Source: Anthoceros angustus (Eukaryota > Plantae > Anthocerotophyta). Taken from it: a stretch of DNA of 64,000 nucleotides. Within the stretch, counting starts at the first letter, position 1; each line of letters starts with the position of its first letter. The stretch is from assembly GCA_010909165.1 (NCBI GenBank), contig VJWM01000250.1, positions 124,001-188,000 of the forward strand, in the 5' to 3' direction. The position numbers were made by a program, and so were the translations under genes. The notes under the pieces are model-generated. The model worked only from the letters and a program-made list of their open reading frames with translations, was not told the DNA's origin and made no database searches. Positions 1 through 64,000 of the stretch are shown one piece after another.

Positions 1-195
1 CAATCCCTCATTACGGGCTGGTGGAGTTGTCCCGGATACCTACTCGGGACAGAGTCGAGTCCTCAACTTTTCACGACATGCCCCGTTGTACGAGCGACCA
101 ATAACGATAGGCGCATAGCTCATCTAAACTGGCAGGTGGGCGGTGGGGAGAGCAGAGGACTGATTTTAGCAACACTTGTGGTGGGACAGGTGGAG

Positions 196-360
196 TATAC
201 TCGAGACAATCCCAGCCCCGGTCCTAGCCATACTCGGGATAGTCCCAGTCCTAATCTTGGCCATACTCGGGACAGTCCCTGTCTTGGTCTTGGCCATACT
301 CGGGACAGTCCCAGTCCCGGTCCTGGTCATACTCGGGATAGTCTCAGTCCCAGCGTAGGA
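196..360. repeat. 33-bp tandem repeat (5 units, CATACTCGGGA[T/C]AGTCCC core) in the sequence that hosts the copia insertion
   Basis: Units start at 196, 229, 262, 295 and 328. A degraded copy lies at ~5203-5340, and a single core recurs at ~16952-16968. Confidence 0.9.
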
Positions 361-389
361 GGCTACTCGGAGCACCAGCAGGCCCAATA

Positions 390-615
390 TATTAAGATAT
401 ATGTGCTGGAATAATGATTAGGGCTTTGGTAGTTAAGTTAAGTTAAATACCTACACACCGGTTCATTAGGGTTACGACGTTTGGATAGCATCGTTTCATA
501 AGCGGTACATTGTTTAAAACAGTTCTTTTATGAACATATATACACACATATATCAAGAAAATGTAGTTCAATCAATTTATATTAAAACATTCGCATATTT
601 TCAATTATATTGAAA
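390..615 (+). repeat. Ty1/copia LTR (5' LTR of the duplicated copy)
   Basis: Matches 5368-5593 and 16332-16558. It is followed directly by the PBS. Confidence 0.92.
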
Positions 616-626
616 TGGTATCGAGC
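616..626 (+). promoter_or_regulatory. Primer-binding site, tRNA-iMet type
   Basis: TGGTATCGAGC vs canonical TGGTATCAGAGC (one base missing; the same at 5594-5604). Confidence 0.85.
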
Positions 627-718
627 AATATGCAGATTTAATTGTTTGCTATTTACATTGAGAAATGCATTGAAAAGATGCATTTACATATAGTTTTATA
701 GTTCTTGATTTAGATAAT

Positions 719-1495
719 GTATGCTTTATCAAGAAGATAAAAGCAGAAAAAGAAGACAAGTTTATGTTGTTTTATTTTTCTATAGATTTTGAATACAATT
801 CTTGGCACATAAGGCGGTAATTCTTGTGCACTTTTCACGATTTGCTATTCAAGCAAATTCGGAAGAAATGCTCAAGGACAACTACCTAATGCAAGAAGCG
901 TATTAATATAATTATAGAAAAGATAATGTTTAAAGAAAGCATTTAACAACATACAACTTGGTCGATGAATGGCTAATCGCCTCGATGGGCCTCGCCTGCA
1001 GAGAGAGAATTCAAAATCAAAATCTCTACAGAGGCAAGAAGCTAGAAATAATAGCGAGCAACTTCATCAACAAGTTCTTGAATGGATTGCTCATGCACAA
1101 AATCAACTGCTTTCTCTGGAAGTAAGAGAATCGTTTAATACCTTGATTGAAGTTCTCTTTCCGGATCGGTATTACTTGTTCTCCCACCGAGGAATCCAGA
1201 TAATCTACCTGAGGTGCGTGTTCAAAGAGCCTTTGATGGTAATGGTATACAAAGAGGTTTTCTTACAACACATGTTGCACCTGCCACAAGTGTCACTCAA
1301 TTAGTAAACAGAATTGAGGCACATCAATAACATGTAGATACTCGTTTCAGTAGTATACTACAAAATGTCTCAGCAACTAGTGTAGATGTTAGAGACTTGC
1401 AGGAACAGATATCACATCTGGATTTCAAACTTCTTACCTTGTTGAAGCATGTTTTACTCGCTAATCTCAGAGGAGAAGTAGCTCAAGCACGCTAA
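719..1495 (+). pseudogene. Extra 5' ORF of the copia element (unknown protein, C-terminal coiled coil), frameshifted
   Basis: Joined frames read ...NNSEQLHQQVLEWIAHAQNQLL...VLPPRNPDNLPEVRVQRAFDGNGIQRGFLTTHVAPATSVTQLVNRIEAHQ*HVDTRFSSILQNVSATSVDVRDLQEQISHLDFKLLTLLKHVLL...AQAR*. It lies between the PBS and gag. The start position is approximate. Confidence 0.55.
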
Positions 1496-1769
1496 GAAAA
1501 CAAGTAAGAAACACATGTTTGGTGTTCCAAACTCATGCCCTTCCTCGCGGTATGCATTCAATAAGTGGGAAATAAGAAATCATGTAATAGTAAATGCACT
1601 AAGAGAACAAGAGTCTGCAGGAGACATACCTGCTAATGCTGTCAATATCCTCTGACCTTGCTGACCTAATAGCATGTGTCTGAAGTCCTGATATATTAAA
1701 CCCCTGCTACAGCCACTTTAGAATCTTAGTGTCTTGGGAGTAGCTAACCCAAAACACAAAGGAATAAAG

Positions 1770-3918
1770 ATGGCTGATCCCTCATCTAGTTTGGGTGGGG
1801 AAGGGTTTAGGGAAAAAGATAGGTTTGGTGGGCAGGATTACGACATATGGGTAATCCGCATGAAGGGAGCCTTACAGAATAAGAAACTCTGGAAGGTGGT
1901 TATTGGGGAAGAGAGCTCCCTAGTAGTCTCAACTCCGCCCACAACAGCTGAAAATAGATTACAGGAAACATGGGATGCCAAAGATCAAGCAGCCATGTTC
2001 CTCATCCGAGTGGTCTTACCTCGGAGATCTTTGAGATGACATCCGGATGTACAACTTCAGCAGATATCCGTTCGACAGGACTTGTATGCGCAATCGGACA
2101 AGTCGATGATGACCTTTAAATTTACAACTTTGCAAGATGAAAGATGGTGAATCAATAGAGAAACACCTTGGACACTTGAACTCTTGTTTCAAAGCTGGAA
2201 AGTGCATCAAATGAGGTTATCAAGGATGATATGCTTGCCCTTTACTTCCTCATATCACTTCCGGAATCTCGGTCACATTTGTGACCTCCTTTAATGCTTC
2301 TAAGCTCCAAAGCGAAAAGTTGGCAAAGGCTTCAAATGTGACCTGCCGAAACCACATTTACGTAATTAGTTGGAGCACTATTGCAAGAGGAAGCAACAAG
2401 ACAATCTCATAGGAGAAGGCAAGCAACAAGCACTCTACTCGTCCAACAGAGGACGTGGTGGAGAAGACCCTACAGTTTTAGAGGTAGCTCTTCTAGGGTG
2501 GTGGCTCACAAGGACGAGAGCTAACCAAGGAAAACCAAAAGGGCAGAACGTGCAATCCGGTGTAAGTTACGGTCATTGGGAACGGAGTGTCGGAAAAGCG
2601 TGCGGTGTTCCTCGCAAGGAGGGTTCATCTAATCTTTGAAACTCACGTGGTTGTGAAGAAACAACCGACCCCTTGACCCTCACTGTGGGTACAATCAGTA
2701 TTTGCAACAAGTTCATTCTTGTATCTGCTAGCACAAGAAATACAAAGATTAGACTGTGTTAGATTGGTATCTAGACACGGGGTTGACCACATCTGTTTGA
2801 TAAAGGATCATTCAAAACATATAAAACATTTAAGGATCGTGATGTGTACCTAGGTGATGATAGATCCCTAGTGTCTCTCGTGGCACAATAGACCGCCAGT
2901 TCCATCAGGGCATGTGTTAACAGTATATGATGTCTACTATGTTCCAGACATGACTCGGAATTTGATTTCAGTCAGAAAGCTCAATGCTGACAATCATTGT
3001 CACATTCTATTTACACATGCAGAATGTCAAGTACTGGATGCATTTAATCACAATAAAGTACTTGCCTATGGGTCATCAGACAGAGATTTGTTTCGTCTCC
3101 ATACAGACAGTAGTGTACCAACTTCCAATCTAACACAAGATGCCAATACTGTATCTGCACAACAGACAGAAAAAGTTAAGTTGTGGCATAAGCGATTAGG
3201 TCATCCACATTCAGCAAAACTTCAGAAACTTGCTGTTAGTAATCTTTACCAGGATGGGCCTATAGGGCAGTTGGCATCACTTCCCCTGTGTGAGTCTTGT
3301 GTTTTCTCAAAGAGGCATCAAGAAGCCTTCAGAAATAAGGCTCCACATAGAGCCTCTGAGGTTCTAGAACTAGTACACAGATCCGTGTGGACCTTTATCT
3401 CAAGAATCCATAGGAGGTGGTAGATACTTCCTAACTTTTCGATGATAAGACAAGGTTTGTCACCACCTACATATTGAAGCGAGAAAGTGAGTGTTCACCA
3501 CTTGAGAATACATCATGAAAGATGGTGGAAAACAACTCAAAACTTTAAGATCAACGGGGAGAATTTACCTCAATGAATTTCGGGCTTCTTGTTTAGGGAA
3601 TTGGTCGCCGGTGACGATGGTTTACACTCCTCGAAACGGAGTTGTTGGCGCCTTAATCTTACTCGCAAGAAATGACATCTTCTTTGTTATATCAAGCACA
3701 ACTTCCATTGCCATATCAAGTGGTTATAATGACCGTGAACTTATCTTAAGAACCGGTTGCCAACTACTTACATCATAGGCGACCCCTTTGAAGCCTTCAC
3801 AAGGCGAAGCCTTCTATTCTTCACTTGCACATTTGGATGTGTTGCATATGCTTTTATACCTAAAGAGAAAAGGCAAAAGCTGTTTGATAAGGCCAGAAAG
3901 CTACTTATGTTAGGCTAC
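1770..3918 (+). pseudogene. gag-pol: Ty1/copia gag-protease-integrase (duplicated, truncated copy)
   Basis: RFGGQDYDIWVIRMKGAL (copia gag N-terminus), DWYLDTG (protease, ~2764), VYYVPDMTRNLISV, LWHKRLGH, FGCVAYAFIPKEKRQKL. Confidence 0.93.
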
Positions 3919-4106
3919 TGTGGCGCGACTTTTGCTGACGGCCAGCCGGGCGCGCACAATCCCGTGTCGTTGTAGGAAGGAGTTCGTTCCCAAGGGAATG
4001 ATTTCGCTTGCAGCGCCAGCGATTCTCGCCTTATTTACTTAAACGACACACCCTTAGTTCACGCCTAACTACTGCGACAAACACCGCACAGCCGGTATGG
4101 CTAAAC
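3919..4106 (-). repeat. 3' terminal fragment of gypsy LTR family D, inserted in copia integrase
   Basis: GCTAC|TGTGGCGCGACT junction. Identical in position to the junction at 8791. Confidence 0.85.
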
Positions 4107-4160
4107 TAGGAGCTTAGCTCTCTCTTCTCGATCGCCTCCTCAACAACTCTCTTCTAGCAC

Positions 4161-4319
4161 GCTCACTCTAAGCTCCCAAAGCACTGGGGCACCTCCTATC
4201 CTCACAAGAGTGTAGCCCTAAGTGCTAGGATCCTCCTAGACATGCTCACACTCTAGGCTCCCAAAGCACAGGGCACCTCAATCCCATCCGCACGCAGTGT
4301 AGCTCTAAATGCTAGGATC
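4161..4319. repeat. ~83-bp tandem dimer
   Basis: GCTCA(CA)CTCTA[A/G]GCTCCCAAAGCAC...GTGTAGC.CTAA.TGCTAGGATC occurs at 4161 and 4244. Confidence 0.85.
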
Positions 4320-5367
4320 ATAGGGATGATCATCTCTAGGGCTAGTCTCATCTCCTTTATAGGGAGGCTTATATCATTCCCAAAGTAACCGCCTAAAGCA
4401 CCTATCTTCCTTCAGCCCCAAGCTAAGCCTTACTACCACTACTTACAACTTACTAAACTAGATCCGTGGCTGCATGCCTCTCATGCAAGGCTTCTTACTT
4501 TCTCCCAGTGGGAAAAGAATCACGCCTTAGTGATAGTCAACGTAAATGGCGAAGTGGAGACAACCGATCTTCCTCTTGCTATTTACAATCCTCAATAGCT
4601 GCAAGCGAATGATGACATCATCCTTCCCAGGACCGAAAGATAGGATTCACAAAACTAGCTAGAATGATATACCCTTGCTAGGTGTAGGAGGCTGTTTAGA
4701 TGTAAGGGCGCGCACAAGTTTGCGCACCAATTTTGTGTCCAATTTCAAAGAAAAAGCCGAATAAGAATGGGACTTCAGGTTTGTCCCACGTACTTGCAAT
4801 CTACAATCTCAAAAACCGTTTATTGGAATAATTTTTAAAAAGCTTGCGGTTGACATGTCTGCAGAGAAATACCAAAAAGTGTGATTATAGCCGATTTTTC
4901 ATGTGGGCAGTCTCCGTTTCTAGCCATGGGATATGGAAGTCCACCTGGATCGCTGGTCCCAACCATGGGACATGACACAACCGGGATTGCGGACGCCCCC
5001 CATGGGACATGGCAATCCCTCACAATTAGACCGGTGGAGTTGTCCCAGACCTACCGGGACACCGGGAGTCCCAATCCTCAACTTTTCACGACATGCCCTC
5101 AAGCCAAAACAGTAGGTATAGCTCATCTAGGCTCAACAAACTGGGGAGGGGGGGGAACAGAGGACTGATTTTTAGCAACACTTGTGGTGGGACAGGTGGA
5201 GTATACTCGAGACAATCCCAGCCCCGGTCCTAGCCATACTCGGGATAGTCCCAGTCCTAATCTTGGCCATACTCGGATCCTGTCTTGGTCTTAGCCATAC
5301 TGGATCCAGTCCTCCCGGTCATACTGGATAGTCTCCGTAGAGGCTACTCGAGCACCAGAGCCCAATA

Positions 5368-5593
5368 TATTAAGATATATGTGCTGGAATAATGATTAGG
5401 GCTTTGGTAGTTAAGTTAAGTTAAATACCTACACACCGGTTCATTAGGGTTCTGACGTTTGGATAGCATCGTTTCAAGCTAAGCTGTTGTTTAAAACTTG
5501 AGTTCTTTTATGAACATATATACACACATATATAGAAAATGTAGTTCAATCAATTTATATTAAAACATTCGCATATTTTCAATTATATTGAAA
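5368..5593 (+). repeat. Copia 5' LTR
   Basis: TATTAAGATATATGTGCTGG...TATTGAAA, followed by TGGTATCGAGC. Confidence 0.92.
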
Positions 5594-5697
5594 TGGTATC
5601 GAGCAATATGCAGTTAATTGTTTGCTATTTACATTGAGAAATGCATTGAAAAGATGCATTTACATATAGTTTTTATAGTTCTTGATTTAGATAATGT

Positions 5698-6450
5698 ATG
5701 CTTTATCAAGAAGATAAAAACAGAAAACAAGAAGACAAGTTTATGTTGTTTTATTTTTCTATAGATTTTGAATACAATTCTTGGCACATAAGGCGTAATT
5801 TTGTGCACTTTTCGATTTGCTATTCAAGCAAATTCGGAAGAAATGCTCAAGGACAACTACCTAATCTAAGAAACGTTAATATAATTATAGAAAAGATAAT
5901 GTCTAAAGAAAGCATTTAACAACATACAAACTTGGTCCGATGAATGGCTAATCGATGGGCGCCGGAGCCTCACCGCAGAGAATTCAAAATCAAAATCTCT
6001 ACAGAGGCAAGAAGAGAAATAATAGCGAGCAACTTCATCAACAAGTTCTTGAATGGATTGCTCATGCACAAAATCAACGTGCTTTCTGGAAGTAAGAGAA
6101 TCGTTTAATACCTTGATTGAAGTTCTCTTTCGGATCGGCCATTTGGTACTTGTTCTCCCACCGAGGAATCCGGATAATCTACGTGCGTGTTCAAAGAGCC
6201 TTTGATGGTAATGGTATACAAAGAGGTTTTCTAACAACACATGTTGCACCGCCACAAGTGTTACTCAATTAGTAAATGTAATTGAGGCACATCAAACATG
6301 TAGATACTCGTTTTAGTATACTACAAAGGTCTCAAGAACTAGTGTAGATGTTAGAGACTTGCGAAGATATCACATCCGGATTTCAAACTTTTACCTTGTT
6401 GAAGCTGTTTTACTCGCTAATCAGAGCATGAGAAGTAGCCTGTAAGCACG
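5698..6450 (+). pseudogene. Extra 5' ORF of the copia element (second copy)
   Basis: Collinear with 719-1495 but with different small deletions. Confidence 0.5.
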
Positions 6451-6712
6451 CTAAGAAAACAAGTAAGAAACACATGTTTGGTGTTCCAAACTCATGCCCT
6501 TCCCCTCGTGTATGCATTCAATAAGTGGGAAATAAGAAATCAGAATAGTAAATGCTAAGAGAACAAGAGTGCAGGAGACATACCGCTAATGTCAATATCC
6601 TCTCGACCTTGGACCTAATAGCATGTGTCTAAGTCACGATATATTAAACCCCTCTGACCACTTTAGATCTTAGTGTCTTGGGAGTAGCTAACCCAAAACA
6701 CAAAGGAATAAA

Positions 6713-8790
6713 GATGGTGATCCTCATCTAGTTTGGGTGGGGAAGGGTTTAGGGAAAAGATAGGTTTGGTGGGCGGATTACGACATATGGGTAATCCGCA
6801 TGAAGGAGCCTTAATAAGAAACTCGGAAGGTGGTTATTGGGGAAGAGAGCCCCTAGTAGTCTCAACTCCGCCACAACAAATAGATTACAGGAAACATGGG
6901 ATGCCAAAGATCACCCATGTTCCTCATCCCGAGTGGTCTTACCTCGGAGATCTTTGCCGAGACATCCGGATGTACAACTTCGCAGAATCCGTTCGGACTT
7001 GAGATTGTATGTGCAGAATCGACAAGTCGGATGACCTTGCGAAATTTACAACTTTGCAAGATGAAAGATGGTGAATCAATAGAGAAACACCTTGGACACT
7101 TGAACTCTTGTTTCAAAGGAAAGTGCATCAAATGAGGTTATCAAGGATGATATGCTTGCCCCTTTACTTCCTCATATCACTTCGAATCTGGTCACATTTT
7201 GTGACCTCCTTTAATGCTTCTAAGCTCCAAACTGAAAAGTTGGCAAAGGCTTCAAATGTGACCGCCAGAAACCACATTTACAGAATTAGTTGGAGCACTA
7301 TTGCAAGAAGAAGCAACAAGACAATCTCATAGGAGAAGGCAAGCAAGCACTCTATACGTCCAATGAGGACGTGGTGGAGGAAGACCCTACAGCTTTTAGA
7401 GGTAGCTCTTCTAGGGGTGGTGGCTCACAAGGACGAGGAGCTAACCAAGGAAAACCAAAAAGGAGAACAAATCGTGTAAGTTACGGTCATTGGGAACGGA
7501 GTGTCGAAAAGGTGGTGTTCCTCGCAGGATTCATCTAGTTGAAACTCACGTGGTTGTGAAGAAACAACCGACCTTGACCCCTCACGTGGGTACAACTGTA
7601 TTTGCAACAAGTTCATTCTTGTATCTTGCTAGCTCCAAAGAATACAAAGATTAGACTGTTAGATTGGTATCTAGACAGGGCGACACATCTTTTGATAAAG
7701 GATCATTCAAAACATATAAAACATTTAAGGATCGATATGTGTACCTATGATGATCCCTAGTGTCTCCTCGGTCGTGGCACAATAGACTGCCGTTCCATCG
7801 CATGTGTTAACATTATATGATGTCTACTATGTTCCGGACATGACTCGAATTTGATTTCGACAAAAGCTCAATCTTGACAATCATTGTCACATTTATTTAC
7901 ATGCGTAATGTCAATCTTGGATGCATTTAATCACAATAAAGTACTTGCCTATGGGTCATCGAGAGATTTGTTTCGTCTCCATACGATGAGTGTACCAACT
8001 TCAATCTAACACAAGATGCCACATCAGACCGCACAATGCATGAAAAAAGTTAAGTTGTGGCATAAGCGATTAGGTCATCCACATTCAGCAAAACTTCAGA
8101 AACTTGCTGTTAGTAATCTTTACCAGGATGGGCCTATAGGGCAGTTGGCATCACTTCCCTTGTGTGAGTCTTGTGTTTTCTCAAAGAGGCATCAAGAAGC
8201 CTTCAGAAATAAGGCTCCACATAGAGCCTCTGAGGTTCTAGAACTAGTACACACAGATCTGTGTGGACCTTTATCTCAAGAATCCATAGGAGGTGGTAGA
8301 TACTTCCTAACTTTTACCGATGATAAGACAAGGTTTGTCACCACCTACATATTGAAGCGAAGGTGAGTGTTTCCACTTTAGAATACATCAAGTATGCTGA
8401 AAGATGGAGGAAAACAACTCAAAACTTTAAGATCGACAACGGGGAGAATTTACCTCCAATGAATTTCAGCTTCTTGTTGAGGGAATTGGTCCGGTGACGA
8501 GTTTACACTCCTCGAAAACGGAGTTGTTGAGCGCCTTAATCTTACTCGCAAGAAATGACATCTTCTTTGTTATATCAAGCACAACTTCCATTGCCATCGT
8601 GCTATAATGACCAACTTATCTTAAAACCGGCCAACTACTTATCATAGGCGACCCCTTTGAAGCCTTCACATGAAGCCTTCTATTCTTCACTTGCGCACAT
8701 TTGGATGTGTTGCATATGCTTTTATACCTAAAGAGAAAAAGGCAAAAAAGTCGCTTTGATAAGGCCGTAAAGCTACTTATGTTAGGGCTC
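6713..8790 (+). pseudogene. gag-pol: Copia gag-protease-integrase, N-terminal part
   Basis: LWHKRLGH...ELVHTDLCGP...GGGRYFLTFTDDKTRF (ORF 8016-8366). It stops at MLG(Y), where the gypsy LTR inserts. Confidence 0.93.
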
Positions 8791-9363
8791 GTGGCGCGAC
8801 TTTTGGCCGACCAGCGCGCACAATCCGTGTCGTTGTAGGAAGGAGTTCGCTCCCTGGGAATGAGAGCTTGCGCTGCTTTCAGCGATTCTCGCCTTACTTT
8901 ACGCGCTCACCCAACGCACACAATTTTAGTTCACGCCTAACTACTCATACAAACACCGTGACAGCCGGTATGGCTAAACGCTTTAAGGACCTGTCAAGGC
9001 CCGCTTGCCTCCTGCTCGCCTCACACCTCTGGCCCACTCCTCTCCACTCACACTACACTTATCGCCTTAAGAAAAGACGCTGGTTACCCGACCTCCTCCG
9101 CTATTCCACTGGCCTCTCGTCCGGGCGCCAGACGCCTCAAGTCCCTCCGGCTCACACGCCCGTCCGCTCGGGCCGCGGCTCGACGAGCACGGGTCCCCGC
9201 CCTTCTCGCACACCACAACACGTTAGGTCCGGCCACCAGACCGATCGATCCTCTCCGAGTCGCCGTGCTCGCTGACTCAGACTCACGTTATCAAGAAGAC
9301 ACACAAGGTCCGTAAGAACGCTGCATCAACACCAAGGAAAAGATGATTTTATGTGGCAGCCCT

Positions 9364-9372
9364 CTCTTATAC
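9364..9372 (-). promoter_or_regulatory. Putative LTR TATA box GTATAAGAG (family D)
   Basis: The same 9-mer occupies an equivalent position in LTRs A1 (25811, 60938), A2 (40146, 49121) and C (29864-29872, minus). Confidence 0.6.
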
Positions 9373-9426
9373 TACGCCTGTCGGCGCCTTTATTACACCC
9401 CTATTCGAGACGGCCACCAAGATGCC

Positions 9427-12400
9427 CTAATCGCCGCCTACCATCCTATTTCCCCTATCTCCTTCACGGCTGGAAGGTCCCGGTTCCGCCTTGGGATTGG
9501 TGGTCCAATCTCCGCCGACAATTGCGCACCCAATCGGATGATCCGCGAGGCGGACCCTCCTTTCTCCCGAATCCGCCGTTATACGGCGGCGGCCGACCGC
9601 CGCTACACAACGCCATCCTCCTCGGCCTTCCTGGTCCCTCCTGGGGCCACCGCCACCGCCCCTAGCGTAAGTCGGGGGGCTCATCGCCGGAGTCCGACCT
9701 CGAGGTCCGGTCGACCCCGAGCTGAACCCAAGGGTCCATTTCCCGAGTCCGACCGGGTCCGCCTGCTCGGGTTCGACCTCGTGGTCCGAGATTACCGGGG
9801 TCCGATCCCCAAGCTCCGACCCTTCCTGGACCTCAGATCGCTAGGTCCTCCTCCTTACCCCCGACCCTTGTCTTGGTCTTGGCTCCCCCACAGCCCCCGC
9901 AGCCCATCACCCCCTCACCGGATCGGGTGGTGGTGAACTTACCTTGGGGTCCGCCAAGGCCCCGCCTCCTCTTGGGCTCCTCTCCTTCTGCTGCCTCCAA
10001 ACAGGGCCCCTAGGGTCCCTGTGGCCGCCCCTGCCCTTCTTCCCTCCGAGCCTGGGTCCGCCTATGGGGCCGGCCGAGAGGCCTCACCGCCTGTGGAGCT
10101 GGTGGTAATAGGCAAAGTCCGAATCCACTTGCCGGATTGCTCTTCCACGTGCCCGAGCACCCCCTTCGCCATAGGTGCTCCGGAGCCGAGCCTGCTGCTC
10201 GCTTGTTGCTCCACCTCCCCGCCAAGTTTGATAGCCGGAGCCGGCCGCCGCGAGGTCGCTGTGGCCGGCCACCTCCGCAGCCGCCGCCGTTGCTCCACTT
10301 GCTCCAACTCCCTCCGCCTGCTCCGCCACTTGCCCGCCATAACGCAGCCCCTTCCGACTTCCTCACCGACCAGCAGCTTTGTCTGCTTCCCGCCTCTTGT
10401 CCATTCTCGTCTAACTCCGCCATCTCCCGCCCAGACGGCCGGCAACACTGCCAGATCATGGGCTTCACCAGTGCCTTTCTCCATCTCGGCGACGCCCCGC
10501 CTCCCTGCTCCATCGCCATCGACTGGCCCCGCCAATGAGCCGGAGCCGCTTTATTTCCGCTGCTCACGACCATGTCCCGACTACCATTCCTCTCAATGAT
10601 AGTTTGAGTCAGCCCAAAGTCTCCTTGCGGTCCTCCATCTCCGCCGCTGCTCCACCTCCCGGAGCCGAGTCCGAGATCCTCCATCTGTCGAACTTCTTGG
10701 CCTGCTGGTCCGCGGCTTGCCCACCTCGCCCATCTTCGTGCAGCCGGAGGCGCCTATCTCCGTCAAGTCCCGGATTCTCCCATTGAGAATTCCTTGTCGC
10801 CTCCGACGCTGCCTTGGAGTTGTAACCCAAGGTGTCCTCGCCCCTCCAACTCCGCCGCCTTCTACCTCTCTGTACTGCGCCGAGGTCCCCGATGGCCGGC
10901 CTCCAGCCAGACGGCCGTCTGCTTGTTCCGCCACCGGGCCTTCGGGGCTGTGGCCTCCCTCCACCGGCTCACCGGCAGTGATCGCGATCGGCCGCCGTGG
11001 CCTCCGCCTCCTTGGCCACCTTCACCGAGCCTCCAGCCTTGGCTCGTCCGCCGGGCCTCCGCCTGTGTCCCGCCTGCTCGCTGCGCCCGGCGCCCGCCTC
11101 GCCGCCACGCCTCCGCCCGCAGGTCCTCCCCGCTTGGGCCTCCTTGGTCGCTCACTGCCTCCGCCTGAAGGAATTTGGTCCGGCCTGCGGATGGACCAGA
11201 CCTCCTCCGCCTCCCGGCTTTCCTCAATCCGGCCGAGCTGCCTTCCTTCGCCTCCGGCTCCTCCAACCGCCTCCCCGGAGGAGTACCATGCGCCCGGTGG
11301 CTTCTACCTCCGGGTCTTCGGCCATCCCGCAGACCCAGCATACCGTCCATGACGGCTGACCCGCCGTGTTTCTTCCACGGCCGCCGTGAGGCTCCCACAA
11401 AGTCCGTGAGTGAGCTGATCTCACGGTCCGCCAAGGACCTCCATACACTGTCGAGTAAGTCCTGACTGGGTTCTCCGGACCTAATCAGACCCTTAGGTCC
11501 CGAGGCCGAGCCCCGAGCTTCCTCCTTGGCCCTTTGGCCGCGAGCTCCTTCTCCGCCTTTTCTCCCTCTGGAGGAGGTGAGGGAGTCCGGAGCAAGCCTT
11601 TTGCCCCTTCCGCCGGGCGATGACTGCCCGGTGCGGGCTGCTGCTGTCCTCCCCGCCTCGGGCCGCCCCTTTCTCGCCTCCCATCGCTTCCTCCGCTTGC
11701 CACCCGCGGGGGGGTACTGCACCGACCGAGGTGCCGCTAGCCGTGGGTCTTGCGCCTCTTCGGCTCCCTCCTCGTCCGGGCTCCTCACCGAGTGGTGGCC
11801 GTGGCGGGGCCGGCTGCGCCGCTGGATCGGCCGCCTCGTTGGGGCACTGGAGGAGGGAAGGCGGAATTTCTTCCCATACTGGGTGGTGAGGGGGTCCGCC
11901 TGCACGATGGAGTCCGGAATCCTCCCGCCCTCCTCGAGTCCGCTTGGCTTTCACGATCGGCCTCCTCCTCCCCTTGCCCGCCTCCACTTCCCAGTGGCCT
12001 TTCCGAGCGCCAAGCTCTCTTCCTTGAGGAGTTCAAATGCCCCCATACATGGATCGTATGGGGATGCATGGCGAAGGCTTCTCCCGAGCTTGAGCCTCCT
12101 GCTAAACCGGGCGAAAATAATCCTTCCCCAGCCCGCCTTCGGCCGCACAGCATGTGAATACTATCAGATTATCACCAAGGTGATCCACCTTGGTGAGTAG
12201 GTTCCAGTGGACAATGATCCGGCCACCGCCTTACTCGACCGTCCAACAGTCGGATATCACCAATCACAGGTCCGCCGGCCCCTGTGCCTCAAAGATCGCC
12301 GTGGTCGGCCCTATCTTCCTTCGCCTTGAGGGGCCCGCACCACCCCTTCCTCCTTTGGGCGGTTGTAGGCCGCCTCAGACCTCCAAGGTCCATCGCCTTG

Positions 12401-12900
12401 GTCCTCCCGGAGGTTCTTGGACCGCACCTCCTTATTGACCGCCAAAGATTTTCCTCGAACTCCCGACCAGAGTGACACTATCAATGTCCGCACCATCCGA
12501 ACACATCCAAATGCCACTCCCGCACCACCTCCCCGCCTCGGAGCCAGTGGCCCAAAGTCCGGATAGCCCGAGTCACAATGTTGCGCCCACAAGGTTCCAT
12601 GGCTCCCAAACTTCCTGGTTTTTGGGTGCCATCGCCTCCTCCTTGCCAGAGCCGCTTGTCGAGACCGCACGCGGCGCCGCTGTCACGCCCGACCTCAACG
12701 TGAGCCGCCAAGACGCGAGTGTCCCACGAGATACCGCCAGAGAGCCGGATCATGGAGCGCAAGAGATCGCGAATTGTCTCGAGGTCAAACAATGACCTTC
12801 CCTTCGCCGCCTCGGAGTAACCGGGCGGGAGGGCGCCCCGTCGTCTGAATCGCCAGAGGTCCGCATGGCTTATTCGACCTTACGCCTCGCTTACTCGCCT
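9427..12900 (-). pseudogene. LTR-embedded accessory ORF, family D
   Basis: Fragments include DLLRSMIRLSGGISWDTRVL and AGWGRIIFARF...HASPY. The 12190-12260 region is homologous to 62660-62780 (KIIVHWNMLTKVDRLGDNLLVFLHTLLRGKRA). Boundaries are approximate. Confidence 0.6.
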
Positions 12901-13272
12901 TACGCCGCTGCACGTTACGCCGCCGCTGCAAGCGCGTGAATACCGCTATACGGCCTCGCAAGGTTACGGTCCCGCCACCGCATGCCTGCTTCCACTGTAG
13001 TCGCCCACGCGTCCCGTCCCCACGGCTCAACTCGAGTTACTTGGCGATTTATCCCGCCTCGGTCCCGAGTGGGTCCGGACTTATCCTTACCGTGGCGCCT
13101 ACCATAGTAGGTCCGGCACGCTCTCACTCCGAGTCGAGTATACTCCGAGTGCCGTCCGGAGTGCTATCCATGCTTATTTCCCCCCCTTTTTCGCCTCATT
13201 TTATCCTTCACTCCTAAAAAAAAACAAAACCCTACCTATTTTCTAACCCTCAAGGGAAGTCCGTAGTCCACA

Positions 13273-15304
13273 GCTACACGGAAGGAATTAAAGCTTATAA
13301 GCTCTATGATGTATCTAAGAACAAAGTTGTTTATGCAAGGAGTGTTACCTTCAATGAAAACCAAAATTGGGTCTCAGTGGGAGCTGTTCAAGACGTGGAC
13401 ATCGCTCCAATGGATGATGACACTTCTTTTGATCAATCTAATCAATACGGTTGTTCCTCCGGAGGACATTGTTCTGCGGTGGGAAGATCCAAAGACTGGT
13501 TTTGAGTTGGTTGATGTTGAGGACATGCAGAACTCGCACATATCAATGCACTGACAATCGGCATGAGGGACTGGACTGGACCAACATCCTCCGAACAAGT
13601 TGTGCCGTAATGCGGCACCTGCAATTGAAACCGAGAATGCACCGACCTTCAAGACGATCATCAAGTTTTGCTGTACGATCCGCGGTATCCTACTCGTCAT
13701 AGGCAGCCTCCAGACTTTTATCAAGCTCCAGACTTCAGGAATCCTTCTTCTTATGTGGCAGTTCATGCTGATAATTGTTCCCTTGATCCCATTGAACCTC
13801 AATCATATGAGGAGGCACTTAGCAGACCTGATCACAAAGAGTGGGAGAAGGCTATTCAGTCAGAGTATGACTCATTAATTGAAAATGGAACATGGGAGCT
13901 TGTAGACTTACCTCCAGTGAAAAATGGTGACTTGTGGGTTTTCAATAAAGTAAAAGCGGATGGTACCTTTGATGTATAAAGCTCGCTTGGTTGCAAGAGG
14001 CTTCTCCCAAATCCCTGGATTGGATTATCTTGAAACTTTCTCTCCAGTGGTCAAGCTTTCAACTCTCAGAATCATCCTGGCCATATCCACACACTTTAAC
14101 TATGAGCTGGAGATGTATGACGTGAAAACAGCATTTCTATATGGAAAGTTAGATGTTGAAATCTACATGCAGCAGCCACCTGGATATGTGGTTAAAGGAA
14201 AAGAGCACCAAGCTTGCAGACTAATCAAGTGTCTATACTTAAAACGATCGACCATGAAATGGAATGCAGAAACAGAATTGCTAGAGCTAGGGTTCACCAA
14301 GAGTCAGCGGATAGTAGCTTGTATATTTACCTCAAAGGGAATGTCATATGCTACTTTACGTTGATGACCGATTTTATCAAGCAACAATGACCTTCATCAC
14401 AAGTATAATGATGTGTTAGCAACAAAATTCAAAATGAATTGCCTAGGACCTTCAGCTGTCTAGAATTCATGTTCAAAGAAATAGGAGACTTGTGTAATGA
14501 CACTAACACAACCCGTACCTATTAGATTTTGAGCAACTAGGTCTTAAGGATGCAAAACCTATCAACACCTATGCCATTTGGTCGAAACTTAAGCTCATGT
14601 CACCTTCAACTCAAGAAGACAAGGAGCAAATAGGAGTTCCTTAGGGCAAGGTGTAGGGCAAACTGATATATGCAAGCAATACTACAAGACTAGAAGTTGC
14701 ATATACCACCGGTGTGCTCACGGTTCTTGGAAAACCGGGAAGGAACCTTTGGACAAACTTGAAACGTGCCTCACACGAAGGCATAGCAAAATTGGCATAG
14801 CTTATAAGAATCAAAAAGGAAAGCCTCTAGATCTTGAGGTATTCTGACTCAGACTATCAGGGAGACATATGAGAAAATCAGTTCGGGCTATGTCATTTCA
14901 GTTCTTGGAGGGCAGGCTGGTCTAGTAAGAAGCAACCAACGGTTGCCCTTTCTTCAACAGAGGCCGAGTACCGGGTCCTGACAGCAGCTGCCAAAGAAAT
15001 AGTGTGGTGTAAGCTTTTGTTCAAGGAATTAGGAATTCAAATACCTACTTGCACAACAATCCACAGGACAATGGGGCTCAATGGCATTAGCAAGAAATCC
15101 GATGTTTCACGCGTACAAAACACGTGGAGGTTGAATACCACTATATAAGGGGCTTGTGGCGGAAGGAAAATAGATTTGCAATATGTTCCGGCCACAGGAC
15201 AACTCGGACATACTAACAAAGGCTTTGAGCAAAGAAGCTCATCACAAGCACATGCGTTTGGGAATGGGAGGCAAGCTCCTCCTATCGGAGTAACACACAA
15301 TATT
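13273..15304 (+). pseudogene. pol: Copia integrase C-terminus, reverse transcriptase and RNase H
   Basis: EPQSYEEAL...WEKAIQSEYDSLIENGTWELVDLP, YKARLVARGFSQIPGLDYLETFSPVV, DVKTAFLYGKL, YVDD (14357-14368), SKKQPTVALSSTEAEY, TKHVEVEYH. Confidence 0.96.
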
Positions 15305-15305
15305 C

Positions 15306-16315
15306 CTAAAAGCCCGAGGAGTTAGAGCTATCAGAATCAGTAATATCCTGAATCTCTATCCCAACTCCTGACTTTAAAACATCGTGAGTTGACTCATCTT
15401 CAATATCAGTCTTGAAATCGGTGTCAAGCGGATCTTTTTGGTGTGGCTTCACTCTTGAACCGAAAGCCTTCTCTTCATCCTCCATCCTTTCCTCCTTAAT
15501 CTTCTTTGTGGACTGCACCCAACAAGTGGGAGATATAAAGCAATTGTCAAGAACAAGAAGCGTGACAGCTAAAGAGGAGCAGACACTTCACTACTGTACA
15601 CGACGTGTCCAGGGTCTGCATGAAGAACCTTCACCCTCTTCATAGTTAGCTCATGGCCAACCCAAGCTTTGTACGAGTTGGAGAACATGGAAACTCACGT
15701 GTGCCGCAAGTCACAATCGAGTTTCTTCATCGTGGTGATGGGTTCCGGAAGCTTCGGGCACACGGCTCTTGCGTAGTTCTTTGTAATATGAGACATCGAG
15801 GTTCAGCACCGATGAAGGCGTAACCTCCTCCTTCTCCTCTCGTTCTGAGGAGGGATGATCGCTTGTTGATTGATGGCGACCAGCCATGTTGGCTTCAACC
15901 AGCTGGCAAGCTTGTTTCGCCCGAAAGCTTTTCGTTGTTCCTTGCGGCCGCCCAACCTTCCTCTTTGCGCTGACACCATCAAGCTTCGACTTCATATCTT
16001 TGGTAGTTGTCCTTGGCGCAATCGCCCAGGCAGTTTGTGGCCCGGTGTGTGATCGGAGGATCAAGACATCTTTGGCGGCGGCAATCGAAGATGTTCGATC
16101 TTGGTGATGAGCTCAGCGAGCAATCTTGAAACCAAGAACAGAGGGTTATAAGTGCGGGCGCACTTGACTCTACCGCCATCACACGGTTTGTATACTCTCC
16201 ATAAGTGTTATGTGGCACGCGGCTTGCACTTGGAGCGTATTCGAGTATCTTGATTCAGGTTGCGTTCACGGGGAGTAGCGAGAGGGTACCAAATGTCTAG
16301 AAGCGTGCGAATCAT
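15306..16315 (-). pseudogene. Extra antisense 3' ORF of the copia element (~335 codons, unknown protein)
   Basis: ATG at 16315 reads MIRTLLDIWYPLATPRE...; then LLAELITKIEHL, KRKVGRPQG, HELTMKRVKVLHADPGHVVYSSEV, LLVLDNCFISPTCWVQ, an acidic tail and a stop at 15306. Several frameshifts are needed to join these. Confidence 0.6.
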
Positions 16316-16322
16316 TACCGGC

Positions 16323-16331
16323 AAGTGGGAG
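16323..16331 (+). promoter_or_regulatory. Copia polypurine tract
   Basis: AAGTGGGAG directly before the 3' LTR. Confidence 0.88.
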
Positions 16332-16558
16332 TATTAAGATATATGTGCTGGAATAATGATTAGGGCTTTGCATAAGTTAAGTTAAATACCTACACACCGT
16401 TCATTCATTAGGGTTACGACGTTTGGATAGCATCGTTTCATAAGCATTGTTGTTTAAAACAGAGTTCTTTTATGAACATATATACACACACATATATAGA
16501 AAATGTAGTTCAATCAATTTATATTAAAACATTCTGCATATTTTCAATTATATTGAAA
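16332..16558 (+). repeat. Copia 3' LTR
   Basis: Matches both 5' LTR copies and is followed by TSD CAATA. Confidence 0.92.
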
Positions 16559-16974
16559 CAATAGAGCTTTGTTGCACGTCGTGCGATAGCTGTCATGAAA
16601 GATAAGCAGCACAAGGTGGGGCATACTCAGGGGCTGAGTCCAGTGACAAGTGTGAGCTCGATTGAGAGTGGCACTGGACATCTTCCGAGTATAGACCACA
16701 CAACATGGTGGCACGGGAATACGCGAAGATCTTTGGCGAGCAAAGACATCCGCTCGAAGAGTCTGAGGGAGGACCCTAGGTAATGGACGATGGAGGTCCT
16801 TCACGCAGTGTACAACCGGCCCACGGAGGAGGTCGAGGGAGTACTGCCAGAGCCCATGAAGGTGAAGGGAAGGTTGGAAGCAGCGAAGGCTGCTCTGTTG
16901 AAGCCAGGAACCCGGAGGTCCTCCAACGGGTGGCTGATGCCCAATTCAGCCGTACTCGGGATAGTCCCACCTAC

Positions 16975-17002
16975 TGTGGACAAGGGAAGAACGCCAACTC
17001 CC
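16975..17002 (+). repeat. First 28 bp of a family-D-like LTR, continued at 61860
   Basis: TGTGGAC start as in the reverse complement of the solo LTR D end. Removing element A1 joins it to CCTTATGAAGGTAAATAGGAGTTTTTTTTG. Confidence 0.65.
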
Positions 17003-19494
17003 TGTGGAGTATCACATGTATCCTAACTCTTCTCTGAACTGTCAGGATGAATGATTTTTTTTGTTTTTGGTGTCTTAGTATAGCGGAATGCTTTGGAATT
17101 GTCCGGGTAAGGCCTTTTATACGGAAAGGGTCCTTGGCCCATGGTGATAATAATATTTTCTTGTCCTTGGATTTTGACCCTGGTTAGGAAGGTTAGGTAT
17201 AGAGTCCTTGGGTTTTGGTAATTTTAGAAATAAGAAGGTGTCTATATATGCTAGGATGCCATTTTGCCACAGATAGTGGGTGAGGTGGCTAGTTCCACCA
17301 CGGTGGCCGAGACGGGCGTGACTGGGGAGTTCACAACCCTAGTGAGCGGCCGCCACAATCCGGAAAGAAGAAGAAGAGCACACCGACATCGCGAGACGCG
17401 AAATTTCCGTGAGCGAGCTGGGCGGAGCGCAATGGGCGCACGATGCAATCGCGCGCCAAATCACCGCAGTGTGGGCACGTGTCAGAAGCGGCGGGCCATG
17501 AGAGGAGGGAAACCACGCCGCGAATCGGGGAAAGAGGCGCTGAGTGGAGGACCGGTACAAGAGGAGCGACAGCGCGCGAGGGTGGTGCTTTCTCCTCGAC
17601 CACGCAGGAGAGCCGGGTTTTTGAAGATGAAGGAGAAGAGGAGATGGCCCGAGCGGCAAATTCCACTACAAAGTGGCCCAACATGGACCACCGGAAGGTT
17701 AGAGCTGTGATCTTGTGCAGAACCGGGCCTAGATTTCATGGAGAAGAAATGGTGCTACGATAGCCAAAGATTAGTGCAAGAGTGTGCCCGCCAATCGAGA
17801 ACCAAACGCAAGAGGACGCGGAAAGAGGCCGCAAAATTGGATTTGGGGCTTCCGAGCCGTGGTATGGGAGAAGAATCAAGATGGAGCCCGTGATTGATCC
17901 GCAGAGGAAGAAAACTCTGAAAGCCGCAGCTCGCGCTCATGAAGCCTGGGGAAGTGAGAGTTAACAATGGATGGGTGACTCGCGCCACAAATGCGGGTTG
18001 GTTGGTGGATTTTGTGTTTCCTTCTAATCGAAAGTTAGATCACATGGCGGACCACTTCCTCGGTCTTCCTTCATGTGGTCAAGGGCACACTGATCGATTG
18101 GGAAGGATGATTTTGAAAGAGCTTGTGAAGAGAAGGCGAATTTGCTCTCCCCTCCTTCCTTGATTTCACCCTTTTTGATTCATGTGTTTGAGCATTCCGG
18201 ATGCCTAACGGAGTTGGAAGCCGTGTCTGCCCTTCATAGCTGGAAACCGGTCAGAGAACTCAAGGTGGAGGAGGAGGAGTATAAGGAGGATTCAGGGAAG
18301 GATTCCAGCAGTTGGGAATGCGCCTCACTAGAGGATTCGGATGAGGGTGGGGAGGTTTCCAAGGGCAAGAGGAAGAGGGTAGCGACGACTGAACGGCCAA
18401 AAGGGGAAAACAGCTGGAGGAGGAACCCACAGCTACACCTAGGGTCACGAGGTCGAAATCAACAGCAGGGACGCGGGTGAAGGAGGAGAAGATAAAAGGG
18501 AGAAGGTTGTCCCCTTTCGTGGGGATGAGTCACGCCACTAGGGAGGTTGAAACGGATAAAGGGTGGGCGCATCAACCCCTAGGAGAGGAAGGGCTAATTT
18601 TGGCACCGCGACGAGCTCAAGGACATTTTGGCGACATCTCATAAGCCCCTTAAGTGGAGATAAGTGACACGCTTGCGGAATTGTGGAGGGGATGGGCATG
18701 AACACCGAATTTGGTGCCCCGACCCATGGCTCGACTCAAAGACCTTCTCCGAGTGCAGTGGCTCTCACTTGGCCGAGTGTGCAAGGGGCAACAAGAGAAG
18801 TTGCTCAAGGAGAAGTTGGAGGGCCCGGAGGGCTAGAACAAGGTGGCGAGGGTCCAGACGGAGTGCGAGGAGGCATTGTGCAAGGCACAGAACAAGGCCA
18901 TGACCACCCAACAGAGGCCCTAGTAAATCAAGTAAAAGGAGCGCACGCTACGATTGAGGAGCTCCAATGAGGTCTCGCGAGTCCAAGAGCAGGTGGAGAC
19001 AATGGCGCCCCTGGAGAAATTCAAGAAACTGGCGGAGAGATATAAGCGGGAGAGAGATGAAGCTAGGGCCAGAGTCAAGAGAGAGGCAGGCAAACCGAAG
19101 AAGGGCAGAGCAACAGCCCACCAAAGAGTCAAGCAACCACCGTGGAAGCAACCACCACGGTGGCTAAGGCCACCGCGTGGAGGGAGGAACAGGTGGGGAA
19201 GCCACAATGAGCGCGCAGTGGGGACACGACTTCGGATTCCGGGCAGCCGGTTCAAGATTGTCCATGGAGGAGAGAAGGACCTGAAAGTGAGGGCGTATTG
19301 CTGGCGCCCTGATGAGGATGCTCATGTCCTCGGCCGCTACATGGTGAGCGGTGCTCACCTAAATGTGTATGTGGTTGCTGGGATGTGAGGGGCGGAGAGA
19401 CTCTTGGCGCACATCTTGACCGGCCAGCACAGGGCGTTTACCAGTGGATTCTTCCGAGGCGGGGTTGAGTTACCCCCAAGTAGTGATCGAGGAG
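17003..19494 (+). repeat. A1 5' LTR, part 1
   Basis: Collinear with 58054-~60510 (CACATGTATCCTAAC start through GATCGAGGAG). Confidence 0.88.
17264..19494 (+). pseudogene. LTR-embedded accessory ORF (A1 5' LTR, interrupted)
   Basis: WEVRVNNGW...KLDHMADHF; LISPFLIHVFEHSGCLTELEAV; coiled coil VQEQVETMAPLEKFKKLAERYKRERDEARARVKRE; PDEDAHVLGRYMVSGAHLNVYVV. Confidence 0.7.
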
Positions 19495-19784
19495 TGTGAG
19501 CAGTCTGAACCGAAAACTCCACCATAAAATGCCCTTGAAGTGTTTTTTTTTTGTTTTTTTTTGGTTAAGAGTGTGTGAAAATAAGTCGTTGAGGCGAGGT
19601 ATTTATAGAAGAAATGCCCTTGGCCTATGGTTTCTTTCTTTTTGTTTCCTAGATTAGATAATAAGCAAATGGTCCGGTGTTCCTTGGCCCATGGAGGGAT
19701 ATCCTCTAAAAAGTCTATATATGTGAGATAGGGGTTGATTAGAGTCTTCTATAGGTTAGAGGTCGACCCAAGGGCGGTAGTCAA

Positions 19785-22250
19785 TGGGTGAGGTGGGCGA
19801 ATGGGATGTGGGAGCGGTCGTGAAAGAGGAGATGGTCAGAAAACGACCGCGGTAGGGGAACCGGGAACTTAACCCCAAGGGAATTTGGGGAAACGATGAC
19901 CTGCTCAAACGGAGCACGGCGGCCGGGAGGAGCAGCGAGTGCCGCGGCCGAGCGGACGTCGAGGAGGTGATCCGGGAGAACGATTCACAGGGCGGGGCTA
20001 ACGACGGGGAAGGAGCTCCAACCCCATCGCCGACATCGCGAGGCGCGACGCTAGAGGAGGAAGGCGCTGAGCGGCGGGCTTGCCGAGGAGGTAGGAACTC
20101 GAGACCGACCCGCTGTGAAATTCGCAATTGCCACCGATTTGAGGCGCGAGACCGTGAAGACTGTGGAGGGATGGCAAGGTCAAGGTCACCGAGATTGTGC
20201 TTGTCGGCCGAAACATGGATCATTGGAAAGTTCAGCTGGGAATTGGTGAAGGAGTCTATTTCATGGAAGACGGAATTACATGAACTTGGGACTGTGCAGA
20301 GTGTGCCACACCAAGGACAACAAAGGGGATTTAGAGCGAAGCCGCAGGATTGGGACCCGGAGTGGGGTGAGCGTATGGCGCAGGAGGAGGCGGGTGTGGT
20401 GATGGAACCATCCCAGGGGCAAAGAAGATAGCAGCCTCCGGTTAAAGCGGGCGACCATAACCCAACGGGCCGGTTGACGAGGGACGGCAATGCAATAAGC
20501 AGCTTGATGGGTCCGATGTGCTTCCTATGTTTCGCAAAGACAAGAAGTGGATTATTTGTCCACCACTGCTTCCTCCATGAAGTGGTCAAGGGGCAAAATC
20601 GATTACGAATTCTCTCGTTGTTGTGAAGAGAGGTTGAACTCGATTTCTCTACCCTCGGCCCTCTAATCTCACCATTTCTCGGGTCCATCTTTATGTGCAT
20701 GCCAACGCCGAGGTGGAGATTGGCCTCCCTCCACATGTGGAAGAGGGAGGTGAAATGGAAGGCGGAGGAGCCCAAGGAGGAAAAATGATAGCCGGAGTCC
20801 TGGCATGGGGCCTGAGGAAGAGAGAAGGAAATTTCTACCAAAGAAAAGAGGAAGACCGGGGTGAAGACGGCCTCAAAAAGGTGAAGGTGAGCGGCACCCG
20901 GAAAACGGGCCATGAAAATGAAGGCCAAACGGCGATTGAGGTGGTAAGAGGAGGCGCGATCCGAGGACAATTTTTGACCGGATGCGTATGATGAATCAAC
21001 CCCGAGGGTTTAGTCGACCTCGGCGGACCCTCCTCAAAGATGGGAAGAGATTTTCAAGGGGACTCCACCGCAACAGAGGTGGATGCAACCGAATTGGTGA
21101 GGGTGCGCACCTGGGGAGGAAAGTTCTCGAGGGATGGCGTCGCGCGGGGCCGCCACAACAAGTGGATTTGGCAGTGAGCCGACCACATCGATGATCCGGC
21201 CCAAGATTTGTTGGATCAAGCGGCTTTAGCCTCACCGCCTGGTGCAAGGGCGACGGAGGAAGTGGTGAAGGCCAGTGTTTGACGGAGGAGGCCAAGCGCA
21301 AGCAACCGGAGGAAGACAAGCAACCTAGAGGAAATAAGGGCCAAGATTCAAGAAGATTTGTGGGCCTGTGAGAAGTTGCAAGCCATGAAGCACAGGAAGC
21401 GCCATGGCTCAAATTAAGGATGCCCAAGACAACCAGAGATGGTGGGGAGTTGTTGCAGCCCAGAGCGTGAGGCGGCCTCCGGAAAAGGCCCATAAGCTGT
21501 CGGAGGCATATAACGGAGCGGATGAGGCACGTGTAAAAGACAAAGGGAAGGGGAAGCGGCAGCAGACCACGACCGGGTAGCGAAGGACTACCGAGAAGGA
21601 AGGAAGAATCGAGGTAGCAAAACACTCACCTGTCCGAACGCATTTGGCGGAGTCCACTACCGTAGTAGTCGACCGACACATTGGCAACCCAACTAAAGCG
21701 GGCGATGGACGCGACGCTGAGACCCGCAAGGACATGGACCAGCAACCGTGTGTAGCCTACGGAGGAGGGGTAAGCACCTCACCGCAGCAGGAGGTCCTAT
21801 TATATTGCGGCACATGCATGATGAGGAAACTTATGTTCCCGGTCTATATGTGAATGGAGAACGCTGCTTAACCTCACCGTCCCATGTGCGTGTGGAAATA
21901 GGAGGGACTGTGGCCTACCTATCGCAAGTGAGGACCAAGTGCATACTTCTACCATCGCGCCGAGTGTGGGGTTGGCCCCTATTATGCTGAGGCGACTTTG
22001 GAGGAGTTGAGAGGAGGAGGTCCAGCTTGGGTGGACGAGGAACCGAATAATCCTCAAAGAATAAAGCGGAAGATGCAAGCAGGTGGTACACCTCAAATTA
22101 GGACCAGCAGATGGAGGTGGAAGTAGTGGGAAACCCGTCGACCAGCGCAGGAGAGCTCGGGCGGCAATGGAGGACGAGGCCAAAGTGCCAAGTCGAGGGA
22201 GGGCGCGCAGATAGCGTGGCGAGGTGGTAGCATCCAAAGATAATTTGGTT
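19785..22250 (+). pseudogene. LTR-embedded accessory ORF, family B
   Basis: FLHEVVKG...CEERLNS...ISPFLG (~20570-20690) and HDEETYVPGLYVNGE (~21815). Boundaries are approximate. Confidence 0.6.
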
Positions 22251-23333
22251 AGATGTCGATCGACCTAGGATCGCCCGAATTGTGGGCGCGGCCCTTCATG
22301 ATAGCCCATCTTAGGACCTAAAATCCGCATGCCATGGCATAAGAGGGGCGACCATGCCTCCTCACGAGCACTCCCCGGGTTGAGATCCCCACGCCTCGTG
22401 GCTGGTTGGAGACGTCCCAATTAACTGAGGCGGTGTGCGAGACGCCCTAGGAATGGTCGAGAGCTTGCTCCGCACCGGGAGGAGGAGGGCGATGTTTGCC
22501 GACAAAGGAGGAGGAAACCAAGGGATTGGCGCGGTCCGAGCTTGCTCAACGCCTCGCCGTGACGCCTGGTTCTTCTCCTTCCCTTTTCTCGCTAGTTGTG
22601 TTCAAATTGAGGGTTGTGGATGAGTGGATGCCTCAAGGCGTAATCGAGAGAGAGAGAGGAGGAGAAGATCTGGGGGAGAGATTACAATCAGACGCTGGCG
22701 CGAGGTGTGAGTGGGAAAGAAAGAGAAGAACGAAAGTGGAGAAGTCATCAATTGGTGTGAAGAATCGAATCAAATGGCCGTCAAGGAAGTGCGATGGGAA
22801 CGGTGGTTTCGGAGGAAATAAGGAGGTGTGGCGCCTGTGTGTGTGTGTGTGATGTGAGTGAGGGAGGTAGGAACTGGTGTGAATCGTGTGTGTGTATGTG
22901 GGGTAGAACAACATCCGATCCGGGAGGGGGACAACCCCGCATGATCCGCGCGCTGATAAGTCGCTAGGGTTTGGTGTGGGACCCACCCTGGTCGCACTAC
23001 CCGTAGTGGTGCGGACCACCGAGTAAAACGAACGGTCGGGGAGTATCCGTGGGTAGTTGGACAAGAGGTAGTAGTGAGTTGAGATAGTGAGGGTGGTAGC
23101 AAGTAAGCCCCGACTTAGGTGAAGGGTAGATAGAAGATAGCGCCTCGCACAAACCATTCCCTTGGGAGCGAATCCAAGCTACAACGATATTGAGGGTGAA
23201 TGTGGACTCACTGTCTCGGACACGAGTTTACACCTCCACATTTTGGCGCTGCTCGGGAATGAAATCACCGCCAAGGACGAGGTAGAACTAACCATAGCTA
23301 AGTAGAGTCTAGCATTACTAGATTGATAGATGG

Positions 23334-24390
23334 ATGCCTCGTGGAGACAAGCGACTGGATCCGACTGGGGAAACGCTCGCAAGACGGCAACGCCAAGCAA
23401 TGGAAAGATTGCAGAGAGTTACGAGGAGGGCGGAGATCACACTACCGGACGAGGAAGAGGAGCAGGAGTCGACTCGAACTAGGGATCGGATCTTATCCGA
23501 TTCGCATTCCCAACTCTCGACTACGTGCAGACAAGGGGCCATTTTCGATCCCACCTTGCCTTTTGATCTCCGTGCCTAGATCACCGCGGGTCCCTCAAAC
23601 TGTGGAATGTAGAGGCCCCGATAGTGAGGCTAACTACTAGCTGCTGGAAAGTACTACCACGGTAGTTATGGCTGCAAGACCTGCTTGTTACTACTAAGTC
23701 TTACCCGCTGTATGGAGAAAAGAAGGGCCATGAGGATCCCGACGAGTTTGTCGAGCTGCTTTTGAGCACCGACGCCACAACCGTGAGGATGCGAACGTGC
23801 CCAAATGCTTTATGGAGTCTTACGCGAGCGGCCAAGTGGTACAAGCGGAGTACATAGCTTCTTCCACACCCCGCCTACCTTTGGGGCCTCAAGAGAGCTT
23901 TTGCGAAAGATCTGAGGGGTCAAGTGGAAGGGTATGTCCGTCCAAACTCGAGGGATTGCGGAGAGGAAGAAGGAGACCCCGCAGCTATGTGGAAAGGTTC
24001 CACTGCGGACCGCCCGGACCTCACTGAATTAATGGCCATCCACTGTTCGCAAGAGGTCCTCACGGAGATGGGGAAGCATGTAACGGCTCCAGCCGAGAAA
24101 GATCCGGATCGAAAGCAATCAAAGCTCGAATTCAATTACGAGGAATCCAATGCGGAAGCGCAAAAGAAATCGAACAAGGGCGTTTCAAGGACAAGAAGAG
24201 ATCCAAGAAGAAGAAGAGGTACCGGCCCCTCCGATGACAACGCTCCACGGAGAAGATAGTTCCGCAGCATTTCCTGAATAGTTCCATGAAGAAGAGACCA
24301 GCGAGGATTCGGAGGAGGATTCGTCAGGAGGTGAGCGGGGCCGAGGGGATAAAAGGAGGGGGGCAAGAAACGAATGGGAAACGAGACGCC
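23334..24390 (+). pseudogene. gag: gag of element B (partial)
   Basis: MPRGDKRLDPTGETLARRQRQAMERLQRV..., then EDPDEFVE and LNYEESN as in the A1 and A2 gags. Confidence 0.75.
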
Positions 24391-24399
24391 ATGCCAAAG

Positions 24400-26018
24400 G
24401 GAAGGGGTCACTAGTCGCTGCCACTAGGGGAGGTTGGAACGGATAAAGGGGTAGTTGCAGATCAACCCCTAGGAGAGGAAGGGCTAATTTTGGCAGCGAC
24501 TTTTAAACTCAAGGACATTTTCATGACATCTCATTGGACCCGGCCCAAACCGGCAACGAATGGAGATAAGTGACACCGCTGGCGCAAGCGGAATTGTTGT
24601 GAGGGGGATGGGCATAGGAACAGCCCAATTGAATTTGCAGGCCCCGACACCGCCATGGCTCTCACTCTCAGCCGGATCTTCGATCAGTGCGTACCCATGG
24701 CCTCACTTATCGAGGTCGGCTGGGGGCAACAAGAGAAGTTGCTCAAAGGAGAAGTTGAGGGGCCCGGAGGGCGCAGAACAAGGTGGCGCGAGGGTCATCG
24801 CTGCAGACGGAGTGCGTAGGGAGGCATTGTGCAAGGCAATGCTGTAAATGTACGAAGGCCATGACCACCAACAGAGGCCCTAGTAAATCAAGTAAGGAGC
24901 CGCATCGCTACAATTGAGGAGCCCGTAACGAGGTCTCGCGAGTCCAAGAGCCTGTGTGGAGACAATGGCTCCGGGAGAAATTCAAGAACCCAAGGAGAGA
25001 TATAAGCGAGAGAGATGAAGCTCGTAGCCGAGAGAGGCAGTAAACCAAGAAGGGCAGAGCAATGCCCACCGCAGTCAAGCAACCACCGTGGGGAAAGAAC
25101 CACCACGGTGGCTAAACCGCCACCGCCGCTGAAGGAGGAACCGAGGTGGGGGAAGCCACCGGCTGTGAGAGCCGCAGTGGGATACCCCCGGATTCCGGCA
25201 GCCCAAGATTGTCCACGGAGGAGAGGAACCTCCGAGTAAGGGCGGCCAGTCGGCTGGATGAGGATGCTCATGTCCCTCAAGCCGCATGGTGAGCGGTGCT
25301 CACCTAAATGTGTATGTGGTTGCTGGGATGAGGGGCGTAAACCATGGTCGCAGACATCTTGACCGCCACGTGCTACCGGGTTCTTCCGAACGGGAGCCGG
25401 GGCCTACCCCCAAGTGGTGATTGAGGAGATGAGCGAAGTGAGGCAGAGCGTGAGGGAGGAGCACAAAGGTGGCATTCCAAATGAGGAGTGAACAATGCAT
25501 AGGGCCTATAGACGCGATGCCCACGGAAGATAAGAAACCGCAGTAAATGAGTGAGGTGGAGGTTTTGGGGAGAATATCAGAGGCGTAAGGTGAGAGCAAG
25601 AGGGAACCCCACGGGCCGTAGTGGCTAGGCAAAGAATCACGCCGCCGCCGATTTTAGGATTTTAGAGGAGCGACATCATAGGCCGTGGGTCTTTCGTTAG
25701 GGGATAGGATGTTTTTGTCGCGGAGTCAGAAGTTACTCAATTGGTAGCGCCGTGGTAGTGGGCCATATTTTTAGACATCCGGAGAGGAGTGAGTGTGGAA
25801 CTGCACTGATGTATAAGAGACCCTTTTGTGTCTCTTACTGCATACAATTTCGTGTGAACTTCCGTGTTGAACCTACGCGAGGTTGGTTGAGACGCCCATC
25901 AAGATCAAACTCGTTCGATGCACCGCCTTCTCGCCACAAGAAGACCCAAGATCCCCGGGTGGTCGAGAGCGGAGTGGCCAAGCTCCACGTCTGGGAGTGG
26001 TGAGCGGTGAGAGGTAAC
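24400..26018 (+). repeat. A1 5' LTR, part 2 (first ~1 kb repeats 18530-19494)
   Basis: Collinear with ~59550-61140. It lacks the B insertion at GAGGAG|ATGAGC (~25430). Confidence 0.85.
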
Positions 26019-26036
26019 TGCAGTTACCTCTCACCG
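26005..26036. other. Perfect 32-bp palindrome at the LTR/insert junction
   Basis: CGGTGAGAGGTAACTG|CAGTTACCTCTCACCG. Confidence 0.97.
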
Positions 26037-27165
26037 ACATGTTTTGTCTTTGGGACATGACATGTGTAGGCATTACATGGGCGAAGGACATACATGTCTT
26101 TGAGCCTTGATATGAGGGTACATGTCATGGCCCAAGGACAAATTTGTCCTTGGACCATGAAATGTATATGCATGTCATGGTCAAGACCATGACATATATA
26201 TGCATGGCATGGTCCAGACCATGGCATGTAAATGCTTGTCATGGTCTTGATCATGAAATGTCACAAACGCTTGTCCTGGCCCACGGAAAGCTTAGGATTG
26301 ATAACTGCAATCAAGTGTGCACCGGGTCCAATGGACACCACCAAGTATGGGACATGTATGTCATAGTCCCTAGACCATGCCATGTGTTCACCGGGGATTG
26401 TCCTTCGCCCATGCCATGTCAATGTACCGTCATGGCCTCTTTGGCACCGATACGTCCATATGTCCATGTCACATCGATGATCTATGGCTCCATGGACCAT
26501 GTACATGCAAATGTACGTTAGTGACAAGACCATAACATGCATAAACATGTCATGGTCCATGGAGAATTTTGACCCTGCCCCATGACATGCATATGCATGT
26601 CATGGTCAAGACCATGGCTCGCATATGCATGGCATGGGGCACATATATAGCCACCAATAGCTCGCACCAACATTTCGAGGGCCAAGGACATGCACAGTTA
26701 TTTCGTGGGCCAAGGACAAATGCGACCTCATGTCATGGCCCAAGGCAATATTTGTCCTTGGCTCATGACATGTACGGCCATGTCATGGGCCAAGAACATC
26801 ACATGACATTGGGCCATGAAAATACATGTCATGGTCTAAGGTCATGTTTTGTCTTTGGGCCATGACATGTGCAGTATGCGTCATGGGCGAATTCCATAAT
26901 TGGGGTAAAATATGACATGGGCCATGACATGTCATGGTCCACGGACAAATGTGTCCTTGGACCACGAAATGTAAATGCATGTCATGAGTCATTTCAAATG
27001 CCCATACGACATGGGGAGGCGTACGTCATGGTGAAGACCATGACATGTTTATAGCATATAAGCCGGCGAGCCAAGGGACAAATACATTCTCGTGGTCCAT
27101 GACGTGAGGTCGCATTTGTCCTTGGCCCACGAAATGACCCACCGCATGTCCTGGCCCCTCAAAAT
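26037..27165. repeat. CATG-rich array of short hairpin units
   Basis: Recurrent CATGTCATGG / CCATGACATG and CCAAGGACAAA / TTTGTCCTTGG pairs, e.g. 26120-26165, ~26720-26772 and ~26930-26990. Confidence 0.9.
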
Positions 27166-28475
27166 GCTGGGTGCGAAAAGTAGATAATTAGGTCGAGCAG
27201 TTCAGCAGTTGATAAGTGTGGTGTCGTCAATTTGTCCTATCCCACATGTTATTACGAGGACTTCACACATTAGGAGAAGGTGATGAGGTGGCAAAATTTG
27301 AATGGCGCACGCACGCTGCGCATGGTGTCGGCCGAAAGCGCGTCATGCGCGGTCCCGGTGGACGGCCAGTATTACTCCGCGATCGCCACCGCTGGGTTAC
27401 TTCCACTTACCCATCTTTTTCCCATCGCCACCTTGGGCGGTTGCACCACCGCTGTCGCGTTCCTCCTCGCGCATGCTTTCGAGTTTGCGCGGTTAGAAGG
27501 ATGGTGTGGGACGTGGACTTCGAGGATTTATTTGACGAGGTCGCCACGCTTAAGCTCCGCACCAACTTCATCCCGCTGTGACTCCACCCGACCGGTGAGG
27601 ATGACGCCCGCCGCAACAAGGCGGGCGCCCGCACGCTCAAGGCAAGCAATGACTACAATGGCCGATGACGACAATGGCGACAAGTGGTCAGGAAGCACGC
27701 GCGATGGAGAGTGGACCCTTTGCGCAAAGATGACAAGGGCATGGAGTGCCGACGGCCCGGTTCATGGGTGGGAAACGCTGTCCGGAGGTGGAAATCTCGG
27801 TGGGTGGACCCATAGAGGCCGGGCGCGCCCAACGATCGAGACGACCGCAATCAGTAGTGGCGCGCATACTGGCGGCAATGGTGGCAGTGACAACGGAGTC
27901 AGGGGAGCCATGATCGATGGGCAATGCGGGCACGAGGGTGACTTCCAAGCTGCGGGGAGGTAGGTGATGGCCAACATGACGCAAGATGCCCATGTGAGGT
28001 GTGGGGAGATGGGAAGGAGGATGAGTCCGACCATCATCCCCTCGCCGGGAGGGAGCACACCCGGCCTTAGGGGCTACCGCCTGGTCACCTCCGTAGGGCA
28101 TTTGGGTCATCCGGACAGTAGCAGAGGTGGCCTCCCTTGAGCAGCTTGCCCGGGTCCCCTGAAGAGCCACAACACCGTGCCCCACCCTAGTGGCATGGAT
28201 GCGCTTAACAAGCTGGCCCCACTGTTGGGTCAGCCCATCCTCTGCCCCGAGGCTATGCCAAGGACCACTGGAAGCATTTGACGCACTGCAATGCGTATCG
28301 AGGTGCACGCCGAGCCAAGGGAGGAGGGCATGCTCCCGAATTTCAATTCTCCGCTTAAGAACATCTGGATGTGGGAGAGGAGGACATGGTTGAGGGGCCA
28401 AGCCTGCCAGAGGCCGAGATGGCCGACTACGAGGCGGATGGAAATGGCGAGGATGAGGACAATTGCGAGGAGGAG

Positions 28476-30614
28476 TGTGGAGTGATTTTCTAAACTAAGT
28501 GGTCACAAAGAGGCCACATTTACCCTCTTTATCATTGTAGACTTGAGATTCGTACCCAAGGGAGTGATTTCGTGTCAAGACAACCAAAACATAGCCAATC
28601 CAACCAAACACAGACACACCAAACATCTAGCGCATGCACTGTGCTACTATCCTAATAACACTCAGACTGCTATCTTAGCCACGCTGACCTTTACCTACCT
28701 TAGCAACGTAATCTTGCTGCTATCTTAGCAACCACCCTCTATTTTTAGCAGTGGGTCCACCTTGGGATCGGCTATTAATAGAAGGGTGGGACCCACTTGG
28801 GATCCAAGTGGATAAGGTTGACACCCTCTTATCTATCCACAAAGTTAGATCCACCAATCGAGTTAGCCACGTGTCACCTTTTCCACACACTATTTATGGA
28901 CAACCTAAGCAGCCGGCCCTAACCCTAATCTCTAAACCTAAACCTAGGACAACTCACGATAAAGGGTTGCACACACAACCAAAGACTTTCTCTTGCACTT
29001 CTTGTCTCTCCTCCAGCCTTTCAGCTCACCTTCCAAGCTCCATACAGACCTCTCCAGGCTCTCACAGCCCCTTGAGGTGCCTCGCATTCCTCCCCACACT
29101 CTCCAAGTCTCCCCAAAGAACTCTCTTCAACTCTCCTTGTTCTCACACCTCACGCCCCATTCAATCTCCACTTTCTGACCACGACCTCTCCCCCTTAAGG
29201 TTCTCATCCAGGCCCTTACAGCACTTCACCAACTCTCAAAATACTTGTTCAGCTCCAATCATTCCGTCTCATCCACTCACGGATCTTCAACCTCCACTCA
29301 CGCCTCTTCTTCAAGAACACAAACATCACTTACAGACTTCTCCAGTCCTTCTTACTCCTCTCAAACAGCCAATCAGCAACTCTCCATGTCCAGATTCTCC
29401 ACTTCTCTCAGTTCACTTTTCCTCTCATTTTCCAAACACACAAGCCCACGGGCCTCCAACTCACTCACTTTCCTCTCCTCCACACACAGGCTCCCCGCCT
29501 TGTCTTCCTCACACACGGGCTCCCGCCTCTCTTCTCCCAAAACACCGACCTCCAACACACGAAAACTCAAAACACAAGGTGAGTACTAGACTAGGAAGGG
29601 AATGAGGAAGAGTCAGCCTCCCCTTCACAACCCCTTCCTCTTGACCTTGGAAACTCCCTCCAAGGAGACCTCAAGGCTCCCTCCCTTGCTTTCCACCACC
29701 CTTGGATCCGGCCAGATCTAGGCAACTTGGTGGTCTTCGGCTTCTCTGTGACAAAGAAAGTGTCTAGACTTACAAAGACCTTGGATCTGCCCCCAAACCC
29801 CGTGCTCTCCCCAAACACCAAGACCTTAAACCAACATTGCTTACATTTCATCAAGAGGGCTGCCTCTTATACCCAAGATCAGCCCACAAAAGTAGCTGCT
29901 TGCCAAAAATACCAATCGGCCTTAGCCTAGTCCTAGAGGCCTATCTCTTAATTACATCCACTAAGAGAGAAGATAAGATTTCTGATCTATAAGCACATGG
30001 GCTACTATTTCGGTCACTTACCCCTATTATCTCCCTAGGCCTCCTAGGCCTCCTAGCCCCATGCTCCTCTTGCTCTCCTCCCTCTTGGCTGGTTGGGCAA
30101 ACTCTCCCACAAAATCTCCACCTCCTCAGCTGGACTCCTCTCTTGTGCTCGCAGATAGCCTCCTCCTCCTCGGTGAGCTCTTGAATCCTGGATGGGTCAA
30201 AGTCTCCTCCATAAGAGTCCAACCCATAGGTAGGATCCGGTCTGCCAAGGCATGGATCAAGTACCTCCATGTTCCCTGTACTTCCCGTTCGTATTTCCTG
30301 TGATTTCGCCCAAATAGGTTTCCGAATTTATCGGAAAATAACTCCGACTTGGTTGCTACCATAGCAACAGCTCCGGTCGGTTGTCATAGCAACAGTCCTT
30401 AGCAACGGCCCTAGCAACGCGTAGCAACCCCGAGCAGCCAACCCTCCGAGGTTCGCCCGTGATCGTGACTAGACTCTCTTCCTCCTACTAGGCTCTAGTA
30501 GACTTTTCTTATTTCCTAACCTACTTCACATTCCAACTCCACACGATTCTCACAACTTAAACACAAAACAAAAACACTCCTTTCGGGGGGTCGAGTACCC
30601 ATGTGGTCACCACA
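28476..30614 (-). repeat. 3' LTR of element C (2.1 kb)
   Basis: Shares the U5 motif (28547-28566) and the GTATAAGAG motif (29864-29872) with the other families. Confidence 0.85.
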
Positions 30615-30659
30615 TACTCCCTTCTCATTTGTTGCCCCGCCAACTTATTGGTAATACTT

Positions 30660-33600
30660 CTTCACGCCCAACCATTGACCTGTTGGCAGGGGTCCATCAA
30701 GTTGCCGCAGTTGTATGGATCCATTGTCGAACACTTGCACACAGGGACCCATCCATCTAAGATGCACTTCCTGTGGAAGTGCATGTACTTGTCACAAGAA
30801 CGCCAAGTCCCGAACAACGTACTCTTGTTTTTGCAACTTCCCATGCCATTCCTTCCTCTTCTTTGACGCTCAGGATCCAAGGCTTGTTCCTTTCTCCATG
30901 TCTGAACAAAGCCTATGAGCCTCTAACGGCTCTCCACCGTCATCCTCCTATGCTCTGGACTCTCAACGCACTTCAAACTCAATGGGCATGATGGTGAGTG
31001 CCCATAGGTGAGGTAGTAAGTCTTGTGTGGTCACCTTCTCCGCCCCACGCCCACACCGAGTGAAGCTTCCCCAATCGTAGGTGTAGGTGATGGTCAACTT
31101 GTTGAGGATCCCGCAAAGCAACCCATTAGCTTTCTCCGTGAGTCCATTCGCCTTGGGGTTGTAGGGGTGGTCTTCCCGTGGCTGATGTTGAAGTACTTCA
31201 CCATGTGAGATCACCTCGTTGATGAAATGGGTACTCGCTGCCAACCCCAACGCAGTACCTTGTGATGATGTGCTCAAGAACCGGCCACCACATTTGCCGT
31301 GTCCACGGGCAAGGCTTGAGCTTCCACCATGCGGCACAGAGTCCGTTGCTACCGGAATATATTGATTCTCCCTTGGTCTTGGGTCAATCGCCCAACAAGT
31401 CAATCCCCACTCAAAGGCGCCAAGGCTGGATAGGGACCAATGGCCAGTGTGGTCCTGTTGGCTTCCCAACCCTTTGACATGCATCACAACGCTTGATGAA
31501 CTCCTAGCATCAAGGTTGGCCACCAATACCCAAGATCTTACAGTCACGTTGCGAGTGACCTCCCCTCCTCATGCATACCGAGAACCCGGTCCTTTGACCA
31601 TCCTTGACCCACAACCTCTCAACTCCATCCGCTCCACTATGCCAGTCTCGCAACAGTGTCCGAGAAGTATAGAACAACCTCTGTCACAGACAGTCCATGG
31701 TATCTGCTAAAATCGAAAGACCTCCTCATAGGCTGGCCTCGCAAAACCTCCCTCCCTTCTCATTTGTTGTACTGCTCAACTTGGCATTGGGCCCAGCACT
31801 CTCCTCATCCTCCCCAAGAAGAAAGCTTCATCCGATGGTCTGATCACGCTCCACTTCCGCCTTCAAGCGAGACAAGTAGTTAGCTCTCATGCGCCTCCCT
31901 CACGTTCCCACCGTGAATGAACTCTGCAAAGAAGATCCAACGAGCTATGCGAGAGAGAGGTCCGCTTTGTTGACAAGATGCTTGAGAGCAAAATGGTCAA
32001 CAAAACACACCTTGTGGAGAGGAGATAATGCAAACTTCCTTGCATCAACCATCCTGGCTTCCCATTGTGTACATTCGCTCCTGGGTGACGGTGAGTTGTT
32101 TCAAACAGTGATCGTAGTCCCTCTTCTATCCTCACTCCCAAACACACAAAATCATCTAGAATACCTCCATGAACTTGTGGAATGCTCCTTGAAGATCTCA
32201 ACCATTCCCGATTGGGGTCTCCAACGTGGTCCCAATCTTGAATGGCCTCACTCTCCCTTAAGTGCATGATTGTACCCAGAGTACCCGTCCAAGAACGAGT
32301 ACACACATCTTCCAGCCACCAAATCCAGGATGTTGTCGATGAATGGCAGAGGGAAATGGTCCTTCTTGGTTGCTTTGTTGAGCTTCCTCCAGTCTTGACA
32401 TACTCGAATCTTTCCAGGCTGCTTCTTAGGAACCACAACGATTGGAGCCACCCACTCCGTGTTCACGATTGGATAGATGACGTCCGCCTTCAAGTACAAT
32501 TCAAGCTGCTCCTTCACCTTCAGTGAGTACTTTGGGTTCAGCTTGTATTGGGAATGCGGAGTCGCTCACGGCTCCAAATCGATCCTATGCTCCCCACTTC
32601 TTGGGAATCCCTTCATATCTCCACCTGAAGGCAAACAGTCGATGAACTCGAAGGAGGTTCATTCCTTCCTTCCAACTGGTTCCAGTGCAAACTTCAGACC
32701 TTCGGCAATACCTCCACATCCTTAATCTCGTCCGCTTGTACCCATTCTCGCTCCACGGGTGCTGAACTCTCACCAAACCCTTCCTCCGGTTCACGAGGTC
32801 CTCTTCCCTCATCCCCACTCCTAAATAGGTCCTCGGAGGTGAATCGAATGATCCACGGCTCACCCTCGACTTGTCGCCCTCGGCCCTTCCTTAGCAACCG
32901 CCTGTCGAATCGGTGTGCTTAGCAACGCCTTTTAGAATCGTGATGTTTCCTTAGCCCCTTAGCAACGGCTTGTCCTCCTCACTGTCCTCCATGAACCAAA
33001 GGTCCACCAAATTGAGGGAGTAAGGGATATCCCTCCTATACTCTTCCTCCTCATCGACCATGCGATATGTGCAAAAGGAAATTTGTCCAGTTCCCTCCTT
33101 CTTCCTCCGATGTTTCTCCCGATGTGTATCCTTCCGTTCTGTAGGAGTCTCCCCACGAGGGTATCCTGCTCCAACTCAAACAAATTGCCCTCCTTCGTCT
33201 TGGGGTCCCAATCCATTGGCTTAAAAGCCACTTCCTTCCTCCCCAAGTCATCTTGCATCTTGAGCCATACCCGGTCCTTCCCAATAGGATGTCACCCTGG
33301 CGCCTTGTCTGGATAACCACATAGTCCATGAGATAGGAATGGTCCCTATGATGGTGGTTACTCCTTGCCTCCCACAGTGCTGCATTTTTGACATGTCGTA
33401 ATCTCGACCTTTGTGGTATGCTCAATGTCCAACCCAAGCTTCCTTGCTATTGCTTCCGTCATGATGTTCACCCCGGATCCGGTATCGGGAACCCGCTTGA
33501 TGACCCGATCTCCACTTGCGCCGGCCTTGGTCTATCATGGACACTAGGTTGGTAGAGTCACACCCTTGGTCTGGCTTGGGCAATCGCCTCTTCCTCTTGG

Positions 33601-35575
33601 GTTGCGCTCTTGCAAGGCCCTCCGAACTTGTTGTGCCGGGTTGTCCTTCAATAGTTGACCAAGCGTGATAGCAAATTGCTGATCCATGATGGAGCAAGGT
33701 TAAATGGTCCTCGATCGGTCCCTCCTTCTTCCCAGCCGCGGTTGCTTTAGCAACAACGTCGTTGCTTGCTTAGCAACGGCCGCCTTAGCGGGCGGTTGCT
33801 AACTGGAGGACTTCTCTCGGATCACGAGGCTCGATTTGTAGTCTTGGTCAATTCCTCCTCTATCATCTCCATGACTTCCGGGCGTCCGGTGGAAACTCGG
33901 GTTCCTCTCCCTTTTTGGAACTTCTTTTCTCCAGCATGGCCCCAGGCGATTCACTCCTTGATTCTTCCTTCTGGGTTCTCCTTCTCAAGTGTCTCCTCTA
34001 GATCCGTTCCTCCGGGCTTGGAGTGCTCTCTCGGACTTTGTGATTCCACCTCCGTCTCTTTCTTCTTCCATGACTTCCTCCTAGCTTTTCATTCCTAGTG
34101 CCTGACCATGGCTGACCTCTCCGTAGTAGTCTCCTCCTGCACCCCCAGTCCATCTAGCTCAACACCATGGCTTCCGCATCCTCCCAAAGGACCATAAGGG
34201 CATCCTCCACGTGCATGCCCACGCTCCTTGGGATGCGCTTTTGAACCCTCGGTGGTTGAGCAATTGAGCGATCTCGGTTTGGGCAAGTGACACTCCCGCT
34301 ACATGACCTGTTGTTTGCGTCTTGCACGTTCGTAGTCACCATTGGCTGTCTTGTTGATGAGCAGCTATTTGCATAATGACCAAAGCCCCTGTTGTAACGA
34401 ACGCACCGTTGCTTGGTTAGCAACCACAGGCACTTGGTTGTTACGAATGCCACCCCATGGAATTTCGCAGCATCGGATGGATGCCTTGGGAATCTTGTTG
34501 TCCTGGAAACCTCACGGATCTAGGTATCCTCCGGCGTCCTCTTCCTCCTCCTCCTCGTGGCGAGCATGTGCACCTTGGCCACATGACAGTTGGACTTAGT
34601 GTGGCTGGCCACAAGTGGAACAAAGCAGTTAGCCCGAGCCTTTGGATCTCCTCTTCTCATGCTCCTTCACGTTGAGGTGAAACTTCTCGAATTTGCTCAT
34701 CATTTCCTCCATCTTCATTTCTTGTTGCACCTTCTTGACTTCACCTCCTCTTGACTTGTTCCACTTCCTTCTTAGCACTAGCGACCTCTTGTTTAGCCGG
34801 CCAGCTCCCTTGATCCTCGAGCCTCTGGTTTCTTCTTAGCGACGCCAACCTTCTTCTTCTTCCTGCCTCTCTCGTCTTAGGATTCTTCCTCCGTCTTTGC
34901 CATCCTCAGGAAGAGTCCTCCAGTCCGAGTCTTGAGGAGTCACTCTCCTCTGAAGATTCCTCCTCCGGCGACGAAGATCCCTTGTCCTTCTTCCCTCGCT
35001 TGGACTTCTTCTTCTTGCTCTTTTCCTTCTTGTGCTTCTTCTTGTCCAAGGAGTTGGATTCTAGTTGAGTGCCGCCTTGATGGCCTTGTCACGTCTTCTC
35101 CGCTTGCAGCCTCACATGTCGGCCCATCTCTAACCCAAAACCACCTTAGTGAGGACCACTCACGATCACGCAAGTTAAGAAACCTCTCAACATAAGCTTG
35201 CAAGGTCTCCTTCCTTCTTCTCCTCAAAAACTCCAACTTTGACAACACGTAGCCTTCTACATCTATTCCCTGAACCTCTCACAAAAGGCTTTCTTGATTC
35301 GTTGAAGGTTCTTGTCATGATGCCTTGAGGTACTCCCTCTTGTACCACTTGGCTGGCCCTCCGAAGAACTCCGTAGAAGAGTGAATGCGCTGCATCCCAT
35401 TCACGATTTGCAATGGTTAGTTGCTCAAAGCGTTCAACAAACTGCGGATCTTCATACCCCCTTCTTCTCCATACAAAGGTATGGTTGCTTGGTAGTTGCA
35501 AAAGTCATTGCAGTAGATAGGAGAACCCACTACACCGCAGAAGTAACCAACGCCATTGGTCAGACAGTGTGCTCC
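30660..35575 (-). pseudogene. gag-pol: gag-pol of element C
   Basis: GYEDPQFVERFEQL (gag), CCHC knuckle near 34360-34400, DTGSGVNIMT (PR, ~33460-33485), IYPIVNTEWVAPIVVVPKK...KDHFPLPFID...FLDGYSGYNH (RT), TPYNPKANGLTEKANG (INT). Confidence 0.92.
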
Positions 35576-35579
35576 AAGG

Positions 35580-37350
35580 GAGGAGTGTTTATATCACACC
35601 ACTGCGTATGGAGGTTAATGAAATTGGATGAGGCGATGATGGGAGGATGAAGAAGCATCGCTGAGGAGGGCCTTCCATCAACGCGGTCCCGGAGCTAGTG
35701 TGTGCTAAGATGACGTTGATGGTGCCGTGATGCTGACGAGAGTTTGAGGGAGAGGTGGTGAGTATGGTAGAGGTTGAGTTTCCGCATCGGCTGTGATGAG
35801 ATTGTAGGCAAGATTTGCGGTGGTGCATGACAAGGAACCACAACGAGGGAAGAAGGTGAGGCAAGCCGCATTGATATGGGCGGAGGAGAAGGGCAAGGAT
35901 GCTAAAATGGCTCCATCCGCCAAATGTCACCACGGGCGTGGAGGAAGGCCGGAGCAGTGGTTACGCTGACAAGAATGGGGTGTGGCCAACCCCCAAAGAA
36001 GCCGCAACGCCGGTAAGGCCGGGTAAAGCATGATCAAGGGACCAATCCCTTTGGTCCACTAGGGGCGAAAGATTTTGAAAGGAAGTTCGTGCAACGGGGA
36101 GGGAGCACACGAGAGGAGCCATGGGCAGAATGGCTTGAGAACATGCCGAGTATTGAGAGGTAAAGGATAAGGCATGTGGAGGGGCATGAGGCAACGCTTG
36201 TCGAGTGATGTGATCCGTGTGCATGTGCAATGCTTGAGATGGGAATGCAAGAGGGAAGCAATGGTCGAGGCGAGGGGATGACACATGCAGTGTGAAGAGG
36301 GTGGGGGACAACCAGGGAGAGGGAGGGAAGAGGGTTGGAGGGCATGGAAGAAGGGGGACAAAAGTGGGAAGTGGTGGCACCGACACGAGGATCACACTTG
36401 AGCGGTTTAAAAAGTGTCAAATGTGTTCCATGTCATGCAAAAGTGTAATGTGGGCGACATACTCGATGTGTGCCTCCCATGGTGGTCGAAAAGAAGGAAG
36501 CCGTGGAAGGATGTGGGAAAAGAGCCCTGTGGAGGCGTGAGCAAGGGAAGAGAAAGCGCACCAAGCTTGACACCAACAAGCAAAGGGAAGAAAACGGCGC
36601 ACTGGAGAAGAAGAAGAATCTTCCTGAGGACAACCAATGGGTATAGCGGTGGGCAAGAAGCCTTAGTAGCAAAGGATTTCGCTTTATGTAGGAAGAATGT
36701 GAGGGCTTCGAGGAGATATCGCCATCCGGATGATTGTGGTTCTATACAGTTGGAGACGTGAAGGCCGGAAAGGGGAGAAGCTTGTGGTTGACCTGGAATC
36801 GATGACTCAGAATGCATAATTGAGACGTCACGTTTGTGTCACAAGTGAAATTGTTGGTAGGTGTGGTTTAAGGTATGATTGCTAGGTGTCAGCGCCTTTG
36901 GGAGCAATTCGTGGATGTACCCACCACAGAAGACAGTAGTCCGTGACGCCCAGAAATAGATGTGGAGAAATGTTTAGTGTTTTGGGATGGAGGTATGTGA
37001 GTGAAAAGACGACAGTAGGCAGTGGTTTGGAACCTACGACGACATTCCCATGTATACACAAAGCATGGATTCTTCCCCACCCCGTCCGCCTCGTGATATG
37101 TTAATGACCGCTTCCGTCACTGCGGCAAGGGCTGCCCATGTACCACCCCTTCCTACATTTCTGTGGATGCTGCTGTTTCCCAACCTTGTAGTATCCGTAG
37201 GAATGCATCCTATTGTGAGCAGTAATTACGCGGGGCGCATCACGTCGGCCATGAACAAAGTTGCTCGAAAGGGTGAGATAGGTATGTATACAGAAACCCG
37301 TCATCCATGTAGTCCCACAGGAGTGGAGGAGGGATGGTGACGGGGTCGCT
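35580..37350 (-). other. Degenerate coding-like segment, weak resemblance to L1-type LINE ORF2
   Basis: Minus-strand PRLDHCF (~36254-36275; cf. endonuclease SRLDRF motif) and LMEGPPQRCFF (~35649-35681; cf. EGDxxTKFF). No RT motif was seen. Confidence 0.3.
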
Positions 37351-37613
37351 GGTCACAGTCTGGAAGACCACATGTGCACTAACCCCGCCTCCCAAGTGTC
37401 GATGAACGATTTTTTTGTTTTGATGTGTTAGAATAGCAAAAGTGCTTTGAGAATCGCCCCGAGTCGTCTTTTATACGGAATGGTCCTTGGCCCTTGGAGA
37501 TAATAATAATTTTCGACCTTAGGTTTGACCCCGCAGGGTGGTAGAAATAGAGTCCTTGGGTATTGGGAATTTTAGAATAAAAGGTGTCTATATATGCTAG
37601 GGATGCTCACAAT

Positions 37614-40006
37614 ATGCCACGCTTGAGTAGTCAAGTGGGTGGTGGCTAGTTCCACCACGGTGGCCGAGAAACGGACGCATGCACTGTGGGGAATTTACAA
37701 CCCTAGTGGCGGAGCGGGACTACCACCGGAGCGCAATCGAGAAGGGCACACCCAAAGACTGCGAGGTCGCGACTTTCCGTGAGGGGCCGGAGCGGAGCCA
37801 AGAAGAGGGCGCGCACAACCACGCCAGCCAACCGCCTCATTGCAGGAGGAAGGGCGCGACGATCGACAGGCGGCGCGGAGGAGAGAAATCGGCCGCAAGT
37901 TCGCGAGGAGCGTGGAAGGAGCGCGAGGGCGGCTCGATTTTTTTCCGACTAACTGCAGGGTAGTCGAGGTTTTGTTTTTGGGAAACAACGAGAAGGAGAT
38001 GGCGCCCGAGCCGCGTCAAATCTCACTCACGCAGGGCCCAACATGGACCATCGGAAAGTGAGAGCCGGCAGCCCGTGCGTGAGCCGGGTCAAGTTCATGG
38101 AGAAGAAATGGTGCTACGATACCGCATTGGTGCAAGAGTGCGCCAATTAAGGACCAAGTCGCAAGAGGGTGACGCGAGGAAAAGGCCGCAACTGGATTTG
38201 GCCCTCTTTCGAGCAAAGGGGCGAGAAGCATCAAGATGGGAGCTTGGTGATTGACCGAAAGAAGACCTTGAGAGCCGCAGCGCCGCCATGAAGCCTCGGG
38301 AAGTGAGAGTGAACAATGGGTGACTCGCCAACTCGTGTCTGCAAATGTGGATTGGCCAAATGGATTTTGTGTTTCCTACGTAACCTAAGTCGGATCATAT
38401 GGCGGATCACTTCTTGGTTTTTCTTCACGAGGTGGTCAAGGGTACACAAATTGATTGGGGAAGGATGATTTTCGAAAGAGCCTGTGAGGAGAAGGCGAAT
38501 TTACTCTCTCTTCCCTCGGCCCTCCTTGATTTCGCCTTTTCCGATTCATGTATTTGCCCGGGTGGTTGAAGTTGGTGTCCGCCCGCATGGTTGGAAGCGT
38601 GGAACTCAAGGTAGAAGAGGAGGAATTTAAGGAGGATTCGCAAGGATTCCAAGCTTGGGAATGCTCCCTCGAAGGTTCTAAGAGGGTGGGAAGTTTCCAA
38701 GGGTAAGAAGCGAAGGGAACGGCCGAACGGGGTCGAAAAGGGGAGGACAGCATAGAGGAGGAACCCAGCCACACCTGTGGTCACCAGTCAAGACTACAGC
38801 AGAACGCTGGTAAAGGAGGAAAATAAAAGGAAATGGCAAGTTGCTCCCTCCTGTGCAGGATGAACGCCGCTAGGGAGAATGAAGCGGGGGAAGAGGCAAG
38901 GGCACCAACCCCTAGGAGAGGAGGGGTTAACTTCACAGCCGAGACCGCAACGGAGCTCCGGACATTTTTGGCGACATTTCACCGAACCGTCTGGCCGAGG
39001 TGGGGATAGAGACACCGTCGCGAGAATTGTTGTGGAGGCGGATGGGCAAAGGGACAGCCCAATTTGGGGATTTGGTGGTTTGACTGCCATGGCGACGCAG
39101 CGGATCTCCTCGATCAAGCAGCCCATGGCTCTCACAGTGTGCAAGGCCAACAGGAGAAGTTGCTCAAGGAGAAGTTGGAAAGCCCGAAGGCGAGAGCAAG
39201 GCGGCCGAGGAGCGCAGACGGAGTGCGGGCGCCTTATGCAAGGCATGCAGGGACATGTCCACTCAGCAGAGGCTTAGTAAATCAGTCAAGGGGCGATGCT
39301 ACAATTGAAGAGCTTCAAGATGAGGTCTCATGAGTCCAGTGAGAAGCGTGGCGTGGAGAAATTCAAGAAGTCATGAGAGGTACAAGCGGAAAGAGACGGT
39401 TAGGGCCGAGTCAAGAGAGAGGTGGCCAAACCAAGAAAGGCCGAGCGACCACCGCAGGAGCCAAGCAACCACCGGGAAGAACCACCACGGTGGCTAAACC
39501 ACCACGTGGAACGGGAACCGAGGTGGGGAAGTCACCGAGGAGTGTCGCAGATGGAGGATGATCCGGAGAATCAACAGCCTGTGGATTGTCCACGGAGGAG
39601 AGGGTAAGGACCTCATCGGGGCGATTGTGCCCGGATGAGGATGCTCATGTCCCCGGCCGCTCGCATGGTGAGCGTGCTCACTCTAAACGCTATGTGGTTG
39701 TTGGGGAGGGGCGTAAACCACCGGGTCAGACATCTTGACCGCCACAGCGCTACTGGTTCCTTCGAGAGCGGCGCCTATCCTGTGGTGCCGGAAGAGATGA
39801 GCGAGGCGCAGCGAGCATGGAGGGAGGAGCACGTATGGTTGTCCAAATGAGGAGAGAGGGACAATGGACATAGAGTCACAGGAAGGCGCGAGGGAAACTC
39901 AAAAGGAGAGTGAGGTGGAGGTTGTGGGGAAAATGATCAGGCGAGGCCAAGAGCGAGAGGGGTCCCCATGGGCCGAGGGGCGAGGCAAAGAATGAGGCGG
40001 CACTGA
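37614..40006 (+). pseudogene. LTR-embedded accessory ORF (A2 5' LTR)
   Basis: KGPTWTIGK, FLHEVVKGTQIDWGRMIFERACEEK, QEKLLKEKLE coiled coil, PDEDAHV block. Confidence 0.72.
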
Positions 40007-40989
40007 TTTTAGGGAGTCGCGATAGCCTAGGACCGGGTTTTTCGTAGGATAGGGAGTTCCATCACCGAGAGTCATGTTGCTTAGATTGGGCGCCGTGGTA
40101 GAGCTACAATTTTAGACACTAAGAGAAGTGAGCGTGTTGGACCATGTATAAGAGACCCTTTGGGTGTCTCTCAAAGACGATTTCGTGTGTGAACTTCCGT
40201 GTATCGAACCGGGGTTGATTGAGACGCCGTCAAGATCAAACGCGGGCGCACCGCCTTCGTCACAAGAGAGGCCGGAAGATCTCGGATGGTCGAGAGCGAG
40301 TGGCCAAGCTCCACGCCGGGGGTAGAGCGCCGAGAAGGGGCGGGTTGGAATCGAAGGCGAATCGAAGCAGTGAAGGGTTTCTCTTCCTCCCTCCTTCCAA
40401 CGCTGCCCACTGTGTGTGTTCATTCCATGAGGAGGGGAGGGTGGCCTGTGGTGAGGTCTGTGGCCCAAGGGAGAGGGGTCTGGCGGTGAGAGGTTCAAGA
40501 AGGGGAAAGGCCTGAGGAGAGTGGTTGAGCGGAATAGAGAGGGGGAAAATGAGAGAGTGAGGGGGAAGGAGCGTAGGATCGCAGAAATTCGGAAGTGAGC
40601 GTAGGAGGGAGTGAGTATGTGCGTGTGTGTCCCAAGCCCTGGTCCGAGTGGAGTCAGACACGCGGCGCCGCGGGGCCTGCTGGTTGAGTCAACACGCGGT
40701 GGCGAACGCCACCACGCGAGTCACCAGGGTGAGTCTCCAGTGGGTTTGGAGAGTGGTGGGTAGGGTAAACGCGTAGGTCTAGAATCCATAGAGATTAGCA
40801 CATCTTGACACAACACCATTCCCTTGGGATCGAATCCTAGGACTATAACGACATAGAGGGTAAATGTGGCCTCTTTGCCTTTGGATGCAAAACCCATTCC
40901 ACATTTTGGCGCTGGGAATGAAACTCAAGGTTATAGGGGACTAACCATAGCTTAGGTGTCTAGTTTTGGAGTGTATCTAGTTAGGTAGA

Positions 40990-43900
40990 TGGATGCCACG
41001 TTGAGTCGAGGGTTCGAGTCAAGTCGAGGGAAAGCCGCCAAGCCAACACGCCAAGGGAAAGGTTGAAAAGGGTTGCAAACCGCGAGTTGAGGAGGGGTCC
41101 AATTGAAGACGACCTGCTGGAAAAAGAAGGTAGATCAACCGACGGGGTCCGATCTTGTTGGAGCAAGATCCCAACCTCGGACTTGGGGTACCACCGCCAA
41201 GGACCTGACCAATTCCAACCGACCTCTTCCAAAAGTGTGTGTGAGATCAATCGACCCCAACAACCCGTGGAACCGTTGAGTCACCAACCACCAACATAGC
41301 CGTCATGTCCACCACCACCGGTGGTGGTCACCACCAAGCAACCTTACCTCCATGGGAGAGGGAAGGGGTATGAAGACCCGATGAATTTGTTGAGCGCTTT
41401 GAGCAACATTTGCAAAACCAGAAGTAGGAGATGCACAACAGATTCATTGTTCTATGGAGTTCTTCGGGGTCCATAAGTGGTATAGGCGATACCTCAAGTT
41501 AGCCACACCTCCAACCTATGAAGAAAAAACCGCCTCGAGAAAGGTTTAGGGGCGACGTGGATATCGTGTTGTCCAAGCTTGAGAGGAAAGAGAAGGAAAC
41601 CTTGCAAGCTATGTGGAGAGGTTTCACACCACGCGATCAAGTGGCCTCATTCGAGCAGTGCAATACGGTGGTTCGCTAAAGGCCCGGGTTCTAAGATGGG
41701 GGGAAGGTTACAAGCGGAGAAGAATTTGGGCAAGGCTATCAAGGCGCTAAACTATGAGGAATCCAACCCGCAAGGGAGGAGGAAGGCTAAGAAGGAGAAG
41801 AAGAAGCCTGAAGAAGAAAAAGAAGGGATTCATCCTCCCCAAGGAAGTTCAGGAGCTGTAAGATTCCACGAGTTCCTGAGGAGGAAACGAGTGATGGAGG
41901 AGGAATCGCCATGAGGGTCAAATGGAAAAAGAAAAAGAAGGCGACGTGGATGGAAAGGACAAGGAGTGCAAGGCAAACAGAGGCGATGTATGCAAAAAGG
42001 ACGGAACAAAGTAGAAGGGAGGCCGAGGTAGCCAAGAAAGTAGAACAACAGGGAACAAGATGGAGGAGATGATGGCAAAATTCGAGAAATTCCATCTTAA
42101 TGCTCAAGGAACATGAGAGGCGAGAGTCACGAACCCACGAGCCAACCTCTTCTGCTCAACGGTGGGCAGCAGGACACTCCAAAGCTAATTGTCCGACGAC
42201 AAGGGTACACCGCCGGATATGAGGAAGAGGAGGAAGAGGGTCCGTGGAAGATACCGATCCGTGGAGGTTCACCAACCCAAGTGTACCCAAAGACCATGTA
42301 CCCGGCCAACCCACGAATTCCACGGGTAGGCGTCAGAATCACAAGGGGCAATAACACCAATGGGCACCGCCTTGTGCTACAATTGTCGCAACCTTGACAC
42401 TATGCTCACAATGCCTTATCCAACTCAAGGCAATGGAGATTTTGATAAACTATGTCAAGATTAGCAGGGCATTTGGCGGTGAAGTGTGCTCGCCAAAGCC
42501 CCAGAAGACGGTGAGGATCACAGCCCACCCGAACGGGAGTTCACCGACCAAACCCAAGTCCGGTCCGCCATGCATGTTGAGGATGCACTTATGGCGGTAT
42601 GGGAGGATGCCGAGATTGGAACCCCGAGGAGCTTGAGGGATTAGACAGAAGCGATTATTATGGGGAAGCCTCCGCCATGGTCGTTAGAACAAGGAGCACA
42701 AAAGCAAAAGAGAGGCGACGTGGGGAAAAAGAAGAAAGGAGGCGGATACGACCACGGATCGGATGAGGGAGAGAGTGTCGCCACCATGGAAATACCAACA
42801 CCAAAAGATTTAAAAAAAACAAGTCCCGCAGTGACTTGGATGGACCATATGTGCAAAAGAGTGATGCAGACATTGAGTGTTCCAATGCGGAAAGGTGAAT
42901 GAAGGGTCACGACGAAGCGAAGGGGTGGAACCCCACCGATTTCAGAGAAAGTTACCGAACCGAGTTAGGGTTTCCACCGACGACGGGGAAGTCATGGATA
43001 TGATACAAGAAGAATTGGCAAGGAGGCTACGAAAAGGCGGGGTGTCGATTTCCACCATGTGGGAGTCCACCACCCCACCGAAGGGCCACCGTACTCAAGT
43101 CATGACGAACCGGAACCCACACCAACCAAACTCGGATGGCGAAGCGGGCCACCGCTTTTCAATCTCGCCGAGGCCATCATGGACCAACATTTCATGATCA
43201 CATTGACAACTCCTCCGAGACAATCCGCGTATAGGCAATGATCGAGGGCGTTAAAAGAGGCGCAACCCAAAAGAGGCGCAATGTTCCTTTCGCCATGGTG
43301 AACTTGGTATCCATGGTGGATCAAGGCCCACCAACCTGTGGAAATTTCGGATGTGTCATTAAAGGAGTGCCTCGACACGGCCTGTAAATATTATGATGTA
43401 AGACACGGCTAGGAAATTGGGCTTGATATTGAACATACTACCAAGGTTTTGAGGCTGACATGTCCGTAATGGTGCCGTGGGGAACCGACAGTAACGACCA
43501 TTGGAACCATCCCACTACTTGATTATGTAGTCATCCAAAGAAAATCGCCAGTACGGCCCCTAATTGGCCGAACATGGATGTACGATCGCAATGCACGCCA
43601 AGGAAGTCGGTTTTAAACCGCTGGAATGGGATCCCAAGACCAAGGAGGGAAGGATGTGCCTATCGTGGAGTAAGGACATGTATGCAGTGAAACTCCAATC
43701 AAAATGTGGGCTGAGGAGGACACCGGAGAGAGAAGATAGGTTCCTCGCAACACATCTCAGGGTCGTTACGGTAACAATAAACTCCGCAAGGTAATCCGCC
43801 GGATCCCAAGTTGAAAGCAGAGAAGCGGAGCTACGCAGCTCACGCCGGAGGATTTGTTTAGGGAATGGGGCATGAGAGAAGAGGAATGGAGCCGTAAGAA

Positions 43901-46530
43901 GGATTCGGGTTAGCACCGCACGAGAGCGCGAGTGGGTACAGCATGAAGTCAAGGACGTTGAGGTTCTTCCAGGAAGGTGCTCAAATTCTCCGTAACAATG
44001 GATGCGGCGTTGGAGGAAGGAATGAAGCAACAATTCATCGAGCGCCGAGGTAGACATGAAGGGATCCCCAAAGAATGGGCGAGCATAGGATTGACTGGAA
44101 CCGTGAGCAATCCGAAGGATTCCACAAGACAAGTTAAACCAAGTACTCCTCAAGGTAAAGGATCGCTTGGAGATGTCAAGGCGGACGTGATCTATCCTAT
44201 AGTCAATACCGAATGGGTGGCTCCAATAGTGGTAGTACTAGGCGCCTGTGCAAAATCCGAGTTTGTCGACCGGAGAAGGTTGAATAAGGTCACCAAGAAG
44301 GATCACTTTCCGCTACCCTTCATCGATAATATCCTCGGATCCGTCGCAGTGTAATGGCGATTCATTCCTAGACGGTACTGGGTATAATCACCGCACCTTA
44401 GGGAGAGCGATTGGCCTCGACCGCTTACAACCGATCGGGGACATATGCTTACAAGCGCAGCGATTTGGGTTGACGGAGCACCGGGTCCTTCATGCGAGCC
44501 ATCACAAAATTTTCAAGGACTTCCTCCGACTTTATGGAAGTTTTCCCGACTACAGATGGGGCCGCAAGGACCATCCGCCGCACCTCCGGCGTTCGGAGCG
44601 CCGTCGAGCAACGCAATTATGCCTCGCATCCGTAAAAGTGCTACCGCATGTCAAGGAATTCGCTAGCATCAATTTCAAGCCGAGGTATAGAAGTAGATCC
44701 GACAAGGTAAAGGTCATCGCCACCCTTAGAGCACCAATAACGCTAAAGGAACTCCGCGGGTTCCCCGGGATGGTTTGCATTATAGACGCTGCTCCAAATT
44801 TCGCCAAGCCGCCCACTAACGAGCTTGTTAAGGAAGGATGGAGTGGGAATGGACGACGAACGGGAGGAAGCATGTGACTTACGCACCACATCGCTACAGC
44901 CCCACGCTAAAAGGACCGGATCGGAGTAAGAAGTTCCACGCTGCTGATGTTTCAAAGATTTGCAATTGGGTCCCCCCAGCACGGATGAGAAGAAGAAGGA
45001 TTTTCCGATCTACTATGCCGAGACAACTAACGGACGCGAACGAAAGTATACCACCACGGAGCGCCAATCGGGAATGGTTTACTCGGTCGAAATTACACTA
45101 CCTCCTCTCGTATGAATTTGTGTTCCATGTTGACCACTTTGCCTTGAAACACCTTGTGAATAAACCCGACCTTTCGGACGACGCATCACTGGATCTTGCC
45201 GCCTGTGAGTTTACCTTCTGGGAAACGAGAGAGGTAGGAAGCATATCAATGCCGACTTCATATCTCGATTGAAAACAGGAAGGTGGGGACCAGAAGACGA
45301 CTTTCCGATGAGACACTTTCTAGGAGTTAAAACCAACGAGTGAAGCCCGCCGAAGGAGGAGAGCCGATCGATTGAGAAGGGAGGTGGCTTCTAAGACCAA
45401 CATATCGAGATATACGATTATCTTGGCACGGGCCAAATTCCTCCACATCTTTCCAAGACATGATTCAAAGCGTTTGTCCACTACTCCGCACTATTCACAC
45501 GGCACAATATGAATTTATACCGAGTCATCCCGACGGCAGGAGCGGTTATGGGTACGCACTCAAGTGAGCGAGTCCCGAGCTCTTTACACGAAGAAGAGGC
45601 GGAGGTCATTATGCCGCATGTCACATGCGTGAAAATTTTGAGGTCGGCTATTGGTGGCCTACAATGTACAAGGATGCCAAGGAGTTCGTGAAGCGCGACG
45701 CTTGCCAAAGGGTCGGCAAGCCAACAAAGAACAACCCAATGGCCCCTTGTCCCCATACTTGCACCGCACCATTCGAGAAATGGGGAATCGATTTTGTCGA
45801 CCCTATCCACAAAACCAAGGCTCGCCAAAACCAATACATCCCGTGGCCAGACATCAGACGGATGGTAGAAGCACGTGCATCGCCGGTAGATTCGCGCACG
45901 CCGTCCGCGATTCTGCTCGAGCAAATCATCACCGATATGGTCGTCACCGGAGCCGCCGATGAGGAACACATTTCACAATCGTAATCTCCAACATGACCAA
46001 CCACTTCAACGTCAGCTGTGAAGTCCACGCCTTTATAACCCAAAAGCCAATGGCCGAAAAGGCAAATGGCTTGTTGTGCAAGATCCTAACCAAACTCACC
46101 GGCTATGCGTATGATCGATATGAAATCGCATTCAAGACTGGGCATTGACCGGAAAAGTGACAACGCAAAGAAACCCAGACATCTTACTTACGGCATTCAT
46201 GCCAATAGAATTCAAGTTCCCACCGAGAATACAGAACCAAGTCGAATGCCAAGGAAAGTCATTGAAAGGTTGGTGGGTTTCGACACACGAGAGAGAACAA
46301 GCCTCCAAGTTATGCGGATGTCCAAAAGGAGGAAGGACACAAAGAGATTGAAGCCAAGAATACGTTGTTCCCGGGATCCGCTTTACTATACGATAACCGA
46401 TACATGCATTTGTAAATTACATCTCGATGGATGGGGCCCTTCGTAGTTTCGAAGACAGATCAATTCAACTCCAAGATTTTAGTGGCTCACCGCCAACGCC
46501 AACGCGGGTCAAGAAATATTACTAATAAGT
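40990..46530 (+). pseudogene. gag-pol: gag-pol of element A2
   Basis: GYEDPxEFVERFEQ, CYNCRNLxHYAHxC (~42375), VIYPIVNTEWVAPIVVV, KKDHFPLPFIDNIL, HYLLSYEFVFHVDHFALKHLVNKPDLS, FEKWGIDFVDPI. Confidence 0.93.
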
Positions 46531-46800
46531 TGGCGAGGACGCCAACAAATGAGAAGGGAGTATGTGGAAGACCACATGTGCACTAACCCCGCTCCCAAGT
46601 GTGAACGATTTTTTTGTTTTGTGTTAGAATAGCAAAGTGCTTTGAGAATCGTCGAGTCGTCTTTTATACGGAATGGTCCTTGGAGATTAATAATAATTTT
46701 TCGACCTTAGGTTTGACCCCAGAGGGGGTAGAAATAGAGTCCTTGGGTATTGGGAATTTTAGAATAAAAGGTGTCTATATATGCTAGGGATGCTCACAAT

Positions 46801-48967
46801 ATGCCAGAGTAGTCAAGTGTGGTGGCTAGTTCCACCACGGTGGCCGAGAAACGGACGCATGCACTGTGGGAATTTACAACCCTAGTGGCGGAGCGGGACT
46901 ACCATGGAGCGCAATCGAGAAGGGAAGGGCACACCCAAAGACCGCGAGGTCGCGACTTTCCGTGAGGGGCTGAGCGGAGCGCAGAAGAGGGGCGCATACA
47001 CCACGCCAGCCAAATGGCTCACTGCGGAAGAGGAAGGGCGCCGGAGGAGGCGTGAAGGAGCGCGCGAGGGCGGCTCGATTTTTTTTCTCACCGTAATCGC
47101 AGGGTAGTCGAGGTTTTGTTTTGGGAAGACAACGAGAAGGAGATGGCGCCCGAGCCGCGCCAAATCTCACTCACGCAGGGGCCCAACATGGACCATCGGA
47201 AAGTGAGAGAGCACGTGTGAGCCGGGCCTCAAGTTCATGGAGAAGAAATGGTGCACCCGCATTGGTGCAAGAGTGCGCCCGCAATTAAGGACCAAGTCGC
47301 AAGAGGGTGACGCGAGGAAAAGGCCGCAGACTGGATTTGGCCTCTTCGAAAGCAGTGTAAGAAGCATAAGATGGGAGCTTGGTGATTGACCCCAGAAGAA
47401 GACCTTGAAACGGCCGCGCCATGAAGCCTGGGAAGTGAGAGTGAACAATGGTCGGGTGACTCGCCAACTCGTGGTTCGTGGTGGGGATTGGCCAAATGGA
47501 TTTTGTGTTTCCTGCGTAACCGAAGCGGATCATATGGCGGATCACTTGGTTTTTCTTCACGAGGTGGTCAAGGGTACACAAATTGATTGGGGAAGGATGA
47601 TTTTCGAAAGAGCCTGTGAGGAGAAGGCGAATTTACTCTCCTTCCCTCGGCCCTCCTTGATTTCACCTTTTCTCGATTCATGTATTTGCGCATTCGTGTG
47701 TTTAACGAGTTGAAGTCGCGGTCCCCGCATGGTTGGAAGCCGTGGAACTCAAGGTAGAAGAGGAGGAATTTAAGGAGGATTCTGCAAGATTCCGTGAAGT
47801 TGGGAATGCGCCCGAAGATCTAAGGAGGGTGGGAAGTTCATGGGCAAGAACGGAAAGGGCAGCACCCTCGAGAGGGGAAGAGAAGGGAGACACCAACAGG
47901 GAGGTTAACCCACACCAACCGTACTGGTGGGGATAGGATCAGACACAGAATTGGAGGCGGATGGGCAAAGGGACAAATTTGGGATTTGGTGGTTTGACTT
48001 CGCCATGGCATGACGCAGATCTCCTCGATCAAGCCCATGGCTCACCGCCGAGTGTGCAAGGCCAACAGGAGAAGTTGCTCAAGGAGAAGTTGGAAAGCCC
48101 GGAAGGCGAGAGCAAGGCGCCGAGGAGCGCAGACGGAGTGCGGCCTTATGCAAGGCACAGAGCGTTAAGGCACATGTCCACCCAGAAGCTTTAGTAAATC
48201 AGTCAAGGGGCGATGCTACAATTGAAGAGCTGATGAGGTCTCGCGAGTCCAGGAGTGGAAGCGATGGCGCCTTGAGAAATTTCGGGGAGAGATACAAGCG
48301 GAAAGAGACGAAGCTAGCCGTAGTCAAGAGAGAGGTGGCCAAACCAAGAAAGGCCGAGCAATGCCACCGCAGAGCCAAGCAACCACCGGGGAAGTAACCA
48401 CCACGGTGGCTAAACCAGCCACCGCCGGAACGGGAACCGAGGTGGGGAAGTCACCGGCTGGAGTGTCGCAGATGGAGGGATGATCCCGAGAATCAAGCAG
48501 CCGCCTGGATTGTCCACGGAGGAGAGGGTAAGGACCTCAGATCGAAGGGCGACAGTTACGGCGTCCGGATGAGGATGCTCATGTCCTGCCGCCGCATGGT
48601 GAGCGTGCTCACTCTAAACGTGTATGTGGTTGTTGGGACAGAGGGGCGTAAACCACCGGTCAGACATCTTGACCGCCATGGCGTGCCACTGGTTCCTTCG
48701 ATAGGAGCGGCGCCTATCCTCCGCAAGTGGTGCCGGAAGAGATGAGCGAGGCGCAGCGAGCATGGAGGGAGGAGACATGGTATGGTTGTCCGAGGAGGAG
48801 CGGACAATGGACATAGAGGTCACAAAGGCGCAACGTCCGCGGAAGGCGCGAGGGTCAGCAAAGGAGAGTGAGGTGGAGGTTGTGGGGAAAATCGCTGATC
48901 AGGCGAGGTCAAGAGCGAGAGGGGTCCCCATGGGCCGAGGCAAGAATCGCGGAGGCGGCAGCGCTGA
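46801..48967 (+). pseudogene. LTR-embedded accessory ORF (A2 3' LTR)
   Basis: ORF 47405-47713: HEAWEVRVNNG...ADHMADHLVFLHEVVKGTQIDWGRMIFERACEEKANLLSFPRPSLISPFL. Confidence 0.75.
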
Positions 48968-49988
48968 TTTTAGGGGAGTCGCGATAGCCTAGGACCGGGT
49001 TTTTTCGCGAGGGATAGGGAGTTCCATCACCAGAGTCATTGTTGCTTAGATTGGTAAGGGCGCCGTGGTAGGAGCTACAATTTTAGACACTAAAGAGAAG
49101 TGAGTCGTTGGACCACGGATGTATAAGAGACCCTTTGGGTGTCTCTCAAGACGATTTCGTGTGTGAACTTCCGTGCATCGAACCGCAGGGGTTGATTGGA
49201 GACGCCTGTCAAGATCAAACGGGTTCGCGCACCGCCTTCGTCACAAGAAGACCGGAAGATCTCGGATGGTCGAGAGCGGAGTGGCCAAGCTCCACGTGTA
49301 ACGGTGAGGGGCGCCCAACATGCCGAGAAGAGGTAGGGTTGCGGAAAGTCGGGGTGAGATGAAGGTGAATCGCCCAAGCATCGACCGGGTTTCTCCTCCT
49401 TCCAACAAGCCGCCACTGTGTTTCATTCCATGAGAGGGGTCTGTGGCCCTGTGGTGAGGTCTGTGGGGGAAAAGGGAGAGAGGTCATGTGTGAGAGGTTC
49501 TCAAGAAGAGGGTGAGAGCGTGGGAAGGAGTGGTGTGAGGAAACGCGAGTAGAAAGAGAGGGGGAAAGCGAGGAGGAGACGTGAGGGGAGGGAGGAGGAG
49601 AGTGAGGAAGTCGAGCAGGAGGAATTAGAGTAGATGTGAGTCTAGCGTGTGTGTGTAAGCCATAGACCCTGTCCGGAAGCCGGTCGAGTAGACTCCGCGA
49701 AGGCGGGGTGTGGGGGGAGTCAACCACGTGGCGAACGTGCCAGCCACAAGGTGGCCGAGTCTACCAGTGGTGCGAGAGGTGGTAGGGTAAGGGCCAGGTA
49801 GGTCTAGAATCCAGATTAGCACACCTTGACACAACACCATTCCCTTGGGATCGAATCCTAGGACTATAACGACATAGAGGGTAAATGTGGCCTTTGCGCC
49901 TTTTGATGCAAAAACCCATTCCATGTTCTAAAACCGGCTGAGCTAATACCGACGGTTTGCAATCGCAACAACAAGTGGTAACGGATGT

Positions 49989-50177
49989 CTTGTACACAAA
50001 GACGCACCTCACGTAATGTGCGTGATAAGCGTCAAGATCACTGTGAAGAAACGATATATCCGTCAGGTAATCAGAATAGGACTTGGTACATACAAAGACG
50101 CAAACTCCATGCCGAATGTGCGGGTGATAAGCGTCACACTCGTGAAGAAAACCTATATCTGTGGGTAATCAGAATAA
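49989..50177. repeat. ~93-bp tandem dimer
   Basis: TAC(A)CAAAGACGCA...GTGATAAGCGTCA...GTGAAGAAA...GGTAATCAGAATA at 49989 and 50082. Confidence 0.85.
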
Positions 50178-50728
50178 TAATATTGTATAATCTAGTGGTG
50201 ATGTACACATCCGTCGATATATACAAGTAGGTACCAAGCAGAATTTATAATGTGACAAAGGAAGAAAAAGAAGATAGCGAATTATGACCTGTGAGGTGGA
50301 AGACCGGTGACAGCTTAATGGGCATGTTACTTTGATATTCGTGTCTCGTCACCATTATCAAATAGTTGGGAAGAGAGAGTGGAAAGAAGAGCCGGTACAT
50401 GAAAACATTAACTAATTGTAATTCTCCCAATGGGGTGTACAAAGATGGGGACCCAGAGAGAAGAGAGAGAGGGGTCCTTGTTACAAATCACTATGTTGCG
50501 AATTGCATTTTGGGAATTCATAAACAATGCGATGAGAGAGGGATGTAGTTAAAAGAGGGTGAAGTGAAGTAGGAGAGAGGGGTGGTGTCTGTGGTTGCAG
50601 CATGGTAGCCCACTTGGGAAAGAAATGACAAACTTAATACCAAGCTTCCAAATGATATTGAAGTTAGAAGTGTAACATAAAATTGCAAAATAACGATCCA
50701 GAATATAGGTCGCCTTTCTAGTATCGGG

Positions 50729-51469
50729 TCGCCGCATGCCGAAAGGGGTATGAAATTCTTCCAAGCGAGGGCCTCAGGACCTGCAAGGCGAATCTCCTGC
50801 AAGTCACTCGACTCAAGGTTTTTCCGTCGTCCTTCCCAAACCGGCCGCCACCGTAACGGTTTTATTCCACGGGTCCGTGTGGCCCAAGGTGAGGTCCGCT
50901 TGGCCTGTGAGAGAGAGAGAGGATCTATTTGTGGAGGTCCCCTGAGGGGGCGACGAGTGTGCCTGGGGCGGCTTGGGGAAAATTAATGATCGAAAGAGTG
51001 GAAGGAATGGAGATCACTGGGGAACCAAAGGCATGAGTGAGGCGCCATGTTCGAGAGTTGTGGGGCATAACCCTGTGAGAAGATCCGAAAAGTGCTATTC
51101 CCCGAAGAGAAGTAAGAGTACATGTAGGTGTGTGTATGTCCATAACCCCCAAAGGACCGCGCCTGTAGAAGCCGGGTGACAATGTCACCCGCGACACGAA
51201 AAGGCCATGGTGGGACCCGCCACAGTTGGTTGAGCCAACCACTACGGTGGTTGAGCCTCCCACTATGGTGGCCGAGTCTTCCACTGGTGGTGGGGCATGG
51301 TAATGGGTTAGTGGGCATGGGGAGGGGTAGTGCTATCGATTGTGGTAGGACTAGAGTCCATAGTTTTAGAACATCTTGACACAAAACCATTCCCTTGGGA
51401 TCGAATCCTAGGACTATAACGACATAGAGGGTAAATGTGGCCTCTTTCGGATGCAAAACCCATTCCACA
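50729..51469 (+). repeat. A1 5' LTR, part 3 (R/U5 end)
   Basis: Collinear with 61141-61854. It ends CCATTCCACA before the PBS. Confidence 0.88.
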
Positions 51470-51472
51470 TTT

Positions 51473-51492
51473 TGGCGCTGCCGGAATGAAAC
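51473..51492 (+). promoter_or_regulatory. PBS, tRNA-Asp-like
   Basis: TGGCGCTGCCGGAATGAAAC. Related sites at 23244 and 40907 resemble the complement of the plant tRNA-Asp 3' end (TGGCGCCGTTGCCGGGGATCGAAC) with deletions. Confidence 0.6.
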
Positions 51493-51559
51493 TGCTGTCA
51501 AGGTTATAGGAAAAGACTAACCATAGCTTAGGTGTCTAGTTTGGAGTGTATCTAGTTGG

Positions 51560-54500
51560 TAGATGGATGCCACGAGTTGAGTGAGGATTGAGTCAAGTCG
51601 GACGGAAGCCTCAAGCGCCAAGCACTGGAAAGGTTGAAAAGGGTTGCGAACCGGGAGTTGAGGAGGACCCAACCGAAGACGCCGCTGGAGGAGAAGAAGG
51701 GAAGGAATCAACCAGATCGGGGTCCGATCTTGTTGGAGCAAGATCCCCAACCTCACTTGGACGAGGTACCACGGCCAAGGAACCTCCACCAATTTTTCCA
51801 TCGACCTCTTCTAGTGTGCAGATCGGAGATCAATCATTAAAACCGTGGACCGAATCCAACCACGCCACGCCCACGATAGTCATCCACCACTGCGTGATGG
51901 TCACCACCAAGCAACCTACCCGCTGTATGGAGAGGGGGTATGAGGACCTGATGAATTTGTTGAGCGCTTTGAGCGACATTTGCAAAACCAGAAGGGAGAT
52001 GCAGCCAGATTCACTGCTCTATGGAGTTCTTCGGGGTCCAGAAAGTGGTATAGGCGCGAATACTCAAGTCACCACACCTCCCCACCTTTGAAGAGTTAAA
52101 ACCGCCTGTGAGAGGTTTAGGGGCTTGACGTGGAGGGATACGTGTTGTCCAAACTTGAAAAGTCAGAGAGGAAGGAAGGAAACCTTGCAAGCGATGTTGA
52201 GAGGTTTCCTGTACCACGCGATCAAGTGGCCCTCATTCGAGTGCAGTGCACACGGTGGTTCGCTAAAGGCCCGGGTTCTAAGATGGGGAGACACGAAGGG
52301 CGGAGAAGAATTTGGGCAAGGCTATCAAGGCGGCGCTTAAACTATGAGGAATCCAACCCGCAGGGAGGAGGAAAAGAAGGAGTGAGGAAGAAGCCTGTGA
52401 AAAAGAGAAGGGATTCCTCATCCTCCTCGGAAGAAAGTTCATCAGTGAAGAGAGCTCCTGAAGATTCCACAGAAAGTTCCTGAGGAGAAACGAGTGATGC
52501 CGGGAAGAGCGGATGAGGAGCGCGCCAAATGGAAAAGAAAAAATGAAGGGTCGCACGGACAACAAAGAGTCAAGGGCAAACAACAAGAAGCGATGTACGA
52601 AAAGGATGCGAGAAAGCAAGGAGGGAGGCCGAGGTGGCAGCAAGAAAGTGGAACAACAGGAAACAAGATGGAGGAGATGATGGCAAAATTCGAGAAATTC
52701 CATCTTAACGCCAGAAAGGAACACGAGAGAAGGAGAGTCGTCACGAATCCACGAGCTAACCTCTTCGCTCAACGCGGTGGACAGTGTGGTCACTCCAAGG
52801 CTAATCGCCTGACAACAAGAGTGCATCGGATATGAGGAGGAAGAGGAAGATACCCGTGGAGGATACATACCAAATTCGTGAAGTACAAACCGTGTACCAA
52901 GACTATGTATCCCTCCAACTTACGAAATTCCGCATAGGCCGTAATCACCGGCGGTAATAATCCAATGGCACCTGCTACAACTATCGCAACCTTGACACTA
53001 TGACATTGCCCTTATCCAACTCGCAAGGCAATGGAGATTTCGATAAACTGCGTCAAGATTGCAAGTGCAGGGCATTTGGCGAAGTGTACCGCCAAAACCC
53101 CAAACGGGGTTCAGCCGGCCCGAGCCAAGGTTCCGTGGCCCGCCATGCATGTAGAAGACGCTGATGGCTATATGGGAGGACGCCAAGATTAAGACCCTAA
53201 GGAGCTTAGAGGGTTTAGATGCCACGATAGTGATTATTATGGGGAGGCATCGCCATGGTCGCTGTAACGGGAGCTCAAAGCTAAGGAAGAGGCGTGGGGA
53301 AGAAGAAGAAGGAAGGAGGTGATACGACTACGTGGTCGGATGAGGGGAGCGTCTCGCCGCCAAGCGAGGGAAATGTCAAAATTTGCGTAACCAAGCTCAG
53401 AGGTGGAACGGACCTGCGCATCCGTACTGACGAACCAACCAATGGGTGAAGGTACTTGTGAGATACAGAGTGTTCCAGTGGGCGAGGGTGGAAATTCAAA
53501 TGAAAAGGAATCGCGAATGGACATAATTGAAGACTTTACAAGCTCCGCAGAAGGCCGAAAGGTGGAAAATGGGTTAGGGTTTCCACCGGACGTGCGGGGG
53601 GAGGTTATGGATATGATCCAGGAGGAGCTGGGCAAGAAGGCCACGGTAGTGGAGTCGGAGATGCCGGTTTCCAATGCCGCCCCACCCGAGTCCGCCACCC
53701 CACCCGAGAAGCCACCGCACTGAAGCCAAACGGGGTCTACAACCAACGAAACTCGGGGGAGAGGCTTCCTTTAACTTAGCTGAGGCCATCATGGATCAGC
53801 ATTTTATGATCACATTCGACAACTCCTTCGAGACAACCCACTGTGATAGGCAAGCAGATCGAGGGCATTGAAGGAAGCCCAAGAAAAAGGCGATGCCTTC
53901 CAAACCAGTCCAAGGCCACTTGTGTCAATCTAGTATCCATGGTTGACCAAGGACCAACTCGAGTAGAGATCGGTGGGATGCTCATAAAAGGGTACCTCGA
54001 TACGGGTCGTGTGTGAATATCATGACGAGGAAACGCCGTAAAATTGGGGTTGGAAATCGAGCATACAGCAAGGTTTTGCGGTTGGCGATATGTCCGTAAT
54101 GGTGCCGAGGGGAGAACGACAAAGTGTTAAAATCATTGGAACCATCCCTATCTAATGGATTATGTAGTCATCCAAGCACAAGTCGGGTATAGTGTTTTAA
54201 TTGGTCGAACTTGGATGTATGGATCTCATAAACAAGAAGAAAGGAAGTCGGATTCAAACCTCGGAATGGGATCCTAAGACCAAGGAAGGTAGGATTTGCC
54301 TAACTCGAGTAAGGACATGTACGCCGGTGAGACCCCAACGAAACGGAAGGATACACCTCCGCTAAGACACGCGGGGAAAACAAGAAGACAAATTTTCGCA
54401 CACATCTCATGGTCTCGAACAGATTATCGCAGATATTCCGCACGCGATCAACTGTACGCATGGGTAACCATGGATCAGACCGGATTTCAAGAGAAGGAGG

Positions 54501-57500
54501 GCGTGAACAACCGGAGGAGGATGCAGAGTGCTTCACCCCTAAGGATCCGCGAGAGAGTGGGGCATGCGAGAAGAGGAACCGAGGGAGCCAAGAGGGTTTG
54601 AATCCGCACTGGAGCGTGAATGGGTACAGTGATGAGGTTAAGGATGTTGATGCTCTGTGAAAGTACTCAAATTCTCAACAATGGATGAAGTGTTGAAGAG
54701 GTATAAACAACCGCTGCACAATTCATTGATGTCGCCTTCTAGGTGACTAACCGATATGAAGGGTATACCCAAGGAGTGGGGGAGCATAGGATTGACTGAA
54801 CCCGGAGCAATCCCAAAAGGGATTCCGCAGATGTTAAATCCAAGTACTCATTGAAGGTAAAGGATCGCTTGAGTCAGATCTCAAGGCGGATGTAATCTAT
54901 CCTATAGTCAATACCGAATGGGTGGCTCCATTGTGGTGGTCCCAAGAGACCAGAAAGATGGTTTGCCAAGATCGGTTGAATAAGGTCACCAAGAAGGATC
55001 ATTTCCATTGCCCTTCATCGATAATATCCTAGATCCGTCGCAGTGGATGGCGTATTCATTCTTAGATGGGTATTCATTATAACCAAATTTTGATCTCCGG
55101 AAAGTGATCACCGCTTACAACGGACTGGGGACATATGCCTACGCGCATTTGGACCGAGCGCTCGGGTCTTTCATGCGAACCATTGTCAAGATCTTCAAGA
55201 CTTCTAGGGACTTTATGGAAGTTTTCGACGACTTTCGGAGCCGAAGGACCATCCATGCACCTTCAAAGTGTCTCGAACGGCGTCGAGCCACGCAATTATG
55301 TTTGCATCCAAAAGTGCTATTTGGCATGTCGAAGGAACCGCTGGGACATCAATTTCGAGTATAGAGTTGATCCCTAAGGTCAAGGTCATAGCCACTCTAG
55401 CACCTTCAACGCTAAAGGAACTGTGGGTTCGGGATGGTATTACAGACGCATTCCAAATTTTGCAAAGCCCCACTAACGAGCTTGTTGAGGAAGGAATGAA
55501 GCAACCGCTATGTAATTCATCGATGTTTTCGCCTCGAGACATATGGGATTCCCAAAGAATGGGGCAGCATAGATTGACTCGAACCAGAGCAATCCCAAGA
55601 AGGATTCCACAAGACAAGTTAAACCCAAGTACTCCTCAAGGTAAAGGATCGCTTGAGATGTACCTCAAGGCGTGATCTATCCTATAGTCAATACCGAATG
55701 GGTGGCTCCAATAGTGGTAGTACCTAAGAGGCGCCAGCAAAATCCGAGTTTGTCGATCGAGAAGGTTGAATAAAGTCACCAAGAAGGATCACTTTCCGCT
55801 ACCCTTCATCGATAATATCCTCGATCCGTCGCAGTGTAATGGCGATTCATTCCTAGACGGTATAATCACCGCACCTTAGGGAGAGCGATTGGCCTCGACC
55901 GCTTTTACAACCGATCGGGGACATATGCTTACAAGCGCAGCGACGGGTTGACGGAGCACCGGTCCTTCATGCGAGCCATCAAAATTTCAAGGACTTCCTC
56001 CGCGACTTTATGGAAGTTTTCCGACGACTCCAGATTCGGTCAAGGACCATCCGCACCTCCGGCCTCGAGCCGCCGAGCCACGCAATTATGCTCGCATCCG
56101 CAAAAGTGCTACTGCATGTCGAAGGAATTCGCTAGCATCAATTTCAAGCCGAGGTATAGAAGTAGATCCGGACAAGGTAAAGGTCATCGCCACCCTTAGA
56201 GCACCAATAACGCTAAAGGAACTCCGCGGTTCCCGGGAATGGTCGGTATTATAGACGCTTGCTCCAAATTTCGCCAAGCGGGCTGCCCCACTAACGAGCT
56301 TGTTAAGGAAGGATCGAGGGAATGGACGAACGAACGGAGAACGCATTCCGTGGATCACGAGACGACACTACAGCTACCACGCTTAAGAGGCCTGATCGAG
56401 TAAGAAATTCCATGTTTTCTGATGTTCAAGATTTGCCATCGGAACAATCCTTAGCCGAGATGAGAAGAAGAAGGATTTTCCCCATCTACTATGCCGCACA
56501 ACCAACGGAGCGAAAGTATACCACCACGGAGCGAATCGGGAATGATTTATTCTCGTGAAAATTCGACACTACCTCTCATATGAGTTTGTGTTCCATGTTG
56601 ATCACTTTTTGAAACACCTTGTGAATAAACTTGACCTTCTCGGGATGATAGCTCCGGATCCGCCCAGTGAGTTTACCTTCATGGTGGAGACGAGAGAAGG
56701 CAGAAACGTCACTTCATATCCCGCTTAAAACAGGAACGTGGAACCAAAACCAGAAGATGATTTTCCGATGAGACATTGTTGAGGATGAGAGCGAAGACCC
56801 AATTCGAAGGAAAGGGGAGGGAGATGGCCTCGAATGAGAAGGGAGGAGAGGTTCACAAGACCAACATATCGAGATCTTATGATTATCCGGCACGGGCCAA
56901 ATCCTCACCATCTTCCAAGGCACAAACAAAGCTCGCTCACTATTCAAGACCACTTCGGCACAACACGAACTTATACGCATGGGTCCCGGATGGCGGGGAG
57001 CGTTATGCGCACAAAGTGTGAAAGTAATCGAGCTCATTACACGAAGAGGAGGCTGGAGGCCATTATGCCGCGCATGTCACTTGCAGAAAAATTCGAGGCC
57101 GGCTATTGGTGGCCTACCATGTACAAGGACGTCCAAGAGTTCAGAAAGCGACGCTGTCGGCTGGGAAGCCAACCGCCACAACACAATGGCCACTTGTCCC
57201 CATACTTGCCGTAGCGCCATTTGAGAAATGGGGATCGATTTTCGGGCCCATCCACCAAAACAAGACCCGCCAAAACCAAGACATTCCGTGGCCACAGACA
57301 TCAGACGAATGGTGGAGGCGCAGCGCCGCCACGGGATTCGCAACGTGGCTGTGTTCTTGTTGAGCAAATCATCACTAGATATGGCTGCCCATTGAGCTGG
57401 TCACGATAGAGAGGTACGTCAATCGTGTAATCTCTAATATGACCAATCATTTCAACGCCATCATGTGAAGACTACTCCCTACAACCCAAAGGCCAATGGG

Positions 57501-58010
57501 TTGACAAAAGGCAAAGGCTGTTGTGCAAGATCCCGACCAAAACCTCAGCTAGTTGCGCGATATGATCGATATGAAATCGCATTCAAGATCTGCATCGACT
57601 GGAAAAGTGACGCACCCAGCAGACTCGTATACCTAACATATGGACATTCGCCAATCATGCCAATAGAGTTCAAGTACCCACCCCGAGAGTGTGAAACCAA
57701 GTCGAATGCCGGAGGAAAGCGCTTGGAGAGGTTGGTCATTGTAAGACACACGAGGATGTAGCAAGCACTAAGTTATGCAGGATGTTCAGCAAAGGAGGAA
57801 AGAATGGCACGATAAGCGACTGAAGCGCCAAGAGTATGTTGTTCCTGGAGACCTGGCTTTATTGTATGATAACCGATACATGCATTTTCCAGGTAAATTA
57901 CATCTCAGGTGGATGGGACCCTACAAAGTCTTGGAGGTTTTCGACAATGGATCTATCCAGCTGCAGCAATTGAGTGGATCGCCCCTGCCAACTAGAGTCA
58001 ACGGCTAGTT
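51560..58010 (+). pseudogene. gag-pol: gag-pol of element A1, with two tandem RT segments
   Basis: gag (ERGYEDL...), DTG..VNIM (~53998), RT starts at ~54850 and again at ~55640, RH, INT (FEKWG, TPYNPKANGL, MPIEFK, KLHLRWMGPYKV). Confidence 0.92.
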
Positions 58011-58040
58011 AAAAGTATTAAGGTTAGGACGCCAACAAAT

Positions 58041-58051
58041 GAGAAGGGGAG
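58041..58051 (+). promoter_or_regulatory. Polypurine tract of A1
   Basis: GAGAAGGGGAG followed by TA and the LTR start; equivalent to the A2 and C PPTs. Confidence 0.88.
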
Positions 58052-58053
58052 TA

Positions 58054-61000
58054 TGTGAAGACACATGTATCCTAACCCTTCTCTCAAACTGTGGGATGAA
58101 TGATTTTTTGTTTTGGTGTTGTATAGCAATGCTTTGAGAATCCCGTAAGGCCTTTTATAATGGAAAGGTCCTTGGCCCATGGTGATAATAATATTTTCTT
58201 GTCCTTGACCTGTTAGGAAGGTTAGATAGAGTCCTTGGGTTTTGGTAATTTTAGAAATAAGAAGGTGTCTATATATGCTAGGATGCCTACATTTTGCCAC
58301 AGCCATGCACAAGTGGGAGGTGGCTAGTTCCACCACGGTGGCCAGACGGCGCATGCACTGTGGGGAGTTCACAACCCTAGTGGCGAGCGGCCGCCACGGA
58401 GCGCAATCGAAGAAGAACACACCGACATCGCGAGGTCGCGAATTTCCGTGAGCGAGCGCTGGCGAGCGCAAAGAGCCGGGCGACGATGCAATCGCTCGCG
58501 CCAAATCACCGCTACTGCGGCAGTGGCGGGCGCACGCCGATGTGCGAGCGGCGATCGAGGAGGGAAACCACGCGGGCGAGCGAGGAAGAGGCGCAGGCAA
58601 GAGGACGTGAGGAGCGGGGGAGCGAGGGTGGTGCTTTTCCTCTCTCGACCAGCCCGCAGGAGAGCCGGGTTTTTGAAGACAAGGAGAAGGGAGATGGCGC
58701 CGAGCGCGTAAATTACATACAAAGGGCCCAACATGGACCAATCGGAAGGTTAGAGCGGTGATCTTGTGTGAACCGGGCCTAGATTTCATGGAGAAGAAAT
58801 GGTCACGATACCAAAGATTGGTGCAAGAGTGCCCGCCAACCGAGAACCAAAACGCAAGAGGGGCGACGCGAGGAAGAGGCCGCAAAATTGGGATTTGGGG
58901 CTCTTCCGAGCCGCAAGGGGCGAGAAGAATCAAGATGGGAGCTCGTGATTGAACCGCAGAGGAAGAAAACTCGAAAGCCGCAGAGCGGCCATGAAGCCTG
59001 GGAAGTGAGAGTTAACAATGGATGGATCACGCAATGGTCCGCACCGTGGGTTGGCCAAGTGGATTTTGTGTTTCTCGTAATCGAAAGTTAGATCACATGG
59101 CGACTACGGTCTTCCTTCATGAAGTGGTGGGCACGCAGATCGATTGGGGAAGGATGATTTTTGAAAGAGCTTGTGAAGAGAAGGCGACTTGTCCCCTCCT
59201 CGGCCTTCCTTGATTTCACCTTTTGATTCATGTGTTTGAGCATTCGGATGCCTAACGAGTTGGAAGCCGTGGTCCGCCTTCTTCATAGCCGGAAACCGGC
59301 CGAGAACTCAAGGTGGAGGAGGAGAGTATAAGGAGGATCTGTGGAAGGATTCCAGTAGCTTGGGAATGCCTCACCAGAAGATCTGGATGAGGGTGGGAGG
59401 TTTCAAGGGCAAGAGGAAGAGGGTAGCGACGATCGAACTGGGTCGGCCAAAAGGGAAAACAAGAGAGGAGGAACCCACACAACACCTAGGGTCACGAGGT
59501 CAAATCAGCAGGGACGTGAAGGAGGAGAAAGGAACGGCAGTTGTCCCCTTCGTGGGATGAGTCACGCTAGGGAGGTTGAACGGATAAAGGGTAGTTGCAT
59601 CAACCCCAGGAGAGGAAGGGTAATTTTGGCACCGAGCTCAAGGACATTTTTGGCGATCTCATTAACCCCACCAAGTGGAGATAAGTGACCGCAGGCGGAA
59701 TTGTTGTGGAAGGAATGGGCACGGAAGCCCAATTTGGGAATTTCCAGGTCGACCTCGCCATGGCTCGACGCGATCTTCTCGATCAGCAGCCATGGCTCAC
59801 TTGGCCGAGTGTGCAGGCAACAAGAGAAGTTGCTCAAGGAGAAGTTGGAGGGCCTGGAGGGTGAGAACAAGGTGGCAGAGGGGTCGCAGACGGAGTGCGA
59901 GGAGGCATTGTGCAAGGCATGTGAACAACAAGGCCATGACCACCCAACAGGAGGCCCTAGTAAATCAAGTAAAGGAGCGACGCCACGATTGAGGAGCTCC
60001 AATGAGGTCTCATGAGTCCAAGAGTGTGGAGACGATGGCGCCTGAGAAATTCAAGAAACCGGAGAGATATAAGCGAGAGAGATGAAGCTAGGGCCGAGTC
60101 AAGAGAGAGGCAAAACCAAGAAGGGCAGAGCAACCACCGCAGAGTCAAGCAACCACCGTGGGGAAGCAACCACCACGGTGGCTAAACCGCCACCGCCGCT
60201 GGAGGAGGAACCGAGGTGGGGAAGCACCATGAGCGCCGCAGTGGGATACGACTCCTCGGATTCCTAAGGCGCCTTCGGATTGTCCACGGGAGGAGAGGGT
60301 AAGGACCTCAGAGCGTAAGCGACAGTCGCAAGGCCGGATGAGGATGCTCATGTCCTCGGCTTCGCCGCATGGTGAGCGGTGCTCACCTAAATGTGTATGT
60401 GGTTGTTGGGGGAGGGGCGTAAACCATCGTGCACACATCTTGACGCCACGGCGCGCTGGTTCTTTCGAACGGGAGCTGGGGCCTACCCCCCCCAAGTGGT
60501 GATCGAGGAGATGAGCGGCGGAGGCCAGAGCGTGGAGGGAGGAGCACACGGTGTGGCTGTCCAGCGACGAGGAGTGGAACAACAGGCATAGGGCCTATAG
60601 ACGCACGACGCCCACGGAAAGACGCGAAGAAACCGCAGGCAGCGACAGTGAGGTGGAGGTTTTGGGGGAGAATCGCTCGGATCAGAGGCGTGGCAGGAGA
60701 GCGAGAGCGAGGGGAACCCCCATCGGCCGCAGGGCTAGGCAGCAACCGCGGACGCGGCCGCGCTGATTTTAGAGGAGCGCGACATCACAGGCCAGGGGTT
60801 TCTTTTCGGGTTAGGGGATAGGATGTTTTGAGGGTCTGCGGAGCTGTAGTTACCGGAATTGGTAGGAGCGCCCGTGGTAGTGGGCCATATTTTCTAGACA
60901 CTGGAGAGGAGTGAGCTGTGGAGATCCGCAGCTGGATGTATAAGAGACCTTTGTGTCTCTTAATGCATAATTTCCCTGTGTGAGCTTCCGTGTGTTGAAC

Positions 61001-61854
61001 CTACGCGAGGTTGGTTAGAGACGCCTGATCAACATCAACCTGCCGATGCACCGCCTTCTCACAAGAAGACCGGAAGATCCTCGGGTGGTCGAGAGCGGAG
61101 TGGCCAAGCTCCACGTGGGAGTGGTGAGCGTGAGAGGTAATCGCGCATGCCGGGAGGGGGGGGAATTTCCGCGAGGGTCGGGGTGAGATCGCCGAAGGCG
61201 AATCGCCCAAGTACACAAGAGTTTTCGCCCTTCCTTCCCAAACCGCCACCGTAACGTGTTTTATTCCATGAGGTCCAGGTGGGCCCAAGGTGAGGTCCGT
61301 GTGGCCCGTGAGAGAGAGAGGATTTATTTGTGGAGGTCCGGGAGGCGGATGAGTGTGCAGAGGGGATTGCGATGCGCTTGGGGAAAACGGAATGATCGAA
61401 AGAGTGAAGTGAATGGTGAGATCACGGGGAACCAGGGCGGAGTGAGGCCACGGCGCTCGAGGTCGGGGCATAACCCTGAGAAGATCCGATGTATTCCCGG
61501 AAGAGAAGTAAGAGTACATGTAGGTGTGTGCATGACCATAACTCCCCAAGGACTGAGAAGCCGGGTGATGACATAATCTCCCGCGACACGAGAGTGGCGC
61601 TGGTGGGGCCCGCCATGTGGTTGAATCGCCCACTACGGTGGTTGAACCTCCCACTGGTGGCCGAGTCTTCCACGGTGGTGGGCATGGTAGCTGTTACGGG
61701 GGGTGAGGGGTAGTGATTGTGGTAGGACTAGAGTCCATAGTTTTAGAACATCTTGACACAAAACCATTCCCTTGGGATCGAATCCTAGGACTATAACGAC
61801 ATAGAGGGTAAATGTGGCCTCTTTGCGTCTTCGGATGCAAAAACCCATTCCACA
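58054..61854 (+). repeat. A1 3' LTR (3.8 kb, uninterrupted)
   Basis: TGTGAAGACAC...CCATTCCACA, followed by TSD CTCCC. Confidence 0.92.
58305..60766 (+). pseudogene. LTR-embedded accessory ORF (A1 3' LTR; ~820 codons with frameshifts)
   Basis: MHKWEVASSTTVA..., HEAWEVRVNNGW, FLHEVVGTQIDWGRMIFERACEEK, RQQEKLLKEKLEGLEGENK, PDEDAHV, ...RARQQPRTRPR*. Confidence 0.75.
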
Positions 61855-61859
61855 CTCCC

Positions 61860-64000
61860 CCTTATGAAGGTAAATAGGAGTTTTTTTTGTGTTTGGTGCG
61901 AAGAATTAGGCGTTATATGAGAAAAATGAGGCTAAACTAGCCTAGCCAGGGTAAACGGGGAAGGTCCGGGGAAAAGGGCCTCGCTAGGCAACGTCGGAAC
62001 TCCGGAGTAACTCCGGAATGACTCCGAAGGAACTCTGGCGTAGACCTGAGTGAAGTCCAAAGGAAGGAGAGGCCTTAGGGTCAGGCGTAGGGGCGTAATT
62101 TGATAAGAATGACACGCGGTCGCCGAGTGGATGATGTATATGCAAAGGCCGTAACCTTAGAGTTGTCGTTGTACCGTTATAGGCATGTAGTCACAACCCA
62201 AGGACATGCGCCAAGAAGGCGGCGGGCATGAAGTTTATGGTACAAGATGCAGGATGGTGGTAGTTACCGGCAGCGAAGGGACACCTTCCTGTGCACCGAT
62301 TATGCCCGACGCCCCACTGCTGAGAGGAAAGTCATCTTTCCGGGCGACCTCCCGGTAGTTCTCTCAGTCGCTCATGCTTAGACACCCAGCTCTTTGACGC
62401 TTTCTCTTCTGGGGCTCGACCGCAACGCCCTGTGGCCTTTGACCCTTCTTGGCGCGCAAATTCCTCTCGAGCTCAAGGGTACAACGGAGACCATCGACGC
62501 CCGCCCTACCTTAGCAGACGGAGGCGAGCCATATGGGCCCAAGAAGAGCAATGAGGTCTTGGAGCCCCGCGCCAGGAGAAGAACATAGTCACTAGGCGCT
62601 ACCCCGACTTTGGTCACTGGCTTGAAGAGGTCGGACCTGTTGGACCAGCGGGTGAGAGCAATGGCAAAAATTATTGTCCACTGGAACATGCTCACCAAGG
62701 TGGATCGCCTGGGAGATAACCTCCTGGTGTTCCTGCACACCCTCCTGAGGGGCAAAAGGGCGGATCATCTTCGCCCGGATAGCCCAAGAGGCCTGGAAGC
62801 TGCGCAACGAGCAGCCTCCCCCATCAGCGCTGTCCCCTTTCATCCTCCATGTCTGGGGACACCATAACCTCCGGAAGGAGGGAGAGGAGGAACGAGCCCT
62901 CCGTCGAGGGCTGGCCACCCTGTTGGAGGGGGAGAAGGATGGAGGAGAGCAGGACCCGGACAGCCGGCCGATCGCGGGGCCCAAAACGCGGCGCGCACAA
63001 GAGGAGGAAGATTGGGAGGGCATCCCTGATGCTATTCACCTGGAACAGACCTCCTCTCCTCCAAGGGAAATCTGGGAAGAAATTCCCGCTTCCCTCTTGC
63101 TAGTACCAACGACGAGCAAAGCAGCCCATGATCGTAGGATAGGATTGAGCTGTACCAGCAGCACCGCGGGCGGCGAGGACAACTGACCTCCCACTTGAGC
63201 CCCGATGGACCAGGCGGAGGGCGATGAGCAGGCGCTGAAGCTCACCGGTGAGACCGTGTTCTCACCCATGAGCGCGGAGTGGGCGGAGGTGGAAGCGGCC
63301 GTCCGGAGGGCGGAGAGGGATGCTGCCCAAGGCGCGGGAGGGCACTGGCAGCAACCCCATCCGGAGCCGCCTCGCCCACAAGGGAAGTGCCACCCCACCC
63401 TTCACCCCCACTGAACCCCAAGCATCGGAGGGCGGAAAAGAAGTTGGCTGCGAAACGTGCCAAGGAGGTGGAAGGACCCGCACCGGATGGTCAGGACGTA
63501 AGGGTCCTGATCGGGTCCGCAGCATGACTTTAACATGGTCCGCCGCATTCGGCAATCCTTGACGAACTGGGAATGCCCGCCTCCCCTGGGTTTACGGGGA
63601 GCCACGCGCGGCGGTGGAGGAGACCAGTGGGTCCCGGGCCCGGGATGCATGGTGGGGTGGCAAATGGTACCGCTGGAGGACGCAAGAGGTGGAAGCCACC
63701 CGGAGGCGCATGGTGGAGCTCCAGGGCCAGACGGAGGCAGCCCAAGCAGCCAAGTGGAAGGCGGAATCCCTAGCTTGGATTGAAGAGGAGAAGCGCCGGA
63801 CGGCGGAGAGGGAGGCAAGGTCCACCCGGCTGATCGGCCCGGTTTCACCGCGGTCAGCTGAAGCGCGCAGGAGGCCTGTGTGCGCGGAGGCCTCGAGTCA
63901 GCAAAAGGAGGAAGCGAGGGCAGCAGCAGATGTCGTGCGTTAGAACGTGGAGGACGCCCGGGACTTAGTAGAGGCCGCACGAAGGGAGAAGAGCCAAGCT
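61860..64000 (+). repeat. Family-D-like LTR with embedded ORF, running off the window end
   Basis: RAMAKIIVHWNMLTKVDRLGDNLLVFLHTLLRGKRA (62610-62867) and coiled coil 63614-63943. Homologous to the solo LTR at 8791-13272. Confidence 0.8.

Follow-up and report, generated by a model that had tools for sequence, protein, structure and literature searches.

A probable protein-coding gene within the long LTRs of gypsy retrotransposons of Anthoceros angustus

Gypsy elements of the locus and their LTRs

The DNA analysed here (the window) is a stretch of 64,000 nucleotides of Anthoceros angustus (assembly GCA_010909165.1, contig VJWM01000250.1, positions 124,001 to 188,000) that contains several gypsy elements with LTRs of multi-kilobase size (Table 1). 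They are called A1 (17003-61854), A2 (37359-49923), B (the LTR at 19495-23240), solo D (8790-13272, minus strand) and D-like (16975-16997 plus 61860-64000), and a sister element is referred to as C. The repeat at 58054-61854 is a true 3' LTR of A1, 3.80 kb long, and it matches the pieces of the A1 5' LTR at 78-82% identity (blastn). Of the other long LTRs, the two of A2 are 3.54 and 3.36 kb in length, that of B is 3.75 kb, and solo D reaches about 4.48 kb. The initial annotation had described LTRs of 3.4-4.5 kb with PPT, PBS and TSD, and both the sizes and these hallmarks are borne out, most fully in A1. PPTs lie at 46553, 58043 and 30624 (minus strand) and PBS motifs at 23242, 40905 and 51471, so placed that a PPT precedes the 3' copy and a PBS follows the 5' copy in A1 and A2, a PBS follows B and a PPT precedes C. 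In A1 the gap between the end of pol and the PPT is only about 45 nt, the alignment of the integrase C-terminus reaching 58005. The insertion point of A1 is found some 28 nt inside the head of the D-like LTR. The TSD of solo D is clean in only one of the two read copies, the duplicated one near 3920, none was readable at the element ends of A2, and the other end of family B is absent from the window.

Table 1. Features of the A1 3' LTR and of the related LTRs in the window (+ and - give the strand).
Feature	Coordinates	Strand	Remarks
A1 3' LTR, TG..CA	58054..61854	+	PPT before, TSD CTCCC after
PPT of A1	58041..58051	+	pol ends near 58010; no internal 3' ORF
TATA-like box 1 (GTCTATATATG), putative promoter of the LTR gene	58270..58275	+	at +214 to +241 in A1, A2, B
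Conserved globular core, ~180-190 codons, broken by indels	58694..59260	+	presumed start; selection test 58900-59300, cross-family matches
Acidic/basic low-complexity linker with basic patch (possible NLS)	59260..59750	+	from translations
Predicted coiled-coil segment	59750..60150	+	composition; TACC_C E=0.014
Putative C-terminal part of ORF to common stop context	60150..60766	+	collinear A1-B and A1-C peptide blocks
TATA-like box 2 (TATAAGAG), putative genomic-RNA promoter, end of U3	60939..60946	+	A1, A2, C, solo D
Three tandem palindromic CCAC-N-GTGG motifs	61630..61681	+	more at 58330, 59668, 60153, 60170, 61111
TSD CTCCC of A1	61855..61859	.	partner copy 16998-17002
A1 PBS, gag, pol (PR-RT-RH-INT)	51470..58010	+	
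A1 5' LTR, piece 1, with ORF core	17003..19494	+	further pieces 24420-26017, ~50700-51469
A2 5' LTR with ORF	37359..40903	+	core peptide 38384-38566; PBS next
A2 3' LTR with ORF	46563..49923	+	unbroken 107-aa stretch 47390-47710
B LTR with ORF	19495..23240	+	core ~20170-20720; then PBS, gag start
Solo LTR D with ORF	8790..13272	-	inside copia integrase gene; core ~12640-11990; TSD GTAGC
D-like LTR with ORF	61860..64000 (head 16975-16997)	+	core ~62535-62910
3' LTR of sister element C, 2.1 kb	28476..30614	-	TATA2 and C-terminal remnant; no TATA1, no clear core

Conceivably, each long repeat is a short LTR that was duplicated together with a neighbouring unit, or noisy reads have been assembled twice. 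The window is unpolished, with uncollapsed duplications (1-4106 against 5013-8979, and 18534-19494 against 24420-25428) and a fold-back junction at 26005-26036, and the TSD of A2 is unreadable, all of which fits such an artefact. Against it, PPT and PBS adjoin the repeats, the termini of the long repeats are TG..CA inverted repeats, TSDs of 5 bp flank A1 and solo D, and an identical layout recurs in divergent families; we consider this explanation very improbable.

The reading frames are heavily interrupted. Indel events number 5-12 per 100 nt in eight of nine copy pairs and, within elements, are commoner than substitutions; pol is broken to the same degree. Short-read contigs (run X1) compared with positions 54000-64000 disagree at 167 indel places and 50 substitution places, in a comparison with partial cover, mixed copies and possibly the same sample. 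Judging by these patterns, the frameshifts are most likely long-read errors.

A conserved protein core and its surroundings

About 1.0-1.25 kb into the LTR there is a protein core, and this offset is shared by A1, A2, B, D and D-like. As a probe we have used the unbroken core peptide of A2 (47405-47710), with 60 shuffles as the null. On the sense strand it scores z=16.8 on B, z=10.4 on D-like and z=9.7 on solo D, and on the antisense strand of the same three the z values range from -1.1 to 0.6. The DNA of the ORF zone, on the other hand, gave no blastn alignment at E 1e-10 among the five LTR types. Three statements of the initial annotation hold here: the peptides it quoted are found in the sequence, the core is present in each of the families that it named (in both LTRs of A1 and A2, in B, solo D and D-like), and the protein is kept in spite of strong DNA divergence. 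Differences by codon position are 0/0/5 in the FLHEVVKG block between A2 and B and 3/2/9 in a block of 22 codons between D-like and D; such a third-position excess is biased in blocks picked by protein score, and a presumably non-coding block at the LTR end gives 1/0/5.

Selection was assessed along the best frame path from the fixed differences between A1 and A2. Over 35 codons of the core, 9 changes are synonymous and 1 is a replacement (z 4.3, P=0.003), and in the ORF zone the ratio is 21 to 10 (P=0.003), these being the two best P values among 14 selection tests. The pol positive control passes (z 4.2), and no signal was obtained on the antisense strand (P=0.17 and 0.92) or at the head (P=0.15) and tail (P=0.55) of the LTR. 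The signal was likewise absent from the linker, coil and C-terminus (P 0.25-0.59) and when the second 5' LTR piece was used (P=0.59). The purifying selection claimed for the LTR gene has thus been found in its core but not in the three downstream parts, and the dN/dS-type comparison that had been suggested between families gives, for the core and the ORF zone, this synonymous excess of A1 against A2. Two earlier MAFFT-based periodicity tests (ORF P=0.07 and 0.016) were replaced, because mismatches forced at indels made them fail on the pol control (P=0.051 and 0.086).

As far as can be judged from sequence comparison, a homologous protein core is encoded on the sense strand of five long gypsy LTR types and evolves under purifying selection, and a coding gene very probably does reside in these LTRs. 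Not every member of the clade has the trait. The LTR of C (2.1 kb) lacks a clear core, and it also lacks TATA1, yet is collinear with the others at the LTR ends; the A2 core peptide reaches only z=3.8 on it, at +1066 and after TATA2, which is doubtful and far under the scores in the other families. A related gypsy element outside the window (L003) carries its extra ORF internally.

The extent of the ORF is less sharply drawn. Every family has a start context (GATGGC/ATATGG) at about +630-680, which in A1 is position 58694, and a common stop context was located by eye near 60764; together these suggest an ORF of some 690 codons; it would be about 810 codons if translation begins nearer the first TATA box. 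A frame path avoiding the stop triplets common to the copies needs 8 switches over 58690-60520 against 8.7 expected by chance, a comparison from which residual read errors remove the power. Of the frameshifted sense ORF of at least 800 codons originally described, the sense-strand core stands, and the length and continuity find no support in this test. Downstream of the core, the acidic linker of that description is seen in the translations, and the coiled coil agrees with their composition and with a sub-threshold Pfam match to TACC_C (E=0.014) on the A1 5' LTR copy, but these parts are the ones that lack a selection signal. The linker shows no A-B protein signal. The coil segment of A1 and B scores 77 against 42 for shuffles in sense and 68 against 56 in antisense, and collinear A1-B blocks extend through it to near the stop.

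These results bear on a more restricted reading, by which only the core of about 180 codons is maintained, or is even the decaying relic of an internal 3' ORF absorbed by a shift of the PPT, and the acidic and coiled-coil appearance of the remaining translation comes from purine-rich LTR DNA. The null continuity test and the absence of selection beyond the core are in keeping with it, as are the close sense and antisense scores there, the core-less C with its collinear LTR ends, and the 3' ORF of L003, an internal one of domain, linker and coil. The equal offset of the core in LTRs of five types that blastn fails to align over the ORF zone, the A1-B blocks collinear almost to the stop and the selection seen between A1 and A2 all speak against it, and we regard it as decidedly improbable.

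Relatives of the protein and of the elements

No homologue of the core was found among 1.84 billion representatives or in two word-index searches. The Pfam profiles PMD, DUF1985, ATHILA and PF20167 matched none of 16 ORF pieces and none of 12 core pieces (fragments of 32-191 aa containing errors). The resemblance of the DWG motif to PF20167 put forward initially was therefore not recovered, and the profile search proposed for the core matched no Pfam family. What did appear was a weak lead in the ESM Atlas, where the feature neighbours of the core include clusters with PF10536 PMD (19% of members) and PF09331 DUF1985 (20%) at a score of 0.92, with a recognition value for the core of 1917, under the threshold of 2300. 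A 60-aa D-like piece retrieved unrelated families, so that the lead was not replicated. Structure models were of poor quality (pLDDT 51 and 41.5) and gave no match in fold searches, and a PDB sequence search returned noise (best E 0.01). We give membership of the core in the PMD superfamily an even chance.

Several candidate relatives were discarded or were of limited use. Two metagenome loci (L001 and L002) agree in nothing but the seed peptide, within AT-rich DNA, and were set aside as chance matches. The extra domain of L003 was rejected as a homologue (hhalign probability 0.2%, no similarity by BLASTP, frameshift-tolerant z of -0.8 to 1.1 over 7 copies), which leaves its domain-linker-coil ORF as an architectural analogue only. 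L004 and L005 end soon after the integrase. Scans of viral contigs with pol and with the LTR-end pattern, and a genome scan with the RT of C, found nothing.

The elements are Ty3/gypsy non-chromoviruses, with the order PR-RT-RH-INT and no chromodomain after the integrase. RVT_1 and Integrase_H2C2 are matched, and pol relatives are collinear by tblastn, the alignment ending at 58005 beside the PPT; relatives that lack aRH also align collinearly, with no extra insert, to a window pol that is heavily broken. Among named RTs, those of Riccia (61-67%) and Adiantum (53-58%) come closest. In a comparison of 39 rows chosen from 120 matches, plus the window and L003, the window RT falls outside a 100/100 angiosperm clade, which we take to be Athila. 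The 5-bp TSD agrees with Athila, and the internal extra ORF of Athila is absent here. The PBS presumably is of the tRNA-Asp type, and no tRNA gene was found in the window. Phygy and Selgy (REXdb) and the aRH-less Tat Z1/Z2 of liverworts are likewise non-chromoviruses of non-seed plants, in which, as here, gag-pol fills the internal region; they resemble the window elements also in that no additional RNase H is seen, as far as the broken pol of the latter can be compared. Membership in Phygy or Selgy was rejected: these have 4-bp TSDs, a length of 4.4-10 kb and no eORF (PMC6317226), as against 5-bp TSDs and elements of about 12-14 kb in the window.

The extra ORFs of Athila, Tat and Ogre stand in the internal region (PMC7264820; PMC6317226; PMC11963269), in agreement with the initial annotation, and so does ORF0 (PMC3485330). 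We have compared the LTR protein with Athila ORF1 (PF03078), Transposase_32 (PF20167), Ogre PMD (PF10536) and Retand TRP28 (PF04195). Like it, these belong to non-chromoviruses, lie downstream of pol in sense to gag-pol, combine globular with charged or coiled-coil-like regions and have no cellular homologue found; the ORF described here differs in being placed within the two LTRs of an element as well as in a solo LTR, and the Pfam models of those families matched none of its pieces. No LTR-resident ORF of a plant element was found in searches of open-access text, nor in PMC10787394, PMC12885004, PMC13468544 and PMC10508981.

Sense orientation and a position downstream of pol are also features of the aORFs-3S (PMC7264820), and could suggest an env-like membrane protein as in Athila or Bagy2. 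No transmembrane-like segment was identified in 7 copies, the best 19-residue hydropathy window reaching 1.02-1.61 in all seven over all sense frames (broken frames could hide a segment), with the top value of 1.61 within the helical core of one copy. The sequence is, besides, strongly charged, and an env-like protein is hardly credible.

Promoter-like boxes, repeated motifs and a possible function

TATA-like box 1 is degenerate in C and was not seen in solo D or D-like. The counterpart of box 2 in B is a one-base variant, CATAAGAG, at about 22345. We infer a U3 position for the gene because a TATA-like box stands after the ORF in four of the five families, and from the arrangement of the boxes it is likely that the gene lies in U3 with a promoter of its own. 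Box 1 (+215) would then drive the mRNA of the gene and box 2, past the stop, the genomic RNA, and U3 would now house the accessory gene in this gypsy lineage of non-chromoviruses. Reverse transcription places the U3 content of the 3' LTR at both ends of the element, and solo LTRs keep it; a gene in U3 would therefore be present at either end and outlast the formation of a solo LTR. The copying at each cycle that was proposed at the outset accords with these mechanics and with the ORF at both ends of A1 and A2.

The elements also contain repeated short motifs, first spotted by eye. Of CCAC-N-GTGG there are 9 copies in A1 (Markov mean 1.7, maximum 6), 6 in A2 (mean 1.5, maximum 7, hence under the Markov maximum) and 0-1 in each of the remaining six sequences. 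GTTGCTA is found 16 times in C (Markov mean 1.0) and is missing from the other seven sequences. These enrichments are inflated because the motifs were picked from the same sequences, and nothing comparable was seen in B, D or D-like.

The layout of a helical core, a charged linker and a coiled coil, if correctly predicted, would resemble that reported for VANC21 and the Athila domain. By structure, VANC is a homologue of the PMD protein MAIN, and in models coiled coils mediate the oligomerisation of VANC and of Athila-domain proteins (PMC13547354); VANC also binds short family-specific motifs in the non-coding parts of its own transposon (PMC5735166). The LTR protein would share with the VANC of VANDAL (Mu-like) elements a MAIN/PMD-like domain, a coiled coil and repeated family-specific motifs, and might bind CCAC-N-GTGG in A1 and A2 and GTTGCTA in C. 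VANC belongs to eudicot DNA transposons and its function is proven by experiment, whereas fold, DNA binding and demethylation are predictions for the LTR protein. That the U3 gene product is a PMD/VANC-like nuclear DNA-binding protein shielding its own family from host silencing has, to our mind, slightly less than an even chance, and a sequence-specific anti-silencing function is doubtful. The complete scenario is quite unlikely to be right in its entirety: a VANC-like anti-silencing gene would have moved into U3 with its own promoter in a non-seed-plant gypsy lineage, and each LTR, solo LTRs included, would be a cassette of counter-defence gene and target motifs that licenses core-less relatives such as C in trans.

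A real LTR gene might instead serve the replication cycle (RNA export, particle assembly, integration targeting or LTR transactivation), with the motifs being host transcription-factor sites or structural palindromes. All the evidence tested bears on location and coding and not on function, reviews suggest regulatory aORFs like retroviral accessory genes (PMC7264820; PMC11963269), and the strongest motif arrays are in C, whose LTR has no clear core. The sole family-level lead, a weak one, nevertheless points to PMD-type chromatin proteins, and the family-specific motif sets match the VANC pattern (post hoc). We consider a replication-cycle role possible, if rather unlikely.

The role of the extra ORFs of gypsy elements is a long-standing question. 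In annotation and in dating, plant LTRs are taken for neutral sequence without coding content, and the formation of a solo LTR is regarded as inactivation. A selected LTR gene would account for multi-kilobase LTRs, would bias LTR-based dating and would leave solo LTRs capable of protein expression. With the gene, its putative promoter and the candidate target motifs in one 4-kb unit, and C as a natural deletion variant, an anti-silencing role would be directly testable. A precedent is the sag gene of MMTV, a protein gene in the LTR by which the LTR has become unusually long (PMC3026287), as the initial annotation had pointed out. Sag is an unrelated protein and is expressed from spliced mRNAs starting in the 5' LTR or env; in the elements described here the promoter would lie inside the LTR head, and their LTRs exceed that of MMTV about threefold in length.

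LTR hallmarks and sequence quality

The long repeats of the window are LTRs. As the initial annotation had proposed, they carry PPTs (directly before 46563, 58054 and, on the minus strand, 30614) and PBS motifs (directly after 23240, 40903 and 51469), and TSDs could be read for A1 and solo D; the TSD of A2 was unreadable. Element A1, whose 5' LTR is split by nested insertions, has CTCCC at both ends and was inserted about 28 nt inside the head of the D-like LTR. Solo D has split a copia integrase gene, and its TSD, GTAGC, reads cleanly in one of the two read copies. The integrase of A1 ends at 58005, some 45 nt upstream of the LTR, and no internal 3' ORF therefore lies between them.

Elements and LTRs of the window (family names from the initial annotation; coordinates assigned by matching the peptides quoted there)
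Feature	Position	Strand
Element A1	17003-61854	
Element A2	37359-49923	
Family B LTR	19495-23240	
Solo LTR D	8790-13272	minus
D-like LTR	16975-16997 + 61860-64000	
Element C, sister element	28476-35800	minus

In all five families DNA conservation is highest over some 100 nt at the 3' end of the LTR (61750-61830 and its counterparts in A2, B, C and solo D). Differences between A2 and B there are third-position-like (1/0/5 by codon position), and this block beside the PBS is possibly an RNA structure or a short ORF.

The window looks like long-read sequence that has not been polished, with 5-12 indel events per 100 nt in eight of nine copy pairs; the A2 LTR pair has 3.5% substitutions, yet 7.8 indels per 100. 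Over 54000-64000, short-read contigs of run X1, which cover the region in part, mix copies and perhaps come from the same sample, disagree with the window at 167 places by indels and at 50 by substitutions. Since the copies are so rich in indels and the gag and pol frames are broken to the same degree as the LTR ORF, frameshifts say little about decay of the latter, and they limit every test made on the window. Near-duplicate stretches (1-4106 and 5013-8979; 18534-19494 and 24420-25428), differing mostly by indels, probably represent nested copies or overlaps between reads that were left uncollapsed. A perfect 32-bp palindrome (26005-26036) precisely at the end of an A1 LTR piece could be a fold-back read chimera or an insertion footprint. 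Degenerate CATG-rich repeats, both direct and inverted, occupy 26030-27180 and have no relation to the LTRs. The A1 RT region is present twice in tandem (54552-55495 and 55545-56313, 74% blastn identity), either an internal duplication or assembly stutter.

Coding signal in the LTR core

The ORF zones of these families gave no blastn alignment at E 1e-10. The unbroken A2 peptide (47405-47710) nevertheless matched the sense strands of B (score 118, z 16.8), the D-like LTR (80, z 10.4) and solo D (82.5, z 9.7; 60 shuffles each), as against z -1.1 to 0.6 on their antisense strands, so the earlier observation that the protein core is kept where the DNA has diverged holds. The match ends 1.0-1.25 kb into the LTR in all three.

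Selection was assessed on fixed differences between A1 and A2 along the best frame path, with two copies per family as error filter (14 tests altogether; two prior versions were set aside because their own control failed). Differences were mostly synonymous in the core (9 versus 1 replacement, P=0.003, 300 permutations) and across 58300-60520 (21 versus 10, P=0.003), and the pol positive control passed (z 4.2). The antisense strand and the LTR head and tail were not significant, nor was a set with the second 5' LTR piece (P=0.59). Purifying selection, first proposed for the accessory gene, is supported for the core; the linker, coil and C-terminus, taken separately, were not significant. Third-position excess in motif blocks (0/0/5 and 3/2/9 by codon position) is biased because the blocks were chosen by protein score, and a presumed non-coding block also gave 1/0/5. 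Sense scores clearly exceeded antisense in the second half of the core (79/53, 86/60, 153/97) and only slightly outside it (6 shuffles per window). Judged from these sequence patterns, the core is coding, and a real coding gene residing in the LTRs is very probable.

ORF extent, putative promoters and possible function

The families have in common a start context, at +630-680 (58694 in A1), and a stop context near 60764, which together suggest an ORF of about 690 codons; if translation began further upstream, it could reach about 810. The 800 or more codons first proposed are near the upper end, and a continuous frame was not recovered (8 frame switches versus 8.7 by chance, on indel-rich copies). 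A TATA-like box, GTCTATATATG, precedes the ORF in A1, A2 and B and would be the promoter of the LTR gene. Another, TATAAGAG, follows it in A1, A2, C and solo D (variant CATAAGAG in B); we infer that genomic RNA starts here, which would place the ORF in U3. The 2.1 kb LTR of C, a single noisy copy, retains this second box and a C-terminal remnant of the ORF (score 68 versus shuffle 36), while the first box is missing and no core is clearly present; a core match of z=3.8 after the second box is doubtful.

Our literature search, mostly short of full text, found no plant LTR-resident ORF. Among retroviruses, HIV nef is a precedent for a gene in the LTR. So is MMTV sag, which like the window ORF makes the LTR longer, and the analogy drawn initially agrees with the accessible part of PMC3026287. 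Extra ORFs described in plants are internal in the portions available of PMC7264820, PMC11963269, PMC3485330 and PMC6317226, also as first stated, whereas the window ORF lies inside the LTRs.

Homologue searches with the core found none. Like the initial annotation, we take its motif pattern to resemble accessory domains of plant transposons, among them PF20167, a family tied to Athila ORFs; the HMMER-type and fold checks initially suggested gave no relevant Pfam match (0 of 16 and 0 of 12 pieces) and no fold match for a three-helix model of pLDDT 51. The Athila ORFs with PF20167 have predicted nuclear localisation (PMC11728184, in part). No transmembrane segment was seen in seven LTR ORF copies. 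The sole lead to the protein's identity comes from ESM Atlas neighbours of the core (0.92-0.93), some of them clusters in which members carry PMD (19%) or DUF1985 (20%); the recognition value stayed under its threshold, and the lead did not recur with a short D-like piece.

PMDs occur widely in gypsy elements, and for MULEs it has been speculated that a PMD carried by a transposon serves in anti-silencing (PMC5418596). VANC shares structural features with MAIN, a PMD protein, and models have it oligomerise through a coiled coil (PMC13547354). Its binding sites are short motifs specific to a family, and it acts in trans to remove methylation from its own family (PMC5735166; all three sources in excerpt). 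Comparable candidate motifs, chosen by eye, are repeated here in A1 and A2 (CCAC-N-GTGG palindromes, 9 and 6 copies, 0-1 in six other sequences; the A2 count is inside the Markov range) and in C (GTTGCTA, 16 copies, none in seven others), with nothing comparable in B and D. They sit in the LTR head, LTR tail and intergenic positions, those of C clustering at the LTR head, the LTR tail and two internal spacers, yet the C LTR has no clear core. Our leading overall reading, held tentatively, is that a gene inside U3, driven by its own promoter, would encode a VANC-like anti-silencing protein; the specific anti-silencing function, argued by analogy, is rather doubtful.

Lineage and relatives

Among named RTs, the closest come from Riccia (61-67%) and Adiantum (53-58%). 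In a tree of 39 rows (36 matches picked from 120, two window rows and the metagenome locus L003), the window rows lie outside the angiosperm clade (100/100), where they join Riccia and unnamed sequences in an unresolved group. The host is likely a non-seed plant. Phygy and Selgy were excluded, since the values tabulated for them in PMC6317226 do not match the 5-bp TSD and the element size.

L003 holds a related, complete, plant-type gypsy element (5732-19492). Its LTRs measure 1.65 kb, and its internal ORF, which has a domain-linker-coil layout, is fused to pol. Its 2444-codon pol frame is lengthened by about 1000 residues comprising an unidentified domain, linker and coils; the domain has no measurable similarity to the window core. 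This element shows that relatives keep extra ORFs internal and is no proof of ancestry for the LTR ORF. It adjoins bacterial ABC-transporter genes on a Chloroflexia MAG contig that is likely chimeric or contaminant. Integrase fragments of plant-type gypsy elements were also met in a Stigonema MAG (L004, L005) and likely reflect host contamination.
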